64,000 bases of DNA from Patescibacteria group bacterium UBA6017. Its GTDB lineage: Bacteria; Patescibacteriota; Saccharimonadia; UBA4664. Every line of letters begins with the position of its first letter. Positions within the stretch are counted from its first letter, which is position 1. Shown here in pieces: positions 1-64,000 of the stretch. A program made the translations under genes and the position numbers. The notes under the pieces are model-generated. The model was not told the DNA's origin, did no database searches, and saw only the letters and a program-made list of their open reading frames with translations. The stretch covers positions 5,461 through 69,460 of the forward strand of contig DIZX01000009.1 in NCBI GenBank assembly GCA_002429485.1, in the 5' to 3' direction.

Positions 1-148
1 CTGCCTCTAGTCCACGAACTTTTTCGAGGTACTCGCTGGTGATAGTGCCAACGGACACCTGGGAAACTTCAAGTTGGCGGCGTTCAATTAATTCAAGAAG
101 CACCCCGAGCGGGCCCTTGAACTCCCCCACTGCAACGGTATGGCTCAT
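1..148 (-). CDS. scpA: segregation and condensation protein A (ScpA), N-terminal part; gene continues past the window edge
   Basis: Minus-strand ATG at 146-148. Translation MSHTVAVGEFKGPLGVLLELIERRQLEVSQVSVGTITSEYLEKV matches the conserved ScpA N-terminus (F-GPL-LLL-LI ... T-QYL). Absent from the ORF track because it is truncated by the window edge. Confidence 0.5.
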   Translation of the reverse strand, partial: MSHTVAVGEFKGPLGVLLELIERRQLEVSQVSVGTITSEYLEKVRGLEA

Positions 149-154
149 AGGCGA

Positions 155-526
155 CTAAACCGTGCCGAGGGTTTCTTTCACGGAATTCACGACATCTTCG
201 AGGGTCACCTGAGACTTGATCAGGTATTTATTGGCCCCAAGGCTTTCGCCGCGCAGGCGATCGGATTCTTGGCTGAGCGCGGTCATCATGATGACTTTAG
301 TATCTTTGGTCTCGGGGGTTGAGCGTAAAATGTCCAACACGTCAAAACCAGAAATTTTCGGCATCATTACGTCCAGGACTATAAGGTCGGGCCGTTCGCG
401 AACCGATGTCGCTAGGGCTTCTTCGCCATCCGAGGCCGTAATGACCTCGTACGCCTCCGCTGCGAACCGTGCAGAATAGATTTCTCGTAAGTTAACATCA
501 TCTTCGACTAAAAGTATTTTTGCCAT
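155..526 (-). CDS. single-domain response regulator (CheY-like receiver only)
   Basis: MAKILLVEDD...DLIVLDVMMP...KVIMMTA has the receiver-domain acidic pocket, phospho-Asp and conserved Lys. 123 aa with no output domain. Lies directly downstream of the kinase at 582..2510. Confidence 0.85.
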   Translation of the reverse strand: MAKILLVEDDVNLREIYSARFAAEAYEVITASDGEEALATSVRERPDLIVLDVMMPKISGFDVLDILRSTPETKDTKVIMMTALSQESDRLRGESLGANKYLIKSQVTLEDVVNSVKETLGTV

Positions 527-581
527 TGCTGTGATTTTATCTTATCCGGCTTATGCTTGGCAATAGCTAGTTTTACAAGTT

Positions 582-2510
582 TTACCTGATTCGCCGGGAA
601 GCAGACAGATCTGTGCCACGAACGGCCGGCGCTGAGACTGAGGCCTGGCTACTATCCTCCGATCCCGGAATAGGCATTGCAACTGCCGGCAGCGGCTTAG
701 GAGCGTCTACGGGAACTGGAATCGGAGCGGGCGTCGGCTCGGGTGCCGGAGCGGGTGGCGGTACGGATGGAGCGGGCGCAGTATGGTTGGTTTCGGGGGT
801 AACCGTACCGCCCGGCTGCTGGGCGCCGGGGGTTGTGGGAGCTTGCTGCAAGCGCACAACCTCAGCTTCGGTGAGGCGCGGCAGAGTGAAGCGGAAGCTG
901 CTACCCTCGCCCGGCTTTGATTCTACCCAGATTCGTCCGTTATATGCCTCGATCAGGTTGCGGCAAAGGTATAGACCGAGGCCGGTACCGCCGATGGTAC
1001 GGGTAGCCGAGTTATCGATGCGGTAAAACTTTTGGAACAGGTGGGCGATATCTTCTTGGGCGATGCCTACGCCGGTATCGTTGATGCTCACTGTGACTTC
1101 TTTGTCGTTACCTTCCAGCACCACTCTGATGCCGCCTTCGGGCGTAAATTTCATGGCATTATCGATGAGGTTCATTATGACTTCCCGCAGGCGTTCGGGG
1201 TTGGCGGCTACGTAAAATAGCGGCGAAATGGCTTTGCCGGTTTGATTGCCGATCTGGTATACCAGTGTCAGATTCTTCTTTTGGAGCGTGAACTGCATAT
1301 CGTCTACCGCGTGTTCGATGAGTTGGCCGACGTTTGAGGCTTCCATACGCCCGCCCAGCTGACCCTCCTCGGCTTTGGTGACACTCAGAAGGTCGCGGAA
1401 GAGCTCGCCGAGGTGGCCGATTGTGTCGTGAGCTTTGGTGAGGTATTTCATAGCCCGGTCATCGATCGTGGCCACGTTGGCGTTCATGGCTAGCGAAATG
1501 TAGCCTTCGATAGCGGCGACTGGTGTACGCATTTCGTGACTGGCCGTGCTGATGAATTCGTCTTTTTGGCGCCCGACTTCTTTTTCGGCACTGATATCGC
1601 GAAATAGGGCAATAGCACCGTTGGGCTGATGCTTATCGTCGAAAATCGGAGATATCGAAATACTCAACTGAACTTTTCGGCCGCTCCGGGTGGTCATCAC
1701 GAGATTATCTTTCACGACTTCAGCTTGCTTCTTCCAGGACTCCATGAACGGATCATTGAATTCATTTACGGGTTGATCGTCGGAAGTTTTGAGCTGCATT
1801 ACCAGATTGTAATCGATGGATTGGGCGGAAGATTCGTCCCACCCGGTGAGCTCCTGCGCGGCCTTATTGAACAGTTGAATCTTTTTCGTGCTGTCGATCA
1901 CCATTACGCCTTCACCAATACTCGACATGATGGCATCGGCTTTGAGTTGCTCAGTGGTGAGCTGGCCGGCAAGCTTCTCTATTCCGGCGGAATCAGCCCC
2001 TTCCTTGCGACTACGGATGTGGACCCATTCAGCGAGACCCGCGGCGGCAAGCGTGATGCAAAATTGGATGAGGTGGTCAAAGATAAACTGGGTGCTTAGA
2101 CCGTTCATTACAACAACCAGGGCATAATACCCTATCGTTAGGCCAAGTACGGCCAATGATTCGGATAATCCGAAGATACCGGATACCACAATGGCCAGTA
2201 GCCAGAACGAATAGAAGGGTGAATCGAGTCCACCCGTGGAAACGATTACGAGGATGATATTTATGGCCGAAATACAGGTAAGGATCAGTGCCGAAAGTTC
2301 CAGGTGATTGCGACGAAGTACCCGATGTATGGTTGCAAAGTATATTGCAGCAGCCACACCGATCGCGGCTGAGGCAAACAGTAGAGTGGTGTCTGGAATA
2401 AGGGCCGGCGATAAAGTATGGAGGCCAAAAATCACCAAAGCTACACCCGCTCCGAGGCCGGCTTGGAGACGAGCTAAAATCATTAGACTATGAGAGCGTT
2501 GGTTTGACAT
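582..2510 (-). CDS. sensor histidine kinase (multi-TM N-terminus, PAS-like region, HisKA, HATPase_c) with an unusual Pro-rich C-terminal tail
   Basis: H-box ASHEMRTPVAAIEGY; N-box IDNAMKFT; G-boxes DTGVGI and GGTGLGLYLCR. About six N-terminal hydrophobic helices. The last ~100 aa are a P/A/T-rich low-complexity tail. Confidence 0.85.
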   Translation of the reverse strand: MSNQRSHSLMILARLQAGLGAGVALVIFGLHTLSPALIPDTTLLFASAAIGVAAAIYFATIHRVLRRNHLELSALILTCISAINIILVIVSTGGLDSPFYSFWLLAIVVSGIFGLSESLAVLGLTIGYYALVVVMNGLSTQFIFDHLIQFCITLAAAGLAEWVHIRSRKEGADSAGIEKLAGQLTTEQLKADAIMSSIGEGVMVIDSTKKIQLFNKAAQELTGWDESSAQSIDYNLVMQLKTSDDQPVNEFNDPFMESWKKQAEVVKDNLVMTTRSGRKVQLSISISPIFDDKHQPNGAIALFRDISAEKEVGRQKDEFISTASHEMRTPVAAIEGYISLAMNANVATIDDRAMKYLTKAHDTIGHLGELFRDLLSVTKAEEGQLGGRMEASNVGQLIEHAVDDMQFTLQKKNLTLVYQIGNQTGKAISPLFYVAANPERLREVIMNLIDNAMKFTPEGGIRVVLEGNDKEVTVSINDTGVGIAQEDIAHLFQKFYRIDNSATRTIGGTGLGLYLCRNLIEAYNGRIWVESKPGEGSSFRFTLPRLTEAEVVRLQQAPTTPGAQQPGGTVTPETNHTAPAPSVPPPAPAPEPTPAPIPVPVDAPKPLPAVAMPIPGSEDSSQASVSAPAVRGTDLSASRRIR

Positions 2511-2737
2511 CTATCTTATCCGCGAATATAACCCGGCACCATTATGCTTGTGGTTAGATTATGCTCGTATATGCGCTGTCCTGCAACCCACATTGAGGTA
2601 GACAAGCGGCTCTAATCCTGCTATATTTCTATGGTTTTATAGCCATGGTCCACTTACGATCACGGTCCCATACTTTGTATAGGACTGCTTCGCTCGGAAA
2701 GCCCATTGTGCAAGCACATGTGCCTTCACTCGCTCAT

Positions 2738-2812
2738 GGTCCCATCGTCTAGCGGTTAGGACGCTGCCCTCTCACGGCGGTAACAGGAGTTCGATTCTCC
2801 TTGGGACTACCA
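2738..2812 (+). tRNA. tRNA-Glu (anticodon CTC), CCA encoded
   Basis: GGTCCCATCGTCTAGCGGTTAGGACGCTGCCCTCTCACGGCGGTAACAGGAGTTCGATTCTCCTTGGGACTACCA. The acceptor stem pairs 7/7 (G1:U72). The anticodon loop is CT-CTC-AC. The T-loop is GTTCGATTC. The D-loop is typical of Glu tRNAs. Confidence 0.85.
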
Positions 2813-2859
2813 TGCAATTATTTACATCAATCTAGACTCTGCGGAGCCTTTTTTGTTGC
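2807..2859. repeat. direct repeat copy 1 (putative attL): tRNA-Glu 3-prime end plus downstream terminator hairpin
   Basis: CTACCATGCAATTATTTACATCAATCTAGACTCTGCGGAG(C)CTTTTTTG recurs at 8102-8153 with 2 mismatches. It contains hairpin AGACTC-TGCG-GAG(C/T)CT followed by a T6 run. Confidence 0.6.
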
Positions 2860-2887
2860 CCCAAAATAGCTTTTTTGAACCCCGGGG

Positions 2888-4330
2888 CTAATTACCTGTT
2901 GATCGCCGGAGTATACGCCCGATCACTTGCTCTGGAGCTGCCTGGGTCGAATCAATACCCGGGAGTAGCTGGAGGCCGCTAACCATAATGCCGTTGTTAG
3001 TAACATTATACCCATCGATGATGTAGGTAGCACTGGCATGCTCAGCCCAAGTCCGGCCAATACTACGATAGTCTTCGGGTTTTGCAACGGTATCGCGGAT
3101 TAATGCGGAGCTGAATGAATCGCGCTCCGGGTCCTCTTCTAGTAAGCGGCGAACATGTTCGTAAAGCTCCTTTAGTTTTGCGATTCTCTCCAGTTCCACC
3201 TCGTGCTCGCCAGGATTTCGGTTCAACTCTTCTTGCCATTTACTTAGTTGGGCGTAGGTGGGGCGAATTGCTAGAGTGAAGTTTGAAAATTTCTCGGCTT
3301 CGTTCTCATGGAACCCGGCGTTTCGCGCGTCCTGGATAAGTAACGCACGGGCGGATTCGGTCACGCCATCTTGGGAGAAGTTTTTATGGTAATATTCATG
3401 GTGCTTAGTGGCATTTTGATAGAGCATTTCAAATTTTCCCGCAATCTCGGTGAGCCCTTCAAGTATTTTAGCAATCGGTGCGTCTTTCTCGAAGGTAATT
3501 TGGTAGCCTTCATTCACTCTTCTGGCGCTTGCATTCCCATCGTTTTGCACGAGCTCAGTGAAGGGCTCCACGTTTACTCCCGCATCTGTTTTGCGAACGA
3601 CAGTCTCTTTTATGGTGCGAGCTATGGGCTCACCAAATTCTTTGTGCAAGAGTGAGCCCCAAGGCGCATAATGGTTGAGCTTTTCAGCGGCGGATAAATT
3701 TGGGTCTCGGGGCGATTCCTGAGCCGTAGACCCAAAATCAATTACATGAAGGTGTCCGTGCTTATTGGTAGGGACACCCCTGCTTCTGCCTGTTAGTAAT
3801 CGCTCCTCGGGCGAGCCATACCCCCATGAGCCCCATATGGTGGGCTTGCCACTGGCATTCGTGACGATGTTGACGGCCTTCTCGGTTTGCTTCGCAATTA
3901 CACTAGCGAAGCTGGCTTGCTGATCAGGGGGCAAAGTAGAAATATGAAGCATATCGGCTTGACCATCCTGATTCGCATCTCTATTTGCCTCTCGCCACCA
4001 AATCAGTAATTGCGCTGAAATAGTATCTACAGCGTCAAGCCCCGGCGTGAACTCCACCTCTCTGCCGAGTACACCCTCGGCTGCATTTTTTAATCGGTCT
4101 TTGGAGAGTTCGGGTTGGATGTGGGGTGAAGGTACGGGCGTTATGCATGCTTCGGCATTGCCTAATCGCTCTATACCGCTGAAGGCTTCGCCTTCAGCAA
4201 ATATATTTTCGCCATCTTTTCGCTCCATTAAGGGCGGTATTACTTCTATAGGGATGCTCCCTCCATGAAGCAGCTCCTTTGCTGAGGCCTCATTTAGTAG
4301 GTCGTGATGATGGGAGTGCATTTCGGGCAT
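2888..4330 (-). CDS. hypothetical protein (480 aa), first gene of the tRNA-Glu-associated island
   Basis: Long ORF with AT-rich island composition. No family recognised. Contains the His-rich motif KHGHLHVIDFG. Starts MPEMHSHHHDLL. Confidence 0.5.
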   Translation of the reverse strand: MPEMHSHHHDLLNEASAKELLHGGSIPIEVIPPLMERKDGENIFAEGEAFSGIERLGNAEACITPVPSPHIQPELSKDRLKNAAEGVLGREVEFTPGLDAVDTISAQLLIWWREANRDANQDGQADMLHISTLPPDQQASFASVIAKQTEKAVNIVTNASGKPTIWGSWGYGSPEERLLTGRSRGVPTNKHGHLHVIDFGSTAQESPRDPNLSAAEKLNHYAPWGSLLHKEFGEPIARTIKETVVRKTDAGVNVEPFTELVQNDGNASARRVNEGYQITFEKDAPIAKILEGLTEIAGKFEMLYQNATKHHEYYHKNFSQDGVTESARALLIQDARNAGFHENEAEKFSNFTLAIRPTYAQLSKWQEELNRNPGEHEVELERIAKLKELYEHVRRLLEEDPERDSFSSALIRDTVAKPEDYRSIGRTWAEHASATYIIDGYNVTNNGIMVSGLQLLPGIDSTQAAPEQVIGRILRRSTGN

Positions 4331-4435
4331 GTGTGGAACCTCTTTTTGATTGAAGTATATTACCGTCGTAGCCTATACTGTTTCAGGTTAATTCAGAATA
4401 TTTTTTAAACCCAATTCCGCTAGGCTAGTCTATCT

Positions 4436-5521
4436 ATGAATACAATATATTGTAGGGGCTATGTAAAACATAGCTACCCTATCCATCTTTCCGTGCAAGC
4501 TGAATTCGATGATTTCTTCGACCTTCTTCCGCCTTCTCAGAACTGCTTTGTAGTTGTTGATGAGAAACTTTTAGAGCTTTTTCCAAAGTTAGTTTTAAGG
4601 CTTAAGCAAAGCCAGGCACGTATAATACCCATCGCGTGTACCGAACAAAACAAATCTTTGGATGGACTAACGATGATATTTGAAGAAGTTTTTTCACACA
4701 AGCCCAATCGAGACGATATTTTAATAGCGATAGGTGGCGGATTAATCACGAATCTGGGTGGGCTTGCTGCTTCTTTGATTATGCGGGGAATGCGTTTTTA
4801 TTACGTACCGACAACTCTAACTGGTCAAATCGATGCATCTATCGGCTCAAAACAGGCGATTAATTATAGCGGGGCAAAGAACTGGCTGGGGATGTATAAC
4901 GACCCAGAGTTTTGCTACGTTAATCCTAACTTTCTCACTACAAAACCGATAGATGAGCTTAATTCTGAGATGATCGAGGGGGTAAAGTTATGTCTGGCTA
5001 CGGATAAGCAATTGTTCTACCGGGTTCTCGATGAAATTAATGGTTTTCGTGAGCGAGACCCCCAATCGCTGGCTTCGTTTGTAGAGAAGATGATTAAAGC
5101 TAAGGTGGCGGTAGTCGAAAGAGATTTGCTCGAAGAGGATTATGGCATGAGTATGCTGTACGGCCATACGCTTGGCCACGCGATTGAGATGCTCGATCAT
5201 GAGCATTTAAGCCACGGTGAGGCAGTGGGCTTGGGGATGTTAGCAGCCGCACGGATGGCATGCAAGTTGGGGCTAGCGAAAGAAAGCCTGATAACACTTC
5301 ATCAACAGATATTGCAAAAACTTGGTCTCCCAGCCGTGATACCCGGCCATCTTGTGCCTTCCGAGATATATGCAAAGCTCGGTCATAATAAAAAGAATTA
5401 TGGCGGCAAAGTCCGGTTTGTTCTTTTACGGGATGTTGGGGAAATGGCTAAGAACGGGGGCGAATACTATACAGTTGTCCCAGAAAACATCATTATGCAG
5501 TCAATCAAAGAAGGATTCTAG
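4436..5521 (+). CDS. 3-dehydroquinate-synthase-like sugar phosphate cyclase superfamily enzyme (DHQS/EEVS/DOIS-like)
   Basis: Gly-rich NAD site IAIGGGLITNLGGLAA. Metal-binding His motifs GHTLGHAIE and HGEAVGLGM are typical of the DHQS fold. No shikimate-pathway neighbours. Confidence 0.7.
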   Translation: MNTIYCRGYVKHSYPIHLSVQAEFDDFFDLLPPSQNCFVVVDEKLLELFPKLVLRLKQSQARIIPIACTEQNKSLDGLTMIFEEVFSHKPNRDDILIAIGGGLITNLGGLAASLIMRGMRFYYVPTTLTGQIDASIGSKQAINYSGAKNWLGMYNDPEFCYVNPNFLTTKPIDELNSEMIEGVKLCLATDKQLFYRVLDEINGFRERDPQSLASFVEKMIKAKVAVVERDLLEEDYGMSMLYGHTLGHAIEMLDHEHLSHGEAVGLGMLAAARMACKLGLAKESLITLHQQILQKLGLPAVIPGHLVPSEIYAKLGHNKKNYGGKVRFVLLRDVGEMAKNGGEYYTVVPENIIMQSIKEGF

Positions 5522-6292
5522 ATGGAGTTTGAGAACAAGACGGTAATTGTTACCGGTGCCAACAAGGGTATAGGCAAGGTAATCGCGTTATATTTTTATG
5601 AGAATGGTGCGAATGTCGTATTTGCAGTTCGCAATCCTACGAGCCTATCACTTCCCGAGGATGTTGCCTCCTCAAAGAGAGTCTTGGTTACTGCGACCGA
5701 TGTAACAAATGAGAACCTGATTAGGGCCATGGTAGCTAAGGCTATCGAGGCCTACGGTACAATCGACATTCTCGTGAATAATGCTGGCGTTGATCAGCCC
5801 ATGCCCCTCCTCGACATCACTGAAGAGCATCTGGACTACGTATGGGATGCCAATGTTAAGGGACTCGTGATGTGCTCAAAGCATGTTGCAAAGGAAATGG
5901 TGAAACAAAAATCTGGAAAGGTTATTAACCTCTCTTCTATCGCGGGCAAGGAAGGTTCGCTATATCACATTGCGTATGTTTCATCGAAGCACGCGGTTAT
6001 TGGCATCACCAAGTGCATGGCTCGTGAGCTGATACCGTACGGGATTACGGTGAACGCAGTATGCCCAGGCCTTATTGATACCGACATGCTCCAGAACTTC
6101 TTTAAGGAATATTCGAAGCTTACCGGTACAAGCGCCGATGAGGAGCTAAGCAAAATGATTGAGGCGACGCCACGCGGAAGAATGGGTGAACCCCAGGATG
6201 TCGCTGAGCTAGTTGGCTTTTTGGCTTCTGACAGGGCCGCTAATATCGTGGGTCACGCTATCAGTACCGATGGCGGAATATTACAGCACTAG
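5522..6292 (+). CDS. short-chain dehydrogenase/reductase (SDR, FabG-like)
   Basis: TGANKGIGKVIA Rossmann motif, NNAG, and catalytic S...YVSSKHA (YxxxK). ATG immediately follows the upstream stop, suggesting translational coupling. Confidence 0.85.
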   Translation: MEFENKTVIVTGANKGIGKVIALYFYENGANVVFAVRNPTSLSLPEDVASSKRVLVTATDVTNENLIRAMVAKAIEAYGTIDILVNNAGVDQPMPLLDITEEHLDYVWDANVKGLVMCSKHVAKEMVKQKSGKVINLSSIAGKEGSLYHIAYVSSKHAVIGITKCMARELIPYGITVNAVCPGLIDTDMLQNFFKEYSKLTGTSADEELSKMIEATPRGRMGEPQDVAELVGFLASDRAANIVGHAISTDGGILQH

Positions 6293-6299
6293 GACGCAT

Positions 6300-7370
6300 A
6301 TGAAATTACGTATTACTGCGCCCATGCGCGTGGATATCGGCGGAGGGGTGACCGATGTTCCGCAGTTTAGCGAAGAAATTGGAACAGCCGTTGTAAACAT
6401 TGCTCTGGACCTCTACAAGGACCCTGGCTTTACGCTGCCCGCAAATGTGGGCGTTGAAATCTCCGACACACAAAGGGTTGAAAATAGGCTGTTCTTTAAT
6501 GATCGACAGTATGGATTCGATTCTCGGCCTGGTGAAGATCTGTACTTTATCAAGAAGATAATTCTTAAACAGTTAAGCAGTGCTGCATCGGCGAGAAACT
6601 TTGATATTGCCATTTTTAATACCTTACCTCCAGGTACAGGACTAGGGGGTAGTGCTGTATTGTCGCTGTGCCTTTTTACTGCACTACAGCTTTTTTACGC
6701 GCGTCGCAATTCGCGGCCTTCCCCTAGAGTCATACTGGAAGCACACGAATTTGAAACGATAGATTTAGGCATTAAAGGCGGATTTCAAGACTATATAGCG
6801 GCATATTTTGGAGGTTGCAATTATATTAACTTCCCCTCTCTTGCCAAATCTGAACTCGTGAAAGCGTCAACGCTAGGCCTAACAATCCCCTCTCATATTG
6901 AGCAGTTTCTTAATGAGAGTATGCTTGTAGTGATTTTGAACGAAGAGACTATCAGCTCAAGCCAGATCGTACAGGACGAGGTAGAAAACTTTTATGCAGA
7001 CAAGCAGGGGGTTGGGGCGCATTTACTTGCGATCAAGGAACATAACGCTAAGCTATACGAGATTATGTACCAAAAGAAAATAAGTGATATGCCGTCTGCT
7101 ATTGGTGTTGAAATGAACCAAAGCTGGGCTCACCATAAACAGTTAAGTAGTCTGATAGCTCGCAGCCTCCTCAAAGATATTGAAAAGACGGTACAGCCAC
7201 TGACCTACGGACTCCGGGGGCCGGGTGCTGCCGGTAATAGCTTGTTTTTGCTCGCCAAGCCGGAAAACAAAGATGAGGTTATCGCGTATCTGTCTTCGCT
7301 TAGCCACGAGATAACCGTCCTCTACCCACAGGTCAATCAGACTGGCTTGCGTGTGATAAGCGTTGAGTAG
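6300..7370 (+). CDS. GHMP-family sugar/cyclitol kinase
   Basis: The track ORF 6213.. overlaps the SDR. The in-frame ATG at 6300 (MKLRITAPMRVDIGGG) is the likely start. The GHMP ATP motif is LPPGTGLGGSAV. Confidence 0.7.
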   Translation: MKLRITAPMRVDIGGGVTDVPQFSEEIGTAVVNIALDLYKDPGFTLPANVGVEISDTQRVENRLFFNDRQYGFDSRPGEDLYFIKKIILKQLSSAASARNFDIAIFNTLPPGTGLGGSAVLSLCLFTALQLFYARRNSRPSPRVILEAHEFETIDLGIKGGFQDYIAAYFGGCNYINFPSLAKSELVKASTLGLTIPSHIEQFLNESMLVVILNEETISSSQIVQDEVENFYADKQGVGAHLLAIKEHNAKLYEIMYQKKISDMPSAIGVEMNQSWAHHKQLSSLIARSLLKDIEKTVQPLTYGLRGPGAAGNSLFLLAKPENKDEVIAYLSSLSHEITVLYPQVNQTGLRVISVE

Positions 7371-7376
7371 ATATCC

Positions 7377-7970
7377 CTACAGCCCCAACTTCCTCAATGC
7401 GAAGAGGGCAGCGACGAGAGAGTCCGCTACTTCAAACTCCCCCCCCTCAATAAGCTGGATAAGCTCTTCAGGAGTTTTGAGATGAACACGGGTGGGCTCA
7501 TTTTCATCATCTTGTTTTACGCCGGTGGGCTGCGCGTTTTTGGCCATGAACAGATGATGATAGCCGGACATCTTAGTGGGGTAGGCCGCACTTTTAGACA
7601 AGAATGTGACATCGTCGCTGGTGTACCCGGTTTCCTCTTCCATTTCACGCCGTGCGGCCGCCTCGGGGTTCTCGTCTTTATCTAATCCTCCGGCCGGGAA
7701 CTGATACATATTCTTGCCTACCCCGTGACGATATTGCTCGCAAATGACGAATTTACCATCGGTGGTGAAGGGGACAATGGTAGCAATATTGGGCGATTCC
7801 CAGACAAAGTAGTCATTTACAGTTTTGCCGGACGGTAATTGGACTTCATCTTTGCGTACGGGGAACCAGCGCTCATTTAAAGCCATGCTCGTCGAGAGAA
7901 CCTTCCAGGGTTTGATTTCGGGGTCGTTTTGAGGAGAAGAGAGATTGTTCGTCATGACCAGATTATACAT
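7377..7970 (-). CDS. NUDIX hydrolase
   Basis: Nudix box GGLDKDENPEAAARREMEEETGY (Gx5Ex7REUxEExGU). Confidence 0.8.
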   Translation of the reverse strand: MYNLVMTNNLSSPQNDPEIKPWKVLSTSMALNERWFPVRKDEVQLPSGKTVNDYFVWESPNIATIVPFTTDGKFVICEQYRHGVGKNMYQFPAGGLDKDENPEAAARREMEEETGYTSDDVTFLSKSAAYPTKMSGYHHLFMAKNAQPTGVKQDDENEPTRVHLKTPEELIQLIEGGEFEVADSLVAALFALRKLGL

Positions 7971-8101
7971 GTTTGCATCGGCCTGTAGACGAACAAGGTT
8001 CTAGTAGCCGCTGGTAGTACTCATAGGGGATGACTGACCGAGAACTTTGTACTAGGCAATCAATTCCCTCTTGATAAGGTTCCAATTCGAAATACGGTAG
8101 T

Positions 8102-8153
8102 CTACCATGCAATTATTTACATCAATCTAGACTCTGCGGAGTCTTTTTTGATG
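8102..8153. repeat. direct repeat copy 2 (putative attR) of the tRNA-Glu 3-prime end and terminator
   Basis: CTACCATGCAATTATTTACATCAATCTAGACTCTGCGGAGTCTTTTTTG has the perfect hairpin AGACTC-TGCG-GAGTCT plus T6. It is preceded by a degenerate T-arm-like stretch GGTTCCAATTCG. Confidence 0.6.
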
Positions 8154-8238
8154 TCCGCGTCAATTATTAATTGAATTGCTCCCTCTCTGGCGCCGGAATA
8201 TTTTGATCTCCGTATAGCAATGATTATGGGTCGTTCTA

Positions 8239-8267
8239 TTGACATATCATACTTCTTATGTTAATAT
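8239..8267 (+). promoter_or_regulatory. sigma-70-like promoter (TTGACA-17-TAATAT) for the small membrane protein gene
   Basis: TTGACA at 8239-8244, a 17-nt spacer, then TAATAT at 8262-8267. The RBS GGAGG lies 6 nt before the ATG at 8327. Confidence 0.4.
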
Positions 8268-8326
8268 CTTTTTTGTTCGATACCTAGACAACCCGCGTTT
8301 TCGTTAACGTTCCTGGAGGCAACCCA

Positions 8327-8644
8327 ATGATTGTCCTGTCCGCCCTGATCGACATCATTCTGTTCGTTTTCTTTTGCTCAGTTTGCACTGAGCTGGAGGA
8401 GGCTCCGGCCTCGATCAACAACGGAACCAACTTGGGCATCATCGCCCTTATGTTCGCCATTCCGGCGTTCTTGTGCGGCGATGGCTGGAACAAAACCCTC
8501 GTGCTGGGTCTTCTGGTTCTCACCGCCTGCGGGATCTCGATCCTTGTGGGTCTCAAGCGTCACGGAGTGGGTCCTTACACCAAGAGGTCCGGGCACTGCG
8601 ATTGCTGCCCACTCAGTGCTGCTGCCCAGTCGCCTATCGTCTAG
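8327..8644 (+). CDS. small integral membrane protein (105 aa, 3 predicted TM, Cys-rich C-terminus)
   Basis: Good RBS (GGAGGCAACCCAATG) and an upstream consensus promoter. Hydrophobic helices. No family recognised. Confidence 0.45.
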   Translation: MIVLSALIDIILFVFFCSVCTELEEAPASINNGTNLGIIALMFAIPAFLCGDGWNKTLVLGLLVLTACGISILVGLKRHGVGPYTKRSGHCDCCPLSAAAQSPIV

Positions 8645-8826
8645 GTCGAGCACCCTAGGTATCCAGTTTCCTCACCCGAAGCTGTAATGCCTAGGGGCAA
8701 CACCCGAATGTTCAATCTGTTAATTGAACCTTCAGGTGCTGTTGAATAGGTTCTATCCCCTGGTGGAAATACTGGAGTAGCGTTTATTACGTAGGCTGCA
8801 GAATGCGGTTAATTGGTCTAGCAGTA

Positions 8827-8855
8827 TTGAAAGGATGCCGTAGTTATGTTATAAT
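8827..8855 (+). promoter_or_regulatory. sigma-70-like promoter (TTGAAA-17-TATAAT)
   Basis: TTGAAA at 8827-8832, spacer 17, TATAAT at 8850-8855. The RBS AAGGAG precedes the ATG at 8902. Confidence 0.45.
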
Positions 8856-8901
8856 ATGCCGGAGAGCAGTGCTGGTATCTTCACAACTAAGGAGTGTTCC
8901 C

Positions 8902-9792
8902 ATGAAGGTTGGCGGATCTATGCTCCGTGTGTTCGCCGGGGTAATTATTTTGTGCGTGGTTGCGGTTGGTGCTGTCTGGCTCTTTTCAAGTACCTCATCG
9001 GCAGAACCCCCGGTGCAAAACGCTCATGTTACGATCAGCTGCGTCAACGACGCAAACAACCCGACCTGCGAAAAACCATTGCACCCATCAGGCGAGCGGA
9101 TTACGCAGATAGACGGTTTGACCGGACTTGAAGCCGCCGATCTTTGTGCTGACGGGTACAACGAATGGTGGTCCGATAATCAGGGTCACAAGAGCCCGTC
9201 ATGCTATGGGTTTGACGATACTCTCGCCGGCGGATTGGCTTCGCCTTACTTCGTCGCCCCTAAAAAGGCGGGAAAATGGATCATCAACTGGCAGATGACA
9301 TCGCCGGATGGAAAGACCGTGATGCAGGGCAGCGATACGGAGATGGTCTACGACAAAAACACCGTCTACCTGCCCGACAAGGCCGTTCCTCCGACGAAAA
9401 CCCAAGTTCCGGACAACGTAACATTGGTTTGCCTGGAGCAGAAAACCATTGATCTGACGAAATGCGGGAGTAGCCTAGCTACCGAGGTTGGCGACATATC
9501 GTTGGGTTTCAAAGGGACATCTCTTGCCGCTATCGCCTCGCTTTGCAGCGAAGGCTACACGGTGCAGTGGACCGACAATCACGGCCGGCGACTGTCGGCT
9601 GACGGTATGGCCACTAGTGCCGACACCCCGGTTGACAGCTGCATGTCGGCCCGCGACGTTGCCAGCGAATATCATCCTCGTTTTGTTCCGCCAATGACGA
9701 CGGGGCCTTGGGTGATCATATGGAGACTGTTGTCTCCGTCAGGCAAAGTTGTAGTTGAAGCAGATTATGAGGCAACAGTGGTTGCTCCGTAA
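8902..9792 (+). CDS. secreted or membrane-anchored protein with an internal tandem duplication of a ~95-aa Cys-containing domain
   Basis: Start re-picked at the ATG with RBS (MKVGGSMLRVFAGVIILCVVAVGAVWLF signal/anchor). The two halves share C..GY..(W/Q)W(S/T)DN.GH......G...AG.......P...GPW(V/I)I.W...SP.GK.V. Confidence 0.6.
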   Translation: MKVGGSMLRVFAGVIILCVVAVGAVWLFSSTSSAEPPVQNAHVTISCVNDANNPTCEKPLHPSGERITQIDGLTGLEAADLCADGYNEWWSDNQGHKSPSCYGFDDTLAGGLASPYFVAPKKAGKWIINWQMTSPDGKTVMQGSDTEMVYDKNTVYLPDKAVPPTKTQVPDNVTLVCLEQKTIDLTKCGSSLATEVGDISLGFKGTSLAAIASLCSEGYTVQWTDNHGRRLSADGMATSADTPVDSCMSARDVASEYHPRFVPPMTTGPWVIIWRLLSPSGKVVVEADYEATVVAP

Positions 9793-9947
9793 TTTCAATT
9801 CAGGCGCTGAATTCCTGGCGCTTCTTGCTCTGTTTTTTCGATGGGTCCCGATCTCGGGGCCCAAGCCACTTTTTTAGGTGGGACCCTCGCTACGGCGGGG
9901 GTTTTTACTTTTGATGGTTATGTTTCGAAATGCGCTAAGATTGAAAA

Positions 9948-10325
9948 ATGGTACATGTTACAGATGAGGAATTTAAGCAGATGGTCCAGGAGGCGGTGAG
10001 GGCAATCCCGAAGCGGTTCGCGAGCCATCTGGATAACGTGGCATTTATGGTGGCGGATGAACCGTCGCAGGAGCAGCTGAGAGCCGGCGGCATATTGCAC
10101 GGACATATGACATTGCTGGGTCTATATGAGGGCATTCCCCTGCCTCGTCGCAACAACGGTTATTCGGGGGTATTACCCGATGTGATAACGGTGTTTAAGC
10201 GACCGCATGAGGCTATGGCACCTGATATCGATAGTTTGCGCCAGGAGGTGCATCAAACGGTGTGGCACGAGGTGGCACACTATTTTGGTTTGAATCATGG
10301 CCAGATAAATGCGCTCGAAGATTAA
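9948..10325 (+). CDS. zincin-like metallopeptidase family protein (DUF1025/Zincin_1-like)
   Basis: C-terminal HEVAHYFGLNHGQ (HExxHxxG zinc motif) and characteristic N-terminus MVHVTDEEFKQMVQEA...IPKRF...LDNVAFMVADEP. Confidence 0.65.
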   Translation: MVHVTDEEFKQMVQEAVRAIPKRFASHLDNVAFMVADEPSQEQLRAGGILHGHMTLLGLYEGIPLPRRNNGYSGVLPDVITVFKRPHEAMAPDIDSLRQEVHQTVWHEVAHYFGLNHGQINALED

Positions 10326-10664
10326 CCCGGTATTATCCTGCTGCGACATTTTACCCACTAGTCGTAAATAGAATAGTTTCGACCCACTAAACATTACTAC
10401 GACACTTAGCGCCGAATAATAACAGATAGCGATGGCATAATTTAGCGGTTATGTTAATGGGTTTAAGCATAAGCAGTATGAGCATATAAACTAGTCAATA
10501 CTCCTAATGCTTCGCCGTAAACATTGATCAATTTTTGTAAGAATGCATTATTGCATGATTATTTATTTGCTGTAGCGTGCCTCTTTGTGTGAAGAAATTT
10601 GTTGTGGTGGGTTAGCAATTCTTGATTGAAAGTTATTCCCCCCGCGTTTAATCGGAAGGATAGT

Positions 10665-11297
10665 ATGAATAAATTAGTTATCTCGGCTCTTGGGGGTATT
10701 GGTATTGCCTTTTCCCTGGGAACTCCAGCGTTGGCGGCAAGTTCGCCGACGCCGAAGCCACAGACTAAGGCGGAGATTTCATCCAAGAAGTCGGCTGATG
10801 TGCCGGCACCTAAAGTACACGTGGTAGCCCCGGGAGACAGCCTGTCCTCGATCGCTGATGCTGAGAAGCTGGCGAGCTGGCGGCCGATGTGGGATGCAAA
10901 TGCCGACGTGCAGAACCCGGATCTGGTTTACGCCGGACAGAAGTTGGTAGTACCGACTATTCCTGTCGCAGAACGTCCCTTGCCTGCCGGAGTCATTGTG
11001 CAGGACGTTGCACCGGTAGCTAGCGGAAACGTACAGCGCCGCAGCGTGTCAGCAGCCAACTACTCCGCCGGATCTGGTGGTTGGGCGGCCGGAGTACGTC
11101 AGCGCGAATCTGGCGGCAACTATGCCACCAACACCGGCAACGGTTATTACGGCGCTTATCAGTTTAGCGCCGGTACGTGGGCGAGTGTCGGCGGCACAGG
11201 ACTGCCATCAAATGCTTCTCCCGCCGAGCAGGATGCCCGCGCCCAGTTGCTCTACAACCAACGTGGTTGTAGCCCATGGCCAAATACCTGTAGGTAA
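10665..11297 (+). CDS. secreted LysM domain plus Rpf-type (resuscitation-promoting-factor-like) transglycosylase
   Basis: Signal peptide MNKLVISALGGIGIAFSLGTPALAAS. LysM HVVAPGDSLSSIAD...YAGQKLVVP. Rpf domain ESGGNYATNTGNGYYGAYQFSAGTWASVGG...AEQDARAQLLYNQRGCSPWPNTC. Start re-picked at the ATG with RBS GGAAGGA. Confidence 0.8.
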   Translation: MNKLVISALGGIGIAFSLGTPALAASSPTPKPQTKAEISSKKSADVPAPKVHVVAPGDSLSSIADAEKLASWRPMWDANADVQNPDLVYAGQKLVVPTIPVAERPLPAGVIVQDVAPVASGNVQRRSVSAANYSAGSGGWAAGVRQRESGGNYATNTGNGYYGAYQFSAGTWASVGGTGLPSNASPAEQDARAQLLYNQRGCSPWPNTCR

Positions 11298-11312
11298 TTC
11301 TTCCGACAGGAG

Positions 11313-12107
11313 CTAAAGTTCAACTCGATCAATTTTGATCGGCTTACCATAGAGCCGTGCAGCCAGCTGCACGGCTTGGTCTGTTAGATCGGTTACCAAG
11401 AATTCCCGTGAGCGTTGTTTGGAAATAGTTAAGTCGAGGCCCGGATGAGCGATTAAGTACTGATGAACTTTGGCCGGAATGATCTCGTCCTGGGAAATTA
11501 TGGTTACTCCGTGCCCCATTTGGTCTGCAATGAGATGTTTGAACAGAGGGTAATGGGTGCAGCCGAGAATTAAAGTGTCAACACCGCCAAGCGGCCGAAG
11601 GTAGTCGGCGATGATTGGAGCAGCCCATTTGGTGGCGTCGTTTTCGACCAGCGGCACTAGTAAGGGTGCGGCGACGGAGGTTACCTGTACGTCCAGGAAC
11701 AGTTTCCCCAGTTCGCGGTCGAAGGCACCGGATGAGATGGTGGCATTGGTGGCCAATACTCCGATGCGGCCGGTCTTGGTGGCGGCGACGGCAGCCTCGG
11801 CAGCTGGAATCAGTACGCCGAGCACGGCCTTCCCCGGGTGATGCTTCGGGAGGTATTCGCCCTGAAGTTTGTGTAGCGCTTCAGCCGAGGCCGTATTGCA
11901 CGCCACTATCACAATGCCGCAGCCGCGGGCAAACAGATGATCGATAGCTGCACGGGTAAATTCGTAGATGGTGTCGTGGGAACGGTTGCCGTAGGGTACT
12001 CGAGCCGTGTCGCCGAGGTAAACATAGTCGTACTGGGGCAGTGCCTGCGTAAGGCTGTGGGTAATAATAAGCCCACCGAGTCCGGAGTCGAATATACCTA
12101 TCTTCAT
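11313..12107 (-). CDS. murI: glutamate racemase
   Basis: MKIGIFDSGLGG...VYLGDTARVPYG...IVIVACNTASA. The track N-terminal extension (11313..12227) is rejected in favour of the ATG at 12107. Confidence 0.85.
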   Translation of the reverse strand: MKIGIFDSGLGGLIITHSLTQALPQYDYVYLGDTARVPYGNRSHDTIYEFTRAAIDHLFARGCGIVIVACNTASAEALHKLQGEYLPKHHPGKAVLGVLIPAAEAAVAATKTGRIGVLATNATISSGAFDRELGKLFLDVQVTSVAAPLLVPLVENDATKWAAPIIADYLRPLGGVDTLILGCTHYPLFKHLIADQMGHGVTIISQDEIIPAKVHQYLIAHPGLDLTISKQRSREFLVTDLTDQAVQLAARLYGKPIKIDRVEL

Positions 12108-12147
12108 AAGGATAGATTTTAACAGATTTTGACGGGGATGTGACCGC

Positions 12148-12924
12148 GTGTCAGAATACCACCGTATGAACGTTGAGCTAAATAATCTGCGAGTGGTGGC
12201 GGTGGATGGCGGTACTGCCACCGGCAAAGGCCGGCTGATAGATGAGCTGGCTCAACTTTTGCGGCTCAAAGGTACTCCGGTGATTCACATTTCTACGGGA
12301 TCAATCTACCGGGCCGTGGCGCTAGTGGCGATTGAGGATGCCTCCGAGAAAGTGATGGGCCGAGCCGATATGGCGCCGCCGGATATAATTAAGGCGGCGC
12401 TGAAATTGGTGCGCGAGATGACGGCCGATAAATTGCTGGATCTGGTGCATACGCGCCAGATCGAGATGCACGGCGGTCAGGTGTGGATAGACGGGACGCT
12501 GGCGTCGGTGGATGATCAGCTCAAGGGTCCGGGAGTGGGCACGGGAGCTTCGATCGTGAGCGTTCCGTTGCCGGTGCGTGATTGGGTATCAGATATTGTT
12601 CGCCGCCAAATTAATGAGTTTGACGGTTTTGCTCTGATTGACGGGCGCGATATTGGGCACACGGTAGTTCCGGACGCGCCGCTTAAGCTACTCCTGACGG
12701 TGGCGCCGGAGGTGGCTGCCGAGCGTTCGCGTGAGCACACAATCGAGGAGATTATCGACCGCGACAGTCGTGACCGCGCCAAACAACACGGGGCACTCAA
12801 ACACCCGGATGATCCCGGTGAAGGGGTACTGGTCCTGGCTACCGATACGCACACACCGGAATCGGTGCGCGATCACGTATACGCGTTGATGCAGGGTATC
12901 TTTCGGGATCTACCATCGTTGTAG
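12148..12924 (+). CDS. cmk: cytidylate kinase-like (CMP kinase)
   Basis: P-loop AVDGGTATGKG, TGSIYRAVAL, DGRDIGHTVVPDAPLKLLLT and RDSRDRAK all match the Cmk pattern. The N-terminal P-loop is somewhat atypical. Divergent from murI. Confidence 0.65.
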   Translation: MSEYHRMNVELNNLRVVAVDGGTATGKGRLIDELAQLLRLKGTPVIHISTGSIYRAVALVAIEDASEKVMGRADMAPPDIIKAALKLVREMTADKLLDLVHTRQIEMHGGQVWIDGTLASVDDQLKGPGVGTGASIVSVPLPVRDWVSDIVRRQINEFDGFALIDGRDIGHTVVPDAPLKLLLTVAPEVAAERSREHTIEEIIDRDSRDRAKQHGALKHPDDPGEGVLVLATDTHTPESVRDHVYALMQGIFRDLPSL

Positions 12925-12994
12925 TAGGACGAGATGAGGCCAAGTGATTGCTCTTCACGTTGTCGAATGCATTAAATAGGATAAAATAGAATTC

Positions 12995-13996
12995 ATGAAA
13001 GTACTTGTGACTGGCGGTGCCGGCTATATCGGCACCCATACTGTAATCGAATTGTTGGCGGCAGGCATGGAGCCGGTGATAGTTGATAACTTCTCAAATA
13101 GCCATCCTGATGTGCTGGATAGGCTTGAGCAGATTAGCGGAACAAAAGTGCGGTGCTACGATGTGGATGCGTGCGACTCGCGGGCTCTGGGCGATGTATT
13201 CGAGAAAGAACGCCCGGATACGGTAATACATTTTGCGGGTCTAAAGGCAGTTGGAGAATCGGTGGAGCAGCCACTCGCCTACTATCGCAATAATCTTTTG
13301 GCGGTGATCACGGTTGCGGAATCAATGTCAAAGTACGGCGTGCGCAATCTGGTATTTAGCTCGTCGGCGACAGTTTACGGCGACCCCGATCAGGTTCCGA
13401 TCCCCGAAGACGCGCCGCTTAGTGCCACCAATCCTTATGGCTGGACGAAGTTTATGGGAGAGCAGATATTGCGCGACGTGGCATTGGCTGACTCCAAACG
13501 CCGGATCACCATATTAAGATACTTTAATCCCGTGGGAGCGCACGAGAGCGGGCTGATCGGCGAAGATCCGTTGGGCCCACCGAACAATCTCATGCCAATG
13601 ATCGCCCAGGTGGCGACCGGTCAGCGCGAGCGCTTGAACGTATACGGCAATGATTATCCTACTCAGGATGGTACTGCCGTACGTGATTATATTCATGTGG
13701 TGGATCTGGCGAAGGCGCACGTGCGGGCGCTCGAACATCAGATTGGTACTTCCGGCATTGATACCTACAACTTGGGTGCCGGCAAGGGTTATTCGGTGCT
13801 GGAAATGGTTGCCGCCTTCGAGAAGGCCTCGGGCAAGACTATTGGGTACAAGATTGTTGATCGCCGCGCCGGCGACGTGGCAGTGTGCTTTGCGGACACT
13901 TCGCTGGCGGCGCGAGAACTGGGCTGGGAGGCCATGAAGACACTGGCTGACATGTGCGCGGACGCATGGCGCTGGCAGTCGCGGAACATTAAATAG
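12995..13996 (+). CDS. galE: UDP-glucose 4-epimerase
   Basis: MKVLVTGGAGYIGTHT Rossmann motif, the S...YxxxK triad (SSSATVYG, YGWTK), 333 aa. Confidence 0.85.
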   Translation: MKVLVTGGAGYIGTHTVIELLAAGMEPVIVDNFSNSHPDVLDRLEQISGTKVRCYDVDACDSRALGDVFEKERPDTVIHFAGLKAVGESVEQPLAYYRNNLLAVITVAESMSKYGVRNLVFSSSATVYGDPDQVPIPEDAPLSATNPYGWTKFMGEQILRDVALADSKRRITILRYFNPVGAHESGLIGEDPLGPPNNLMPMIAQVATGQRERLNVYGNDYPTQDGTAVRDYIHVVDLAKAHVRALEHQIGTSGIDTYNLGAGKGYSVLEMVAAFEKASGKTIGYKIVDRRAGDVAVCFADTSLAARELGWEAMKTLADMCADAWRWQSRNIK

Positions 13997-13998
13997 TG

Positions 13999-15063
13999 AT
14001 GCGCCAAGTTGCCTCGATGTTGGCGTCATTAAAGTGGCCGGCTGTTGTACTTGTTTTCGGAATTGTTGCGGCCTGGATAGTCGGAGGGCCGGCTCAGGCA
14101 TTGGTGGTTACTATCCTATGCATTCTCGAAGTATCGCTGTCATTCGATAATGCGGTGATAAATGCGACTGTCCTGCGTCGTCTCAATGGTTATTGGCGGA
14201 AGATATTCCTGACGGTGGGAATGTTGATTGCGGTCGTTGGGATGCGGTTGGTATTTCCGGTTGCAATAGTAGCGGTGACGGCAAAGCTGAGCTTTGGCGC
14301 CGTGATCGATCTGATATTGCTTCATCCGCTCGAATACGCTCATCAGCTTGAACTGGCGCATCCCTCGATCGCGGCCTTTGGCGGCATGTTTTTATTGATG
14401 ATATTCCTGGATTTTGTGCTCGACGAGGCCAAGCGGGTGCATTGGATCGCTGTTATTGAGGAGCCTTTATCCCAAGGCGGACGCCTGAAGACGCTGTCGA
14501 CGCTAATTGCGCTAATGCTGCTGCTAGTGGTGTGTAGCACTTGGGGTCAACAGGAAGCTGAGCTGGTTCTGAGCTCCGGAGTGGTTGGCATCGTGACGTA
14601 TCTGGCGGTGCGTGGATTTAGCCAATTGTTTGAGAATTTGGGCGGGGTGTCGCTGGAGGAATCTGGTAAGCATCGTAACGGCGGCGAAGTTATTCTTCTG
14701 GCGGGGCGGGCCGCTTTTTTTCTGTTCTTGTATCTGGAGGTGCTCGATGCATCGTTTTCGTTTGACGGGGTCGTGGGGGCATTCGCAATCACGAGCAATG
14801 TACTGACGATCACGCTGGGCCTTGGTATCGGGGCGTTCTTTGTGCGGGAATTGACGATTTGGCTGGTCCGGCACGACACCCTGAGCGAGTTTGTATACCT
14901 GGAACATGGAGCTCACTACGCGGTCGGGGCGCTGGCAGTGCTGTTGGCGGCGAGTCTAAAATACGATATCCCACAGGCCGTTACGGGCTTAGTGGGAGTG
15001 GTATTTATCGTGCTTTCGCTAGTTTCGAGCCTGAATCATCGTAACCGGCGAGCGGTTGTCTAA
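13999..15063 (+). CDS. TerC/DUF475-family integral membrane protein
   Basis: Multi-TM protein with E-SLSFDNAVINA and LEVLDASFSFDGV repeats (LSxDNxxV motif). The ATG at 13999 overlaps the galE stop. Confidence 0.55.
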   Translation: MRQVASMLASLKWPAVVLVFGIVAAWIVGGPAQALVVTILCILEVSLSFDNAVINATVLRRLNGYWRKIFLTVGMLIAVVGMRLVFPVAIVAVTAKLSFGAVIDLILLHPLEYAHQLELAHPSIAAFGGMFLLMIFLDFVLDEAKRVHWIAVIEEPLSQGGRLKTLSTLIALMLLLVVCSTWGQQEAELVLSSGVVGIVTYLAVRGFSQLFENLGGVSLEESGKHRNGGEVILLAGRAAFFLFLYLEVLDASFSFDGVVGAFAITSNVLTITLGLGIGAFFVRELTIWLVRHDTLSEFVYLEHGAHYAVGALAVLLAASLKYDIPQAVTGLVGVVFIVLSLVSSLNHRNRRAVV

Positions 15064-15437
15064 AGCAGCTTGGCGATGATGCTGGCGAGTTGGCTCGGGA
15101 CGATGTCGGCCTTGATGATGTATCCGTCGGCTTGGGCCTTGAGAGCTTCCTGGCTGGTCTTGTCTTGGGCTAGGTTGGTGAGGATCACAATCTTGGTATC
15201 GGGGTTGCCGCTGCCGTCGGTCCCGCGCAATTCATTCAGTACCTCGATGCCGGTCTTTTCGGGCATCATGATATCGAGCAAAATCAAATCGTAGTGTTTG
15301 GCGTTTGCCTTACGCAGGCCTTCGGCGCCGTTGTAGGCAAATTCCACGTGATACCCTTCGCGCTCGAGGACTCGCGAATACATTTCGGCGATAGGTTTAT
15401 CGTCTTCAACGAACAGGATTATTTTTGATCCAGCCAT
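15060..15437 (-). CDS. single-domain response regulator (receiver only), paralog of 155..526
   Basis: KIILFVEDD...DLILLDIMMP...KIVILTN, 125 aa. Overlaps the upstream kinase by 32 nt. Confidence 0.85.
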   Translation of the reverse strand: MAGSKIILFVEDDKPIAEMYSRVLEREGYHVEFAYNGAEGLRKANAKHYDLILLDIMMPEKTGIEVLNELRGTDGSGNPDTKIVILTNLAQDKTSQEALKAQADGYIIKADIVPSQLASIIAKLL

Positions 15438-16941
15438 GTGCTCCCCTCGTTATGGTTCTCTTATTATCATCTTTAACAACATTAGTGGCAACAGTGTGCA
15501 GCGGCAGGATAAAGGTGAAGGTACTGCCCTCGCCCTCGACCGACTCAACGGAAATGCTGCCGCCGTGAGCTTCCATGATGGATTTACATATATATAATCC
15601 CAGTCCGGTGCCTCGAGTCGCAGATTTTAGCTCATCTACTCGGTAAAATCTCGTAAATAGGTGCGGCAGGGCATGATTTGGGATGCCGGAACCATTGTCG
15701 GTGATGGCGGTTTCTATACTGGTGCGGCGGGCCGTGACGGTGATGTCGATGCGGCCGGTGCCCGGCTGAGTGTGGGTGATGGCATTTGAGACCAGATTGT
15801 CGATAACCTCCTTGAGGGCCGATTCGTCGGCCAGAATTAGCAGAGGCTGTTTGGGGAGAGTGATGGTAATGATGCGATCTTGTTGGGTCCCTCGTTCCTT
15901 GATGTTCTCGGCGGAGTCCATGAGGAAGCTCCGGTAGTCGATCACTTCGGACTGATAGCTGATTTCACCGTGTTCGATGCGGGCGACGTTGAGCAGGTTG
16001 TGCATCAGGTCGCCTAATTGGCTGGCGCTGGTCATGGCCTGGCCAAGAAACTTTTGCTGGGTCTTGGTGAGACCCTTGGCCTCGGTATGGAGGATATCCA
16101 GATAACCCTTAATCTCGGTGAGGGGGGTTCGCAGCTCGTGAGCAGCCAGTGCAACGAAGTCGATTTTCATTTCTTCCAGCTGATTGGACTTTGTCAGGTC
16201 ATGAAAAGTCACCAATGCCGCAATGCCATTGGGGTCATCTTTGAGCACGACGGCTTCGACGTTTACGGTCAGGCTATGGCCGTCCGCACGGTAAAGTTCG
16301 AGCCCTTTCCATTGGCCGACTTTGTGCTCGGCACCCGAGCCGAGGGCGAGCCAGCGGGTCATTATTAACTCGCCATTTGAGCGGAAGGGCATCACTTTTT
16401 CGGCTAACTGTCCGGCTACCTCGGTGATGGTGCGGCCGGTAATTTCGCAGGCGGCTTTATTGAAGAGCACGATTCGTCCGCTGCGATCGAGGGCGAACAC
16501 GCCGTCGGACATCGAGTTGAGCACGCTGTGGAGCTTCCCTCGTTCGGCTTTGATGAGATCGGTTTCACTGGAGGCCTGCGACAGGGTTTCTTCGAGTTTT
16601 CGAGCGACTTGTTCGAGAGCTACATTGATTTCGGCGAATTCGCCGCTCCCCTTGATGTTGAACTGACGGCTGAAATCGCCGACGGCGAGGCGGTGGATGG
16701 CTCGATGAATCTCGCGGACGGGCCGAGCGAGAATCTCGGCGAAGATGAAGCTCAGGATGATGGCGGGAATAATGCCCAGCATCATTACCGGCAGCATGAA
16801 TGAATTGAAGTCCAGCAGCAAAAAGTTAAGAGTGTTGGTCGTAGTAAAGGCGTACCAAACCGCGCCCACGATCAGAGCGGGGATGATGGAGACAATAAAA
16901 AATAGGGCCAGAGTTTGGCGTCGGAATAGTTCTGATTTCAC
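15406..16941 (-). CDS. sensor histidine kinase (2 TM, HAMP, PAS, HisKA, HATPase_c)
   Basis: H-box AAHELRTPLTEIKGY; N-box DNLVSNAITHT; G-boxes DNGSGI and GTGLGLYICK. Confidence 0.85.
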   Translation of the reverse strand: MKSELFRRQTLALFFIVSIIPALIVGAVWYAFTTTNTLNFLLLDFNSFMLPVMMLGIIPAIILSFIFAEILARPVREIHRAIHRLAVGDFSRQFNIKGSGEFAEINVALEQVARKLEETLSQASSETDLIKAERGKLHSVLNSMSDGVFALDRSGRIVLFNKAACEITGRTITEVAGQLAEKVMPFRSNGELIMTRWLALGSGAEHKVGQWKGLELYRADGHSLTVNVEAVVLKDDPNGIAALVTFHDLTKSNQLEEMKIDFVALAAHELRTPLTEIKGYLDILHTEAKGLTKTQQKFLGQAMTSASQLGDLMHNLLNVARIEHGEISYQSEVIDYRSFLMDSAENIKERGTQQDRIITITLPKQPLLILADESALKEVIDNLVSNAITHTQPGTGRIDITVTARRTSIETAITDNGSGIPNHALPHLFTRFYRVDELKSATRGTGLGLYICKSIMEAHGGSISVESVEGEGSTFTFILPLHTVATNVVKDDNKRTITRGAHGWIKNNPVR

Positions 16942-16980
16942 GTAATAATTCTAATGCTTATCGGCTGACTTTGCCAGCTC

Positions 16981-17481
16981 GTGATACAATTGCTCACGAT
17001 ATTAAGAAAGGTAGTAATAGTGGCCACTCGGATTTTGGTTGTCATTGCATCGTTGGCAGTTGTTGGATTAATTATTGGAGCAGTAGTGGTATTGCAGGGC
17101 GGAGCATCGGCTCCGAGTTCCTCCCCCACTCCGACGCCGAGTGTCGCCTCAGCGAGCCCTTCGGCTGGTTTAGTGGTGACGGACGAGGTTGTGGGTACTG
17201 GGGCGGTCGCGGTAGCTACGAGCACCGTGAGCGCTAAATACACCGGCACCCTGGCGGATGGTACGGTATTTGATTCGACCGATAAGCACGGCGGACAGGC
17301 TATTGAATTCCCTCTTAGTAATGTTATCAAGGGCTGGCAGCAGGGAATCCCCGGCATGAAGGTTGGCGGCAAGCGTAAGCTGGTGATCCCGCCGGAACTC
17401 GGCTACGGCGCACAGGGTACGGGCGGAATTCCTCCGAACGCCACGCTGACGTTTGAAATTGAGCTGACTGCCGTTAAATAA
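16981..17481 (+). CDS. membrane-anchored FKBP-type peptidyl-prolyl cis-trans isomerase
   Basis: An N-terminal TM is followed by YTGTLADGTVFDSS...IKGWQQGIPGMKVGGKRKLVIPPELGYG...LTFEIEL. Confidence 0.8.
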   Translation: MIQLLTILRKVVIVATRILVVIASLAVVGLIIGAVVVLQGGASAPSSSPTPTPSVASASPSAGLVVTDEVVGTGAVAVATSTVSAKYTGTLADGTVFDSTDKHGGQAIEFPLSNVIKGWQQGIPGMKVGGKRKLVIPPELGYGAQGTGGIPPNATLTFEIELTAVK

Positions 17482-17618
17482 CGGTTAGTTCGATATTGTT
17501 ACGTGCCCGCGCGGACTCGCAGGATGAATTCAAAACGTTGACAGTACAACGGATGAAATTTTTCGATCGGGTAGAGTTCGGCTTTGAATGCAGACTGCGA
17601 GCCGCTAGGGCGCTGATT

Positions 17619-18251
17619 CTAATCCTGGCGGTGAAGCTCGCAGTAGGCGGGGTTGTGGCCGGTGGCGCAGAGGCTATAGCCCACGACGGCGGCAATGTCG
17701 CCCTCGGTGGGTCTAAGTAGGCCGGTGGGACCGGCGGCGACTCGGAGTTCGACGGGGATGGTGCCGCGGCTGAGATTATCAATTTGGACGAAGGAGCCGC
17801 GCGAGAGATCGATGATGCGGCCCGTCCAGACTTCGGGGCCGTAGTCGTTCACCCGACAGATCATGGTGTGGCCGTTTTCGAGGTCTTTGACGAGCAGATA
17901 GGTGCCGCGGGGAAAAGTGCGGGAGGCGCAGGTGAGCGCGTCGGGTTGGGGTAAGCCGAGGGCATACCAAGAACCGCGTCCGGTCATGGCGGCGGGTCCG
18001 GAAGCGGACCCGGGCGCGGGCGCGGAGGCGAGTTTTACGGGGGCTTCGATTTTGACCCCGCCGGCGCCGGTACTGTGGACGGTGAGGTTAATCATCGGCT
18101 TATTGAGGGTAATGGCGTAGGCTAGTGAGCCAGTAGAGATCGTGGCGAGCAGCACCAGAAAAGATCTCAAGATGTGCTTGGAGGTTTTGCGCTTCACCAG
18201 CTTTTTCTTGGTGAGTACGTGCAGGATGCGGCGTTTTGTTTTGGCTTTCAT
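17619..18251 (-). CDS. RlpA-like double-psi beta-barrel lipoprotein (putative lytic transglycosylase)
   Basis: GRGSWYA...TCASRTFPRGTYLLVKDLENGHTMICRVNDYGP resembles the RlpA DPBB domain. Basic N-terminus plus a TM segment. Confidence 0.55.
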   Translation of the reverse strand: MKAKTKRRILHVLTKKKLVKRKTSKHILRSFLVLLATISTGSLAYAITLNKPMINLTVHSTGAGGVKIEAPVKLASAPAPGSASGPAAMTGRGSWYALGLPQPDALTCASRTFPRGTYLLVKDLENGHTMICRVNDYGPEVWTGRIIDLSRGSFVQIDNLSRGTIPVELRVAAGPTGLLRPTEGDIAAVVGYSLCATGHNPAYCELHRQD

Positions 18252-18318
18252 GGCGTTTTTTGGCGAACGTTATTGAACCCTTTTTACCATAACCGAGATG
18301 GCTGGTCAAACTTCAGCG

Positions 18319-19482
18319 TTAAAACGTGACGCTTTTGCCGACCGGGACGATGGAGTACCAAGTATTGCCGGCATCGAGCGGGATCTCGGCGCCGGTGGCG
18401 TCTAGGAGCTTCGTACGGGCGGCGTGAGAGTCTTTTACCCAAGTACACGGGATTGCGTCGCCGTCACGCAGTACCCAGCCCTGGCCGCGGCCTACGGTCT
18501 GCATGATAACCGTGGATTCGCCGATGCGGGTAACGCCGTAGCTGGTGGGCATCATTTCTACGACTACGTTCTTGACGCGGATTTGGGTGTTGGTGTTGCG
18601 GTCGAAATGAGGAATGCCGGAGAGCCAGCGGCCGTAGTCGTTGGTCGTGGGGTCATACTTGTAGTCGACCTGATAGCCGGCATAGGAGTAATCGATGTGA
18701 ATATTGGGGTGTGGCGCGGCGGGATTGGGGGCGTCAGCCTTGCGCGGGGATGGCGTGAAACTGGCGGGTTTGACAAAGCCATAGCGTTGCTCGAGGGCAT
18801 CGAGTTTATCGGAATTGGTATACAGGTTGTGGGGGGCGTACTTGTCGGTGGTGCGGTAGAAGCCGTCGGAGGCAAAGCTCAGCGCGTTCATGTCTTTCAT
18901 GCCGAGGGGCGTGACGAGATCAAGGGCGTCGGCGTTGCCGCCAGCGTGAGCCACCGGCGCGTTGAATTCCAGGCCCCAATCGAGGAAGTAGGTGCGCAGC
19001 GAACGAACGGGACCGATGGAGGCTGGCCGTTGGTCAAGAAAGAAGGCTAGGAATCTGGTGATACCGCCTTCGGCGTTGGCTTCATAGACGACGCCGGCCT
19101 GGCCCAACCCGGATTGCGGTCTGGCGTCGGGATGGTTTTCGATGATAACGCCGGTGACCTGGCGGGCGGCGATTTCGGGCGTAACTTTAAGGCCGGTGAG
19201 TGGCGACAGACTGATGACGGGGGTGGCTAATGGATTGGGGGTGGGCTTGTGGGTGAGTTGCTTGGCTACCGGGGCCGCCGACTTGGGCCGCAGAAACGCC
19301 CATCCCACGCTCCCTGTAACAATGGCGAGGATGAGTGCACCGCCAGCGACTAGCAATACTTTGCGCTGCCGAAAGAAAGGCTGGATCGGGAGCGAATCAG
19401 ATTTGTCGCCTTTGATTGATGATTCGGAAATCAAAGATTCCGGCGTAGCGCTAGTTTTATCTGTGTCTTTAGGTTCACTCAT
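18319..19482 (-). CDS. DUF3048-family membrane-anchored protein (YerB-like)
   Basis: TM anchor, then VIIENHPDARPQSGLGQAGVVYEANAEGGITRFLAFF...RSLRTYFLDWG, typical of DUF3048 N- and C-domains. Confidence 0.65.
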   Translation of the reverse strand: MSEPKDTDKTSATPESLISESSIKGDKSDSLPIQPFFRQRKVLLVAGGALILAIVTGSVGWAFLRPKSAAPVAKQLTHKPTPNPLATPVISLSPLTGLKVTPEIAARQVTGVIIENHPDARPQSGLGQAGVVYEANAEGGITRFLAFFLDQRPASIGPVRSLRTYFLDWGLEFNAPVAHAGGNADALDLVTPLGMKDMNALSFASDGFYRTTDKYAPHNLYTNSDKLDALEQRYGFVKPASFTPSPRKADAPNPAAPHPNIHIDYSYAGYQVDYKYDPTTNDYGRWLSGIPHFDRNTNTQIRVKNVVVEMMPTSYGVTRIGESTVIMQTVGRGQGWVLRDGDAIPCTWVKDSHAARTKLLDATGAEIPLDAGNTWYSIVPVGKSVTF

Positions 19483-19544
19483 AGCGCAATAGTATCATTC
19501 AAACGCTTATGCTTCAAACCTCATTGGTCCATGGATTTGGCAAC

Positions 19545-19576
19545 AAAAAACCGAGGCCGTGGGGCCTCGGTTTTTT
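19545..19576. terminator. bidirectional rho-independent terminator
   Basis: AAAAAA-CCGAGGCC-GTGG-GGCCTCGG-TTTTTT lies between the convergently ending gltX operon and the DUF3048 gene. Confidence 0.6.
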
Positions 19577-19591
19577 GTTGCTAGTAAGAAA

Positions 19592-19795
19592 CTAGACTAC
19601 TGGACCGCTGAAAGTGTCCCAGGTTGCCTGGCTGACGAACTTGGTCAGATTGCGGCCTTGGTAGCTACCGCGCAGGGCGTAACGAACCTGGACTTTGCCG
19701 TCCTTGGTGGTTCGCTCGTATTTGGTCTTGGAAACGTCGCCATCCGGTACGTCGACTGACTCGCGGGTTTTGACATCGTAAAATGAAATACTCAT
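19592..19795 (-). CDS. small conserved-looking hypothetical protein (67 aa)
   Basis: Own promoter TTGACA-18-TATAGT and RBS GAGG 8 nt before the ATG. Sits between gltX and the terminator. Confidence 0.5.
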   Translation of the reverse strand: MSISFYDVKTRESVDVPDGDVSKTKYERTTKDGKVQVRYALRGSYQGRNLTKFVSQATWDTFSGPVV

Positions 19796-19894
19796 GGGCT
19801 GTTTGACCTCGTTTCTTAAGTGTTTGAACTATAGGCTAGTCAGATACGCGTTGTCAAACCTGTTAGCCTTCCCAGAGGCTCAAACGGGCCATTC

Positions 19895-21349
19895 CTATCT
19901 GTTGAGCAGGTCGCTGGCCGCCTGAAGCCGTTTGAGGCAGATCTCGCGTCCGAGGACGCGCAGGGTCTCAAATAAGCCCGGGGCCGCTTTCTTGCCGGTG
20001 GTGGCAACGCGGATGGCCGAGAACAGGGTTCCGGGTTTGACGTCCAGGTCTGCGGCGAGTTGACGGAGCCAGGTTTCGAGCTGTTCGATACTAAAATCCG
20101 AACTCTTGAGAGCGTCACGGGCTTTATCCAGCTGCTGGGTGAAGCTAGGGCTCCCATAGCGGCTAGAGTGAGCTTCGGCTTCCAGGGCGCCATCGGTGTA
20201 GGTTGGGTCGGTAAAAAAGAAATCGGTGAGTTCGGGGAGTTCGGCGAGGAACTTGAGTCGTTCTTGGACGAGCTCCAGGGCTTGTAGGCGGTACTCGAGG
20301 CTGAATGTGCGGGCATCTGGGGGCCAGAAGGCTTCAGAACGCTCGAGAAGGCTCTCTAGGGGCATCTCGCGGATGAGCTTGCCGTTGATCCAGGTGAGGC
20401 GCTCCAGGTCGAACATAGCCGGGCTTTTTTGGATACGCTCCAGGGTAAATTTTTGGATGAGCTCTTCGGGAGAGTAAATTTCCTGAGTCGTGCCGTCGTT
20501 CCAGCCGAGAGAGGCTAAAAAGCTCATGAGGGCTTCGGGTAGATAGCCTTCGTCGATGTACTCCCCTACCGACTGGGCGCCGTCGCGTTTAGAGAGCTTC
20601 TTTTTGCCATCGGGTCCTTGAACTGGAGGCAGATGAGCGTAAACTGGCTCATTCCAGCCAAAAGCCGCGAATAACAAGATGTGTTTTGGCGTGCTCGGTA
20701 CCCATTCATCGGCGCGCAAGACGTGGCTGATTTCCATGAGATGGTCGTCGACGACGTTGGCGAAGTGGTAGGTGGGGTATCCGTCGGATTTGAGCGCCAC
20801 GAAGTCGTCGAGCTCGGTGATTTTGAACTCCAAATGGCCGCGCACGGCATCGTCCCAGCCGACAACGGCGGGTGTTTCGGGAATCTTGAAGCGCAGCACG
20901 TGCGGGTCGGATTCGGACTTGTGATTCTCGGATTTGATGCAGAAACGGTCGTATTTGAAGGCTACGCCGGCCTTCTGGGCAGCGGTGCGCAAGGCGTCGA
21001 GCCGCTCAGAGGTACACCAACAGCGATAGAGGGCGCCGGATTCGAGAAGTTTGTCGGCGTGCGATTTGTAGATATCCAGGCGTTCGGATTGCAAATAGGG
21101 GCCATACTTCCCGCCCTGGCGCGGGCCTTCGTCCGGCGCGATGCCGAGAGCTTCGAGGCTGTCGTTGATCTGCTCTACAGCATCATCGACGAGGCGGGCG
21201 CGGTCGGTATCCTCGATGCGCAGCACGAACACACCGCCGGTATGACGGGCCCAGAGCCAGTTAAATAGCCCGGAGCGGATGCTCCCGACATGGAGATAGC
21301 CGGTGGGGCTGGGGGCGAAGCGGACGCGTGCAGGACTAGACATAGGCAT
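19895..21349 (-). CDS. gltX: glutamate--tRNA ligase
   Basis: RFAPSPTGYLHVGSIRSGLFNWLWARHTGGVFVLRIEDTD (HIGH motif class I) and a KLSKR-type motif (KKLSKRDG). Confidence 0.9.
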   Translation of the reverse strand: MPMSSPARVRFAPSPTGYLHVGSIRSGLFNWLWARHTGGVFVLRIEDTDRARLVDDAVEQINDSLEALGIAPDEGPRQGGKYGPYLQSERLDIYKSHADKLLESGALYRCWCTSERLDALRTAAQKAGVAFKYDRFCIKSENHKSESDPHVLRFKIPETPAVVGWDDAVRGHLEFKITELDDFVALKSDGYPTYHFANVVDDHLMEISHVLRADEWVPSTPKHILLFAAFGWNEPVYAHLPPVQGPDGKKKLSKRDGAQSVGEYIDEGYLPEALMSFLASLGWNDGTTQEIYSPEELIQKFTLERIQKSPAMFDLERLTWINGKLIREMPLESLLERSEAFWPPDARTFSLEYRLQALELVQERLKFLAELPELTDFFFTDPTYTDGALEAEAHSSRYGSPSFTQQLDKARDALKSSDFSIEQLETWLRQLAADLDVKPGTLFSAIRVATTGKKAAPGLFETLRVLGREICLKRLQAASDLLNR

Positions 21350-21382
21350 AATTATAGCGCGTAGCGAGCGTTTGGGGTAGCG

Positions 21383-21721
21383 CTAGAAGCCGAGGACGCT
21401 AGGGTCGATAGTTTCCCATTCGGTTCCGGCTTCGCGGTACAGGTTGGTCCGGAAACTCACTTCGTTGACGTCGTAGACATTCTCGACGCGAGTACTCGAT
21501 CCGGCGCGGCGGGCGCCCATGGTTTTGCGATCAACGATGGCGGGGCCCTGGATGCGCTCGAGTTTGAGCTTTTCGCCTTCTCGGCTAAATACTACGTATG
21601 AGACGAATTCGGTGAGGTCGGGTGCGTCCTCCATTTGGCGTTTGGCTCGTCCGTGGTCGATGAGTCCGAATTTCTGTTCGATGGCGTCTACTATGCGGTC
21701 CCAGGTGCGGTCGTCTTGCAT
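21383..21721 (-). CDS. hypothetical protein (112 aa)
   Basis: ORF co-directional and adjacent to gltX. No family recognised. Confidence 0.4.
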   Translation of the reverse strand: MQDDRTWDRIVDAIEQKFGLIDHGRAKRQMEDAPDLTEFVSYVVFSREGEKLKLERIQGPAIVDRKTMGARRAGSSTRVENVYDVNEVSFRTNLYREAGTEWETIDPSVLGF

Positions 21722-21788
21722 GGTGCTCCCCTATTTGATTGCCTCTAGCCTAACACATTTTTCTCGGCGTGGTCGGCGCAGTTGATTC

Positions 21789-22874
21789 CTAGAGGCTGTA
21801 GGCAATTTTGAGGATTTGTTCGCGGCTGAGACGGCTGGCGCCTTCGATGCTATACCAGATGCCGTGGTTGACCCAGGTAACGTGGTTATTATTGAATAGG
21901 TAGATGGTGAGGCCCTGGCCTTGCACGGTCGCATAGTCATCGGTATTTTTGGCGACAAAGTTATCAAGTAGCGAGCTGGAATCCCACGTGGTGCGGGCTT
22001 GGGCGATCTTGAGAGCTTCGCTGGCACTGGGGCTGGTGAAATTAAGGGTAACCAGGCCAGGGCTGGTATCGGTGGTTTTAAGGTTATAGCTCGAAGGCAG
22101 GAAGGATGGCATCGACGCGGACAGGCCGGCTTTGTTGTTGGCACTTTGGAGGGCGAGTTTGGGATAGTTCTGAAGCCAGATGTAGCCACCCATGAGCACG
22201 ACGGCCGCGGCCGTGGCCAGATTGCGGCTATTGTGCGGACTGAGATCGAGGTGCGGCCGCATAGATGGGCTGGCGGTGGCTTTGGCGGGCGTGACGGCAG
22301 CTACGGGTGCGCCGGCAACGAGGTGAGCCATGGCTTCGTGGTGAGTAGCTGCGAGCTTGGGTAGTTCGGGGAGGGTTTCGGGGGCGGTAGCGGCCGGGGC
22401 TACAGGCAGAGCCGACGGCTTATCGGAGGCAAATTTGTTGATACTCGTGCTGCGGGCGATCTGGCGGGCCTGCTCGAAGCGATCGGTGAACCTGGCCTCG
22501 TGGCGGGCGTGCGTGGTGGAATGGGGTGCGGCGGCCGGAGTGTCGTGAATGGGTTGCGGAGTATGGTGAGATTCGGATAGGCTAGCCGGCGCTGAGCGTA
22601 AATCCAGAACCCGCGATGGCTTGGCCCGAGCGTGGAGAGCCTCAGCGCTGGCCGCCCGAGCGTGGGCCAGAGGTAGTTTCTTGGGCAAAGGTTTGCCGGC
22701 TATGGCGGCGTTGGTGCGGCTGCGCGGGGAGAGATCCAGCGACAGTCGGTGAGCCGCAGAGCGCGGCTTATCGGCGTCCGGACCCGTAGCTGACCCGCAG
22801 ATACCACAATATATCTGCCCACCGATCTTAACTGGCGACGTATCGCGCTGGCATACCGAACAATTCGTCATCAT
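21789..22874 (-). CDS. zinc-ribbon membrane protein with an extracytoplasmic C-terminal domain (possible anti-sigma-like)
   Basis: N-terminal CxxC...CxxC (CSVCQ...CGIC), an Ala/Pro-rich linker, one TM (AAAVVLMGGYIWL), then a C-terminal globular domain. Confidence 0.5.
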   Translation of the reverse strand: MMTNCSVCQRDTSPVKIGGQIYCGICGSATGPDADKPRSAAHRLSLDLSPRSRTNAAIAGKPLPKKLPLAHARAASAEALHARAKPSRVLDLRSAPASLSESHHTPQPIHDTPAAAPHSTTHARHEARFTDRFEQARQIARSTSINKFASDKPSALPVAPAATAPETLPELPKLAATHHEAMAHLVAGAPVAAVTPAKATASPSMRPHLDLSPHNSRNLATAAAVVLMGGYIWLQNYPKLALQSANNKAGLSASMPSFLPSSYNLKTTDTSPGLVTLNFTSPSASEALKIAQARTTWDSSSLLDNFVAKNTDDYATVQGQGLTIYLFNNNHVTWVNHGIWYSIEGASRLSREQILKIAYSL

Positions 22875-22931
22875 CGACCATTATTATTATGCTTATGTTA
22901 CAACACTACGAGCAGCCTTGGAATAGGCAGT

Positions 22932-23780
22932 TTAGAGAGTTCGCCAAATTCGATAGATAAAACGCGGGATGGCGAGCTGACGAACGATTCGGTGTGGCTC
23001 GAGCGCCAACCGCCACAGCCATTCGAGGCCGCTGCGTTGGACTGCAACGGGTGCTTTGCGCCGGCGGCCGCCGAAACTATCGTAGTCGAAGGTGCCGCCC
23101 TCGCCGATAAGTATTCCATGCGGCAGAAGGGTCGAGAGTTGGGCGCAAACCTGCTCTTGGAGCGGAAAGCCCATGCCGACGAGGATAAGCTCGGCATTGG
23201 CGGCCGTTAGTCGGTCGGCGGTTTGAGTGATCCAATCCTGGCTAACCGCGCCGTGTGGGCTAGAGGTGTCGCGCCCGGAGAGGGTTCCGGCAATAATTAT
23301 ATTGGGGATTTCACGAACAATTGTGGTGGCAACGAGCTCAATCTCGGCGGGGCTTTCCTTGCCGATCAGGTACACGCGGACATTTTTGGCAGCGGCAGCG
23401 CGCAGCAACGGCCAGGTGAAACTGATACCGGCGGCACGCTGAGGTACCGGCCAGCATAGATTGGCTGGCGCGGTTACTATCTGGGCGAGAGTCAAAAGCA
23501 GGCGCAGCAGAGTTCTGGGACCGGCGTAAAGGTAATGTGCTGCCCATAGCACGGCCACACCATCGGCGATTGAAAGCTCGGCGTTATTGAGCAGCGTGGC
23601 GAGCTCGGGTTTGCTGTAGGCCTTATCGAGGAACTCAACGTAGGGCTTAATGACGTATCCGGCGGGTTTGGTCGGGTCGGACGAATTATCGCAGATGTAG
23701 CTGATGGCTTCGGCGAGGCTGATCACGTCGATACTTACACCGAGAAGGTCGACTTTATCGTATAGCTGCTGCTTAGACAT
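22932..23780 (-). CDS. WecB/TagA/CpsF-family glycosyltransferase
   Basis: LLGVSIDVISLAEAISYI...NNAELSIADGVAVLWAAHYL...YLIGKESP matches the TagA/WecG family. Start re-picked at the ATG at 23780 (MSKQQLYDK), overlapping the upstream stop by 8 nt. Confidence 0.75.
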   Translation of the reverse strand: MSKQQLYDKVDLLGVSIDVISLAEAISYICDNSSDPTKPAGYVIKPYVEFLDKAYSKPELATLLNNAELSIADGVAVLWAAHYLYAGPRTLLRLLLTLAQIVTAPANLCWPVPQRAAGISFTWPLLRAAAAKNVRVYLIGKESPAEIELVATTIVREIPNIIIAGTLSGRDTSSPHGAVSQDWITQTADRLTAANAELILVGMGFPLQEQVCAQLSTLLPHGILIGEGGTFDYDSFGGRRRKAPVAVQRSGLEWLWRLALEPHRIVRQLAIPRFIYRIWRTL

Positions 23781-25125
23781 AATCCGTCCTTGAGGGTAGC
23801 CCCGCTGCGGCCCCGGCGCTGATCCAGACAATGAGGGCGGTGCTGGAGTCGGCCCAGGCTGGCAGTACAAGACTGACGAGGCAAATGCCGGCGATGGCGC
23901 AGGCGGAGGCTATGGCTAGCGGGTGGCCGGTGTGACGGCGCAGCAGTGAGTATGCGAGCAGGCCGATGACGGCGATTAGCAATATGAGTCCCAGGATGCC
24001 GGCTTCGAATCCGACTTGCAGATAGTAGTTTTCGATAATATTGCCATTGCCGGCATGGAAGGTGGCGGGGCCGGCGGTTCCCAGGCCATGGCCGAGTGGA
24101 TCCTTGAGGGTGGCCGCAGCGCCTTGTTCGAGCGATTTGGCGTGCTGAGCGTCGGATAGATTGGCTTGATCGTGGGTGGCGACGCTCGAATGCAAGAGGA
24201 GATATTGCAAGGGGCCACCACCGGTGAGAATGAGCGGCAAGGCGAGCAAGGCGCCCATTGCCACTACGGCGCTGCCGATAACAAACCAGCGTCTCAGGTG
24301 CGAAGCCAGAATGATAAAACCTGTCAGAATGATGGCCAGGAGTGCTCCCAGCCAGGCGGCCCGCGACTGGGTATTAATGAGGCTGACTATAGCGGCAGCG
24401 ACGAGTACCCAGAGATGGTGACGGTGATATTTGAGAGCCAGAATCAGGCTGAGGCAAAGCGGCAGGATGAGATAGGTTCCGAGCTGGTTTGGACCCCCGA
24501 GGGTCCCGGGAAAGCGCAGAGCGTTGGTACCGACAGCGATGTGCTGGAAGGGCAGGATTGTTTGTGGGCCGTAGCCAAAGTGAGTGAGGAAATCGGGGGG
24601 GAGTAGAAAGATTAGCGCCAGGTCGATACCGACTGCCAGGCTGGCGCTAACCAGTACTGTCACAATGACGCGGCGGGCGAATTCGGGGGGGGCAACGATA
24701 AGGGCAATTATGCCGGCAAGCAGAAACTCCATATCGGTTTTGAGGCCGAAGGCAATGGCCGTCAGCGGCGGTCGGGTGAGGATGGTGACTAGAATAGCGA
24801 CGACGGCAAAGGCAGCAGCGGCCACGACCCAGGGTTCGCGCAGAATTTTTAGCCGTTTTGGCTCGCTCCAGATGAGCACTGCCGCGGCCGCCGTTAACGC
24901 GATAAGTAAAACTTCTTTCCAGGCCTGGATGATGGCTTGGTGATGGGTTAGGCTGCCTAGCCACACACTGAGGAAGGCGTGGAAGGGCATGATGGCGAGG
25001 ATTAGGAGTAGGCCCCATTGGATGAGGCGTTCTAATTTGGTTGGTCCGGGCATTCCGTTGGTTTTGCTCACGAACGCGATCCTTTTGCTAATTTCATTAC
25101 GTGATAGAACCGGCGCTCGCTGCAA
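23773..25125 (-). CDS. O-antigen ligase/polymerase-like (Wzy_C) polytopic membrane protein
   Basis: About 10-12 TM helices with a central loop NTQSRAAWLGALLAI, typical of the Wzy_C family. Confidence 0.65.
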   Translation of the reverse strand: MQRAPVLSRNEISKRIAFVSKTNGMPGPTKLERLIQWGLLLILAIMPFHAFLSVWLGSLTHHQAIIQAWKEVLLIALTAAAAVLIWSEPKRLKILREPWVVAAAAFAVVAILVTILTRPPLTAIAFGLKTDMEFLLAGIIALIVAPPEFARRVIVTVLVSASLAVGIDLALIFLLPPDFLTHFGYGPQTILPFQHIAVGTNALRFPGTLGGPNQLGTYLILPLCLSLILALKYHRHHLWVLVAAAIVSLINTQSRAAWLGALLAIILTGFIILASHLRRWFVIGSAVVAMGALLALPLILTGGGPLQYLLLHSSVATHDQANLSDAQHAKSLEQGAAATLKDPLGHGLGTAGPATFHAGNGNIIENYYLQVGFEAGILGLILLIAVIGLLAYSLLRRHTGHPLAIASACAIAGICLVSLVLPAWADSSTALIVWISAGAAAGLPSRTDYV

Positions 25126-25159
25126 CCACCGGGATACCCTTTACCTACAGCCTGATTTG

Positions 25160-26164
25160 TCATTTTACCGCGACGAGGCTCCGCTTGTACTCTTCGAGGT
25201 TGTCGAGGGCGATGCCGGTGCCGCGGGCCACACAGAGTAGGGGCTCTTCGGCGACTACACAAGGGACGCCGGTGACTTGGGTGAGCATTTTATCGAGGTT
25301 CTGGAGAAGCGCTCCCCCGCCGGTGAGCACCATGCCGCGGTCGATAATGTCGGAGGATAGCTCGGGCGGGGTTTGCTCGAGGACTACTCGAATGGCTTGA
25401 ATGATCTTTTCGAGTTCGTCGGTGATGGCGCCGTTGATTTCATTGGCGTGGATAGTAATGGTTTTGGGTAAGCCCGCTACGATGTCGCGGCCGCGGATTT
25501 CCATGGATTTGTCGCGGGTGAGCATGAGGGCGGTGCCCAAGGTGATTTTGATGTGTTCGGCGGTGCGGTCTCCGACGGCGAGGCCGTAGGTGCGGCGAAT
25601 GTACTCGGCGATGGCATTGTCGAAGCGGTTGCCGCCCACGCGGATGCTGTGCTGGGCCACGACGCCGCCGAGGCTCAAGATGGCTATTTCGGTGGTGCCG
25701 CCGCCAATGTCGACTACCATGTTGCCGGCGGCACTGGCGATCGGAATACCGGCGCCAATGGCCGCGGCCACGGGCTCGCGGATGATGTAGGCGGCGCGGG
25801 CGCCCGCGGCCAGAGTGGCGTCAATCACGGCGCGGCGCTCGGTGCTGGTGGCGCCGGCGGGCACGCACACCATCACATCGGGGCGGCTGAGGCGGAACCC
25901 GCCTGAAACTTTGCCGATGTAGTGGCGGATCATGGCTGAGGTGATGCGGTAGTCGGCAATCACGCCGTCGCGCAGCGGCCTCGAGGCGGTAATTGAGTCG
26001 GGGGTGCGGCCGAGCATTTCTTTGGCCTCGGCGCCGATGGCCACAATCTTGTTGGTGTCGTCGATGGCCACCACGCTGGGCTCATTAATAACAATCCCCC
26101 GCTTGGGGACGTAGACGAGCACGTTGGCTGTGCCGAGGTCGATAGCAATGCGCTTGGAAAACAT
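25160..26164 (-). CDS. mreB: rod shape-determining protein MreB
   Basis: IAIDLGTANVLVYV...DIGGGTTEIAILSLGG actin-fold motifs, 334 aa. Confidence 0.9.
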   Translation of the reverse strand: MFSKRIAIDLGTANVLVYVPKRGIVINEPSVVAIDDTNKIVAIGAEAKEMLGRTPDSITASRPLRDGVIADYRITSAMIRHYIGKVSGGFRLSRPDVMVCVPAGATSTERRAVIDATLAAGARAAYIIREPVAAAIGAGIPIASAAGNMVVDIGGGTTEIAILSLGGVVAQHSIRVGGNRFDNAIAEYIRRTYGLAVGDRTAEHIKITLGTALMLTRDKSMEIRGRDIVAGLPKTITIHANEINGAITDELEKIIQAIRVVLEQTPPELSSDIIDRGMVLTGGGALLQNLDKMLTQVTGVPCVVAEEPLLCVARGTGIALDNLEEYKRSLVAVK

Positions 26165-26199
26165 AATCCTAGTATAGGGGCTAGAAGCCTCACTCCCAA

Positions 26200-27627
26200 A
26201 TGAGAATCTGTTATACTTGGGCTCACAAGTTCATGCTACGACGAATCATAATTATTTTTGGCTATATTTCTCTCGTGCTCACGATAGTGGTGTTCACGGC
26301 GGGTTTGGTTGCCTACGGAAATGACTACGCGTACGACTTTGGCACTCATCGGATTATTCAAAAAGGGCACGTAATTATCGATTCGCTGCCCAGCGGCGTG
26401 CAGATCACCGAGGACGGCAAGGTTCTCAAAAAGAAAACCCCATACCAGGCAGCGTATAAGGTAGGTGAACATACTTTCGGTCTGGCTAAGGATGGTTTTT
26501 GGCCATGGCAAAAGGTGTTAAAAGTGGTCGCGGGACGCGTGACATTGGCTAACTACGTCATATTTGTACCCAAGCAGCCGGTCACGACCGTGCTGGATTC
26601 CAAGCTGCAGATCACCGCTCAGTCGATAAGCAAGGATCACCGGCACCTGGCGTATATCACGGGCGGCACGGATCCAGCGGTTTATACCATCGATATTGGC
26701 AGTAAAAAGGTCGTAAAGCTGTATTCTCCCAAGGCAGCTGCCCCGCCAGCGCCGGCTGAGGTTCTGCGGGATGTGTCCTGGTCGGATGATTCGTCGCACT
26801 TGCTGCTAGTCTCGGACATTGGCGGTCAACCAACGCATCGACTCGCGGCCGCAGCGGGTGACGCTGAGCCGGTTAATCTTACTCAATCATTCGGATTTAA
26901 CCTGACCGGATTGAAGTTCTCGGGTTCAAATTGGCGGCAGTTGTACTGGATTTCGCCCGACGGCCTTCGTCGTCTGGATGCGGGTTCGAATACCGTCTCT
27001 GGCGTGCTGGCCGACAAGCTTACTCAATTTTGGATAGAAAACGATCGAGTGTTGTATACGGCTCAGACCGATCTGGGGCGGTCGCTGTGGAGCCTTGATT
27101 CGAAGGATAAGCGTCAGGAGCTAATCCAGGCTCTGGTGGATAGTGATTCGTACGATGTGGGATTAACTCGCTACAACGGTGAAGATGAACTGGCGGTAGT
27201 ACCGTCAAAAACCGGTATAGCTACGCTGTATTCGGGTATTTTTGGGGATACCCCGGTGGCAAAGGTTGTCGCTAAGGGTGTTACGGGCGTGAGCTTTTCG
27301 CCGGACGGACATCAGCTGGCCCTGACATCGCCTACGGTTATGAGTGTGTACGATCTGGAGCGCTCGTTTGTAGATAACAGTTTTGTGCTATATACCCTAC
27401 CCAGCCAAGCAGGTACATTAACTTCGATGAATTGGTTCGACAGTTCCCATATCTTGGCAGTTCGCGATGGCGTGCTGTACTGGAGTGAATATGACGGAGC
27501 AAACAGCGTGAATCTGGGTAAGACCTACGGAGTATTGCCCGCATACGTGAGCTCAGATACCAGGTCTATCCTGCTGTATCGTCCTTCTGAGACAGAAGTG
27601 AAAATCATGGAACTGCAAATTCGCTAA
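26200..27627 (+). CDS. membrane-anchored PEGA-like domain plus beta-propeller (TolB/WD40-like) protein
   Basis: N-terminal TM; GHVIIDSLPSGVQITEDGKVLKKKTPYQAAYKVGEHTFGLAKDGFWPWQK is PEGA-like. The C-terminus has a repeated SPDG/SWSDD blade pattern. Confidence 0.5.
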   Translation: MRICYTWAHKFMLRRIIIIFGYISLVLTIVVFTAGLVAYGNDYAYDFGTHRIIQKGHVIIDSLPSGVQITEDGKVLKKKTPYQAAYKVGEHTFGLAKDGFWPWQKVLKVVAGRVTLANYVIFVPKQPVTTVLDSKLQITAQSISKDHRHLAYITGGTDPAVYTIDIGSKKVVKLYSPKAAAPPAPAEVLRDVSWSDDSSHLLLVSDIGGQPTHRLAAAAGDAEPVNLTQSFGFNLTGLKFSGSNWRQLYWISPDGLRRLDAGSNTVSGVLADKLTQFWIENDRVLYTAQTDLGRSLWSLDSKDKRQELIQALVDSDSYDVGLTRYNGEDELAVVPSKTGIATLYSGIFGDTPVAKVVAKGVTGVSFSPDGHQLALTSPTVMSVYDLERSFVDNSFVLYTLPSQAGTLTSMNWFDSSHILAVRDGVLYWSEYDGANSVNLGKTYGVLPAYVSSDTRSILLYRPSETEVKIMELQIR

Positions 27628-27635
27628 CGCAGGCG

Positions 27636-28697
27636 CTATTTGATTGCCGGCAGAGTACTGGGGCTTGAGGCTGAGGGCGATGGGCTCGCGGAGGGCTTGC
27701 CGCCGATTGCCGATGAGATGCTCGAGGTAATGCTCTTCCAGGCACCGGCGAGAGAGTCGAGGAAACTGTTTGAGGAGCTGCTGGGCAGCGTGCCGGCCGA
27801 TGTTGCGGCCGGAGTGGGCGCTACGACTACGGTTGAGCTTGGAGCGGGGCTGGTTTGCTTGGCGGTCACTACCAGGCGGCGAAGTGAGGTTCCGGGTGGC
27901 GTGCAAGTGATGAGGGTGAGGGTTGGCGTGGCGGTGGGATTGAGGACGCCGACGTCGGTGGGCTCCACGACCTGGCTGCCGGTAACTTCGTAGGTGTAGC
28001 GCTTGGATTGATAGTCGAGGGTGAGTTGATCGCCAGGTGCTAGCTTATCGAGCAGAACGAAAACGAATTTATAATTGCCCGGCTCCCACCAGTCGTTCGA
28101 GGAGTGGCCGAAGATGGCGACATTGCCGTTTTGGCCCGGGACGGCCGTGTTGCCGTAGTGCACCACCCCATTTTGGAGGGCGGCCTGAACGGAGGCTTCC
28201 TGGATGCTCGGCTCGTAGACTACCGGAGCGTGGACATTAATCTTGGGGATGGTAATGGTATTATCGGCGGGTACGGCCTCGGTAATCGGTGCGGTGACGA
28301 CGGCCTGGGGTTTGTTGCCGAAACTGTACTGAAGCTGATTGATGATCACCGGGGCTTTGAATAGTGCCAAAACTAGGATAAAGACCCCGGCTGCGGTGAG
28401 TATAGGTGTCAGTACCGGCGGGAGCTTGCGGCCCCGCACTAGTGGCTTGTGGTAGCTGATTTTGGCCAACTTGGCCTTGTCGATAATCAGATCGGCAGTG
28501 GGTGTGGCGGGGACCAATTCGGGGTGCGGCAGCGGATGATTCTCGGGCAAGGCGGCAATGCGCGCCCTCGCAGCATCGGCGGCGAAGATATCGTTTATCT
28601 GCTCCGGGAGTACCTCGGGATGCTCTACTTGAGCAATCGGGTACTCCTTGCGAAGCCGAATCGAGCCGATATTTAGGGTGTCTGGATTCTCTGCCAT
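27636..28697 (-). CDS. sortase (class E-like) with an N-terminal membrane anchor
   Basis: HYGNTAVPGQNGNVAIFGHSS...TLTLITCTPPGTSLRRLVV (His, TLxTC Cys and Arg catalytic triad). Start re-picked at the ATG at 28697 (MAENPDTL). Confidence 0.8.
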   Translation of the reverse strand: MAENPDTLNIGSIRLRKEYPIAQVEHPEVLPEQINDIFAADAARARIAALPENHPLPHPELVPATPTADLIIDKAKLAKISYHKPLVRGRKLPPVLTPILTAAGVFILVLALFKAPVIINQLQYSFGNKPQAVVTAPITEAVPADNTITIPKINVHAPVVYEPSIQEASVQAALQNGVVHYGNTAVPGQNGNVAIFGHSSNDWWEPGNYKFVFVLLDKLAPGDQLTLDYQSKRYTYEVTGSQVVEPTDVGVLNPTATPTLTLITCTPPGTSLRRLVVTAKQTSPAPSSTVVVAPTPAATSAGTLPSSSSNSFLDSLAGAWKSITSSISSAIGGKPSASPSPSASSPSTLPAIK

Positions 28698-28805
28698 GAT
28701 TGTTTGCCGTATATGTTCTATGATATCTTGTGTTACGTAGTAATACCAAGCGCGGGCATTACAATAGCACTTTATACCATATAAATACGCTCCAATCAAT
28801 ACTTA

Positions 28806-28891
28806 GCCGCTGTGGTGGAATGGTAGACACAAGGGACTCAAAATCCCTCGACTTCACGGTCATGTCGGTTCGACTCCGACCAGCGGTACCA
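28806..28891 (+). tRNA. tRNA-Leu (anticodon CAA), long variable arm, CCA encoded
   Basis: GCCGCTGTGGTGGAATGGTAGACACAAGGGACTCAAAATCCCTCGACTTCACGGTCATGTCGGTTCGACTCCGACCAGCGGTACCA. The 7-bp acceptor pairs (G1:U72). The anticodon loop is CT-CAA-AA. The extra arm is about 15 nt. Confidence 0.85.
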
Positions 28892-29019
28892 TTGAACTTA
28901 TGTTTAACAGACCCGAACGGTCTGTTTTCAATTTATTACTCCTGGAGATAAAACAAGCGCGCCTCGCTCACTGGCGCCTGAACGGCAGAAGTGAGCGAGG
29001 CGATGGCGCCAGATATTCT

Positions 29020-29490
29020 CTAGCGCCGGGTGAAGCGAGACCACCAGTGGCGGATCGGTGTCGGCTCGAGTCCGGAAGGCACCTTGACGCTGAAGCTCAC
29101 CCCACAGCCATCTGAGTGAATGGGCCAACCTGGGTGTTTCCTGTTGCATCTGCACTCGACGTTGACTTTGATCCATCTCGGCGCCGGGACGGGTCGGTTG
29201 CGGCGGGTTCTCTTGGAGATCGTGGACTTTGCGAAGTACCCGAAGCCGTCAAACCGGTGCCCGCACCTTGGGCAGGGGCCTTGAACATGCGCATCGACAA
29301 AACGGCCAGAGGTACTGACCTGATGCGTCAGTTTGCCATCCGTCAACATCTGCTGGGCCTTCACGGTCCATGCATCGTTGCAAGTCGGCTCAAACGGCAC
29401 GGTTGCGGTTTTGATGGGCTCTTCCATAATGCTGTTACCTCCATCTGGTGGGCGTATAGGCACGAAAGCTATTGTCAGTCTATACAACAA
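29020..29490 (-). CDS. hypothetical Cys-rich protein (possible zinc ribbon); start uncertain (M1 or M22)
   Basis: CPRCGH...C..C spacing. GC-rich. Adjacent to tRNA-Leu. Confidence 0.3.
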   Translation of the reverse strand: MLYRLTIAFVPIRPPDGGNSIMEEPIKTATVPFEPTCNDAWTVKAQQMLTDGKLTHQVSTSGRFVDAHVQGPCPRCGHRFDGFGYFAKSTISKRTRRNRPVPAPRWIKVNVECRCNRKHPGWPIHSDGCGVSFSVKVPSGLEPTPIRHWWSRFTRR

Positions 29491-29610
29491 TGGATTGTTT
29501 TGTCAAGTATTATAAGGGCTCTGATTACGATGGCTAACCGAGCTATGTAGAGTTAGGTGGCGGGATATCTCATCATTCCCCTATGCTTCTCTCGTATTTC
29601 GTTACGAACA

Positions 29611-29640
29611 TCTGAGACTGTGGTGTACAAATGAACTCAC
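29611..29640. repeat. ~40-bp direct repeat, copy A
   Basis: GTTACGAACATCTGAGACTGTGGTGTACAAATGAACTCAC is about 80 percent identical to 31608-31647. Confidence 0.5.
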
Positions 29641-29710
29641 TACAAAATACCGACGAACAGCATTAGAGCCGCCCAAAGACGGCTCTAATGCGTCCATAGG
29701 CGGCTCGATT

Positions 29711-30478
29711 CTAGTGGGTGGATTTCTCTAGGACCAGGATGAGGAAAAGCGGTATCTTCGTAAACAAGCTGTAGAAATTCTCATTTAACAGCTTTGCCGC
29801 GGGAATCGGCTGCGGTTCGATTATCTCGATAATCCTGAATCCCGCAGCACTGATTTCATTGAACATTGAGCTCAATTTTTTGTGGTAATAATGGACGGGA
29901 ATACCGCCCCTCCACATATCGGTTCGCATCGAGTTGTCGAAATAATCTCCGAAGATCTCGAGGTTCGAGAAACCGTCGCTGTACCGATAGCCAAACAGTT
30001 TCGTTAGGCTATCGGGTGTACGGTTGATTTGACCACCCCAGAGGCCAGGATGATGCGTTGATAGCAGCATCTTGCCCTCTGGCCGGAGGGCTCGATGAAG
30101 CGCCTGCAAAGTTTGCGTCCAGTCTTGGACGTAGTGCATGGCTTTGCTGCAGTACACGAGGTCAAAAGATTCCGCCGCGAGCCCGAGCTTGGCTATATCC
30201 ATTAACACGAATGGGATTTGGGGATGCAACATCCGAGCTCGGTGAATTAGCCGGGGTGACATATCGGCGCCCATAACCTTCCGGGCACCTCGTCTGAGCA
30301 TTTCGGCACACTCGTTCCCCGTACCGCATCCGAGACATAGAACGCTGCGACCTTGCAGGTCTGGTAGCAAAGCTTCCATAGCCGGAAGCTCCAAGTGAGT
30401 GGATGCAAGGTTGATTCCTTCCATGACTTTTGCCCAGCTTTGGGCGTGGTCATCGTAGGCCTGGGTCGGTGATTGCAT
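29711..30478 (-). CDS. class I SAM-dependent methyltransferase
   Basis: SVLCLGCGTGNECAEMLRRGARKVMGADMS (motif I GxGxG) and LRPEGKMLL (post-motif). Confidence 0.75.
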   Translation of the reverse strand: MQSPTQAYDDHAQSWAKVMEGINLASTHLELPAMEALLPDLQGRSVLCLGCGTGNECAEMLRRGARKVMGADMSPRLIHRARMLHPQIPFVLMDIAKLGLAAESFDLVYCSKAMHYVQDWTQTLQALHRALRPEGKMLLSTHHPGLWGGQINRTPDSLTKLFGYRYSDGFSNLEIFGDYFDNSMRTDMWRGGIPVHYYHKKLSSMFNEISAAGFRIIEIIEPQPIPAAKLLNENFYSLFTKIPLFLILVLEKSTH

Positions 30479-30489
30479 TCACATTCCTC

Positions 30490-31254
30490 TCAGAGCGAGC
30501 TGCTTGGGTCGTCGTACCTGGCAGCTGCCACCATGAAGTGTCCTCCCGTGCCAGTCATACCGGCATGGATCACTCGGCTGGACCAGAACTTGAGGACGCT
30601 GAGCCGACCATCCCCCATTGGCGGGATAGCGACGATCCTAGTGCTGACCTCTGGATGGGGTGAGACATTGCTGCAGGCTGCATCGTCCGATGAGACTGAG
30701 TCTGGTCGCAGTGTCGTGTGGTCGATACCACGACGGCTAAGTTCCTCGGGCGACTCATCAATGAACTGGAGCCAGCGAGGCTCACTGGGATGCAGGTTGA
30801 TGAGGTAGCGAGTGATCTCTCGCCCCGTACCCTCTTCCCGAAACGTTCCGCGCCGCCCATAGTGTCGGGCAACATACTGGATGTCTTCGTGAAGATTCCC
30901 GAAGAAGGCCTTTTTTGCCGCCAGGCAGAGTCGGATGAAAGAAATTCCAACATCGCACCCGTAGAGAAGACCAGCTTGCAGTTGCTCTTCGAGCAAGTGC
31001 GTCTGAGGGAAATCCTTGACCTCATCAAACGCAGGGTAGAATCCCTTAGTGCCGGAGCCGTTGGCCTCGTTCGCAATACCCCTAGCCAACTCAGCTTGTG
31101 CTATGGCCAGGTTGTAATCCGCTGGGTTGAATCGGTGTTGCTCGAGAACCATGCGCGGTCCCGTGATGACTTCCTGGGTGTCCCTATGGTTAGGTCCCAG
31201 TACTATCGTTCGAGTGATGGTCGTCATGCTTGCCGCCTCCATCTGTTGTGTCAC
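30490..31254 (-). CDS. hypothetical protein (254 aa) co-transcribed with the methyltransferase
   Basis: 12-nt gap to the downstream MTase gene. No family recognised. Confidence 0.45.
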   Translation of the reverse strand: MTQQMEAASMTTITRTIVLGPNHRDTQEVITGPRMVLEQHRFNPADYNLAIAQAELARGIANEANGSGTKGFYPAFDEVKDFPQTHLLEEQLQAGLLYGCDVGISFIRLCLAAKKAFFGNLHEDIQYVARHYGRRGTFREEGTGREITRYLINLHPSEPRWLQFIDESPEELSRRGIDHTTLRPDSVSSDDAACSNVSPHPEVSTRIVAIPPMGDGRLSVLKFWSSRVIHAGMTGTGGHFMVAAARYDDPSSSL

Positions 31255-31617
31255 ATTAGGGTTAAAACGGACTCCAGATACTTAAGAATAAGCATTAGGA
31301 GCCAGCTTCAACCACTCACTATACACATTCAGCACTTCGGTCAAGCAATAAGTAAGTCGATGCTTGACCGAAGCTTGATTTAGGCATATATCATTGTACA
31401 TCGTAACGCGCAATCGTCAATAATGCGCTCTAGGTAACGTTAATTTGTTCATTTGATTTTATTGTGACAGTTCTGCGTTCGGTGAGGATGAAGTCCAATC
31501 CGTATTTATTGACCTTCAAAGCAGATCGGCAAAGGTAGGAAGCGAATTAGTGAGCGTATTTAGCGGTATTGAGATATGACCGTTGCTCCATTTGTCTCTA
31601 GTATCGCAGTTCGAGCT

Positions 31618-31647
31618 TCTGTGACGGTGGTGTACCAATGGACTTAT
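31618..31647. repeat. ~40-bp direct repeat, copy B
   Basis: GTTCGAGCTTCTGTGACGGTGGTGTACCAATGGACTTAT. See copy A. Confidence 0.5.
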
Positions 31648-31690
31648 ATTGATTATTTTCTATAGAAATGCGTAGGGTCGGGCTGCGTTT

Positions 31691-33637
31691 TTATAGTTGG
31701 CTGCGCATTTCGACCAGGGCGGCGTCGAGGCGCTGGACTGAAACGCCGCTCTTGCTGGCTAAGTAGGCCATTTGAGCTTTGAAGTCGGGCAAGTAGGTAT
31801 CATAGGCGTCGGCAGCTTGGTCGGGATTATTGGGATCGTCGATGTTGTGGTAGGTCAAAATGAGCGTGGTATGGTCGCGGGCGGCTTTGTCGACCCAGTA
31901 TTTGAATTGCGCCAGCGTGGTGGTTGGGGCCATGTTTTGCTCGCGTAAGCGGTAGGCGTTGAAATTGTCTTTTGAATTGTAGCCTTCGTCGGTGGTTCGG
32001 TGTGAACCGTAGTATTGGGCGGTTACCGAGTTGGTGCAAGCGTTGTAGGCGCCAAACGGACTTGAAAAGGCGGTGATCGGCTGACCGGTGAGCTGGCGTA
32101 AATAGTCCTGGGGATGCTTGAGCTCATTGGTGAGCTCGGGTCCGGGACAAGCAAGGGTTGTCATATCGGGATGGGTGATGGAGTGAGCTCCAATTTCGTG
32201 GCCGCCTGATGCAAACTTTTTGACGATCGTTTCCATAGCCGCATTGCCCTCTACCCAACCTGGTGCGTAGGTCCCCTCTTTGGTGGGCAGGTACATGGTG
32301 GTCTTAAAGCCGTACAAATCAAGGACGGGCAAGGCGTTGAGGTAGTTTATGTCCGGCGCATCATCGAAGGTAAGGATAACGCGGCCCTTATCGAACCCTG
32401 TATAGGTATATGGGGCCAGTTGCATGTTGTCGACCGAGACGCAGCCAATTCCCCGCATCACCATAAAGACGTCCGCACTGACAACATCGGTGGGCACATT
32501 GAACACGTCGGAGTAGGTCGTCCAGTTGGCGGCGTTATCACCGGCGGGCTCGGGGTCAGGCATACCAAAGAAGTCTTCGCTACCATCGGCCTTAACGTAG
32601 TGGGCTACCACGTGGACGGCATGCAGGTTATTGGTTTTGTAGGAGAAAGTGGCCCGGTAATCGGCGCCTTTGGTGAGCGGCTGGCTGGCGAATTGCCAGT
32701 TGGCGTCGCCCGAAACGTCGGGGTTGGTGCCGTATTTGGTGATGCAGGCCTGAACGGATCGTGAGCCCGCGGCGGCGGCCCCAGTGACGTAGCTGAAGGT
32801 GTGAGTGTTTGTGCCCCAAGCCGTGGAAGACCAATTCTGCGGCTGCTGAGGGTTGTTTGGATCGGGGGTTTCAACCGAGGGGTTGGGAACGATGGTGGGC
32901 GTAGGAGTCGGAGTGGGCGTTGGAGTTACGGTTGGCTTCGGCGTCGGCGTAGGCGTTTGGGTCGGCGTCGGGGTGGGAGTGGTTGTGACCGCGTTCTCAA
33001 CCAGGCTGACATTATCAATTTGCAGCCAGCCGTTTGTCTCCAAGAGGTGGAGCACGGTCAGCTTGACTGTGTCGGCCGGGGTATGGATTTTACCGGTAAA
33101 CGTTTTTGTGACAGTCGCGGAGGCTGAAACGGTGATAGCGACATCGTCGTAGGTGGCGTTGCCCTTGGCGTCGATGGCCTCATAGACTACGTGGGTTGCC
33201 ACGTTGGCACGGTACATATCGGTGTAGGTGTAGTCGGTATTCGGTTTTGCTGCGACGGGATTTGGCACCCATTTGGCGTCGCCCGAGTTGGCGCCCGAGA
33301 GCGTTACTTTGACACTACGGTTACCATTTAAGCCAGTAGTGAGATAGGCAAACTTGGCAGTGCCATTGGCCCAGGTATCGGTGGTCCAAGAGGCGGGTAA
33401 GTTCGCATTGGCGGCCGTTGGTGTTTCAACCGACGGGTTAGCTATGAGATTGGTGACGGCGGCATATGAAGGCGCAACGTTGAGCTGTATGAGGGCCGCA
33501 ATTGCTAAACCGGTGACGGTAAATGCGAGGGTACGCGTCTTCAGATATTTTATGGCGTTGAATCTGTCTGTCGAGGTCGAGTTGTGCATCAATGGTACCT
33601 TGCTAGAGCCAATTACCCGCAGTTTGCCCTGAGTCAT
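31691..33637 (-). CDS. secreted polysaccharide deacetylase (CE4/NodB) with two N-terminal CBM4_9-like carbohydrate-binding modules and a Thr/Pro linker
   Basis: NodB motifs RVILTFDDAPD and HEIGAHSITH. Two repeated jelly-roll modules (ANPSVETP...WxxxTW...). Linker TTTPTPTPTQTPTPTPKPTVTPTPTPTPTP. Confidence 0.8.
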   Translation of the reverse strand: MTQGKLRVIGSSKVPLMHNSTSTDRFNAIKYLKTRTLAFTVTGLAIAALIQLNVAPSYAAVTNLIANPSVETPTAANANLPASWTTDTWANGTAKFAYLTTGLNGNRSVKVTLSGANSGDAKWVPNPVAAKPNTDYTYTDMYRANVATHVVYEAIDAKGNATYDDVAITVSASATVTKTFTGKIHTPADTVKLTVLHLLETNGWLQIDNVSLVENAVTTTPTPTPTQTPTPTPKPTVTPTPTPTPTPTIVPNPSVETPDPNNPQQPQNWSSTAWGTNTHTFSYVTGAAAAGSRSVQACITKYGTNPDVSGDANWQFASQPLTKGADYRATFSYKTNNLHAVHVVAHYVKADGSEDFFGMPDPEPAGDNAANWTTYSDVFNVPTDVVSADVFMVMRGIGCVSVDNMQLAPYTYTGFDKGRVILTFDDAPDINYLNALPVLDLYGFKTTMYLPTKEGTYAPGWVEGNAAMETIVKKFASGGHEIGAHSITHPDMTTLACPGPELTNELKHPQDYLRQLTGQPITAFSSPFGAYNACTNSVTAQYYGSHRTTDEGYNSKDNFNAYRLREQNMAPTTTLAQFKYWVDKAARDHTTLILTYHNIDDPNNPDQAADAYDTYLPDFKAQMAYLASKSGVSVQRLDAALVEMRSQL

Positions 33638-33753
33638 TATTTATGAATATATTCATAGCACTGCATACTCATTACGTCAAGGTATAGTTTCGATGGCTTG
33701 AATTGAGGATTGGGTGAAACAAATAGTCTATTTATGGTGTAAAGTGGTCGATT

Positions 33754-34686
33754 ATGCGTTTGGACAGGAAATTATATTTAATTGCCGCAATTGTATTGCT
33801 GGCCACAATAGGCACGGTAGTTTTGCTGAGGTCAATTTCGCAAAGCACGAGCATTGAACAGCCGCCTGTTGCGGCACCACTATCGACTCCAGATATCACC
33901 AATCTGGTGGCCGATAATGCTCCCCCGCCTCCGACTCCGGCCTCGATAGCGGATATTTCGCCGGTGCGGGCGCTGATTTGGTCGGATGATTTTGGTGCCC
34001 CGGCCGGTACTGTGCCCGATCCCGCCAAGTGGAATATCGATACGGGCGGCGGGGGCTGGGGTAACGGCGAATGGGAATATTATGAGAATTCGGCCGGTAA
34101 CGCGGCTCAGGACGGCCAGGGGCATCTGGTAATAACGGCCCTTTCGCCGGCCAGGCCGTCGGGCGGATGCGCCTTCGGGCCGTGCAATATTACTTCCGCA
34201 CGTCTTCAGACTGACGGCCTCTTTGCGGCAACCTACGGGCGAATTGAAGCTCGTATTAAAGCCCCGGCCGGGCAAGGACTGTGGCCGGCGTTCTGGATGT
34301 TGCCAGAGGACGATAGCGGTGAAATCGATATCATGGAAAACAATGGCCGTGACCCGAGTATTATTTCCGGTACCTTGCACGGACCGGGTTATGCCGGTCC
34401 TGCGGGAATTGCCGCTGAGTTGAGATTATTCCCGGGTGGCAGCGCCGCCGATGTTTTTCACGTTTACAGCGTCGATTGGACCGCACAGTCGATCGTTTGG
34501 TCGGTTGATGGCCGCATCTTCCAAACAATTCGCAAAGGCGATCCCAGGGTCGGGGCCTGGGTTTTCAATCGCCCATATTATATTCTGCTTAATCTGGCCG
34601 TCGGCTCTGAAGACCCAGGTTATCCGGATGAGAGTACTTCATTCCCGGCAAAACTGGTGATTGATTATGTCCGCGTGTATCGGTGA
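33754..34686 (+). CDS. membrane-anchored glycoside hydrolase family 16 (beta-glucanase/laminarinase-like)
   Basis: Catalytic GH16 motif GEIDIMEN (ExDxxE), WPAFWMLP, and an N-terminal TM anchor. Confidence 0.85.
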   Translation: MRLDRKLYLIAAIVLLATIGTVVLLRSISQSTSIEQPPVAAPLSTPDITNLVADNAPPPPTPASIADISPVRALIWSDDFGAPAGTVPDPAKWNIDTGGGGWGNGEWEYYENSAGNAAQDGQGHLVITALSPARPSGGCAFGPCNITSARLQTDGLFAATYGRIEARIKAPAGQGLWPAFWMLPEDDSGEIDIMENNGRDPSIISGTLHGPGYAGPAGIAAELRLFPGGSAADVFHVYSVDWTAQSIVWSVDGRIFQTIRKGDPRVGAWVFNRPYYILLNLAVGSEDPGYPDESTSFPAKLVIDYVRVYR

Positions 34687-34780
34687 ACAGTGCAGCTCGA
34701 TGGTTGAGTTTACGTCTCCTGTGAACCGTTCGGCTGGGTCTTTGGAGATATGTAGTTTGATGATTTTCATACTTATTACC

Positions 34781-35090
34781 TTATAGCTCGCTTACTTTTA
34801 CCAGTGATTTGATTGCACGTCGCTGATCCATAGCCGCATACGCTTCGGCGATATCATCTAAGTCGGTTTTGAGGTCAAATACCTCACCCGGGTTAATATC
34901 TCCTTTAAGCACGGAGTCTAAAAGTTGCGGTAAATAGGCGCGTACCGGAGCAGGTCCTCCGCGCATGCCGATGTTACGGAAGAATGTGATGTTGGCATCA
35001 ATCGTTACGTCATGCGGGACGCCGACCCGACCAACATATGCACGGTGTTTGCCGCCATCTCTGACGATGGCGTCCGACTGTGATTATGTT
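34781..35090 (-). pseudogene. C-terminal remnant of a Zn-dependent alcohol dehydrogenase (truncated pseudogene)
   Basis: Translation ...VRDGGKHRAYVGRVGVPHDVTIDANITFFRNIGMRGGPAPVRAYLPQLLDSVLKGDINPGEVFDLKTDLDDIAEAYAAMDQRRAIKSLV matches the last ~100 aa of MDR-family ADHs. No upstream catalytic domain is present. Confidence 0.5.
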
Positions 35091-35226
35091 TTTCTTCTCA
35101 ATTCGTACCGATTGAACCCTCGAACTGTCGGAAACTGACACTGCCAGCTGTCGTTCATCGTTCTTATGTAAATGACAAATAATTCTATAACGGATATGAT
35201 ATTTTTATTACTTATGGTTATAGATA

Positions 35227-36339
35227 GTGCAATCCCCTTTTCCTTTGCGTGTCTGCATTAATACCCTTCTTAAATCTTTCGGTGCTGCACTAGGCTTAGT
35301 ATCGATTCTCGGCGGCAGCCTGTTTGTCATCTTGCCAGTTCCGGCGCAAGCTGCCTGCGCCGCGCTGCCGTCCGATAAGGGACAGGCAACATTTTCGGTT
35401 TCAATTCCCGCGAGCGGGACGTATCGTGTTTGGACTCGCCTGTATCCGGCTTCTTTGGGTCAGGGTAGGGTACAAATGCAGGTCGACCAAACCTATTGCA
35501 ACGTACTAATCGGCCAAAATAGTACTCTACCGGCCAATCAGTTCACGTGGGTCGATTATGGTACCTCTTCGACGAGTAAGATTAATTTGAGCCTGACTCC
35601 GGGGGGTCACACTATTGTCCTAGCCGGAGTCGATCCGGGCGCGGGGGTGGATAAGCTATTGTTTTTAACCGATGCGACCTGTATCCCAACCGGCCTTGGT
35701 ACTAACTGTAGTACGGTAGCTTCAGCGACACCGGTCCCGGTCGGAGGGACTACTCCCCAACCCACTGTCACTTCGACACCTCGACCGGCAGTCTCGCCGT
35801 CTCCAATCGTGGTTAAGCCGGGCAATTCATCCGCTCCCGTGGTTGTGTCTGGCATTATTACGCTTACTCCGCAGACCCCAACCACCGATATGACGGTTTA
35901 CTCGGTAGATGGCCAGCCAGTGAGCGGTGATAACTTGGACACGTCTAAATTGACCGACGGTGACCACGTGATTAAACAGGTTACGACTGACGGCAGCGGT
36001 AAGACAACCACGACCCAAAAAACTATTAAGGTTGAGAACGGCTGGCAATACCAGCTGGTTCGCGGGCTACAAGGACATTGGCAGGTCATTTCCGGCATTG
36101 TTTTGCTGCTGATTCTGATTGGCGGGGGTATGGTCTACATGCTGACTCATCATCTCTTTGGCATTGGTGCTAGAAACCAGCTTGGTGACGATATCATGGT
36201 GAGTTCGGTAACGAATGAGACAGTAAATCCTTCAACCGTGTTTACCGACAGCCCGACGGTCCTGCCGGTTGCGGGGACTCAAGCAGCGGAGGTGGTCCCA
36301 CCGGTGTCTGTCGATAATATCCCGCCGGATAAATTGTGA
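35227..36339 (+). CDS. secreted CBM-like beta-sandwich protein with a Thr/Pro linker and C-terminal TM anchor
   Basis: Signal peptide. GTYRVWTRLYPASLGQGRVQMQVDQ...GGHTIVLAGVDPGAGVDKLLFLTD resembles CBM jelly-roll modules. TM VISGIVLLLILIGGGMVYML. Confidence 0.5.
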   Translation: MQSPFPLRVCINTLLKSFGAALGLVSILGGSLFVILPVPAQAACAALPSDKGQATFSVSIPASGTYRVWTRLYPASLGQGRVQMQVDQTYCNVLIGQNSTLPANQFTWVDYGTSSTSKINLSLTPGGHTIVLAGVDPGAGVDKLLFLTDATCIPTGLGTNCSTVASATPVPVGGTTPQPTVTSTPRPAVSPSPIVVKPGNSSAPVVVSGIITLTPQTPTTDMTVYSVDGQPVSGDNLDTSKLTDGDHVIKQVTTDGSGKTTTTQKTIKVENGWQYQLVRGLQGHWQVISGIVLLLILIGGGMVYMLTHHLFGIGARNQLGDDIMVSSVTNETVNPSTVFTDSPTVLPVAGTQAAEVVPPVSVDNIPPDKL

Positions 36340-37343
36340 AAGGATTGCAGATGTCACGATTGCGATTGCCCCGGTCTAAGCCTCGTTTGGATTCTAAGGT
36401 AGGTATTTTTGTAGCGTTATCTATTGTCGTCGGTTACGTTGCGGTGCGAGCCTTGGCAGCCGGCCCGTTTGCAATGTTTGAGCCTGAGTCGGCAACTGTC
36501 AGCGGACAGGCGACCGTCAAGTCTAACGCCGGAGCTTCCGGCGGCAAATTTGTGGCATTTGGCAGCGGTGCTACTCCGGCTCCTACGCCCGCTCCGACAC
36601 CTAGCCCTACCCCGGTTTCCGTTGGCAACCCACAATGGCTAGGTGACTACTCCATCGGCAGTTTCCTCCAGTGGCCCGCCCGAGAGTACAAAGACGGCGG
36701 AACCGCCGCTGACCTGGCACGACAGCAACAGATTGTGACCAGTCCGGCACGACCTGGGTTCAAATACACGGCCAGGTTCGAGGTCGAATCAGGCGACCAG
36801 ACGAGTGGCGACCCGAGCCGCAACCGAAGCGAGGTTGCCGATTACTCGGACGTGTCAAAGTTGAACGGCGGAACATCTTGGTGGGCGTGGAGTATGTATC
36901 TCCCGGCAGGTTTCCACGTTGATACGGACGCGGAATCCCCTGTTGGCAATGGATGGCTGATCTGCACTCAGTGGCACGGTGTTAACGACTTAAACCTAGT
37001 GTTCGGACTGACCAAGCCCTCAGATCACATCCCGCACCTGGAAATCGGCACCATGACTAAGGGGACTGCCCAAAGCGGTGATTGGGTTAGTCCCGCCGCG
37101 CTACCTCTAGGGCAATGGAACGACTTTGTGGTGGGGGTCAAATGGTCGAATACGGCAGGGCACGTAATCGTGAAGATGAACGGGACCACCTTGGTGAATG
37201 CCAACACTCCAACTCTGGAAAGCGGATCCAACGGTATGACCTACTTCAAGCAGGGCGTCTACCGGGCCCGATCTAACCAAGCCCAGGCCATCTACTACAC
37301 CGGTACTCGCCGCGGTCCCACCGAGGCCAGCGTCACTTACTAA
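36336..37343 (+). CDS. secreted concanavalin-A-like jelly-roll protein, polysaccharide-lyase-like
   Basis: Signal/anchor, Pro/Thr linker, then RSEVADYSD...WWAWSMYLP...CTQWHG...YFKQGVYR is reminiscent of Polysacc_lyase/alginate-lyase-2 folds. Overlaps the upstream gene by 4 nt. Confidence 0.45.
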   Translation: MKGLQMSRLRLPRSKPRLDSKVGIFVALSIVVGYVAVRALAAGPFAMFEPESATVSGQATVKSNAGASGGKFVAFGSGATPAPTPAPTPSPTPVSVGNPQWLGDYSIGSFLQWPAREYKDGGTAADLARQQQIVTSPARPGFKYTARFEVESGDQTSGDPSRNRSEVADYSDVSKLNGGTSWWAWSMYLPAGFHVDTDAESPVGNGWLICTQWHGVNDLNLVFGLTKPSDHIPHLEIGTMTKGTAQSGDWVSPAALPLGQWNDFVVGVKWSNTAGHVIVKMNGTTLVNANTPTLESGSNGMTYFKQGVYRARSNQAQAIYYTGTRRGPTEASVTY

Positions 37344-37637
37344 TACATAAAAACGCTCTGTGGTGGGCGATTTGTTTCTGCACCGCCGCTGAGCGTTTAT
37401 TGTGACTCCCCTGCTTGACGCGGTTTTCTGGCTTTGGAGCAATATTAATCAGCTTATCAATACGTGTCTTTAGGATGTTTTCGCCGGGTTAGTTCATATA
37501 CAGCAAACAATACTGGTGTCTTAACCAAATGTTTATTTCGGTAGGATTGTTACCCTGCTTGAGTTGCCGAAAACTTGGCAGCGGCTGACTCACCCTGGAG
37601 CGGGGTGGGCGGCACGACAGAAAGGATGTGGTGACTG

Positions 37638-38633
37638 ATGTCATCACGGGACAGTCGGAAGATCGACCACCAGCCAACGTTGGGGCAGCTCATCGGAAGC
37701 TTCCCAACGGCAAGGGATCTCATTGGCGCGGCGCTTCGCACTGCGTCAACGAGAGTCAACAATGTCAGTCGGCCCGAGCCGACCAAGGACCACCGACCGA
37801 GTCCGACTACCACGCGCCGGACTCCGACAGTCGGCACGCCGAAAAGCGGAGCTCGCTCCGGTGATCAGCGTAGCCGTCACGGCAACGGCAAGTCCATGAC
37901 TGATCGGCACACGCAGGGCCGTACCAACCGGACGGCGCCCTGGGAGATCCCGACATCCCAGCGTCAGGTGATCTGTTTCGACGAGATCGAGATCGCCGAA
38001 GCATTCGACTGCATCGGGAAGCTGACCGTCGACTTCCTGCCTGCGGGTATGGCATTCGTCAACTATCTGGCGAATTTCCAGCCGTACCGCAGTCTGGGTA
38101 AGGCTCAGGACATCCGTACGCTTCTGCTGATGCGCCTCCCAACCCGGGCATCGCTCACTAGCGCATCGCATACCGCAGAAGGTATGCGGGGCGCGAAGAT
38201 CCGGGAGGACTTCCTCTCGGCGCGGCTTACCCTCCTGGGGCAGCGATACATGCTGATGCTGACCGGCGAGGGGTCGGTGCGTCAGACGTCGGATGAGATC
38301 GTCAACGAGTTGATGAAGATCGCCGGCGAGTTCAACGGTCTGAACCACCCCCGACGCGAGGCGTACGCCCGCATCATCGCGGCCGATGTCTTCAACGTTT
38401 TCCTGCGGAATCCAATCCGCGCGAAGGACGAGATGGTGAGGGCAATTGCTCTGCTCGGTGTGGTCTTCCAGGCCGATGAGGCAGTCAACATGAGTGTGAT
38501 GATGACCAAGCTCGCAATCAGCGGCGACAAGGCCCTCACGGACCGGACCGTTGCTGACCTCGGTCTCGAGGTCGGTCACGACTACAACCTGTCCGCCTCT
38601 GGAAGCCAGAGCGGAGCCGGCTATCTCGGCTGA
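37638..38633 (+). CDS. hypothetical protein, very high GC3 codon usage; true start may be internal (about aa 87, MTDRHTQ)
   Basis: Long ORF with third-position GC near 90 percent, unlike most of the window. The N-terminal ~110 aa are an R/T/P-rich low-complexity stretch. Confidence 0.4.
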   Translation: MSSRDSRKIDHQPTLGQLIGSFPTARDLIGAALRTASTRVNNVSRPEPTKDHRPSPTTTRRTPTVGTPKSGARSGDQRSRHGNGKSMTDRHTQGRTNRTAPWEIPTSQRQVICFDEIEIAEAFDCIGKLTVDFLPAGMAFVNYLANFQPYRSLGKAQDIRTLLLMRLPTRASLTSASHTAEGMRGAKIREDFLSARLTLLGQRYMLMLTGEGSVRQTSDEIVNELMKIAGEFNGLNHPRREAYARIIAADVFNVFLRNPIRAKDEMVRAIALLGVVFQADEAVNMSVMMTKLAISGDKALTDRTVADLGLEVGHDYNLSASGSQSGAGYLG

Positions 38634-38673
38634 CAACAACAGCCTCCGGTAACGGAGACTATGCTCAAAGTTT

Positions 38674-38705
38674 GGGCGACCGGGGGTTCATTCCCCCGGT
38701 CGCCC
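38674..38705. terminator. bidirectional terminator hairpin
   Basis: GGGCGACCGGGGG-TTCATT-CCCCCGGTCGCCC (13-bp stem), followed by a T-run, lies between convergent genes. Confidence 0.55.
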
Positions 38706-38752
38706 CTTAGCTATTTTTGGGCGGCTTTTTTGGTACGGCAATAATTTCTAGA

Positions 38753-39637
38753 TTAGAAGTCGTCGGAGTGTTTGAGGGTTGCGGACAGGGCGGCGGCGAG
38801 GCCCGGGGCACTCGGACGATCGGTGTCACCGAGGGTGGCGCCGGCTTGGGCGATCAGATAGGCACCGGTGGCGAGGCCGGCGGTGGGGTTGGTACGGTTT
38901 TGGAGCCAAAAAGTGCTCAGGGTGCCGTAAAACAGGGCCGGAGTGAGGCTTAGCCGGTAATTGATAGGCGTCACAATGAGATCGGCTCCGGCGGCCACAA
39001 TGATTTCGCTGCCGTAAACGGCGTAGGCGCAGGCGCTGGCGGCGGCCAGGTTCTGGACGATTTCGAGCTTGTTGATCAGGCCTGCACCCTGTCGGATGCT
39101 GATGGCGATGTCGAGAACGCCGCAGAGTTTGAAAACTTCGGCCATAGTGAGGATGATGAGTGCCCGTGGATTGTCGGTGACGGCGGTTATATTTTGGCGC
39201 ATGGCGGTAAGGCCTTCGTCGATGACGATAATAGGCCGGTCGATCTCGCTGATGATCCGCTCGGTAAGCATGGCGGTGTTGGAATTATTGGAAATACTGG
39301 CGCCGATGGCGACGGCATCGGCTTCTTCGCTGAGCTCCAGGATACGGCCCAGGGCTTCGCGGCCAAGTGATCCGGAGGTGCTTGAAGCTGCGAAGGCGGT
39401 ACCGGAGGAGCCGCCGAGGAATTTGGCCAGGTTGTCAGGGAGGACAGCGACGGCCTCGCCTACCCCGGCGGCCACGGCAAACTGATGAATGGCGGTAGGC
39501 AGGCTGAATTCGCCTGAGTGTCCGCCCACGATTAATAGCCGTCCCCCGCCGCTGCGGGTAATGGGGCGGTTGTAAAGAACCTTGGGGAACAAGGGCTCGT
39601 CGGTTTGGCGAATAAATTGGGGTGGTTCGGGGCTCAT
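38753..39637 (-). CDS. YjeF_C-like carbohydrate-kinase-fold protein (NAD(P)HX dehydratase family, divergent)
   Basis: LLIVGGHSGEF...AGVGEAV, ADAVAIGASI, ILTMAEVFKLCGV (compare LTPHxGEfxRL) and GATLGDTD near the C-terminus. Start set at the ATG at 39637 (MSPEPP) because the track start is GTG. Confidence 0.45.
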   Translation of the reverse strand: MSPEPPQFIRQTDEPLFPKVLYNRPITRSGGGRLLIVGGHSGEFSLPTAIHQFAVAAGVGEAVAVLPDNLAKFLGGSSGTAFAASSTSGSLGREALGRILELSEEADAVAIGASISNNSNTAMLTERIISEIDRPIIVIDEGLTAMRQNITAVTDNPRALIILTMAEVFKLCGVLDIAISIRQGAGLINKLEIVQNLAAASACAYAVYGSEIIVAAGADLIVTPINYRLSLTPALFYGTLSTFWLQNRTNPTAGLATGAYLIAQAGATLGDTDRPSAPGLAAALSATLKHSDDF

Positions 39638-39790
39638 ATGGCTCCACCATAGCACAGGCCAGATACGGGAGCACCGGATTTATGCAATATTCTAAGATAA
39701 CGCGTATATAGCATGGTCATTTAGAACATTATACAGGAGCTATGTCTTTGGCCGTTTAATATACTTATGTTCCTAATAAGGATCTAATTC

Positions 39791-40141
39791 ATGTCTCAAG
39801 TTATTCAAAGCGAAGTTGTCGGCGAAACTGCCGATGTTGCACCAACTCAATCTTCAGTGTCGGAGAGGGTGCTGTCGATAATCGTTGGGTTTGTGGTTAG
39901 TATATTGGCGATTCGATTTGTGCTCACCCTGCTCGGAGCCAACCGTAACAACGGGTTTGCCGACTTGATCTATTCCGCGACCTATCCGTTGGTTGCGCCC
40001 TTTTTCGGGCTATTCGGGTATAAGTTTGAATACGGAGTGGCAAGGTTCGAGATTGAGACATTGGTCGCGATTGCGGTGTATGCCTTGATTGGCTACGGTA
40101 TAGGCCGTTTATTGGCACTGCGTCACCCCGAGGCTGCTTAG
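39791..40141 (+). CDS. YggT-like small membrane protein
   Basis: Two hydrophobic helices with IRFVLTLLGANRNNGFADLIYSATYPLVAPF, resembling the YggT repeat. RBS AAGGA. Confidence 0.4.
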   Translation: MSQVIQSEVVGETADVAPTQSSVSERVLSIIVGFVVSILAIRFVLTLLGANRNNGFADLIYSATYPLVAPFFGLFGYKFEYGVARFEIETLVAIAVYALIGYGIGRLLALRHPEAA

Positions 40142-40280
40142 TTCGCGAAATATCTCGTTAAAAAGCAAAGCGCCCCACCGAAGCAGAGCGCTTTCGTCAG
40201 CGATGAAAGGCTGACGTGCTCTGCCTCGATGAGGCAGTGTGACGACCTGGGATCAGGTTGTCACGGGTGGTGGCGGGCGA

Positions 40281-40982
40281 TCAGATGCCGCGGCCGTAGT
40301 TGGATCGGTTCCGGCGGTTTCCGAAGTAGCCGATCAACACGAGGATCAGGAACACACCGATGATCACGGCGCCGATCCACATGACAGTCGACATGATGCT
40401 TGAACCCAGTGAGGTGTTGGACGACACCGGGACGATCTCGCCGTTCTGGAGAACGTAGCCGCCGGGGTAGGAGTGGTGGAACCACGGGTTCCCGGCGAGC
40501 AGGTAGTTCGGCGCGTAGTACGGGCTGTCGTACAGTGTCCAGTACGCCGCGCTGCCGAAGAGGGGGTATCCCCCGTGGTAGGTGGTGTAGTAGTTGTGGT
40601 ACGAGGCCTGGGAGTAGTTCCAGGTGTGGCCGCCGCTGGAGTAGCTGCTGCCGCTCGCCCGGGCTGTCGACGGTACGCTCACCCTCGAAGACGGAGGGTT
40701 GACGATGACGGTCCGGCTCGAGAGAGGTGCGGCCCGTCCGCCCGAGTTGGACGGCGCCGAGACGCCACGACCTCCGGTGGTGCCACCCCCGCCGCTGATG
40801 CCGCTGCGAGGTGGTGAGTAGCTCTTGCTGCCGCCCGAGTTGGACGGTGCCGAGACAGCGCGACCGCCGCCGCCACCGCTTCCGCGAGCTTGGATGCTTG
40901 CGGCGGAAGCCGGTGATGCTGCGAAGATGAACAGGGCGGCCATGAAGGCCAGGACTGTGCTGAACGCTTTTCTGCTGGACAT
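40281..40982 (-). CDS. secreted Gly/Ser-rich low-complexity protein with a Tyr-rich region and C-terminal TM anchor
   Basis: Start re-picked at the ATG at 40982 (MSSRKAFSTVLAFMAALFIFAASPASAAS signal peptide) with RBS AAGGAG. GGGGGRAVSAPSNSGG repeats. Terminal TM plus RRNR. Confidence 0.5.
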   Translation of the reverse strand: MSSRKAFSTVLAFMAALFIFAASPASAASIQARGSGGGGGRAVSAPSNSGGSKSYSPPRSGISGGGGTTGGRGVSAPSNSGGRAAPLSSRTVIVNPPSSRVSVPSTARASGSSYSSGGHTWNYSQASYHNYYTTYHGGYPLFGSAAYWTLYDSPYYAPNYLLAGNPWFHHSYPGGYVLQNGEIVPVSSNTSLGSSIMSTVMWIGAVIIGVFLILVLIGYFGNRRNRSNYGRGI

Positions 40983-40986
40983 AACG

Positions 40987-41685
40987 CTACTCCTTCTTGA
41001 AGTCGGGAAATGCGCTGAGTGCTGCATGAAGCCTTGCGTGTGCCTGGACCCGCTGTGAGAGCGGGGCTTCGTTCGGGAAGTACAACTGACGGATTCGGTG
41101 GAATGCCTCGTCGTCCGCAGATGTCCTTCTGTTCAGGTTGTCGACCGGCGGAGCAATCCAAATCCCGGCAAGCAGGGGGCTGCCCCCCTTTGCGACCGGG
41201 TAGATGAATGGCGCCAGGGTGGTCGGCCACTCGAGCTGCCCCAAGAGCATGCGCAACGCGGTGTTGAGCTTGTCCAGGGGCAAGTCGATCCAGCTGGGAA
41301 GTTGATATCCCATAACACCGATGACGCCGCCGTCCATGACAGCGTTGCCGACGAACGGGGGGTCGCCCAGAAAGTCGTAACGATTGCCGGAGGAGGTGAC
41401 CAGTTCGGCCGCCTCCGCCGCGCCCCAGAAGATCTCGTTGATCTCTGTTTGAGAGTACGTGTTTCGGGGCATGGCGAGGTAACCCACGACCGAACCGGCC
41501 TCGCGGGCCGAGTACAGTTGCGGGATGGCGGTTTCGTTGCCGGCGCCGTTGTAGAAGTGCTCGAGGGTCTTGTTTAGGTCAACGAATGGCCAGGTCACAT
41601 CCTGTCGGTCCGCAAAGGCAACGACGGCTTGGGTGACGAGGCCATTTACTGGCTGACCGATGTCGTAACACACTATGCAGTCCAA
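40987..41685 (-). CDS. hypothetical protein (232 aa)
   Basis: GC-rich ORF upstream of and co-directional with the Gly/Ser-rich protein gene. No family recognised. Confidence 0.4.
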   Translation of the reverse strand: MDCIVCYDIGQPVNGLVTQAVVAFADRQDVTWPFVDLNKTLEHFYNGAGNETAIPQLYSAREAGSVVGYLAMPRNTYSQTEINEIFWGAAEAAELVTSSGNRYDFLGDPPFVGNAVMDGGVIGVMGYQLPSWIDLPLDKLNTALRMLLGQLEWPTTLAPFIYPVAKGGSPLLAGIWIAPPVDNLNRRTSADDEAFHRIRQLYFPNEAPLSQRVQAHARLHAALSAFPDFKKE

Positions 41686-41927
41686 GGGACTGCTCCTTTC
41701 AAGGTTCGAGGGGCTCCCGACAGATGTGAGGAGATCTGGAATACTTTAACAGTATATATTCTACCTGTCAATAGTATTGTGAGCGTGTTGCGACTTTTGA
41801 CTGCCAAAATTTATGTACTTGACCTGACTAGCCTTATATTGTAGAGTACTTTACTGACACGCTCATATGGCGCGTCATTTTATGTCCGAGATCTCGGACA
41901 TCCGTTTTCGACCAGAGGAGCAATCCA

Positions 41928-42707
41928 ATGTCCGATCGCAAACATGGTCCCATCTCGGGATGGCTTCACCTGCTGGGCCGCAGCAACGCCGCGGCCCAGA
42001 CCCAGGCTGAGATCGACTTGAACGCGCGTATCAGCGCCGACGTCGTGCTCGCTCAGGGCCTGCAGTCCGCCGAGGACGACCACGACAACGTCGAGCTCAG
42101 CGCCGGCAAGGTCCAGCAGCAGCTGGAGCTCGCTCGCATGGAGCGTGACCGGTTGGCCAAGGAAGAGGCTGAGATCCAGGGCCAGGTCACCTTCCTGGTT
42201 GGCGAGTTCCACACGGCGCAGACCGCCGGGGATTCCGCCGCACAGGAGGAGGCCAAGAAGCAGGGCAGCGCAGCCGCAACGCGTCTCAAGGCCGTCCAGG
42301 ACGAGATCCACGCCAACGAGGTCATGCTGGCTGAGATGGAAGCCGCCGGGCAGACCGCCGATGACGCCACAGACGTGGCCGATCAGCAGCTCGAGGACTC
42401 GAAGCTGGAGGTCACACGGCTTCGGCAGATGCAGACGCGGGCAGCCCTTGCCCGTGCGACTACCCAGTCCCTCAAGGACGCGACCAGCTCGAACGGCGAC
42501 GGCACCAAGGCCACCCTGGGTGACGCGCGATCGAAGATCGAGACCGACTACGCCGGTGCCATCGGCGAGGCGCACGTGGTCGGGCACTCGGCTGCGGCGG
42601 GCGCAATCGCCGTCAAGGCCAAGATGCATCAGAAGGCCGGCAACGACCTCTTCGCGGCCGCACTGGCGGCGGGCAAGCAGGACAGCGTCCCGCAGCCCGT
42701 TTCCTGA
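41928..42707 (+). CDS. pspA: PspA/IM30 (phage-shock protein A / Vipp1) family coiled-coil protein
   Basis: N-terminal amphipathic helix SGWLHLLGRS, then long Q/E/A-rich coiled coils with QVTFLVGEFHTAQ and RSKIETDYAGAIGEAHVVG, as in the actinobacterial PspA family. RBS AGAGGAG. Confidence 0.7.
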   Translation: MSDRKHGPISGWLHLLGRSNAAAQTQAEIDLNARISADVVLAQGLQSAEDDHDNVELSAGKVQQQLELARMERDRLAKEEAEIQGQVTFLVGEFHTAQTAGDSAAQEEAKKQGSAAATRLKAVQDEIHANEVMLAEMEAAGQTADDATDVADQQLEDSKLEVTRLRQMQTRAALARATTQSLKDATSSNGDGTKATLGDARSKIETDYAGAIGEAHVVGHSAAAGAIAVKAKMHQKAGNDLFAAALAAGKQDSVPQPVS

Positions 42708-42835
42708 CCCATCTCGGTCCGCACTACCGGTGACCCCAGTCGCAATCAGACTGGGGTCACCACCCCCACAGAATTTACAAGTCAGTTTGGCTTGCAGGTT
42801 GTGAAGGGTGATCTAAATTTTTTGCTTAGCTCGTA

Positions 42836-43807
42836 CTAGACGCCGGGGGTTGGCTTGGCCGCGGCGGCGGCGCGACGAGTGTGCCCGTGTACCGAGCGGC
42901 GGTAGCGGCGTTCGGCTGTAGCGTCGGCGTAGAAGGCCACGGGGCCGTGGACAATGACTGAATCTCGACCGCTGCGTTTGTCGGTGGTCAGAATAGCTTC
43001 CAGAGCGAACCGTTCGATAATCCATTCGCGGTAGGGTGTGACTTCGCAGATCGCCGTGATGCGCCAAATGTCATCATCGATTTTTTTGATTTCGGAAATA
43101 GTCAGCGGTTTGGGGATAGTAATGGGGCTCGAAGGAATTACCTTGAAGGCCTTTTTTACGATCTGCTCGCCCAGCTCGGGGTCGCTGACGAAGGTCTCGA
43201 TGGCCATAGTATGTGAAGCTGCCGCCGATACGCGCACGGCTTGGATGTGCTGATTATGTACCCAAATAATTTCACCGTTCATGCTGCGCAGTTTGGTGGC
43301 GCGCAGAGTGACTTGCTCGACCACTCCCCCGAGGTGCGGAAATGGCTCAATGACCACATGATCGCCCACGTTGAACCAATGCTCGGCGATCATCACGAAG
43401 CCGTAGGTGACATCTTTGAGCAGCGGTACGAGGGTGGCGCCACCGAGCAGAACAAAGATGGTACTGGCTCCCACGATGGCCAGCGGGGCGGTGGATGGGT
43501 TGGTGAGCTTCCAGGCAGCTACGAGCGCACCAATGATAACGACTACGCGACCAACGGCGACGCCAAGACTCAAAAAGGTTTCGAGGCGGCGGGTACGTAG
43601 GAAGCGTTCGCTGGCGGGGGTAGCTTCCATACTACGGGTGATACTGCCGGCCAAAACGGGCGCCATGCGGGCCATAAGTTTATTGAAGAAATAGGCAACG
43701 ACAAGAGCTAGGCTAAAACTGATAATAATATGAAACTCGCTCCAATTGGGTGTGAGCGGGGCAAAAAATTGCTGAAAACTGTGAGATATATAGTCGATAG
43801 GCACCAT
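42836..43807 (-). CDS. small-conductance mechanosensitive channel (MscS family)
   Basis: TM helices, then GDHVVIEPFPHLGGVVEQVTLRATKLRSMNGEIIWVHN, the conserved MscS beta-domain. The track start (43888) is a TTG, so the ATG at 43807 is preferred. Confidence 0.7.
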   Translation of the reverse strand: MVPIDYISHSFQQFFAPLTPNWSEFHIIISFSLALVVAYFFNKLMARMAPVLAGSITRSMEATPASERFLRTRRLETFLSLGVAVGRVVVIIGALVAAWKLTNPSTAPLAIVGASTIFVLLGGATLVPLLKDVTYGFVMIAEHWFNVGDHVVIEPFPHLGGVVEQVTLRATKLRSMNGEIIWVHNQHIQAVRVSAAASHTMAIETFVSDPELGEQIVKKAFKVIPSSPITIPKPLTISEIKKIDDDIWRITAICEVTPYREWIIERFALEAILTTDKRSGRDSVIVHGPVAFYADATAERRYRRSVHGHTRRAAAAAKPTPGV

Positions 43808-43942
43808 ATCATTGTAACGCTCTGGCTTGATATGGGTAACCCCGCAATCTACTGATGGTAATGCGGCGATATTTAAGGTACAGTCCAATGCATCTCTTCC
43901 CCTCTCCCCCTCCCACCTGACGATTAAGGATGTGGCTCGACG

Positions 43943-44449
43943 ATGCTTAGAGAAGTACTTTCCGATCCGGACATGGAGTCGTTACTGGCGAGCATGTCAT
44001 TCAACAGGATTTGGGACGCCAACAGCAAGTTGGCTGTAACCCTCAGTCTTCATCCTGAGTTCATCGTGGACGACATTCAGGCCTTCATCGCCAACCTCGA
44101 TGCTAGCTTGATAGAGCTGGTGGCATCGGGCAGCGTTAATCCCGTGAAGTTCACAGTTTCCCAGGATGATGTTTCGCCAAACCCCGCTACGTGCAGCCAG
44201 ACCAATTGGACCGCTCTGGCGAGCTTGATGCACTTCTTGCCGCGCAATTTCGCCCCGTGCATGGTGCCGCCTCGGCTTGCTCTGGCGGCGTACGCTGCAT
44301 TGGTACAAGGTGCCGAGGAGTTAGCGATCCTTGGCTATGAGGCTGCGAACGTCGAGGCGATAATCGGCAGATCAATGTCATTTTCGATGGCAGTCGGCGA
44401 AGACTTCGTGGACTGGGCTGCTTCCTGCCCGGACATGGTGGCCGGTTAA
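43943..44449 (+). CDS. hypothetical protein (168 aa)
   Basis: ORF only. No family recognised. Confidence 0.3.
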   Translation: MLREVLSDPDMESLLASMSFNRIWDANSKLAVTLSLHPEFIVDDIQAFIANLDASLIELVASGSVNPVKFTVSQDDVSPNPATCSQTNWTALASLMHFLPRNFAPCMVPPRLALAAYAALVQGAEELAILGYEAANVEAIIGRSMSFSMAVGEDFVDWAASCPDMVAG

Positions 44450-44542
44450 CACCATTGCCGGCAAAATCTCCACCCCCGGGGCGGCATTACGTGCTGCCCC
44501 GGGGAACCCCCATTACGCAATTATTTGGTATGCTACATATCT

Positions 44543-46057
44543 ATGGATCAGGCACTGGCGCTCGAAATTATGATGGCGGGAGAAAGTATATTGCTCACGG
44601 GGCCGGCTGGCTCGGGTAAGACGTATGTGCTGGCGGAGTTTATTAAGTTGGCTAAGCGCGACGGGCGCACGGTGGCGGTGACGGCCACTACGGGTCTGGC
44701 AGCCAGTCATTTGAACGGATCGACGATTCATTCGTGGAGCGGAATTGGGATTGCCGATGAGCTGCCCCAGGATTTTGTGCGAAATCTGTCGAAATCGCGG
44801 CACGATATTATCGTAAAAACCGACGTGCTAATAATTGACGAAATTTCGATGCTGCACGATTACCGGCTCGATATGGTGGACGAGGCAGCGAGGCTGGTGC
44901 GCAAAAGCGCTGAGCCGTTTGGCGGCATTCAGGTGATATTGTGCGGCGACTTTTTTCAGCTGCCGCCGGTGAGCCGGTCCGACCAACGGGGAGGCGGCTT
45001 TGTGGTGGATTCGCAGGCGTGGAAGGCGCTTGATCCAGTGATTTGCCGCCTTAGCGAGCAGCACCGGCAAGACGACGAAACTTTTTTGACCGTGCTCAAT
45101 GCGCTTCGTGCGGGCGAGATTCGCCGCGGGCATGCCGAGACTCTGTTGGACCGTATGGATGTGCCGCTGGAGGGGGCGGTGACCGAGCTGCATACCACCA
45201 ATGTTGATGTGGACCGTATAAATGAGTCACAGCTGGCGAAGATACCCGGCGAAGAGCAGAGCTACCAGATGACTACCACGGGCAAGGCCAATTATGTGGA
45301 GTCTCTGAAACGCTCGTGTTTGGCACCGGAAATACTAACGCTGAAAATCGGGGCGTTGGTGATGTGTATTAAAAACGCTCAGGACCGGAAATACGTTAAC
45401 GGCTCACTCGGGGTGGTGACCGACTTTGAGACGCTCACGGGATACCCGACGGTCCAGCTGCGCAACGGGCGGACTATAACGATGCTGCCAGATTCGTGGG
45501 AACTGCGTGACGGCGATAAAAAGCGGGCTTCGCTGACGCAACTGCCGCTGCGGCTGGCGTGGGCGATCACGGTACATAAGAGTCAGGGTATGACGCTCGA
45601 TGCCGCGCGGATTGACCTGCGCCGAGCGTTTGTGCCGGGCATGGGCTACGTTGCCCTATCGCGGGTTCGGAGTTTGGCGGCGTTGAGCCTAGTGGGGATC
45701 AATAAGATGGCCCTTACGGTTTCGCCCGAGGCGCTGGCGATGGACGGCGTACTGGCCGCCAAGGGCGAGGCCGATGCAGTGCGGTTTGGCCATCTGGCGG
45801 AGGCAGCCGCGGCACGCAAAAACGCGCCGGAAAAGCCGGCGAAGTCCTCGAATTGGTCCGGCAAGCTCGAGGGCATGCGCGCTACTTATCCGAATGCTTT
45901 TAAGCCATGGCCCATCACCGATGACGACAAATTGAGGGAATTATTTGAGGGCGGGACGGGACTGAAAGATCTCAGCGCGGCGCTGGGACGTCAGCCGGGC
46001 TCGATTACGGCTAGGCTCAAGAAGCACTTTGGCGAGGGCGTAGAGGTCGCGCGGTAA
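44543..46057 (+). CDS. PIF1/RecD-like superfamily-1 DNA helicase with a C-terminal HTH-like extension
   Basis: Walker A LLTGPAGSGKTY, DEISML Walker B, LCGDFFQLPPV, and VHKSQGMTLD (motif V/VI). Start at MDQALALEIMMAG. Confidence 0.8.
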   Translation: MDQALALEIMMAGESILLTGPAGSGKTYVLAEFIKLAKRDGRTVAVTATTGLAASHLNGSTIHSWSGIGIADELPQDFVRNLSKSRHDIIVKTDVLIIDEISMLHDYRLDMVDEAARLVRKSAEPFGGIQVILCGDFFQLPPVSRSDQRGGGFVVDSQAWKALDPVICRLSEQHRQDDETFLTVLNALRAGEIRRGHAETLLDRMDVPLEGAVTELHTTNVDVDRINESQLAKIPGEEQSYQMTTTGKANYVESLKRSCLAPEILTLKIGALVMCIKNAQDRKYVNGSLGVVTDFETLTGYPTVQLRNGRTITMLPDSWELRDGDKKRASLTQLPLRLAWAITVHKSQGMTLDAARIDLRRAFVPGMGYVALSRVRSLAALSLVGINKMALTVSPEALAMDGVLAAKGEADAVRFGHLAEAAAARKNAPEKPAKSSNWSGKLEGMRATYPNAFKPWPITDDDKLRELFEGGTGLKDLSAALGRQPGSITARLKKHFGEGVEVAR

Positions 46058-46064
46058 GGGAGCG

Positions 46065-46625
46065 CTAGCGCAGAACGTCGATGACGGTGGGGGCTTGATT
46101 GGTCCAGCCGAAATCAACGTAGAGCAGTGGGTGGGCCAGCCGCTTCGGTACGGCAAACGAGATTTGGCCGGTGACGGTTTGGCCGGGAAGGACAGAGGCT
46201 GCGGCCAGCGGGTTCTTGATGGCTATGGAAGGATGCATGACGAAGGTGTCACCCTCGCGGTCGCGGACGTACAGCTGAGTGGTCGGAGTGAGATCCTGCT
46301 TGCCGGCGGTGTGATTGGTAATTGAGATATCCATGATCAGCATGGTGTCGGTGGTGTCGATTGTGAAGGCCGGGTCGAAGGCGGAGCTTTCGGTGACGTT
46401 GCTGACTTTGACGGTGTAGTTCTTGGTTTCGTCTGCCTGAAGTGAGGTTAATACGAGATTGGAGTTGGCGATAACGCGCGGGGCGGGCTGCGTACTGTCG
46501 TGATATATGCGGTTGGTAATGTAGGCGGCGTTAATGATTAGCAGCACGATTAATGAGGTGAGCACGCCTGCCCAGCTCATAAAATGGTCTCGAACGCGGA
46601 AATGACGCGGATGGATTTTTTTCAT
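46065..46625 (-). CDS. membrane-anchored DUF4352-like (Ig/E-set-like) extracellular protein
   Basis: One N-terminal TM, then a beta-sandwich-type sequence (TVKVSNVTESSAFDP...ISITNHTAGKQDL...TGQISFAVP) paralogous to 49081..49587 and 49650..50168. Confidence 0.55.
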   Translation of the reverse strand: MKKIHPRHFRVRDHFMSWAGVLTSLIVLLIINAAYITNRIYHDSTQPAPRVIANSNLVLTSLQADETKNYTVKVSNVTESSAFDPAFTIDTTDTMLIMDISITNHTAGKQDLTPTTQLYVRDREGDTFVMHPSIAIKNPLAAASVLPGQTVTGQISFAVPKRLAHPLLYVDFGWTNQAPTVIDVLR

Positions 46626-46639
46626 AATTGATCCTTAAA

Positions 46640-49072
46640 TTACGGTTTAGTGGCGTCCCAGTATCCGACCAGGTAGGACAAGATGGAGCTGGCAGTGTTG
46701 TTGGAGCCACCGTTGGTATGGTTATGCGTGGTGTTGCCATTGCCGTCGGTGTAGCCGGATATCGCGGCTTGGCCGAGGAGTATGGCGTGGAGGTCGTGAT
46801 TGCAGCTCGAAGCGGCACTCTCAAGTGAGCCGGCTTGTTGACCGCCGGGGTGCTTGGGGCGGAAGCCGGTGATGTTGATTACGCGGTTGAGATTCCAGCC
46901 CCAGCAGTTGCCGACCGTGGCGTGGCCCGCGAGGTTGGTGGGGCCGTAGCAGGGAGAGCTGCCGCCGCAATAAACGGGAGCCGGATTGGAGACGGTTAAA
47001 GTCGCGGAATTGGCGCCGGAGCCGCCCGTGTTGGTACAAGTCAGGGTGTAGGTGTATGAGCCGGCGCTGGCGATGGTACCGGTACTCACGCTGCCCGATG
47101 CCGCTTTTGAGCCCGTCCAAGATCCGCTGCCCACGCAACTTGACGGGCTGGCGGAGGCGCTCCAAGTAATTGTGGCAGCGCTGCCGGTGTTTATTGAAGT
47201 TGGTGCCACAGAGATAGTGATGATCGGAACCGCGAGAACCGTGAGCGTGGCCGACTTTGTATTTGATCCGGCACTGTTGCTGCAGGCCAGGGTGTAAGTG
47301 AAGGTGCCAGATGAGGCCATCGTGCCGGTATTGGTGCTGCCACTGCCCGCTACGGCTCCGCTCCATGAACCCGAGGCGGTGCAGGAGGTCGGATTGTTGG
47401 TGGTGCTCCAGCTCAGGGTGGAGCTGCTGCCCGTACCAATATTGGCCGGAGACATTGATATCGTGACTACCGGGGCTATCGCGCCGCCGGCGCCCGAGGT
47501 GACGTTGACGGTAGTATTCGCGGCATTGCTGCCGCCGGCGTTGGAGCAACTCAGGGTATAGCTGTAGGTCTTGATGGTGCTCAAAACGCCGGTGTTTTGG
47601 GTGCCGCCGGCCGACTTGGCACCCACCCAGTCGCCAGAGGCAGTACACGAAGTGGGGCTGTTGGTGGCACTCCAGCTCAATGTAGAGCTGCCGCCGGCGG
47701 TTATTGAAATCGGGTTGGCGGAAAGTGAAACCACCGGGGCGGCGGGAATTTTAACAATCAGGGCGATGTTATTGGCAAAACCGGTGCCGCCGGAATTGGT
47801 ACAGGTGAGGTTGTAGAGGTAAGTTCTGGCGGTATTTAGGGTGCCGGTGCTGATGCTGCCGCTGGCCGCTTTGGCGCCCGACCAGTCACCCGTGGCGGTG
47901 CAGCTGCTCGGGCTGTTGGTGGCGCTCCAAGTGAGGGTGGCAGCACTCCCCGCGAAAATGGTTCCCGGGCTAACCGATAGCGAAACAACGGATGGGTTGG
48001 GCAGGACCTGAATGACGGCTGTGTCGACGGTGCTGCCGGTGCCATTGCCGCAGCTTATGGTGTAGGAATATGTCTTGATGGTGTTGAGGGCGCCCATGGC
48101 CTGAGAGCCGCCGCCGGTAGCCTTGGCTCCTGTCCAGTCCCCCGTGGCGGTGCAGGAGGTCGGGGTATTGGTGACAGCCCAGGTCAGAGTGACGGCTGTT
48201 CCTGGGGTGATCGGGCCTACGGGGTTGCTCGAGAGTGATACGATCGGCAGATTGGGCGGCGGAGTGGCGGCTGCTACGGTGGCGGTGGCGAAGCCGGTGC
48301 CGCTGGAATTGGAGCAGCTGAGGGTATAGGTATAGGTTTTGGCGATGGTGAGGGCGCCGGTGCTGGCCGTGCCGGTGGCCGATTTTGCGCCGCTCCAATT
48401 GCCGCTCGAAGTACACGAGGTGGGGTTGTTGGCGACGCTCCAGCTGAGCGTGGAGCTGTCTCCGGTATAGATCGAAGTCGGAGTGGCAGCCATGCTGACC
48501 ATCGGCCGGGTGGCGCTGCCCGTCCCGCCTTGGTCGGTAGCGCCTACGCCGATGGTGGCAAAGCCGGTGCCGGTGGCGTTTTTGCAGGTGAGGGTGAAGA
48601 GATAGGTCTGAACGATGGTGAGGCGAGGAGTGGTTTCTGAGCCGCTAGTCGCTTTTGCGCCGCTCCAATCGTCGCTGGCGGTACAGGAAGTGGGGTTGTT
48701 GGTGACACTCCAGCTGAGCTTGGCGGTGCCTCCGGTTGCTACCGAGGCGGGGTTTGAGGTGAGGGTGATGACCGGGCTGTTGGTGCCGGTGTTGCCGCCC
48801 GTACCCACGGCGATACCGCCGCCAGGGAGGCTGGCGGTACTTTTGTGGTTGCCCGCTGTTTGGGTGGGAACGGGCAGTGCCAGACCAGTAGACTGCCGAA
48901 GTTTCTGGTTGTTGACCAAGATCGTAAATAAGCTAAATGACAAGATGGTCAGGCTGATGATGACCGTCGAGATGCCAAGTAATATCTTGGTGCCCTTGGG
49001 TCCGAGCTTCGGCGGCCCCGGCAGGGGGATGAGAGCGTTTGGCTCGTTTAAGGTGATGACTACGGGGTCCAT
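46640..49072 (-). CDS. membrane-anchored extracellular protein with about 8 tandem Ig-like repeats and a C-terminal cytochrome-b5-like heme-binding domain
   Basis: N-terminal TM. Repeats of ~90 aa carry LSWS.TN.PTSCTASGDWSGAK...Y.YTL.C.N. The C-terminus YCGGSSPCYGPTNLAGHATVGNCWGWNLNRVINITGFRPKHPGGQQAG...NHDLH aligns to the cyt b5 core (H...DCW...VYDVT.F...HPGG ... H). Confidence 0.65.
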   Translation of the reverse strand: MDPVVITLNEPNALIPLPGPPKLGPKGTKILLGISTVIISLTILSFSLFTILVNNQKLRQSTGLALPVPTQTAGNHKSTASLPGGGIAVGTGGNTGTNSPVITLTSNPASVATGGTAKLSWSVTNNPTSCTASDDWSGAKATSGSETTPRLTIVQTYLFTLTCKNATGTGFATIGVGATDQGGTGSATRPMVSMAATPTSIYTGDSSTLSWSVANNPTSCTSSGNWSGAKSATGTASTGALTIAKTYTYTLSCSNSSGTGFATATVAAATPPPNLPIVSLSSNPVGPITPGTAVTLTWAVTNTPTSCTATGDWTGAKATGGGSQAMGALNTIKTYSYTISCGNGTGSTVDTAVIQVLPNPSVVSLSVSPGTIFAGSAATLTWSATNSPSSCTATGDWSGAKAASGSISTGTLNTARTYLYNLTCTNSGGTGFANNIALIVKIPAAPVVSLSANPISITAGGSSTLSWSATNSPTSCTASGDWVGAKSAGGTQNTGVLSTIKTYSYTLSCSNAGGSNAANTTVNVTSGAGGAIAPVVTISMSPANIGTGSSSTLSWSTTNNPTSCTASGSWSGAVAGSGSTNTGTMASSGTFTYTLACSNSAGSNTKSATLTVLAVPIITISVAPTSINTGSAATITWSASASPSSCVGSGSWTGSKAASGSVSTGTIASAGSYTYTLTCTNTGGSGANSATLTVSNPAPVYCGGSSPCYGPTNLAGHATVGNCWGWNLNRVINITGFRPKHPGGQQAGSLESAASSCNHDLHAILLGQAAISGYTDGNGNTTHNHTNGGSNNTASSILSYLVGYWDATKP
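47000..48780. repeat. intragenic tandem repeats (about 8 x ~270 bp, imperfect) encoding Ig-like modules
   Basis: Periodic recurrence of ACCAACAGCCC / CAGCTCAGGGT-type segments, and of protein-level repeats, within 46640..49072. Confidence 0.55.
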
Positions 49073-49080
49073 ATTGGGTC

Positions 49081-49587
49081 CTAGAGCTTGATTACGTTTG
49101 GCGCAGCAGCGGCGTCTGATTGATAAATGAATTCGGCCGGCACCGCAGTATTTGGAATATCAAAATCGATACTGAGATCGGAGCGGGCGCCGGGCTCGAG
49201 GGGCCCGCCGATTATTTGCCTCGGGGCAAGATATTTGGCTGTCATGTCGTGGAGTTGCCCGGTACCTGTATGCAGGAACATTTGAAGCCCGGGCGAAACC
49301 TGGAGAGTCTTGGTGGATAGATTTTGAAAAGTCAGGTTTACGGTTATGCGCTTTTTTCCCGAAACAGGATCGGGTTGCACCTCGGTGACGCCGCTGACGA
49401 TTATGTCGGAGTCGGCGGTGTGCGCGCTTCGACTGGTCGCATTAGTGGAGGTCTGGCTCAAGACGTTGCCGTGTTGGCCAGGAATGATCGTGTTGAGCAC
49501 AACGGTGGCTGCCAGTAAGGTGCCAACAGATGTAGCTACCGAAATACCGACAACCTTGTGGAGATGAGCTTGTTTTGGCAGGTTCAT
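49081..49587 (-). CDS. membrane-anchored DUF4352-like extracellular protein
   Basis: N-terminal TM, then ITVNLTFQNLSTKTLQVSPGLQMFLH...GARSDLSIDFDIP. Confidence 0.5.
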   Translation of the reverse strand: MNLPKQAHLHKVVGISVATSVGTLLAATVVLNTIIPGQHGNVLSQTSTNATSRSAHTADSDIIVSGVTEVQPDPVSGKKRITVNLTFQNLSTKTLQVSPGLQMFLHTGTGQLHDMTAKYLAPRQIIGGPLEPGARSDLSIDFDIPNTAVPAEFIYQSDAAAAPNVIKL

Positions 49588-49649
49588 CAGGAATTACTAA
49601 ACTCTTATCACGTAATATGTCTGAATTTTAGCATAACTGTTTTGGCTAT

Positions 49650-50168
49650 TCAACGAAGCGAAAACGGGATGACTCCCCCACTCCAAATGCCGTCAACAAA
49701 GAGTTTGTACTTGGCAGTTTTACCGGCAGCATAGCTAATTTGACCGCGGACGGTTTCGCCGGGTGACAGCTCGCCGGCATGGAAGGGCTCGTCGAGCTCG
49801 AAGGGCGTCAGGTAGGAGACTTCGCCGGAGTCCTTCTTGAGGTAGATATCGCTGCCGGGGAGAATATTCACCGGCCTATCACTCACATTGGTCACGGATA
49901 GGTCGACGATGACGTAGTGCTGGTCGGGGGGGATCGGGAATGATTTTTTGCCGTCGCTATAGGTGACGTTATTGATCTTCATCGATACGCTGCCCATGGT
50001 TACGGCCTGGCCGTTGGGGTAAGGGTTTTGAGCGACACTGGCGCGGCGGGGTTGGTGCTGCACGAAGAGCGCGGTCGCCAGGAGCACGATCGACAGGCTG
50101 AGCATTATCAGGCCGGCCACGTAAGTAGCGCTGGGGCGGTCGTGATGAAATAGTCGTGGTAGTTTCAT
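49650..50168 (-). CDS. membrane-anchored DUF4352-like extracellular protein
   Basis: N-terminal TM, then YVIVDLSVTNVSDRPVNILPGSDIYLKKDSGEVSY...GELSPGETVRGQISY, a classic DUF4352-type pattern. Confidence 0.6.
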   Translation of the reverse strand: MKLPRLFHHDRPSATYVAGLIMLSLSIVLLATALFVQHQPRRASVAQNPYPNGQAVTMGSVSMKINNVTYSDGKKSFPIPPDQHYVIVDLSVTNVSDRPVNILPGSDIYLKKDSGEVSYLTPFELDEPFHAGELSPGETVRGQISYAAGKTAKYKLFVDGIWSGGVIPFSLR

Positions 50169-50180
50169 GATTGGTCCTTG

Positions 50181-50936
50181 TTAGGGTTTTGTTGAGTCAA
50201 GATAGCCGACAAAGTAGGGAATCATATTTTTATCGGCATTTTGCTTGGTGGTGGCATTGTGGTTGCGGGTTTGGCCTTCGGCGCTGGATTGGCCGGCCAG
50301 GGAGGGGGCCAGATCTTTGCCGCAGATCGAGCTGATGGCAATCGAGCTGATGCCGCTCTTGACGACGTGGAAGCCGGCATCGAATCCGGAGATGTCGATG
50401 ATCCGGTCGAGATTGTAGCCCCAGCAGTTGCTTGCGGAGCTGTGAGCGGCAACCTGCCTGATGCTGTAGCAAGGGGTCCGGCCGCCGCAGTATATTACTC
50501 CGCCCGAGGAGCTCACGATTGGCGCGGCTTTGGGCGGGGCGATGGCATTGCCGACGGTCACTACGGCGGAGGTTTTCACTGATCCGCCGGCATTGATGCA
50601 CTCGAGCGTGTAGGCGTAATTGCCCGCGGCTGCAATGCGGCCGGTGCTTTCGGTACCAAATGGCGTTTTGCTGCCGGTCCAGCCTCCCGAGGCTGTACAG
50701 CCGGAGACGCTTCCAGATGTGGTCCAGCTCAGGGCGCTGTAGCCTCCGGCGGTAATACTGCTGGGAGTAGCGGTGAGGTTCACGGTTGGCGGCAGCGCTG
50801 CCGCGAGCGGCGTATCGGATGAGACGGCGATTGGTTTGGGTAATTTGTCGGGTATAAATATACCCATTAACACCAGCGCGTTGAGCAGCACGCAGGTTAT
50901 TATCATCGCTATTCCAACGCTCTTTTTAAGCCACAT
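50181..50936 (-). CDS. membrane-anchored extracellular protein with one Ig-like repeat plus a cytochrome-b5-like C-terminal domain (degenerate HPGG)
   Basis: N-terminal TM and one copy of the LSW..SGS.SGCTASGGW repeat. The C-terminus YCGGRTPCYSIRQVAAHSSASNCWGYNLDRIIDISGFDAGFHVVKSG...NHN...YFVGYLDSTKP is paralogous to the 810-aa protein C-terminus. RBS GAGGTG. Confidence 0.6.
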   Translation of the reverse strand: MWLKKSVGIAMIITCVLLNALVLMGIFIPDKLPKPIAVSSDTPLAAALPPTVNLTATPSSITAGGYSALSWTTSGSVSGCTASGGWTGSKTPFGTESTGRIAAAGNYAYTLECINAGGSVKTSAVVTVGNAIAPPKAAPIVSSSGGVIYCGGRTPCYSIRQVAAHSSASNCWGYNLDRIIDISGFDAGFHVVKSGISSIAISSICGKDLAPSLAGQSSAEGQTRNHNATTKQNADKNMIPYFVGYLDSTKP

Positions 50937-50951
50937 GTTTCACCTCGTATT

Positions 50952-52388
50952 TCATGACATTGCAAACTCTTCAGTATGGATACTCGTTCCCGGAATGGAT
51001 TTGGCCCTGAACTGATCGTGCATGGCTTTCATCATTCCCGGAGGACCGCAGATGAAGATCTCCTTGCCCGCGATACCCTCGCTGGTCTTTTCGATATAGT
51101 CGGCATTGAGGTAGGTCGGCTGCTTGTCGCCAATGTAGGGAATCACCCGGAAGTAACCCTTGGAGGCGGTGGCGACGTCAAACAGGGCCTGCCAGTCGAT
51201 GATCTCGCTAGTGGTTTTGACCGAGTAGTACAGATCAATCCGAAAGCCGCTGGCCGGCAGGCTGCGGGCCATCGAGACGAAGGGGGCAATCCCGATGCCG
51301 CCGGCAATCCAGATCTGATTTAAGTTGTGGTAGTTCGAGTAGGTGAACTTGCCGTATGCGCCCTCGACCTCGGCCATCGTGCCGGGTTTTAGGGCACCCA
51401 ACTTACTAGTGAAGTCCCCAAGCCCCTTAATGCTCACGCGCAAATTGGCATCGCTCGAGCCGGAGGAGATTGAAAATGGGTGCCATTCCGAGCCGATGCC
51501 CTCAGGGGTAGCGTCCAGGAAATGAATAAACAAAAATTGGCCGCTTTTGTACATCATGGGGAGGTTTTCGGGCGACATCGTGACCTGGGTGACGTTGCCG
51601 CCTTCGGTTACGACGGATTCTACGCGGTAGCGATGCTTGCGGATGAGGATTTTGCCCGCCAGGGTCTTGTAGGTGAAGGCGAGAAGGCCGAGGGCGACGA
51701 AGCCGAGGATGTAGTTGCGCAGCGCCGGGTGGGTGGAGACGTCGCTGGTGATAAACAGCACGTGCAGACCGGCAAAAAAGAAGGCGGCACCGAGGAAGCG
51801 GTGCATCACAATCCAGATGCGGTAAGGAATTTTGATAAAGAAGGTCACTAGCAGCAGGACTACCATGCCCCAAAAGGCGATGATGCCAAACAGCAGCGCC
51901 CATTGCTCGAGGACGATGGCGTGATTGTCGAGGCGGGTGTTAAACAGCGCGTTGACGGGGGTGAGGCCGTTGGGTAGCAACAACAGGGCAGCCTGATGAA
52001 ACGAGCCCTTGAGAAACGGTGACGTGAGCGAAATCTTGGTGATATAGCGCATGGAGAGCAGCACGGGGTGAAATGACAATAATATGAGCGCCAGCCCGCC
52101 CAGGATGTGGTGGGCAATATAGACCCGGTTGAGCCCGCCAAATAATTGCTCCAGGAAGCGCAAACGGGTGCTGTACACCAGATTGAGGGCATACAATACC
52201 AGCCCGACTAGGCCAGTGACGCGCCCCAGGCTGAGCATAACGCCGGAGAACCCGCGGATTTGGTTTAGCGGGTGGATCTGAGCCCAGATGATGGCAGGAA
52301 TGAGGCAGAGGACAATTGTAATCCCCCACCCGAGAAGGTGCTCAAGCCGGAAGCTGATGATGAGTTTGCGGTCGCCGTTGGGTTGCAT
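50952..52388 (-). CDS. NOX/ferric-reductase-family transmembrane flavocytochrome (bis-heme TM domain plus FAD and NAD(P)H binding)
   Basis: Six TM helices with paired His (HHILGGLALILLSFH and HRFLGAAFFFAGLH). FAD site HPFSIS (HPFT-type). NAD site AGGIGIAPF. C-terminal CGPPGM. Confidence 0.8.
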   Translation of the reverse strand: MQPNGDRKLIISFRLEHLLGWGITIVLCLIPAIIWAQIHPLNQIRGFSGVMLSLGRVTGLVGLVLYALNLVYSTRLRFLEQLFGGLNRVYIAHHILGGLALILLSFHPVLLSMRYITKISLTSPFLKGSFHQAALLLLPNGLTPVNALFNTRLDNHAIVLEQWALLFGIIAFWGMVVLLLVTFFIKIPYRIWIVMHRFLGAAFFFAGLHVLFITSDVSTHPALRNYILGFVALGLLAFTYKTLAGKILIRKHRYRVESVVTEGGNVTQVTMSPENLPMMYKSGQFLFIHFLDATPEGIGSEWHPFSISSGSSDANLRVSIKGLGDFTSKLGALKPGTMAEVEGAYGKFTYSNYHNLNQIWIAGGIGIAPFVSMARSLPASGFRIDLYYSVKTTSEIIDWQALFDVATASKGYFRVIPYIGDKQPTYLNADYIEKTSEGIAGKEIFICGPPGMMKAMHDQFRAKSIPGTSIHTEEFAMS

Positions 52389-52451
52389 ACTACCTAGTGA
52401 GGCTCAATTCTATAAGCATAAGAATATTTTGCCATAGATACTGCTTATGTC

Positions 52452-53924
52452 CTATATAGAAGCTCGCAGTTGTTCGTAGATTCGCACCATGGCCAGGGTG
52501 TCTTGTCCGCAATATTCCACCAGGTCGTCGTAGACGGCCGTCATCTTGTCGGGGGTAAGCTCGCCGCGGGCGGCGCGCATCCAGCGAATTTGGGCGGTCA
52601 TGCCCTCGCCGATGCCCAGGTCCTGGTATGACAATTCGGGTGCCAGGACGGGCAGTACCTTCTTGATGCTGGCGCTGCCCATAAAGCCGGGGTCGGCGTA
52701 CCAGCCGTTGGCGAAAATTTCCATGAGGTCGTACACTCGGGCGTTTACATCGGCCAAAAATTCGGCAAATTCGGGATGCAGGGCGGCCATGGCGTCGTTG
52801 CAGCCTATTTCGAAGCTCTTGTTCCACACGATGACGCTGCCGGTAGGGCCAAAATCGGCCTGCATGTGCTCGAGCAGCGTGGGAACGGGATAATTCCCTC
52901 CCCGAGCCAAAAATTCCTTATGGATCATCGGCCCGCCGGCGACCTCGATAACGTGCAGCGAGTACTGGAATGGTAATTGCTGGTAGGGCCGCACTCCGTT
53001 CCACAGCGGTAGGGCGCCGGCAAAGGTCTCGTAATCCAGGAAATACAGCGGATACACCAATTCGCCTAGAGAATGGGCAATTTTTTCACGGTGAATGTGG
53101 GGGGTTCCCGTGCGCACGACCTGAATCTGGGCGACTTGCTGAGGCTTGAGGTCGAAATCGTCGGGAATATCCCCAATCCGCGTCACTCCCTGCTCGGCCA
53201 AGGCCTTGATCTGGCCCAAATTCAGCCGGGTCAGGTTGAGGACGCTATTCGAGTCGATATCCGAATGCAGGTGCCGGTAGACGTCGCGCCAACCGAACCA
53301 ATCCCCTGCCAGTTCGGGTGCGTCATTGGGCACCTCGCCCAGCGCCATCACGGTCATGGCCGCTTCCACCTTGCCGGCGGTGCTGGCGGCCAGCGGCTCG
53401 ATCTGGTCAGTGACCTCCATGGTTGTAAATAATTTCTCGGGATCAATCTCCCCGTCGCGCACATATTGAGCATTAATGTGGACCACGAAACTGCGTCCGA
53501 TCTTATAGCCCGCTTCTTCCCAGACGTAGCGCTGGAAGGCCAGATCGAGCAAATGGGCGGTTTTCACCGAGGCGGCACCCTTGATCTCGTACAGATCCCA
53601 AGTCGACCCGCGTCGTACCATCACGTCCGAACGCACATACAGCCGACGGTCGGTCAGCACGCTGGGTTGAAACAGTACATCGGGGCCGCCGTCGCGCATC
53701 TGCCGGGCACTCTCGTCGGGGCCGTCAAACATCGGTACGTCCACTTCGTGTCCGCCTGGCCACAAGCTGACCGCCACGGCTTCCACGGCGTTGCCCTGGT
53801 CGACGTTTGCCTGGGCTACCTCGTTAAACTCCGGCAGCTCATCCTTGGCATACTTCGCCAGCCACAGGTAAGCCGGGTGAATCAGAAACTTCAGATAATC
53901 GGATTTGGTAAGCCACTTCGCCAT
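52452..53924 (-). CDS. DUF2779-family protein (predicted PD-(D/E)xK/Cas4-like plus RNase-H-like nuclease)
   Basis: YFLDYETFAGALPLWNGVRPYQQLPFQYSLHV is the hallmark DUF2779 segment. 490 aa. Confidence 0.65.
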   Translation of the reverse strand: MAKWLTKSDYLKFLIHPAYLWLAKYAKDELPEFNEVAQANVDQGNAVEAVAVSLWPGGHEVDVPMFDGPDESARQMRDGGPDVLFQPSVLTDRRLYVRSDVMVRRGSTWDLYEIKGAASVKTAHLLDLAFQRYVWEEAGYKIGRSFVVHINAQYVRDGEIDPEKLFTTMEVTDQIEPLAASTAGKVEAAMTVMALGEVPNDAPELAGDWFGWRDVYRHLHSDIDSNSVLNLTRLNLGQIKALAEQGVTRIGDIPDDFDLKPQQVAQIQVVRTGTPHIHREKIAHSLGELVYPLYFLDYETFAGALPLWNGVRPYQQLPFQYSLHVIEVAGGPMIHKEFLARGGNYPVPTLLEHMQADFGPTGSVIVWNKSFEIGCNDAMAALHPEFAEFLADVNARVYDLMEIFANGWYADPGFMGSASIKKVLPVLAPELSYQDLGIGEGMTAQIRWMRAARGELTPDKMTAVYDDLVEYCGQDTLAMVRIYEQLRASI

Positions 53925-54788
53925 AGCCCCTATTGTATACGCTTTAAGCCATTTATGTTATCGTACATCTGATCTTTGGGATCTGCCCGGAGCGAACCAC
54001 TGGAGTTGAAGAGATGAATGATGTCGTCGTTTTGCACGTCGTGAACTATCGCGGCAAGCAGGTGCACTGTCACCGTCCGCCCGTGAAAACGCAGGGGCCG
54101 TTCGTGTTCTTCTCACTCACTGCACCCTTCGTCTTTGTCGACGTGATCGATACCGGTACCTACGGCGACAACAACATCGTCGTGCTCAACGAGGAATCGA
54201 GCGGGTACATCGACCCGAACCTGCCCGAGACGGACGAGGTGAAGATCTACAACCTTTCCGCCGTCGATCAGGACGTTCTGTTCTGTACATGACACAACTC
54301 GCTTCGTGCACTCGCGCCGCTCCGGTCTTCCGGGGCGGCGTTGCGCTTTACGAAATTATTGATGAACGATCAAAGTAATGCCATTATAATGTTTGTCGTT
54401 GTTTAACCGCACGGCTCGCACCAACGCATCTCAATTCACCTACTGGCCGCAGGGCCGAGACGGGAAGTCCCCTATGCCGAAACGCAGCCTCACTCAAACG
54501 CTCTGGCATTCTATCCAGAGGAACTACCCCTTTGTGCTACTGGCATTCCTGTTCATTCTGGCGGTAGCAGCGGCCTCCTGGTACTTCGGCAGCGGAGTAT
54601 TCAGCTTCGCTGGCTAACCGGCTTCGGCCAACCAACACCCAAATACTGAGTGTCCCCTGGCAGGCGGCGGGAGCAACTATTCCCGCCGCCAGAGCCCCCC
54701 AGATGCGTTGGTGCACAGGCTCAACGATTATTTTCATCGTTCTGATGAGTCCCAAAAAGGACGAAAGCCCAATAGGTACTGGTTGATT

Positions 54789-55826
54789 TTAAGTACGATC
54801 TACTTTATCAGGCTTCTTATGCATTAACTTTTTAACTTCGCGGTCGAAGTCCGATTCGAAGGTTTTGTCTTGGGCAAGCTGGTATTTTTCGAATTCGGCT
54901 TCGGCGAAAGATTTAGCGACGGCAGCGGAGACTTTCCCGGGATTATTGAGAATCTCATATTCGTTAAATTGCAAAAACGCATCTAGTCTAGTCGCCCAAT
55001 CCGCCATGGTAAGCGGGACGTTACGAAGAGCCATGTTCTCGGCATAATCGAGATACATGGTCGTGAAGCGGTCGAGTTTTTCAAGCTCATCCTTGGAGAG
55101 ATAGTTTTTGGCTATGGCTACATCGGTTGGCAGAATTTTGCCAGTTGGCGAATATTTCCAGCTGGTGAGTCCCATGTGAGGTTTTTGGCTGTTTGCCCGA
55201 TCTTTGATGAGTTCCGCGGCGGTATGAGCGTGGATGGCAAAATGTAGTTTATTTTGCACAGTGGCAAAAAAGTCCTGAGTAAGCTGGTCGGACGGGTTAT
55301 AGTCGTACGCGGTAGAGTAAATATCGGTGATTTTCTGATAAAACTTACGCTCGCTACTCCGGATTTCCCGGATGAGAGCAACGAGACTATCGAAGTAATC
55401 TTGGCCGAAGTATTGGCCGTTCTTGAGCCGTTCATCGTCCAAAACGAAACCTTTGATGGTAAATTCTTTGAGAACTTGGGTAGCCCATTGGCGAAATTGT
55501 GTGGCTTTGTGGGTGTTGATGCGGTAGCCGACAGATATAATGGCGTCTAGATTGTAATGTTTGGTCTTGTAGTTCTTGCCGTCACTGGCAGTTACCGAGA
55601 AATCCTCGGCAACTGCCGAGCTGTCTAGCTCGCCATCGGCCAAAATATTCTTTAGATGCAGACTGATATTATCCGGGCTGCAATCAAAAAGCTTGGCCAT
55701 GAGCTTTTGCGTCATCCAAATAGTTTCGCCTTCGACGCGCACTTCTAGCGAGTCGCCGTCGCCTTGCATCGTAAAGACGATAAACCGGGCGGTGCTATTG
55801 ATAATTTGTGGTTTGCGTTCGCTCAT
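54789..55826 (-). CDS. RhuM-family (virulence RhuM / Fic-DOC-related) protein
   Basis: N-terminal EVRVEGETIWMTQKLMAKLFDCSPDNISLHLKNILADGEL and NLDAIISVGYRINTHKATQFRQWATQVLKEFTIKGFVLDDERLK match the conserved RhuM family. Confidence 0.8.
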   Translation of the reverse strand: MSERKPQIINSTARFIVFTMQGDGDSLEVRVEGETIWMTQKLMAKLFDCSPDNISLHLKNILADGELDSSAVAEDFSVTASDGKNYKTKHYNLDAIISVGYRINTHKATQFRQWATQVLKEFTIKGFVLDDERLKNGQYFGQDYFDSLVALIREIRSSERKFYQKITDIYSTAYDYNPSDQLTQDFFATVQNKLHFAIHAHTAAELIKDRANSQKPHMGLTSWKYSPTGKILPTDVAIAKNYLSKDELEKLDRFTTMYLDYAENMALRNVPLTMADWATRLDAFLQFNEYEILNNPGKVSAAVAKSFAEAEFEKYQLAQDKTFESDFDREVKKLMHKKPDKVDRT

Positions 55827-55931
55827 ATAAGAATCCTAGCATGATCTATCGTGCCGAACAAGAGCCGAACAAAATCTTTGCATTTTGCGCAGCCAAAACC
55901 CCAGAGATAAATATCATCTCTGGGGCGGCTG

Positions 55932-57104
55932 TCATAGCTTATCCTCGAAGGTGCGTAGGCGGTGAAGGCGGGCTAGGGCCACGAAGGCCAGTGTGCTGCA
56001 AACCAGCCCTGTGCTTACGAGCCCGATCTTTAAGCCCGAACGGTCGACGACTAACCCGACGAGCGGGCCGGCCAGCATAAACACCAGCCGTTGGACCAGG
56101 TTGATCACGCTGTTGATGGTGGCCCGGTACTCGTGTTCGATATAGGCGTTGAGTCGCGCCGTGATCGGCGGACCCTGCAGTGCCTGGATCACATCGTGAC
56201 CCAGTACCAGCCATACCAACCAGATCCAGCCGGTACCCATACTCATATAGACGAGCCCGGCCAACGCGGCGTAGACCAACATATTGCGCTCGATGTGCCG
56301 AGTCTGGTGAAACTTATGCGACAGCCAGGCCTTCCACAGACTGCGGATCGCCAGGATGACGCTAAATAGCACCACCGGGATGCCCATACCCGAGTAATAC
56401 GGTGCCGAGAGCCAATATGCGATGTAGGTCGACGTACCCAATACCGCACCCAGAGCAACCAGCCACCGCGCTTCGGCATTACCACCCAGTTGTCTCACGG
56501 CATGCCAGGCACTCAGCCGAACGGCTTCGGTGCTGCCATTGGAGTGCGGGGCTTCCACTAGCTTGAGCGCGAAAATCATACCCACAAGGGTGAGCAGACC
56601 GTCCGCCACCAGCGTGGAGCTGATCGACACATAATGCACCAGCAATATCGCCAGCGGTACGCCGACGGCGGTACTGGCAAATCCCATAGCGTTCATACGC
56701 TGACTGAGCTTTACGAAATCGGTCTCGCGGCCCTGCGCCTTGAGCGAGTCAATCAGCAGTGCCGTATCGATTCCGCTGATCAGCCCGTAGGCCATCGCCA
56801 GCACCAGCTCGCAGATCACGAATTGCCAGAACTGCCCAGAAAATCCGTAGGCAATCATGGCCACGGCCGCAATCGGCGCGCTGAGCTTAATGCTGAAGGC
56901 CCGGCCCAACCGGTCGGCAATATATCCGCTCGGGATCTCCCATAGCAGCACGGCCAGGGAAAAGATCGATTGCAGCAGAAATATCTGGGACAGGCTCAAG
57001 CCCTTCTCCAGAAAGAATGGCGTCAGGTAGGCCGCGCTGATCGACAGCGCCTTAAACGGGGCGAAGTAGGTTAGCCACTTGGCGTTATCAATGTGCTTGT
57101 CCAT
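55932..57104 (-). CDS. MFS transporter
   Basis: 12 predicted TM with a GYIADRLGR-type motif between TM2 and TM3. RBS AAGGA. Confidence 0.8.
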   Translation of the reverse strand: MDKHIDNAKWLTYFAPFKALSISAAYLTPFFLEKGLSLSQIFLLQSIFSLAVLLWEIPSGYIADRLGRAFSIKLSAPIAAVAMIAYGFSGQFWQFVICELVLAMAYGLISGIDTALLIDSLKAQGRETDFVKLSQRMNAMGFASTAVGVPLAILLVHYVSISSTLVADGLLTLVGMIFALKLVEAPHSNGSTEAVRLSAWHAVRQLGGNAEARWLVALGAVLGTSTYIAYWLSAPYYSGMGIPVVLFSVILAIRSLWKAWLSHKFHQTRHIERNMLVYAALAGLVYMSMGTGWIWLVWLVLGHDVIQALQGPPITARLNAYIEHEYRATINSVINLVQRLVFMLAGPLVGLVVDRSGLKIGLVSTGLVCSTLAFVALARLHRLRTFEDKL

Positions 57105-57185
57105 GTTGGGTCCTTTCCTTTAAGTTATGACAACCTCGGGGCTCAGTTTAGTCCTAAACCCCGGTCCGCCTCCGATACGTATGAC

Positions 57186-57210
57186 GAAAAACGTCTCCGT
57201 ATGGGAGACG
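57186..57210 (-). terminator. rho-independent terminator of the RM/membrane-protein operon (minus strand)
   Basis: On the minus strand: CGTCTCC-CATAC-GGAGACG followed by TTTTTCG. Confidence 0.45.
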
Positions 57211-57386
57211 CACCGTGACCTAAAATTTTATCGTAAGTTAGATAAGTAGATCCGATACGCCCGAGCTGGCCTTCCGCATGGAAAATTCAGCAGCAACAAC
57301 CCCGCCGGTATACAGGCGGCTGGTCGAGGTCGTGATGTGGTTCGGGTAGTATCGATTCATAATGTACGTACTATAACAGGTTGTGG

Positions 57387-58115
57387 TTATTTGTAAAGAG
57401 TGGGTTTGTACTGAGTGGCTAGATATTGCTTCATAAAAAAGCGACCTTTGTCTGTGAGCTCAATTTTGTTGCTATCAATCGTAATTAATTCATTGCCGTC
57501 AGCGTACGCGAGGATGTTTGTTGGAATACTGTTACCGCTACCAGATTCGTCCTCGTAACTTACGTACTTGTTATGTTCATAAAGCGCTTCTTTTATGTGT
57601 GCAAATTGGTTAAAAAGGGCGCTTTCCTTAAACTCTTTAAAGTCATGTAGCCAACTTTCGTTTACTTTATCCTTCAAGTCAATCACTTCTTTTTCCGCCT
57701 TAAGTGTAATGGCCTGAGTTGAAGCAAGTGCTTTTTTGCCTTTTTCATATTGATCCTCGAATCGTATCTTGATAAGTCTTCTATCATATTCATTTTCTTT
57801 TTCTTTTTCGTAAGAGGGTTTCAGAATTAGTCTTGGAAGCCACCAGATCATTACATAGGTAAGAAATGCTGCTAGGGAGATGAGTAGCGCCTGCGTAAGC
57901 CAATAGTGCCAGTCGTTTCGGCGAATCAGGACTGTCCATATATATTCATTTTTTAGCATATGTTTTTGGGTATATATCTGCTGCTGATCGATAAATAGCA
58001 GGGTGAAGAACAACTGAGAGTGCAGCACGATATACCAAAACGTGAATAAACCATAGACCTGTGTTTTTACGCGCGTCTTCCAATATTCGAGGATTGAGTG
58101 TACGACATCAGCCAC
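57387..58115 (-). CDS. hypothetical 2-TM membrane protein with a charged coiled-coil C-terminus, translationally coupled to the RM gene
   Basis: The GTG start overlaps the last 8 nt of the RM gene. AT-rich. Two hydrophobic helices, then a K/E-rich C-terminal region. Confidence 0.45.
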   Translation of the reverse strand: MADVVHSILEYWKTRVKTQVYGLFTFWYIVLHSQLFFTLLFIDQQQIYTQKHMLKNEYIWTVLIRRNDWHYWLTQALLISLAAFLTYVMIWWLPRLILKPSYEKEKENEYDRRLIKIRFEDQYEKGKKALASTQAITLKAEKEVIDLKDKVNESWLHDFKEFKESALFNQFAHIKEALYEHNKYVSYEDESGSGNSIPTNILAYADGNELITIDSNKIELTDKGRFFMKQYLATQYKPTLYK

Positions 58116-61100
58116 TTGAATCGACCGCCATCATTATCCTTGCTGTCTCGATGAGAACTTTGATAATCATTTGGTAATGATCGATGTCTTCGTTTGAAAC
58201 TTTTTTTCCTTTGCGATCTTTGAGCCACTTTTGCGCTGGCTGATAGCCACCTATATAGAAATTCCATGCAACATCTGGCACGTTGCCAAAATATTGAGAA
58301 TCGTTAATCCAAACTTGCCCCTCCGTGTAAGATATTCTATCTATCTCATCGCTTCCGGTAATTGGATAAGTAGTTGCATACTCATGGGCAAGTGTTGACG
58401 TCATAAGGTGGAGCCCGCGTAACTCCCGACCGAGCGCTATGAGCCTTACAAACCTGTCATTGCCGTTCGGTACTGGGACTCGCGGGAAGTCGGCTTTGAG
58501 GAACTCCTTATACATCTCTCGGTATTCGGGCGAATGCAGTGAGGCATAGATGTAGTCAAGAATGTCTTCCGGCGAATATTTTATGGTGAGGTTTTTTGTT
58601 AGTTGTTTAAGAGTATCGGGCTTAAAATTTGGTGTTCGTGTGCTGTCGTCGTGATATATGTAGAGGGGAAAAACAACTCCTCCGCCTCGGTAAAATAAGT
58701 TTAAATCGGACACGGTATCCTGCACGTATGCTAGGTTCCAGATGCCAGCTCCGACAGCCTGTCCTTGTCGCCCAATTGTAATACTTAGGTTTGGTTCGAG
58801 CATGTTCCTCAATACTTCATAGCGTGGCCAGTCGATTAGCCGCGTGTCATAAGCTATCTCGCGATTATCTAGTGGCCGGTATGAATATTTAATAATGTAT
58901 TCCTTTTCGCTTTGTTTGAACGAGCGTCTAACGCCATGGATTTCCCAACCTCGAGTGTCTCCGGGTAAATACTTGGTCGATCCAGGCTTGAAATATTTCG
59001 CCCGAATATCTGCATCTGATATCTGCAGGTCCAGAAAATCTTCTAGCCTTCTTTTTAATATATTCTTATCAAAATCCACTACAAAATTATCGCGAGATGT
59101 CTGGACCCCACTTGTTCCGCTGATGAATAGACTATTCACATCTACTCCCTCGTCGTATTTTGCGCGCCCTACATCGTTCTGTGGGGCGAATGTCAGTGTC
59201 TTCGCGTTTAGCGTGAGTTTGCTCCAATTGATGTCTTGGGTTAAAGCAATAAACTTATCTTTCCGAAGCCCAAAAAGCTTCGCATGCGAGACTTCAGCTA
59301 ATTGGCCTTTTCGTTTTGTGTTGGTTTTGACGGCGATCAAGATTGCTACACCTTGCATGATATCAAAAACGTTCTCGTCCTTATGCCCGTCCGGTGAAAT
59401 TTCTTTTTTAATTGTGTTGCCATGAAGATCAAGTACATAAATTTGATCAAAGGTTTTAGCGAGGTGCCATCGCATACCCCTGAAGGTTGGGTTGTCGAGA
59501 TAGCCGTGGTTCGTAATCATCGCAACCACGCCCTCTCCGTTTTTTTCGATTAGATCTTCTGTAAATGCAATGAATTTAACGTAGTCGTCGTTTAGCCAGT
59601 GCTTTCGTTCCTGTAGTTTTTGCTTACCACCGGGTTCAAATTTATATTTATCAACGAGTTTATTTGCATATGGAGTGTTATTGGAACTTACACCGGAATA
59701 TGGCGGATTCCCCATCACAATCATAATTGGACGTTCATGCTTAATAACGCTGGCTTTTCGGCTTTCTTCTGCCACTACATCGGCTAGGCCGAAATGAGAG
59801 AATAGATCGGATTGATTAGGGGAACCCTCCTCGAGCGTGTTGGTTAGGAATACGCCTAGGCGATCGGTGAGATCGGTGACACCTGTTTCTTGTAGGGTCA
59901 TGCCTAATTTTAGATGTGCGATCGTATATGGCGCCATCATGAGTTCGAAGCCATATAATCTGGGCAGTAGGTCTGTTTTTACATATGCGGGCCAGCGGCC
60001 TTCTTGGCCTCTGAAGCTTTCATGGATGAATTTGATGGTTTCATTCAGGAAGGTGGCTGTGCCGACGGCGGGGTCTAGAACTTGCACGCGGTGGAGTGTA
60101 TTTTTCGTGCCTGCTTTTAAGGTGCCGATGGTTCTTTTTTCTGTGTCAGCCAGGCCTTTTGGAATATTGAAGTCACGTTTGAGGATCTCGTCAACTTGCC
60201 GAACAATGAATCGAACGACGGGGACTGGGGTGTAGTAGGCTCCCATTTTTTTACGTTCTGCGGGGTCGTATTCTTTCAGAAAATCTTCATAAAAATGTAT
60301 TATGGGATCTTTATTCCCGTGTTCGGCGGCTATAACTTTGAGATGTTTGTTTACTATATCCTTCACGTCGCTGACCATGAAAACTTCGCAAAGCTCATCG
60401 ACAATATAACTTAGGCGTGCATCAAAATCGCTACCCGCGATATGATCGAAGAATTTGCGCAGGAATGGGTTGCTCTTTGGCACGAGGTCGCGCGCTTCTT
60501 GGCGAGTAAAATCTTCAGGAGTTGTGTCGCCGAAACGTGCCACAAACAGTCCGTAGACTAGGGTTTGAGCGTACATATCTGCGAATTTTTCAGCTGTCAG
60601 GTCGTGGACTAGCAGCTGGCGAAGCATGGCATAGATTTTTTCTAGCTCGGTATTGCTTTTGCTGTCGGCGTGCGCTAGGTAGAGCGTCACATTGTCACGG
60701 ATGCGACGGGCTTTGGCGCCCATGATTTCGGCTAGTCGGCGTCCGGATCGAATTCGTTCAGGGGGGAGACGCAAGAACTCGGCTAGTTCATCGGCAAGCT
60801 GTGGTGCTATTGTACGATCGGGAATAAGGATGCCATCTTTTATGCTCCCGAGTCGGAGGGTTTTGTATTTTTCGCCATTCTTGTAGAAACGAAATTCCAG
60901 ATAATCAGTCAGGAAAAGGTTGGCGTATCCTCCGTATCGTTGCATTTGGTTAGTTTTTTCGGTTTTATCTAGGCTGACATTTACGTCTTTTGCCTCTGCG
61001 TAGCCCAATATCATACTATGATTAGTCTTTTTCAAGAAAACCATATCTGGATTGCCATGTTCGCTCCTGCCAGGATCGTTGACTGCCCTGCAATCGTCAA

Positions 61101-61218
61101 AACTCTCCATAAGCTGCTGAAGAGCGGGTCGGTAGGCGTGCTCTCGCGCATGCCCTGTCGCTAGCTGGGACTGAACCTCGGCTAAATATTTTGTTACTGC
61201 AGCGGAGTTATTTGCCAT
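58108..61218 (-). CDS. single-polypeptide Type IIG (MmeI/ISP-like) restriction-modification enzyme: PD-ExK nuclease, N6-adenine methyltransferase and target-recognition domain
   Basis: N-terminal NPDMVF...GYAEAKD (PD...ExK). MTase motif I VLDPAVGTATFL and motif IV MGNPPYSG. C-terminal WNFYIGGYQPAQKWLKDRKGKKVSNEDIDHYQMIIKVLIETARIM is typical of Type ISP/IIG C-terminal domains. 1036 aa. Confidence 0.8.
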   Translation of the reverse strand: MANNSAAVTKYLAEVQSQLATGHAREHAYRPALQQLMESFDDCRAVNDPGRSEHGNPDMVFLKKTNHSMILGYAEAKDVNVSLDKTEKTNQMQRYGGYANLFLTDYLEFRFYKNGEKYKTLRLGSIKDGILIPDRTIAPQLADELAEFLRLPPERIRSGRRLAEIMGAKARRIRDNVTLYLAHADSKSNTELEKIYAMLRQLLVHDLTAEKFADMYAQTLVYGLFVARFGDTTPEDFTRQEARDLVPKSNPFLRKFFDHIAGSDFDARLSYIVDELCEVFMVSDVKDIVNKHLKVIAAEHGNKDPIIHFYEDFLKEYDPAERKKMGAYYTPVPVVRFIVRQVDEILKRDFNIPKGLADTEKRTIGTLKAGTKNTLHRVQVLDPAVGTATFLNETIKFIHESFRGQEGRWPAYVKTDLLPRLYGFELMMAPYTIAHLKLGMTLQETGVTDLTDRLGVFLTNTLEEGSPNQSDLFSHFGLADVVAEESRKASVIKHERPIMIVMGNPPYSGVSSNNTPYANKLVDKYKFEPGGKQKLQERKHWLNDDYVKFIAFTEDLIEKNGEGVVAMITNHGYLDNPTFRGMRWHLAKTFDQIYVLDLHGNTIKKEISPDGHKDENVFDIMQGVAILIAVKTNTKRKGQLAEVSHAKLFGLRKDKFIALTQDINWSKLTLNAKTLTFAPQNDVGRAKYDEGVDVNSLFISGTSGVQTSRDNFVVDFDKNILKRRLEDFLDLQISDADIRAKYFKPGSTKYLPGDTRGWEIHGVRRSFKQSEKEYIIKYSYRPLDNREIAYDTRLIDWPRYEVLRNMLEPNLSITIGRQGQAVGAGIWNLAYVQDTVSDLNLFYRGGGVVFPLYIYHDDSTRTPNFKPDTLKQLTKNLTIKYSPEDILDYIYASLHSPEYREMYKEFLKADFPRVPVPNGNDRFVRLIALGRELRGLHLMTSTLAHEYATTYPITGSDEIDRISYTEGQVWINDSQYFGNVPDVAWNFYIGGYQPAQKWLKDRKGKKVSNEDIDHYQMIIKVLIETARIMMAVDSSG

Positions 61219-61249
61219 GTATTGCCATTATACCCTGATTATTCCTAGC

Positions 61250-61876
61250 TTAAGGCCAGGTGATCTTTTCGATGATGCGCTCTTTTTGAATTCGGCGGGT
61301 AATAACGGCCTCTGAAGTGCCGAATACAAACGCTATAGCTGGGGTTAGGCTCGCTAGTATGAGGGGTAATCCAACATTAAGTTTCTGAAGTTCATCGCGA
61401 TTTGCATTGAGCAGAGTCTGCGCTGTAGACAAGAGCGTTTCGGGTGGTACGAGGAGCCTACCGGCGAATTCGTCGGCATCGCGCTCGAGAGCGGTGTATT
61501 CGTCGTCCGTGATGGTTTTCATAAAATTATATGCATCGCTCATGTTCTTGAGATTCAGACTTTCGTAAAAATCACGGTGGAGGAGCCGGTGTCCGAGTTC
61601 ATGGGCTAGGCTGAATCGTAGGCGGTTACTAAATAGGCTATCCATGTACTCATCCTGATCGACATAGATAATATCCATATTGGACATGATTAGGGCGTCG
61701 ATATCGTACATTTCTTTGAGTTGTTTTACGGGACGAACTTCGATCTGTAGATCGAGCTCAATTATGGCCATGATATCGACCGGAAGCTCCCCCGCTGCAT
61801 TTTGTTCTCGGAATTCATCGGCGACTTTGCGGAGATGGTTGACGGCGTATTTGGGTAGCTCCGGTCGTGTGCTCAT
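61250..61876 (-). CDS. ImmA/IrrE-family zinc metallopeptidase (DUF955)
   Basis: HEXXH LAHELGHRLLH plus the downstream E in DADEFAGRLLVP. Lies 3 nt after the XRE gene. Confidence 0.8.
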   Translation of the reverse strand: MSTRPELPKYAVNHLRKVADEFREQNAAGELPVDIMAIIELDLQIEVRPVKQLKEMYDIDALIMSNMDIIYVDQDEYMDSLFSNRLRFSLAHELGHRLLHRDFYESLNLKNMSDAYNFMKTITDDEYTALERDADEFAGRLLVPPETLLSTAQTLLNANRDELQKLNVGLPLILASLTPAIAFVFGTSEAVITRRIQKERIIEKITWP

Positions 61877-61879
61877 GAA

Positions 61880-62251
61880 TTAGCTTTCTTTCAATAGTTC
61901 GATGAGTTTTTCGATTTCTTCTTTGGTGGGCTTTTGGCCGCGCAGAGTACGGAAGAATGCTGGGATGTGTTCCATGATGTTTTCTTGCTCCAGGATATCT
62001 TTCGGGATCATTCCCTTGGATAGAGACACGTTGTCCAGGAAAGCTTGGTGCTCGGGGGTGTCGGCTTTGAGCTCTAGTGCTGTGCTCCAGTGCTCTAGGG
62101 TTTCGGTATCTGATGGGGGCGGTAAGATGCCTCGTTCGATCTTGCTCCAATTGCTGGGGTCATACTCGGCAGCACGACAGACGTCACGAAGTGACAATCG
62201 TTTACTTATTCTTAATTCGCGTAGGTATTCGCCGAAAGGTTTGCTCACCAT
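61880..62251 (-). CDS. XRE-family helix-turn-helix transcriptional regulator
   Basis: FGEYLRELRISKRLSLRDVCRAAEYDPSNWSKIERG is a Cro/C1-type HTH. RBS AGGAGG. Confidence 0.8.
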   Translation of the reverse strand: MVSKPFGEYLRELRISKRLSLRDVCRAAEYDPSNWSKIERGILPPPSDTETLEHWSTALELKADTPEHQAFLDNVSLSKGMIPKDILEQENIMEHIPAFFRTLRGQKPTKEEIEKLIELLKES

Positions 62252-62273
62252 GGCCTCCTGCTGATTAATTATC

Positions 62274-62313
62274 GTGGTATTGATTTACTACGAACTGTGG
62301 TAATATCCTACCA
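62274..62313. promoter_or_regulatory. candidate operator in the divergent XRE/DUF2188 promoter region (repeated GTGGTAWT half-sites and an inverted repeat TGGTA-N6-TACCA)
   Basis: GTGGTAT at 62274-62280, GTGGTAAT at 62297-62304, and TGGTAATATCCTACCA at 62298-62313. Confidence 0.3.
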
Positions 62314-62344
62314 TATACTAATTTTAAGTACAACGGGGGTTATT

Positions 62345-62569
62345 ATGGCAAATCGCCATGTGGTACCACATAACGGTAAATGGGCGGATCGGGCCGAAGG
62401 AGCAAGTCGAGTTGGAGGTATTTATGATACTCAGGCTCAAGCATTTGATGCTGGTCGTGCGCGGGTAATTAATAGTGGCGGGGGCGAATTGCGAATTCAC
62501 GGCGAGAACGGCAAGATTCGTGATAGCAATACTTACGGCAAGGTTGATCCATACCCGCCAAAGGGTTAG
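62345..62569 (+). CDS. DUF2188-family small protein
   Basis: MANRHVVPHNGKWADRAEGASRVGGIYDTQAQAFDAGRARVINSGGGELRIHGENGKIRDSNTYG matches the DUF2188 pattern (HV.P...W......S.....TQ.EA...AR......ELVIHG.DG.IRD...YG). The track ORF N-terminal extension is rejected. Confidence 0.7.
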   Translation: MANRHVVPHNGKWADRAEGASRVGGIYDTQAQAFDAGRARVINSGGGELRIHGENGKIRDSNTYGKVDPYPPKG

Positions 62570-62911
62570 TAGGTATACGGCCTAAGGCAGAAGCGGCCGG
62601 GCAACCCTATGAGGGTTACCCGGCTTTTTGGGCGTGATTGGAGCACACGGATCGGTACTTCAGTCGGCTGCCGCCCTGCAGTGGGCGGACTCGGTCATGA
62701 AGCGAGGGCGGCTTATATTCAGGTGAGTTCTCTCATCGTAAGGGCAGCTCAAAAACCGTCAAAGTCGTTCCAGCTTTGTGGAGCTGGGTTGCTATACACA
62801 AAACGGGCATCTCACTGGTATACGATTATTTATTCAGGTACCCAAGATAGAACGGCCCACCAACATGCTGGTGGGCCGTTCTATCTTGGGAGACTTTGCG
62901 TTTAACTTAAG

Positions 62912-63526
62912 CTATAGGTCTTTGTCATCGATATCGGCTTTGTAAGATCCAGCCCGCTGGTCGGAGGCAGTTTCGTTTTGTACCTCGCCGAATGCGGGTT
63001 GCTGCCGCTGGGCTCTGTTTGTTGAAGTCTTTTTTGACCCCGCGGTCGCCTGATCCGCGTTGGCCGAAGGTTCCGTGTCCTCCACTTCCTCCAGCACGAC
63101 GTACTTGCGCAGACGCATGCGTCCGGGTTCATGCTGCTGCCTATCCTCTTGCGACGCCTGGTCGGATTGCGTCATACCCGTGTCGTCGGTCTGGCTGGCA
63201 CCGACTAGGTCTCTAGCCCCATTTATAGAGTAGTGCGTGTACAAGCGATCTTCTTCGTCCGCCGCCAAGTATTCGTCAGCGTCGATACTTGGCGCACTCA
63301 AGATCGCTTCCTTTGCGTAAGGGGTTTTGTAGCCATCCTCGTGCTTGGTCACGTCAGTTAGCGGTACATAGTGCTGCTTCAGGCCGAATATCCCGCTCGA
63401 TATCGTAGCCCACTTTGGCTGGTCACTTTCGTCGTCTAAATATAGATCCTGAAACTTACCAATCTTTTCACCGTTGTTATCGTAAAGATTCATCCCTTCG
63501 AAATTATTGTAGTTCGGTCCCGTCAT
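62912..63526 (-). CDS. PRC-barrel / YsnF-AvaK-domain stress-response-like protein
   Basis: MNLYDNNGEKIGKFQDLYLDDESDQPKWATISSGIFGLKQHYVPL is a PRC-barrel domain. C-terminal MRLRKYVVLEEVE is a YsnF/AvaK-type segment. Start at the ATG at 63526 with RBS GAGGAGG (the track start is TTG). Confidence 0.6.
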   Translation of the reverse strand: MTGPNYNNFEGMNLYDNNGEKIGKFQDLYLDDESDQPKWATISSGIFGLKQHYVPLTDVTKHEDGYKTPYAKEAILSAPSIDADEYLAADEEDRLYTHYSINGARDLVGASQTDDTGMTQSDQASQEDRQQHEPGRMRLRKYVVLEEVEDTEPSANADQATAGSKKTSTNRAQRQQPAFGEVQNETASDQRAGSYKADIDDKDL

Positions 63527-63674
63527 ATTTACCTCCTCGTTACCTAAATTACAGCCTACGCGCAACCATAAACCGTTAATGTAGGCGAAGTCACAATTGC
63601 TTCAGTCTCTCGTGAAGTTGCCCAATGTGGTGACGGTCCATTTCTGACAAGCTTAATTCGTAAAGGAGGTTCTC

Positions 63675-64000
63675 ATGGACTCGAGTCGTCAAAAAATGGA
63701 ATATGGTGGATTTAATTGGAGTGCAGCCTTCTTTGGATGGCTGGTTGCGGCTGCAGTCGGTGTGCTACTCACAGCTTTACTCACGGCTATTGGAGGAGTG
63801 TTCGTTGTTGCGACGGGCGCAGGCAATGTGATGGCCAATCTAAAATCAATTAGTATTATGAGCGGTATTTTATTCCTTCTAGCGCTAGGTTTGTCTTACT
63901 ACGCCGGAGGTTATGTAGCCGGGCGCATGTCTCGTTTCGATGGCGGCCGTCAAGGTTTTGGAGTATGGGTAATGGCGCTCATTGTTACGTTGGTGCTATC
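63675..64000 (+). CDS. membrane protein (partial; continues beyond the window end)
   Basis: Strong RBS AAAGGAGG 5 nt before the ATG. MDSSRQKMEYGGFNWSAAFFGWLVAAAVGVLLTALLTAIGGVFVV... has several TM helices. Confidence 0.5.
   Translation, partial: MDSSRQKMEYGGFNWSAAFFGWLVAAAVGVLLTALLTAIGGVFVVATGAGNVMANLKSISIMSGILFLLALGLSYYAGGYVAGRMSRFDGGRQGFGVWVMALIVTLVL

Follow-up and report, generated by a model that had tools for sequence, protein, structure and literature searches.

Islands associated with tRNA genes, and the elements known as CIMEs, are inserted at the 3′ end of a tRNA, are bracketed by direct repeats that contain its terminus, have a lower GC content than their flanks and carry cargo that is missing from the same site in relatives; CIMEs lack recombination genes as well. 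In the streamlined genomes of Prochlorococcus, the tRNA-flanking variable islands called Tycheposons come with recombinase and replication genes of their own. A biochemical parallel is provided by C7N-aminocyclitol biosynthesis of the validamycin-acarbose type, in which a cyclase, a kinase and a nucleotidyltransferase lead in turn to NDP-valienol. The locus described here, from a member of the Saccharimonadia (TM7, Patescibacteria) with a tiny genome, invites comparison with all of these. It lies in a 64-kb stretch of DNA (the window, in what follows); here five genes stand between two nearly identical direct repeats directly downstream of a tRNA-Glu gene. With slightly more confidence than doubt, we read it as a mobile islet without an integrase that would have arrived at the 3′ end of the tRNA, carrying a five-gene module predicted to make a cyclitol nucleotide.

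The tRNA-Glu Locus and Its Flanking Repeats

The features of the locus, in window coordinates, are as follows.

2738-2812, + strand: tRNA-Glu gene, anticodon CTC (CUC), CCA encoded (ARAGORN, and Rfam RF00005 at 58.4 bits)
2807..2861, + strand: left direct repeat (attL-like), made of the CTACCA of the tRNA and 49 nt of the downstream terminator region
2888..4330, − strand: 480-aa protein of a new family with a predicted HIT/GalT-like fold and the conserved motif PTN(K)HGHLHVIDF
4331..4435, no strand: divergent intergenic region of 105 nt that separates the 480-aa gene from the cyclase operon, with presumed promoters
4436..5521, + strand: sugar phosphate cyclase, DHQS/DOIS-like (Pfam DHQ_synthase and DHQS_C)
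5522..6292, + strand: short-chain dehydrogenase/reductase, SDR (adh_short and adh_short_C2, E about 1e-57)
6300..7370, + strand: GHMP-family sugar kinase of the HddA/WcbL (anomeric heptose kinase) type (GHMP_kinases_N)
7377..7970, − strand: NUDIX hydrolase of the ADP-ribose / ADP-sugar / NDP-sugar pyrophosphatase type (NUDIX), convergent with the kinase gene
7971..8101, no strand: right arm, 131 nt without a gene, from the NUDIX start codon to the right repeat
8102..8156, + strand: right direct repeat (attR-like) with a terminator-like hairpin (8129-8144) and a T-run, identical in eight independent contigs

The earlier note on this DNA had listed a DHQS-like cyclase, an SDR, a GHMP kinase, a NUDIX hydrolase and a 480-aa unknown, and all five assignments proved correct. 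The kinase start is given at 6300, as in gene calls on other assemblies (the mechanical open reading frame begins at 6213). The divergent arrangement of the 480-aa gene and the cyclase operon is kept in every cassette-bearing locus, and the region between them holds one promoter-like match, recognised by consensus only (4350-4379, + strand). The right arm includes a promoter-like site for the NUDIX gene (7989-7962, − strand), and its first ~50 nt resemble the corresponding stretch of L018, a cassette-bearing relative. The longest intergenic gaps, these 105- and 131-nt stretches, could not accommodate an integrase or what is left of one; the island holds five cargo genes and no integrase, as the note had it, and no recombinase gene was found in or near it in the part of the 64-kb window that was checked. 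The island (2862-8101) is also AT-richer than its flanks, again as claimed, with a GC content of 47.4%, the rest of the window having 54.7%; when non-overlapping windows of the same size are compared, only 3.6% are as low, all of them in one other region, at 54-62 kb.

A repeat search of the window yielded one 55-nt direct repeat, 52/55 identical (95%), with mismatches at repeat positions 41, 50 and 53 and an exact first 40 nt; over the 52 nt originally reported there are two mismatches, as stated. It starts 6 nt before the end of tRNA-Glu, placing the insertion point at the extreme 3′ end of that gene, and its copies bracket the five genes. The exact 40-mer occurs twice in the 64 kb (0/100 shuffles), and the local-alignment score was reached in none of 2000 shuffles. 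The pair is no assembly artefact, because independent JGI (L009, 143-kb contig) and ENA (L010, 76-kb contig) assemblies, which match positions 2701-8400 at 100%, both hold the two copies.

The left copy is homologous to the sequence found once downstream of tRNA-Glu in the island-free genomes L027 and L028, CTACCA-GCAATTATTT-GGCTCTGCGGAGCC-T7, and the repeated DNA is the native 3′ flank and terminator region of the tRNA, in keeping with the earlier view that the repeats include the tRNA end and its terminator. The hairpin of the left copy has one stem mismatch. Because no gene on the + strand terminates immediately before the right copy, the latter has no obvious terminator role at 8102-8156, and no convincing tRNA remnant lies upstream of it.

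The tRNA contributes to the repeat its last 6 nt only (CTACCA), unusually few by comparison with tRNA-targeting tyrosine integrases; this counts against the island-insertion reading.

The Cargo Enzymes and a Predicted Pathway

The cyclase scores 252 bits against the aroB equivalog, whose cut-off is 305 bits, and falls below every NCBIfam equivalog cut-off. Its clade comprises ~29 clusters at 268 bits or above; true AroB comes only after a gap, with scores that do not exceed 190 bits. The best match of solved structure is BtrC, a DOIS (2-deoxy-scyllo-inosose synthase), at 159 bits, with DHQS at 149; the sedoheptulose-7-phosphate cyclases ValA and DDGS reach only 91 and 89, and the module has no aminotransferase, so the C7-cyclitol or aminocyclitol pathway once proposed finds no specific support here. 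An active-site comparison, which the note had recommended, revealed Gly237 and Leu241 where named AroB proteins (3-dehydroquinate synthase) have Arg and Asn, and the difference holds across the clade. The roles of the residues concerned (Arg264 and Asn268 in DHQS, Glu243 in DOIS) are presumed from the structural literature; on the same presumption the protein retains every metal, phosphate and catalytic residue of sugar phosphate cyclases, and two substrate-side positions differ. It represents a new clade of sugar phosphate cyclases, apparently other than 3-dehydroquinate synthase. The suggestion that the cargo does not serve the shikimate pathway is borne out; to our knowledge, aromatic amino acid synthesis is absent from Saccharimonadia.

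The 480-aa protein has no Pfam or NCBIfam match and does not resemble GalT at the sequence level (hhalign probability 0.4%). Its family consists of 15 clusters with a conserved GHxH motif, and it is taken to be a nucleotidyl transferase or phosphorylase. This HIT/GalT-like candidate tips the balance toward the nucleotide-sugar-like pathway that the note had also considered. The family and the cyclase clade are two new, previously undescribed enzyme families. The SDR exceeds the cut-off of the glucose 1-dehydrogenase subfamily, is 62-76% identical in L004, L007, L021 and L024 and absent from the L018 variant, and presumably serves as the ketoreductase that acts on what the cyclase makes. The best NCBIfam match of the GHMP kinase is HddA, at 74.6 bits and far under the HddA cut-off, and its best PDB matches (3k85, 4n3o, 4usk) are all heptose phosphate kinases. 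The NUDIX protein is NudE-like in NCBIfam, carries a precomputed PF28549 NDPSase_N assignment, and finds its best PDB matches in NudF and ADP-ribose pyrophosphatases.

Enzyme families, gene order and co-occurrence suggest a route from cyclitol to cyclitol phosphate to NDP-cyclitol, so the module probably makes a nucleotide-activated carbocyclic sugar. The cyclase would convert a sugar phosphate other than DAHP to a carbocyclic keto-cyclitol (an inosose or deoxy-inosose), whose ketone the SDR would reduce to give the cyclitol. The HddA-like kinase would phosphorylate the latter and the 480-aa protein would transfer a nucleotidyl group to it, yielding NDP-cyclitol, a predicted pair of steps that mirrors GalK and GalT of the Leloir pathway. 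The ADP-sugar-type Nudix enzyme may trim or recycle the nucleotide conjugate, and the product probably feeds cell-envelope glycosylation or serves as a solute.

One could also envision the island as real and its cargo as catabolic: the Nudix enzyme and a HIT/GalT-like phosphorylase would degrade a host-derived nucleotide sugar or ADP-ribose-like compound, and the sugar so released would pass to the kinase, the reductase and the cyclase-like enzyme, the last of these serving as an NAD-dependent dehydrogenase or lyase. Saccharimonadia are scavenging epibionts, which suits such a role, as does the resemblance of the Nudix protein to ADP-ribose pyrophosphatases. However, the cyclase retains the presumed metal, phosphate and catalytic residues, with changes at those two substrate-side positions only, and we know of no catabolic member of its superfamily. 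Moreover, a GT4 glycosyltransferase precedes a homolog of the 480-aa protein in L022/L023, and the cassette of L069 has an additional CTP_transf_like nucleotidyltransferase, pairings that suggest biosynthesis. We consider the catabolic role improbable.

The Module at Other Loci

The five-gene module is rare and moves as a unit. It is found at unrelated loci in other bacteria at 28-83% protein identity, with the same gene order and orientation in L004, L007, L021 (Candidatus Saccharibacteria), L024 and L069, the last of which has a gene content unlike that of Saccharimonadia and a 480-aa protein copy only 28% identical. Its neighbours elsewhere, typical of variable regions, include Eco29kI-type restriction-modification with an AAA_15 ATPase, ParE/RHH, Replic_Relax and Fic, and a PIN toxin.

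Travel in regions of this defence-island-like kind (Eco29kI-type restriction-modification, AAA_15 ATPase, ParE, Fic, PIN) would be explained if the product were a chemical weapon against phages or competitors, a small aminoglycoside-like or nucleotide-analogue compound; the closest solved relative of the cyclase starts aminoglycoside biosynthesis, and the Nudix protein weakly matches the PADLOC candidate PDC-S07. Yet such neighbours are expected of any mobile cargo, no PADLOC system was matched and 4/5 proteins had no PADLOC match at all, aminotransferase and glycosyltransferase are both absent from the module, and no relatives were found in viral contigs. A defensive role therefore seems very improbable to us, and a cyclitol nucleotide is the product that we favour.

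Other tRNA genes in this group bear similar marks. In L007, a heliorhodopsin module adjoining the cassette stands between copies of an 89-nt repeat (0/2000 shuffles), which starts with the final 6 nt of tRNA-Arg, GTACCA. The relative L065 (84% GltX identity) carries an element that has a large serine recombinase and a Toprim primase and whose junction with the chromosome falls exactly at the CCA end of tRNA-Leu; in the window this site is empty. In this group, tRNA 3′ ends are recombination sites.

At 3/6 independent cassette loci no tRNA lies within 10 kb, which counts against the tRNA-islet reading.

The Same Site in Relatives and the Origin of the Islet

Orthologous tRNA-Glu genes adjoin the same histidine kinase in L018, L026, L027 and L028. 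Three of these relatives, L026 and L027 (one species, near-identical in sequence) and L028, have in common with the window the upstream kinase (66-72% identity) and the tRNA, carry a single copy of the terminator region and have other genes 3′ of the tRNA, as the note's reading of the segment as an island would predict. The tRNA sequences place island-bearing L018 with L027 and the window with L028, both of these partners being island-free; since these groupings mix both states, the presence of the island is patchy. An extra T after CCA is common to the two island-bearing genomes and absent from the two island-free ones.

L018 has its own pair of matching flanking copies, built from its own hairpin sequence. 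Because this orthologous hairpin differs from that of the window, yet the window copies are 95% identical, the repeat pairs point to recent recombination or gene conversion and not to an old relic. A decayed island, as the earlier note had it, fits such copies poorly; the description of the island as fixed stands, inasmuch as every contig of the species that reaches across the site carries it, in material from at least 8 metagenome samples. The note had also recognised a classic att duplication left by site-specific integration, which is still the most economical reading, though one tempered by the missing recombinase and by the fact that no island-free genome sharing the right flank was found.

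The events can be envisioned as follows. Recombination at the ...TACCA end of tRNA-Glu(CUC), or close to it, would have placed the module precisely at the 3′ end of the gene, so that the last 6 nt of the tRNA and some 49 nt of the native terminator region became duplicated. The module could have been acted on by a recombinase encoded elsewhere, in the manner of a cis-mobilisable element, or a circular copy with the tRNA flank could have integrated via a single Campbell-type crossover. The two repeat copies may then have stayed, or again become, nearly identical through later recombination.

The cassettes of the window and L018 are 70-83% identical in protein and about 70% in DNA, a divergence similar to that of the flanking kinase, so old vertical inheritance with losses is possible. 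The genes would then have stood beside tRNA-Glu before the window and L018 split, without any integration, and the L027 and L028 lineages would since have lost them. The right repeat would be a local duplication of the tRNA terminator, for instance one that stops read-through from the cyclase operon into a downstream 105-aa gene, kept similar to the left copy by selection or gene conversion. The absence of an integrase and the fixation in every sampled population agree with this, the right copy forms a good terminator hairpin on the + strand that could stop antisense read-through from the operon, and the hairpin appears to be under selection, because it is conserved even in island-free relatives. 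However, the duplicated segment starts exactly inside the tRNA (CTACCA) and not at the hairpin, the island GC lies 7 points under the flanks, the module occurs at unrelated loci in distant genomes amid toxin-antitoxin, restriction-modification and relaxase-like genes, and the same architecture, the last 6 tRNA nt plus flank, surrounds different cargo at the tRNA-Arg of L007. An old locus would also require two independent losses and two independent terminator duplications, and we regard it as unlikely; arrival by recombination at the tRNA end is the account that we prefer.

Comparison with Known Systems

The islet shares with tRNA-associated islands and CIMEs all the features named at the outset, including, as in CIMEs, the absence of recombination genes. 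It differs in that just 6 tRNA nt and 49 nt of downstream flank are duplicated and in that it consists of five cargo genes and nothing else, and neither a cognate integrase nor a parent element was found for it. Like Tycheposons, it belongs to a small, streamlined genome, and L007 shows comparable cargo arrays 3′ of tRNAs split by partial tRNA/flank repeats; recombinase and replication genes are absent here, and the likeness is architectural only.

With regard to the cargo, the validamycin-acarbose logic, in which a sugar phosphate cyclase acts first and the pseudo-sugar is then phosphorylated and activated with a nucleotide, recurs in the module, but with a GHMP kinase in place of a ROK-type enzyme, a HIT-like protein in place of a GlgC-type transferase, a cyclase that is not EEVS-like, and neither pseudoglycosyltransferase nor aminotransferase. 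As in Leloir GalK/GalT and HddA/HddC activation, a GHMP sugar kinase gene adjoins that of a putative HIT/GalT-fold protein with a His-x-His motif; the kinase is closest to anomeric heptose kinases, and the CTP_transf_like gene of the distant L069 cassette adds to the HddA/HddC likeness. Unlike GalT, the 480-aa protein has a large helical insertion, and its presumed substrate is a carbocycle instead of a sugar. The cyclase itself is homologous to BtrC and to DHQS over its full length, and has in common with BtrC a KQA(V/I)N motif and a Gly at the position of DHQS Arg264. Its module lacks the aminotransferase partner, and it belongs to its own clade of ~29 clusters. DHQS, BtrC and the cyclase all keep the NAD, metal, phosphate and catalytic residues, and they differ at the position occupied by Asn268 in DHQS, Glu243 in BtrC and Leu in the cyclase.

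A repeated tRNA-Glu end bounds a five-gene islet

The gene for tRNA-Glu(CTC), called by both ARAGORN and Rfam, shares its 3′ end with a direct repeat that occurs at 2807-2861 and again at 8102-8156. The two copies are identical at 52 of 55 nt, the initial 40 nt being exact, and across the first 14 kb this is the one long direct repeat that is conspicuous. The repeat starts with CTACCA, the final six bases of the tRNA, and extends across the downstream hairpin and T-run, much as the earlier note had described it; a permutation test of the local alignment gave 0/2000 shuffles. The 40-mer is found exactly twice in the 64-kb window (0/100 shuffles). Both copies are intact in two other contigs of the species, one of 143 kb from JGI (L009) and one of 76 kb from ENA (L010), each a 100% match to window positions 2701-8400, and since these contigs are independent, the repeat structure is not an assembly artefact. 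The right copy was recovered with identical flanks in six further contigs.

The 5240 nt between the copies have a GC content of 47.4%, compared with 54.7% in the rest of the window, which places the island among the lowest 3.6% of non-overlapping windows; equally low values are met elsewhere only at 54-62 kb. Five genes fill this interval almost wholly, with gaps of at most 131 nt:

2738-2812, + strand: tRNA-Glu(CTC), preceding the interval
2888-4330, - strand: 480-aa protein, no family hit
4436-5521, + strand: DHQS-like protein (the cyclase) with both DHQS domains
5522-6292, + strand: SDR
6300-7370, + strand: GHMP kinase (PF00288, GHMP_kinases_N, 41.8 bits against a cut-off of 22.3 bits)
7377-7970, - strand: NUDIX hydrolase

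The low GC content and the five-gene inventory had both been claimed from the sequence and hold up, the latter by Pfam and NCBIfam family assignment. So does the statement that an integrase is absent: no integrase, recombinase or remnant of one was found within the island, all five of whose ORFs fall in other families.

Some smaller features of the site and the window can be recorded here. Within the right repeat copy (8125-8154) lies a perfect 6-bp hairpin, AGACTC/GAGTCT, with no obvious function at that place, and the left copy (2830-2859), the expected terminator of the tRNA transcript, carries a stem mismatch (GAGCCT). A possible degenerate tRNA remnant to the left of the right repeat was dismissed on account of its weak alignment, and Rfam found only the two tRNAs, with no riboswitch or other known RNA. 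The second low-GC region, 54000-62000, probably a further acquired or defence island, reaches its minimum of 45.4% near 57.2 kb and encodes a RhuM-family gene (54789-55826), an MFS transporter, an IrrE/M78 peptidase gene and a type ISP/IIG restriction-modification enzyme of 1036 aa (58108-61218, with N6_Mtase and Type_ISP_C).

Occupancy of the tRNA-Glu site within and beyond the species

An exact look-up of the 105-aa protein encoded beyond the right repeat returned nine contigs, and every one long enough to span the site is occupied. The occupied contigs come from at least eight samples and represent a population that is 99.9-100% identical; no empty site was seen among the contigs carrying the 105-aa gene, the short ones breaking inside the repeat. 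Apparent variants within the island in public contigs were set aside: a run of N (481-533) in L013 is an assembly artefact rather than a structural variant, L001 ends in Nextera adapter sequence CTGTCTCTTATACACATCT (4983-5005) and is likewise artefactual, and a 140-nt difference in L012 and two gap openings in L014 are presumed to be artefacts as well.

The histidine kinase encoded upstream of tRNA-Glu has orthologs of 66-72% identity in two island-free relatives (L026/L027 and L028), in each case near a tRNA-Glu(CTC). Behind that tRNA both relatives have a single copy of the repeat sequence, CTACCA-GCAATTATTT-GGCTCTGCGGAGCC-TTTTTTT, and therefore the repeat is the native 3′ flank and terminator of tRNA-Glu. 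Neither the cassette nor the right-flank genes of the window were found in these relatives, which have other genes downstream of tRNA-Glu, so that this 3′ flank looks to be a variable site. Because they and the window have no right flank in common, the exact empty site could not be reconstructed from L026-L028. In L027 the gene facing the tRNA-Glu terminator (1414-3282) is made up in part of a 177-nt (59-aa) unit repeated five times in tandem, and its 622-aa product has no Pfam hit.

A related species, represented by contigs from three JGI samples (L018, L019 and L020), has the cassette at the same tRNA-Glu, where the L018 proteins are 70% (480-aa protein), 78% (cyclase) and 83% (Nudix) identical to those of the window. 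In all three contigs (L018:2122-4707) the SDR gene is missing and the GHMP kinase is without about 56 residues around its ATP-binding motif, which may reflect either decay or an alternative pathway. The 115 nt of right flank in L018 match nothing in L026-L028 or the window. The tRNA-Glu of L018 is identical to that of island-free L027, and the window's is closest to that of island-free L028, so the presence of the cassette is patchy relative to its hosts. The sequence after the tRNA follows island status, being CCA-T-GCAATTATT in both island-bearing genomes and CCA-GCAATTATT in both island-free ones.

These comparisons bear on the age of the structure, which the earlier note had read as a fixed or decayed island. 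The terminator hairpin of L018 differs in sequence from that of the window, and L018 repeats part of its own hairpin, TTCACGGGGC(G)TTTTTTGT, at the far end of its cassette (1/2000 shuffles); left and right copies are thus more alike within each genome than to their orthologs across genomes. This pattern does not fit one old insertion that then decayed neutrally; it would be accounted for by recent or repeated recombination in each lineage or by gene conversion between the copies. A decayed island is accordingly less likely than a recently recombined site.

The cassette at other loci

Outside this site the five genes were found in GCA_040384045.1 (L004), in two assemblies of one organism (L007/L008), in a Candidatus Saccharibacteria genome (L021), in two assemblies with one protein in common (L024/L025, L024 being from groundwater) and in L069, whose NQR/Rnf-like, Crp and TspO neighbours are not Saccharimonadia-like. 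The arrangement is kept throughout, the 480-aa gene being divergent from cyclase-SDR-kinase and the Nudix gene convergent, even in L069, where the cyclase is 41% identical and a 509-aa homolog of the 480-aa protein is 28% identical (hhalign probability 100%). L069 also has an extra CTP_transf_like nucleotidyltransferase gene beside the Nudix gene (13502-13993). The neighbours differ at each locus and are often of variable-region types: an Eco29kI-type restriction-modification system and an AAA_15 ATPase in L004, ParE/RHH, a Replic_Relax protein and Fic in L021, and a PIN toxin in L024. From gene order and context, the five-gene module appears to travel as a unit.

Counting the window and L018 as one site, three of the six independent cassette loci have a tRNA gene in the vicinity: tRNA-Glu right beside the cassette in the window and L018, tRNA-Arg at 1.6 kb in L007 and tRNA-Gln at 5.4 kb in L004. 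No tRNA was found within 10 kb of the cassette in L021, L024 or L069. Repeats in L021 (GGTCACCA...) were dropped as candidate att sites, being located in paralogous small ORFs.

tRNA 3′ ends as recombination sites

The tRNA-Arg(TCT) locus of L007 offers a second case of duplication at a tRNA end. Past this gene (12745-14339) the 3′ end of the tRNA recurs as a 16-nt duplicate at a distance of 181 nt, followed in order by an 89-nt sequence, a heliorhodopsin/DUF378 module, the 89-nt sequence again and lastly the cassette, Nudix end first. The two copies of the 89-nt sequence are about 76% identical (0/2000 shuffles), and both start with GTACCA, the final six bases of tRNA-Arg. The architecture, in which the last 6 nt of a tRNA are joined to its downstream flank, is that of the window with other cargo.

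A recombinase is seen at a tRNA end in L065 (GCA_038245115.1), a comparison contig whose GltX is 84% identical to the window's. There, an element encoding a large serine recombinase of 539 aa along with a Toprim primase (1-2470) abuts the chromosome precisely at the CCA end of tRNA-Leu(CAA); in the window the same tRNA-Leu(CAA) is followed by an ordinary terminator (28806-28960), so the site is unoccupied. Given this element, mobile elements of the lineage do make use of tRNA genes at their extreme 3′ ends. No recombinase of the L065 type was linked to the tRNA-Glu islet, and a serine recombinase would not by itself be the source of the 55-nt duplication. As for a phage origin, both the 480-aa family and the tRNA junction 20-mer are absent from IMG/VR.

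A shorter element of 29 nt, TGGTACAGC...GAAATGAGAAC, has three copies around the L007 cassette (7300-7328, 12058-12086 and 12821-12849), and the copies at 7300 and 12821, of 83% identity, bracket it. Its 12-mer core, CACGAAATGAGA, is found directly after the CCA end of tRNA-Gln in an unrelated contig, L023 (622-645).

The cyclase and its host

The window's housekeeping genes include GltX, MreB, a sortase, ScpA/B and cytidylate kinase. All named relatives of its GltX are Candidatus Saccharimonadia, Saccharibacteria or Patescibacteria, and the sole GTDB species representative with a relative of the 480-aa protein, in a set where the window's own species was not found, is L021, a Candidatus Saccharibacteria MAG. 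By these affiliations the host is a TM7-type bacterium. In Saccharimonadia and other bacteria of the candidate phyla radiation, metabolism is minimal and the cells live fixed to other bacteria as their hosts. The Saccharimonadia/TM7 group is not known to make aromatic amino acids, and this speaks against a part in the shikimate pathway for the DHQS-like gene.

The cyclase itself points the same way. It scores 252 bits against an aroB cut-off of 305 and lies under every NCBIfam equivalog cut-off, and in a search of 5.8 billion proteins it fell in a clade of about 29 clusters at 268 bits or more, separated by a gap from ordinary AroB, which scored no more than 190 bits. When it was aligned with other members of the clade and with named AroB proteins, R117, D133, K139, N149, E181, K184, K223, H244, H248, H260 and K319/K320 (window numbering) were all kept, positions that we take to be the NAD, metal, phosphate and catalytic residues of sugar phosphate cyclases. 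The clade departs from AroB in the segment before G-H-T, which is R-x-x-L-N in AroB, G-x-x-x-L (YGMSMLYGHT) in the clade and G-x-x-x-E in BtrC; Gly237 and Leu241 thus stand, clade-wide, at the Arg and Asn positions of named AroB (R-x-x-L-N-x-G-H-T). The Arg of this motif in DHQS presumably binds the carboxylate of DAHP, and the Asn/Glu position presumably contacts phosphate. Taken together, the score, the two substitutions and these residue roles make it very unlikely that the cyclase is a DHQS, and the earlier note's view that the enzyme does not serve the shikimate pathway is sustained by the active-site comparison it had called for.

The other products once suggested fare less well. The best solved relative is BtrC, a 2-deoxy-scyllo-inosose synthase, at 159 bits and an identity only in the 30-40% range; bacterial DHQS reach at most 149 bits, and the sedoheptulose-7-phosphate cyclases ValA and DDGS only 91 and 89 bits, and the enzyme has no specific link to C7 cyclitols. 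An aminocyclitol is no better placed, as no aminotransferase was found in any cassette locus. Nor is the enzyme a canonical DOIS; at the position of BtrC Glu243 it has Leu. A clade cyclase of 52% identity occurs in a different cluster in L068 (6086-10681), whose other members are an SDR, a HAD hydrolase, a GT2 glycosyltransferase and an enzyme of the radical-SAM/SPASM type; the host carries chemotaxis receptors.

The 480-aa protein and a proposed pathway

The family of the 480-aa protein is small, with only about 15 clusters in 5.8 billion proteins, and has no Pfam domain. AlphaFold2, given 15 sequences, yielded a confident model (pLDDT 84.7, pTM 0.87). The most conserved stretch of the family, P-T-N-x-H-G-H-L-H-V-I-D-F, contains two invariant histidines that are also present in the 28%-identical L069 homolog, and we read it as a probable form of the histidine-triad motif; the segment ahead of it can be read as the strand-helix-strand layout of HIT domains. 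Searches with Pfam, NCBIfam, PADLOC, PDB profiles, hhalign against E. coli GalT and Foldseek-PDB gave no match, so that the HIT/GalT-like assignment, which is moderately supported, draws on predicted fold and motif.

A 475-aa homolog of this protein lies directly after a GT4 glycosyltransferase in two comparison contigs (L022:1-5460 and L023:1658-7186). No cyclase, SDR or kinase was found near it; genes for a small HIT protein and a Nudix hydrolase are located about 2 kb beyond it, and in L023 the tRNA-Gln is 2.2 kb upstream.

Among the remaining enzymes, the kinase has the anomeric heptose phosphate kinases HddA and WcbL as its nearest relatives, with full-length matches, and the Nudix protein is of the ADP-ribose / ADP-sugar / NDP-sugar pyrophosphatase type. 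PADLOC matched no system, its only hit being a weak one of the Nudix protein to candidate PDC-S07. The simplest pathway that we infer to be consistent with all five families is one in which the cyclase would convert a sugar phosphate to a keto-cyclitol, the SDR would reduce this to a cyclitol, the GHMP kinase would phosphorylate it and the HIT/GalT-like enzyme would turn the cyclitol phosphate into an NDP-cyclitol, with the Nudix protein hydrolysing or regulating the nucleotide conjugate. A catabolic role for the module is possible. Combining the five families, the cargo most likely encodes a pathway to a nucleotide-activated cyclitol, with two so far undescribed protein families at its base, which favours the nucleotide-sugar-like product among those the earlier note had listed.

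Implications and relation to known systems

A joint reading of cargo and site can be offered tentatively, although we think it rather unlikely to hold as a whole: that the cassette encodes an undescribed pathway to a nucleotide-activated carbasugar or deoxy-cyclitol, is exchanged without an integrase of its own and is captured at tRNA …TACCA ends by a recombination system so far uncharacterised in this phylum. On this joint reading the cyclase would represent a new subfamily of sugar phosphate cyclases and the 480-aa protein a new nucleotidyl transferase of HIT fold, and the cassette would be exchanged as a self-contained unit among ultra-small Saccharimonadia and a few other bacteria. One possibility for its capture is a trans-acting recombinase that recognises the tRNA terminus and terminator, and the near-identity of the repeats would then mean that the islet is still mobile.

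A tRNA island is in itself ordinary, and what makes this one of interest is its cassette, the group to which the host belongs and a repeat that recurs with its start 6 nt before the end of a tRNA. If true, a horizontally exchanged NDP-cyclitol pathway would be an unexpected biosynthetic ability in Saccharimonadia/CPR and could bear on surface chemistry and host attachment. The cyclase clade and the 480-aa HIT/GalT-like family are concrete targets for enzymology, and the tRNA-end repeats of the window and L007, together with the serine-recombinase element of L065, give a way into cassette movement in these genomes. No paper describing the cassette gene set was found in the literature searched.

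The outline of a tRNA island drawn in the earlier note is supported by the repeat at the tRNA end and the GC content, with site-specific integration as its putative origin. Since the islet has no integrase, and excision would be conjectural, we do not assign it to any specific element family. It resembles tRNA-associated genomic islands as a mobile feature, while being without recombination genes, and by analogy the nearest named concept would be that of a cis-mobilisable element, for which the serine-recombinase element of L065 at tRNA-Leu is the only, and an indirect, support. On the side of the cargo, a GHMP sugar kinase beside a putative GalT-fold enzyme may be likened to GalK and GalT, and the proposed pathway would follow the same pseudo-sugar-nucleotide logic as validamycin and acarbose biosynthesis, but with different enzyme families.

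Follow-up and report, generated by a model that had tools for sequence, protein, structure and literature searches.

An XRE-family repressor encoded together with an ImmA/IrrE-type protease directly upstream of a restriction-modification (RM) enzyme raises the question of whether such a pair governs the enzyme in place of a C protein, and of what function belongs to a small membrane protein whose gene overlaps the stop codon of that enzyme. The question is considered here for a 64-kb stretch of DNA from Patescibacteria group bacterium UBA6017 (the whole analysed stretch is hereafter called the window). Our analysis suggests, with a probability of about 0.5, that the block at 57387-62569 combines three modules, namely an RM enzyme, a DUF2188/XRE-M78 switch of the CapH/CapP kind and an RM-accessory membrane protein, and that the xre, M78, RM and membrane (mem) genes are likely carried on one transcript.

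Organization and base composition of the locus

The four ORFs of the preliminary description (XRE regulator, M78 peptidase, RM enzyme and membrane protein) all lie on the minus strand where it had placed them, and its gene order and spacings were reproduced: 3 nt separate the XRE and M78 genes, 31 nt the M78 and RM genes, and the RM gene overlaps the membrane ORF by 8 nt (GTGGCTGA). The terminator it had mentioned corresponds to a terminator-like minus-strand hairpin (57191..57211; 8 pairs, then a T run), which lies 175 nt beyond the membrane gene and closes the co-directional gene string. Its family calls were likewise recovered by profile matches (HTH_31, Peptidase_M78, N6_Mtase and Type_ISP_C). 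The four-gene extent, however, proved incomplete: the low-GC block reaches 62569 and comprises five genes, including a divergent DUF2188 gene that had been omitted.

The block is AT-rich, as previously claimed, and is the lowest-GC 5.2-kb stretch of the window (window mean 54.4%, sd 3.8), but its GC content is 45.3-45.4% and not about 40%, a level seen in the membrane gene alone (39.2%, against 45.8% for RM and 48-49% for XRE and M78). The RM gene differs from the rest of the window by -9.0 points, a larger deficit than in any of the 66 measured relatives (mean -0.8 points, lowest value -8.5), and the 46-49% shared by DUF2188, XRE, M78 and RM fits their arrival as one block. The low GC of the membrane gene is no evidence of transfer, because genes of this family run 4-18 GC points under their own locus everywhere, housekeeping positions included.

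The restriction-modification enzyme

The RM ORF (58108..61218, minus strand; 1036 aa) is a complete single-chain nuclease-MTase-TRD enzyme, an ordinary DrdV-like Type IIL/IIG protein by profiles, invariant motifs and fold match. An N-terminal PD-ExK nuclease (about aa 1-150; 60769-61218) and a helical connector precede the N6-adenine MTase, with its NPPY motif at residues 504-507 (59698-59709), and the Type_ISP_C TRD (58132-59130; Pfam 2.6e-79). PADLOC returned REase_MTase_IIG for the ORF (4e-267), the nuclease motif PD...ExK (P57-D58, E75-x-K77) and NPPY are invariant in 22 relatives, and the top fold match is DrdV (Foldseek E 5.5e-41, full length, about 1120 alignment columns). These results confirm the Type IIG enzyme with PD-ExK nuclease, NPPY MTase and TRD proposed earlier. 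A BREX PglX and a solitary methylase were both rejected as identities of the ORF on the strength of the nuclease motif, the PADLOC IIG match and the DrdV fold.

By analogy with DrdV, and judging from family membership, the enzyme would have an asymmetric site of which one strand becomes methylated, and its cuts in unmodified DNA would fall a fixed distance away once several site-bound molecules assemble. Relatives of the enzyme carry the NCBI tag 'type ISP restriction/modification enzyme', which reflects the shared TRD only.

The proposed XRE-M78 switch and its divergent partner

The XRE gene (61880..62251, minus strand), preceded at 5 nt by the ribosome-binding site AGGAGG, encodes a 123-aa HTH repressor (HTH_31 2e-11) that is CapH-like over its full length, the PADLOC capH profile matching residues 2-122 at 5e-6 (profile positions 3-100 of 103). 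The M78 gene (61250..61876, minus strand) encodes a 208-aa zinc metallopeptidase of the ImmA/IrrE/CapP type (Peptidase_M78 2e-8), in which H92-E93-x-x-H96 forms the HEXXH motif and E131 is the third ligand. Its capP match (4e-17) extends over profile positions 3-123 of 242 only, the protein contains neither a GAF domain nor a cysteine switch, and its sole solved relative is the peptidase core of CapP 7T5T. The subfamily comprises 343 members of about 208-212 aa with invariant H92, E93 and E131. The two proteins are a genuine CapH/CapP-ImmR/ImmA-type repressor-protease pair, short and GAF-less, and the Peptidase_M78, capH and capP matches bear out the XRE and ImmA/IrrE identities given before.

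The conserved partner of this cassette is a divergent DUF2188 gene (62345..62569, plus strand; Pfam DUF2188 8.4e-21), called with the same 74 aa in identical contigs. Of 80 viral contigs with distant M78 relatives, 10 have DUF2188 within 5 kb. In the closest relative of the cassette (locus L108) the divergent DUF2188 protein is 53% identical to that of the window, the HTH proteins of L108 and L109 share 61% identity with XRE, and an HTH gene directly precedes M78 in all four distinct cassette relatives. Furthermore, the 93-bp XRE/DUF2188 intergenic region contains two tandem 16-bp palindromes (62275..62313), candidate XRE operators: O1 (62298-62313) reads TGGTA-N6-TACCA, and O2 (62275-62290), 23 bp from O1, is a one-mismatch copy of it. 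The conserved tandem operator is GTGGTA-N6-TACCAC, in two copies. When at most one mismatch is allowed, the palindrome has three matches in the 64 kb, two of them being O1 and O2, and none lies before the RM gene. A TGTGGTA-N6-TACCACA pair also occurs at -67/-45 in L108 and at -65/-41 in L109; the tandem candidate operator is kept in sequence and position in these two loci, while single copies are present in L113 and L122 and a variant half-site in L111. XRE dimers would sit on the two palindromes in the promoter region shared with DUF2188, and we infer that, upon a stress or infection signal, M78 would cleave XRE and de-repress both divergent transcripts.

It is very unlikely that the pair is instead what remains of an immunity module (ImmR/ImmA) from a prophage or ICE, or a toxin-antitoxin-like COG2856-Xre pair, with no control over a defence gene. 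COG2856-Xre was reportedly once proposed as a toxin-antitoxin-like module, weak PHROG matches to repressor and metalloprotease families were obtained, and the relatives in L109 and L110 have a serine recombinase and further HTH genes nearby. Such an origin is difficult to reconcile with the absence of integrase and phage structural genes within 10 kb on either side, and with viral contigs that carry only distant relatives of M78 (at most 34% identity). Moreover, the module is kept together with DUF2188 and its operator, as in CapH/CapP-type regulators.

Proposed control of the restriction enzyme

Inspection of the 31-nt spacer between M78 and RM (61219..61249, minus strand) revealed no Shine-Dalgarno sequence for RM, no hairpin and, on the minus strand, neither a terminator-like site nor a two-hexamer promoter-like site. 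RM lies downstream of M78 in the same orientation and its stop codon is overlapped by the membrane gene, so the likeliest transcript is xre-M78-RM-mem; it would end at the hairpin beyond the membrane gene, and such co-transcription would be specific to this lineage. A co-directional gene 31-39 nt past M78 is also present in L109 and L112, which makes cargo 3' of M78 a recurring layout. Judged from the sequence, control of the RM enzyme by read-through from XRE-M78 is plausible, and the enzyme would have a basal level with a boost upon release of the switch.

A lone TATAAT (61227-61232) lies 8 nt ahead of the RM ATG and, with the absent Shine-Dalgarno sequence, could mark an independent, leaderless RM transcript; a 6-codon mini-ORF (61208-61228) overlaps the RM start. 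It is accordingly possible, if doubtful, that XRE-M78 controls itself and the divergent DUF2188 gene only, the RM-membrane pair having landed beside this self-contained three-gene unit and being expressed constitutively from a weak promoter of its own, perhaps as a leaderless mRNA. Besides the TATAAT and the lack of an operator ahead of RM, such self-regulation would agree with L108, where DUF2188, XRE, M78 and these operators are present and both RM and co-directional cargo are missing. It would also agree with the CapH/CapP-DUF2188 operons that Lau et al. 2022 described, all of them divergent, where the regulator lies upstream on the opposite strand and every target is encoded on the strand opposite to it. 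Read-through is favoured over it by the missing terminator and two-hexamer promoter, by the cargo genes of L109 and L112, and by the common GC content of the four genes.

The wider distribution of the genes also bears on this choice. An M78 gene is present in 0 of 80 RM relatives, Peptidase_M78 is not among the 25 most frequent families in their 133 upstream neighbours, and an RM gene is present in 0 of the 4 distinct cassette relatives; a membrane-family gene was likewise found in 0 of the 80 loci. Neither junction of the window is thus conserved there, the XRE/M78-RM link of the preliminary description lacks conservation, and read-through control of RM would be lineage-specific. One weak ImmA-like match among the neighbours of the RM relatives was a false positive.

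In three of the 80 RM relatives (L079, L082 and L098), a controller-like HTH_3 gene of 65-70 aa ends 2-4 nt before the RM gene, which agrees with the earlier remark that XRE/ImmA sits where a C protein would. A stronger proposal would have XRE-M78 as a dedicated replacement for a C protein, evolved for this enzyme, and the membrane protein as an effector that the enzyme triggers, for abortive infection or exclusion. The pair does hold the place of those HTH_3 genes, and the membrane gene does overlap the RM stop codon. Nevertheless, co-conservation of pair and enzyme fails both ways and the conserved partner of the pair is DUF2188, and we regard this proposal as unlikely.

The membrane-anchored protein

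The membrane ORF (57387..58115, minus strand) encodes 242 aa from a GTG start, which is supported by the alignment of the N-termini of 60 homologs to it; the tight coupling to RM described before, with its 8-nt overlap, stands. The protein has two hydrophobic segments, the TM helices at residues 22-42 and 71-99, and no match in Pfam, PADLOC, NCBIfam or PHROG, in keeping with the two TM and the lack of a family assignment noted previously. It is a member of a previously undescribed membrane-anchored family with 293 representatives, mostly from Patescibacteria. The confident structure model comprises, besides the anchor, one long helix spanning residues 69-163 and, at the C-terminus, a winged-helix-like domain (residues 171-235) that contains the conserved motif T221-x-K-G-[KR]-x-F227. 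The putative recognition helix is not basic, so DNA binding by this domain is putative only. The earlier idea of an abortive-infection effector gains no specific support from this model, which contains no pore and no enzyme. Together with the absence of a counterpart in PADLOC, PHROG or BFVD and the presence of some family members in housekeeping operons, this also argues against an effector triggered by the enzyme.

Members of the family are often found inside RM operons of candidate-phyla-radiation bacteria. Ten of 25 contexts are linked to RM systems of several types (binomial P 5e-4 even at 10% background), nine of them by direct adjacency, the gaps lying between -11 and +18 nt. In two Type III loci (L014 and L017) the order is mod-MEM-res, the genes being -11 to +6 nt apart, in L011 an uncharacterised gene stands between mod and MEM and res follows, L114 has an MmeI-family enzyme, and L120 a second Type_ISP_C enzyme, 64% identical to that of the window. 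RM linkage also holds for P0124, which at 45% identity is the closest homolog of the window protein, and for P0126 at 39%. Hence, co-conservation of the membrane gene, negative for the window's own RM family, becomes positive for RM systems at large, because the 10 contexts are RM loci of differing types.

About 8 of the 25 contexts are housekeeping positions with GlyRS or ribosomal protein neighbours, and the protein might be a general housekeeping protein of the Patescibacteria, associated with envelope or nucleoid and without a part in restriction, whose RM linkage reflects frequent RM insertion or hitch-hiking. This is rather unlikely in our judgement. The GlyRS-MEM(-YecM) layout in four distinct contexts (one on 23 contigs), the ribosomal protein genes beside four others, the family-wide low GC, which is no marker of mobility, and the 0 of 80 relatives of the window's RM enzyme with a membrane gene would agree with such a role. 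A bystander would not be expected between mod and res, as in L014 and L017, or between an uncharacterised gene and res, as in L011; nor does it readily explain direct adjacency to RM genes of several unrelated types or the RM linkage of both P0124 and P0126. As an RM accessory, the membrane protein would be translationally coupled to the enzyme, and its cytoplasmic winged-helix domain, held on a long stalk at the inner membrane face, would tether DNA or the RM enzyme, which is the weakest step of the proposed mechanism. Of all the features of the locus, the recurrent RM association of this family is of the greatest interest.

Comparison with known systems

The RM enzyme resembles Type IIL DrdV (PDB 7LO5/7LVV) in length class (1029 vs 1036 aa), in the order of N-terminal nuclease, helical connector, N6A MTase and TRD (bioRxiv 10.1101/2021.01.06.425610) and in a phmmer match of 1e-39 across MTase and TRD. 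Identity in the structural alignment is, however, only about 21%, and the N-terminal domain has no sequence-level match in the PDB. MmeI and BpuSI are more distant. The Type ISP enzymes LlaBIII and LlaGI share a homologous MTase and Type_ISP_C TRD (4XQK 2e-44; Pfam 2.6e-79), whereas the enzyme described here has no helicase/ATPase module and is 1036 aa long, compared with 1400-1580 aa.

Classical C proteins are lone, concentration-dependent activator-repressors. The present locus is similar to C-protein systems in having an HTH gene directly before the restriction gene and in the same orientation, with palindromic candidate operators upstream of the HTH gene; it differs in the protease partner, which implies release by cleavage, and in the lack of conservation between pair and enzyme. 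CapH/CapP is similar in the joint encoding of an HTH repressor and an M78 peptidase divergent from DUF2188, with a conserved element in the shared promoter region, where CapH-type repressors bind and our candidate operators lie. In contrast, the peptidase of the window, at 208 aa, is without GAF domain and cysteine switch, and its defence gene is co-directional and downstream, a layout not in Lau et al. 2022. The GAF domain of CapP and IrrE forms part of an ssDNA-binding groove and is absent from the M78 protein.

Finally, Zorya ZorAB, SNIPE and Kiwa KwaA are membrane-associated defence components. No sequence or fold relationship of the membrane protein to them was found; it is small, with two TM and a winged helix in place of a motor, a nuclease or a multi-TM sensor, and the likeness is one of concept only, namely a membrane anchor combined with a cytoplasmic nucleic-acid-targeting activity.

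Layout and base composition of the locus

As had been described from the sequence, four open reading frames follow one another on the minus strand: an XRE repressor gene (61880-62251), an M78 peptidase gene (61250-61876), the gene of the restriction-modification (RM) enzyme (58108-61218) and a membrane-protein gene (57387-58115). The junctions between them were borne out, with 3 nt separating XRE and M78, 31 nt separating M78 and the RM gene, and an 8-nt overlap between the RM stop codon and the GTG start of the membrane gene (GTGGCTGA). The terminator proposed after the membrane gene corresponds to a terminator-like hairpin on the minus strand (57191-57211). Low GC extends from about 57.2 kb up to 62.57 kb, so that the divergent DUF2188 gene (62345-62569, plus strand) falls within the block. 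Identical copies of the locus were found solely in metagenome assemblies of the same species. The named relatives of the RM enzyme and of the membrane protein suggest that the host belongs to the Patescibacteria.

No 5.2-kb stretch of the window has a lower GC content than the block (45.3%; window mean 54.4%, sd 3.8). A GC content of about 40%, which the preliminary description gave for the whole block, holds only for the membrane gene (39.2%), whereas the RM gene reaches 45.8% and the XRE and M78 genes 48-49%. Genes of the membrane-anchored winged-helix family to which this protein belongs (hereafter MEM) were 4-18 GC points under their own locus in every case measured (L010-L025, L114 and L117, L numbers denoting the compared loci with relatives of the RM enzyme, the MEM family or the XRE-M78 pair), including those beside GlyRS. 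The 39% of the window gene is therefore compositional and makes no statement on transfer; the bias of this family is strong and can mimic a signal of horizontal transfer. The RM gene does support the proposed acquisition of the block, as its GC deficit of -9.0 points exceeds those in all 66 loci compared, where relatives usually match their flanks (mean -0.8).

The RM enzyme

The RM protein (1036 aa) is an ordinary single-chain member of the Type IIL/IIG enzymes of the DrdV/MmeI kind. It matched the Type IIG model of PADLOC (4e-267) and, in Pfam, Type_ISP_C (2.6e-79, residues 697-1029) and N6_Mtase (2e-12), and its family (over 6,300 clusters, length about 1,030 aa) includes many from Patescibacteria. 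The nuclease motif P57-D58...E75-x-K77 is invariant (22 and 33 relatives), D58 opening one strand and ExK closing the next in the structural model, and the methyltransferase (MTase) motif N504-P-P-Y507 is likewise invariant in relatives. The target recognition domain (TRD) lies C-terminally in the same chain, and no hsdS-like gene was found near the RM gene. All three elements previously read into a single Type IIG chain, namely the PD-ExK nuclease, the NPPY MTase and the TRD, were confirmed.

Comparison of the full-length AlphaFold model (pLDDT 80.6) by Foldseek returned DrdV as the best fold match over the whole chain (E 5.5e-41), with LlaBIII second and BrxX/PglX at 1e-11 to 1e-12. By sequence, the MTase and TRD match LlaBIII, LlaGI and DrdV, and the profile of the N-terminal nuclease domain retrieved no solved relative. 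Type ISP identity was rejected, there being no SF2 helicase/ATPase between nuclease and MTase: no ResIII, DEAD or helicase Pfam domain was matched across the 1036 aa, and the match to LlaBIII begins at its residue 842, past the helicase. Lacking the helicase module, the enzyme is therefore not Type ISP, although the TRD is common to both. Identity with BREX PglX/BrxX, a nuclease-less MTase that accompanies brxA/B/C/L and pglZ genes, was rejected on the presence of the nuclease motif, the absence of BREX genes within 10 kb and a fold match far behind that of DrdV. Given this motif and the DrdV fold match, the reading frame is neither a PglX nor a solitary methylase.

Several other genes were observed near the RM enzyme or its relatives. 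A RhuM-family gene (54789-55826, minus strand; PADLOC candidate PDC-S05, 6e-150; GC 46.8%) lies two genes past the membrane gene, from which it is separated by a 58.5%-GC MFS gene; RhuM homologs stand directly 3' of RM relatives in L037 (9109-10056) and L077 (5752-6750) and near them in L064 and L102. A DUF2779 gene is also found in the window (52452-53924, minus strand), and the membrane, MFS and RhuM genes fill the interval between it and the RM gene. Four metagenomic loci (L080, 5597-7093; L031, 9693-11168; L062, 10362-11891; L087, 12068-13567) carry DUF2779 within 0-2 genes 3' of the RM relative, the intervening genes differing. This interval looks like a variable slot, or a functional link may exist between the RM enzyme and DUF2779. 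In L028 and L089, DUF2207 stands at a similarly short distance 5' of the RM relative.

The XRE-M78 pair and its candidate operator

The XRE protein (123 aa) matches HTH_31 and, along its whole length, the capH model of PADLOC. The M78 protein (208 aa) matches Peptidase_M78 and, at profile positions 3-123 of 242 only, the capP model; its sole solved relative is the CapP peptidase core (7T5T), with a match confined to residues 77-147. Catalytic residues H92, E93 and H96 of the HEXXH motif and the third ligand E131 are conserved across a subfamily of uniformly about 208-212 aa. The short length together with the partial capP match indicates that the GAF domain is absent; no cysteine lies between HEXXH and E131, hence there is no cysteine switch. 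In CapH/CapP the peptidase cleaves the repressor upon stimulation by ssDNA or DNA damage, and XRE would be the predicted substrate of the putative M78 peptidase here.

Pairing of the two genes, with the HTH gene directly 5' of M78, is kept in 4/4 distinct relatives. Lau et al. place capH-capP in every case 5' of the operon it regulates, on the other strand and with a shared promoter region; its targets include DUF2188 operons. The window DUF2188 gene, opposite to XRE-M78, reproduces this arrangement, whereas the RM gene is co-directional and downstream. In L108, where the nearest relative of the pair is encoded (61% identity for XRE, 46% for M78), the locus also has a divergent DUF2188 gene (53% identical), overlooked by the gene caller, and no RM gene downstream.

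The 93-bp intergenic region between XRE and DUF2188 contains a perfect palindrome TGGTA-N6-TACCA (62298-62313) and, in tandem, a 16-bp copy with one mismatch (62275-62290); beyond this pair, just one further such match occurs in 64 kb. In L108 and L109, two copies of TGTGGTA-N6-TACCACA, 22-24 bp apart, stand at the same distance 5' of the HTH gene. L113 and L122 each carry one copy of the operator-like element, and a variant half-site is present in L111. This good comparative evidence designates the tandem GTGGTA-N6-TACCAC as the predicted XRE operator in a shared promoter region.

Co-directional genes also follow M78 by 31-39 nt in two relatives: DUF6804 and a PRK/AAA_18 kinase-like protein in L109 (6670-7952), and three proteins without Pfam match (205, 109 and 470 aa) in L112 (6668-9337). 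These may be uncharacterised cargoes of the XRE-M78-type switch. Nothing obvious follows M78 in L111, and the junctions after M78 share no sequence similarity among the relatives compared.

Is the RM enzyme under the switch?

Protease-relieved control of the RM enzyme, as put forward in the preliminary description, appears possible in this genome, where the co-directional M78 and RM genes are separated by 31 nt with neither a hairpin nor a consensus promoter in between, and spacings of this size recur before the co-directional genes of L109 and L112. The proposal does not extend to a conserved arrangement, as no M78 gene was present in any of the 80 metagenomic loci that encode relatives of the RM enzyme (47-59% identity), nor was an RM gene found beside the four distinct relatives of the XRE-M78 cassette. 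A weak ImmA-like match upstream of the RM relative in L093 was rejected as a 4Fe-4S protein.

An independent, leaderless RM transcript outside the switch would be the other way to express the enzyme, and room is left for it by a single TATAAT (61227-61232, minus strand) 8 nt upstream of the RM start codon and by the want of a Shine-Dalgarno sequence of the RM gene's own. A scan with the sigma-70 consensus, which may not be the type used by this host, gave no promoter before the RM gene, nor in the XRE/DUF2188 intergenic region, and the 64-kb window holds no operator copy before the RM gene. Within the same segment, AGGG precedes a 6-codon mini-ORF (ATGGCAATACATGGCAAATAA; 61208-61228, minus strand) that overlaps the start codon of the RM gene. 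TATAAT, mini-ORF and missing Shine-Dalgarno taken together could reflect either a leaderless RM transcript or initiation coupled to the upstream ORF. A 14-nt similarity before the RM and DUF2188 start codons was rejected as a chance repeat, since it is one of 21 pairs of like quality and reflects a shared ATGGCAAAT start. Weighing the evidence for and against at the M78-RM junction, we therefore hold read-through control of the RM enzyme by XRE-M78 to be the most likely arrangement in this genome, with a probability of about 45-50%.

In 3/80 RM relatives, an HTH_3 gene of 65-70 aa ends 2-4 nt before the RM start (L079, 128-334; L082, 227-424; L098, 194-406), so upstream HTH control occurs in this enzyme family; these genes resemble a C-protein controller. 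A small MerR/HTH_17-type gene occupies the pre-RM position in one further relative (L088, 5764-5973). The combination of XRE-M78 with the RM enzyme looks like juxtaposition rather than an evolved, conserved design.

The membrane-anchored winged-helix family

The membrane protein had no match in Pfam, NCBIfam, PADLOC or PHROGs and no fold match in BFVD; only its C-terminal 70 residues match winged-helix domains of the PDB. Of the 25 distinct contexts of the family, 10 involve RM genes, in 9 of them as direct neighbours (gaps of -11 to +18 nt); 8 are housekeeping positions and the remaining 7 fall in neither class. Direct adjacency in 9/25 corresponds to P = 5e-4 at a background rate of 10%, which is an assumption. 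No family member was found in IMG/VR.

The RM systems concerned are of different types. In L014 and L017, MEM separates Type III mod from res, and L011 has the order mod, unknown gene, MEM, res. It follows an MTase and an unknown gene and precedes Mrr in L013, ends the series DpnII REase, DUF6997, MTase in L020, precedes an MmeI/Eco57I-type MTase and a T5orf172/ResIII protein in L025, and, in L018, has a ResIII helicase nearby. With 45% identity, P0124 is the closest homolog and is encoded 4 nt 3' of an MmeI-family enzyme; another (P0126) is encoded 4 nt 3' of a fragment of a Type_ISP_C enzyme sharing 64% identity with that of the window. Other members come after GlyRS (L007-L009, L117-L119 and L121) or adjoin ribosomal protein genes. 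Co-conservation of the membrane gene, expected in the preliminary description, thus failed for the RM family of the window (a MEM gene in 0/80 RM-relative loci; RM-enzyme, XRE or M78 relatives in 0/18 reference MEM loci) and stood for RM systems generally (10/25 contexts).

MEM genes overlap the preceding stop codon after the RM enzyme (58108-58115), GlyRS (L121, 1507-1514; L007, 1080-1083) and mod (L014, 7989-7999). The upstream TGA falls within MEM codons 2-3 both in the window (GTGGCTGA) and in L121 (ATGGGTGA), with the same 8-nt overlap geometry. Such arrangements suggest translational coupling as a family trait. Extra unannotated genes precede MEM after the MTase or helicase in L011 (6979-7965, 328 aa), L013 (2106-2801, 231 aa) and L018 (6237-7989, two genes of 278 and 303 aa); none matched Pfam, and they may represent additional accessory components. 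A Zeta-toxin/AAA_33 kinase gene (L114, 3452-4147; L115, 964-1659) comes after the pair of MmeI-family enzyme and MEM, which fits a defence-island setting in these two loci.

For the abortive-infection effector role suggested earlier, no specific support was found. We tentatively propose, as a possibility rather than an expectation, that MEM is a dedicated RM accessory subunit in Patescibacteria, interchangeable among Type III, Type IIL/IIG, Type II and Mrr-type systems, that would position restriction, or DNA entering the cell, at the cytoplasmic membrane. Our literature search found no description of such an RM partner, which is not proof of absence; this unannotated, mostly patescibacterial family, recurrent in RM operons of different types, is apparently undescribed.

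The family occurs within RM operons of five or more different types in candidate-phyla-radiation bacteria, and in some of them it stands between mod and res of a Type III system. Its association with RM is the part of the locus most worth pursuing. If MEM is truly an RM accessory, membrane localisation would be a reusable add-on to restriction, and the proposed subunit would add to RM defence a spatial level that is both new and modular. To our knowledge, Patescibacteria largely lack CRISPR. As such an accessory, the family would also offer a concrete, testable handle on defence in this poorly studied, small-genome group.

Comparison with known systems

Three modules make up this composite locus: a DrdV-like Type IIL enzyme, a CapH/CapP-type switch that lacks GAF and is accompanied by DUF2188 as usual, and a MEM protein. 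The preliminary observation was largely right and its interpretation partly supported. DrdV is a 1029-aa Type IIL enzyme ordered as nuclease, connector, MTase and TRD (bioRxiv 10.1101/2021.01.06.425610), and the 1036-aa window enzyme has the same domain order.

Like CapH/CapP, the window encodes an HTH repressor and an M78 (PF06114) peptidase in adjacent genes. The CapH repressor binds a conserved element of the promoter region, a role for which the tandem palindromes are the candidate here. CapP consists of a peptidase, a central HTH and a C-terminal GAF domain that form an ssDNA groove, whereas the window protein is GAF-less and has 208 aa. ImmR/ImmA pairs belong to prophages and ICEs and lie inside the mobile element, together with the integrase, excision or phage genes under their control; such a setting was not seen here, as no integrase or phage gene occurs within 10 kb of XRE-M78 and no tRNA nearby, and viral contigs hold only distant M78 relatives. 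In RM systems controlled by a C protein, a small stand-alone HTH controller is encoded 5' of the R gene, and a C-box operator precedes the C gene. Such control would fit the HTH position and the palindromes, but the HTH protein has 123 aa, resembles CapH in its C-terminal part and is paired with a protease.

The enzyme is known; the switch is of an established kind, of which the short variant and the operator are described here. A GAF-less CapH/CapP branch with a conserved tandem operator and varying co-directional cargo would widen the known wiring of switch and target. Since enzyme and switch are both of known kinds, the protease-gated RM system is, on present evidence, a lineage-specific juxtaposition and not a new regulatory class.
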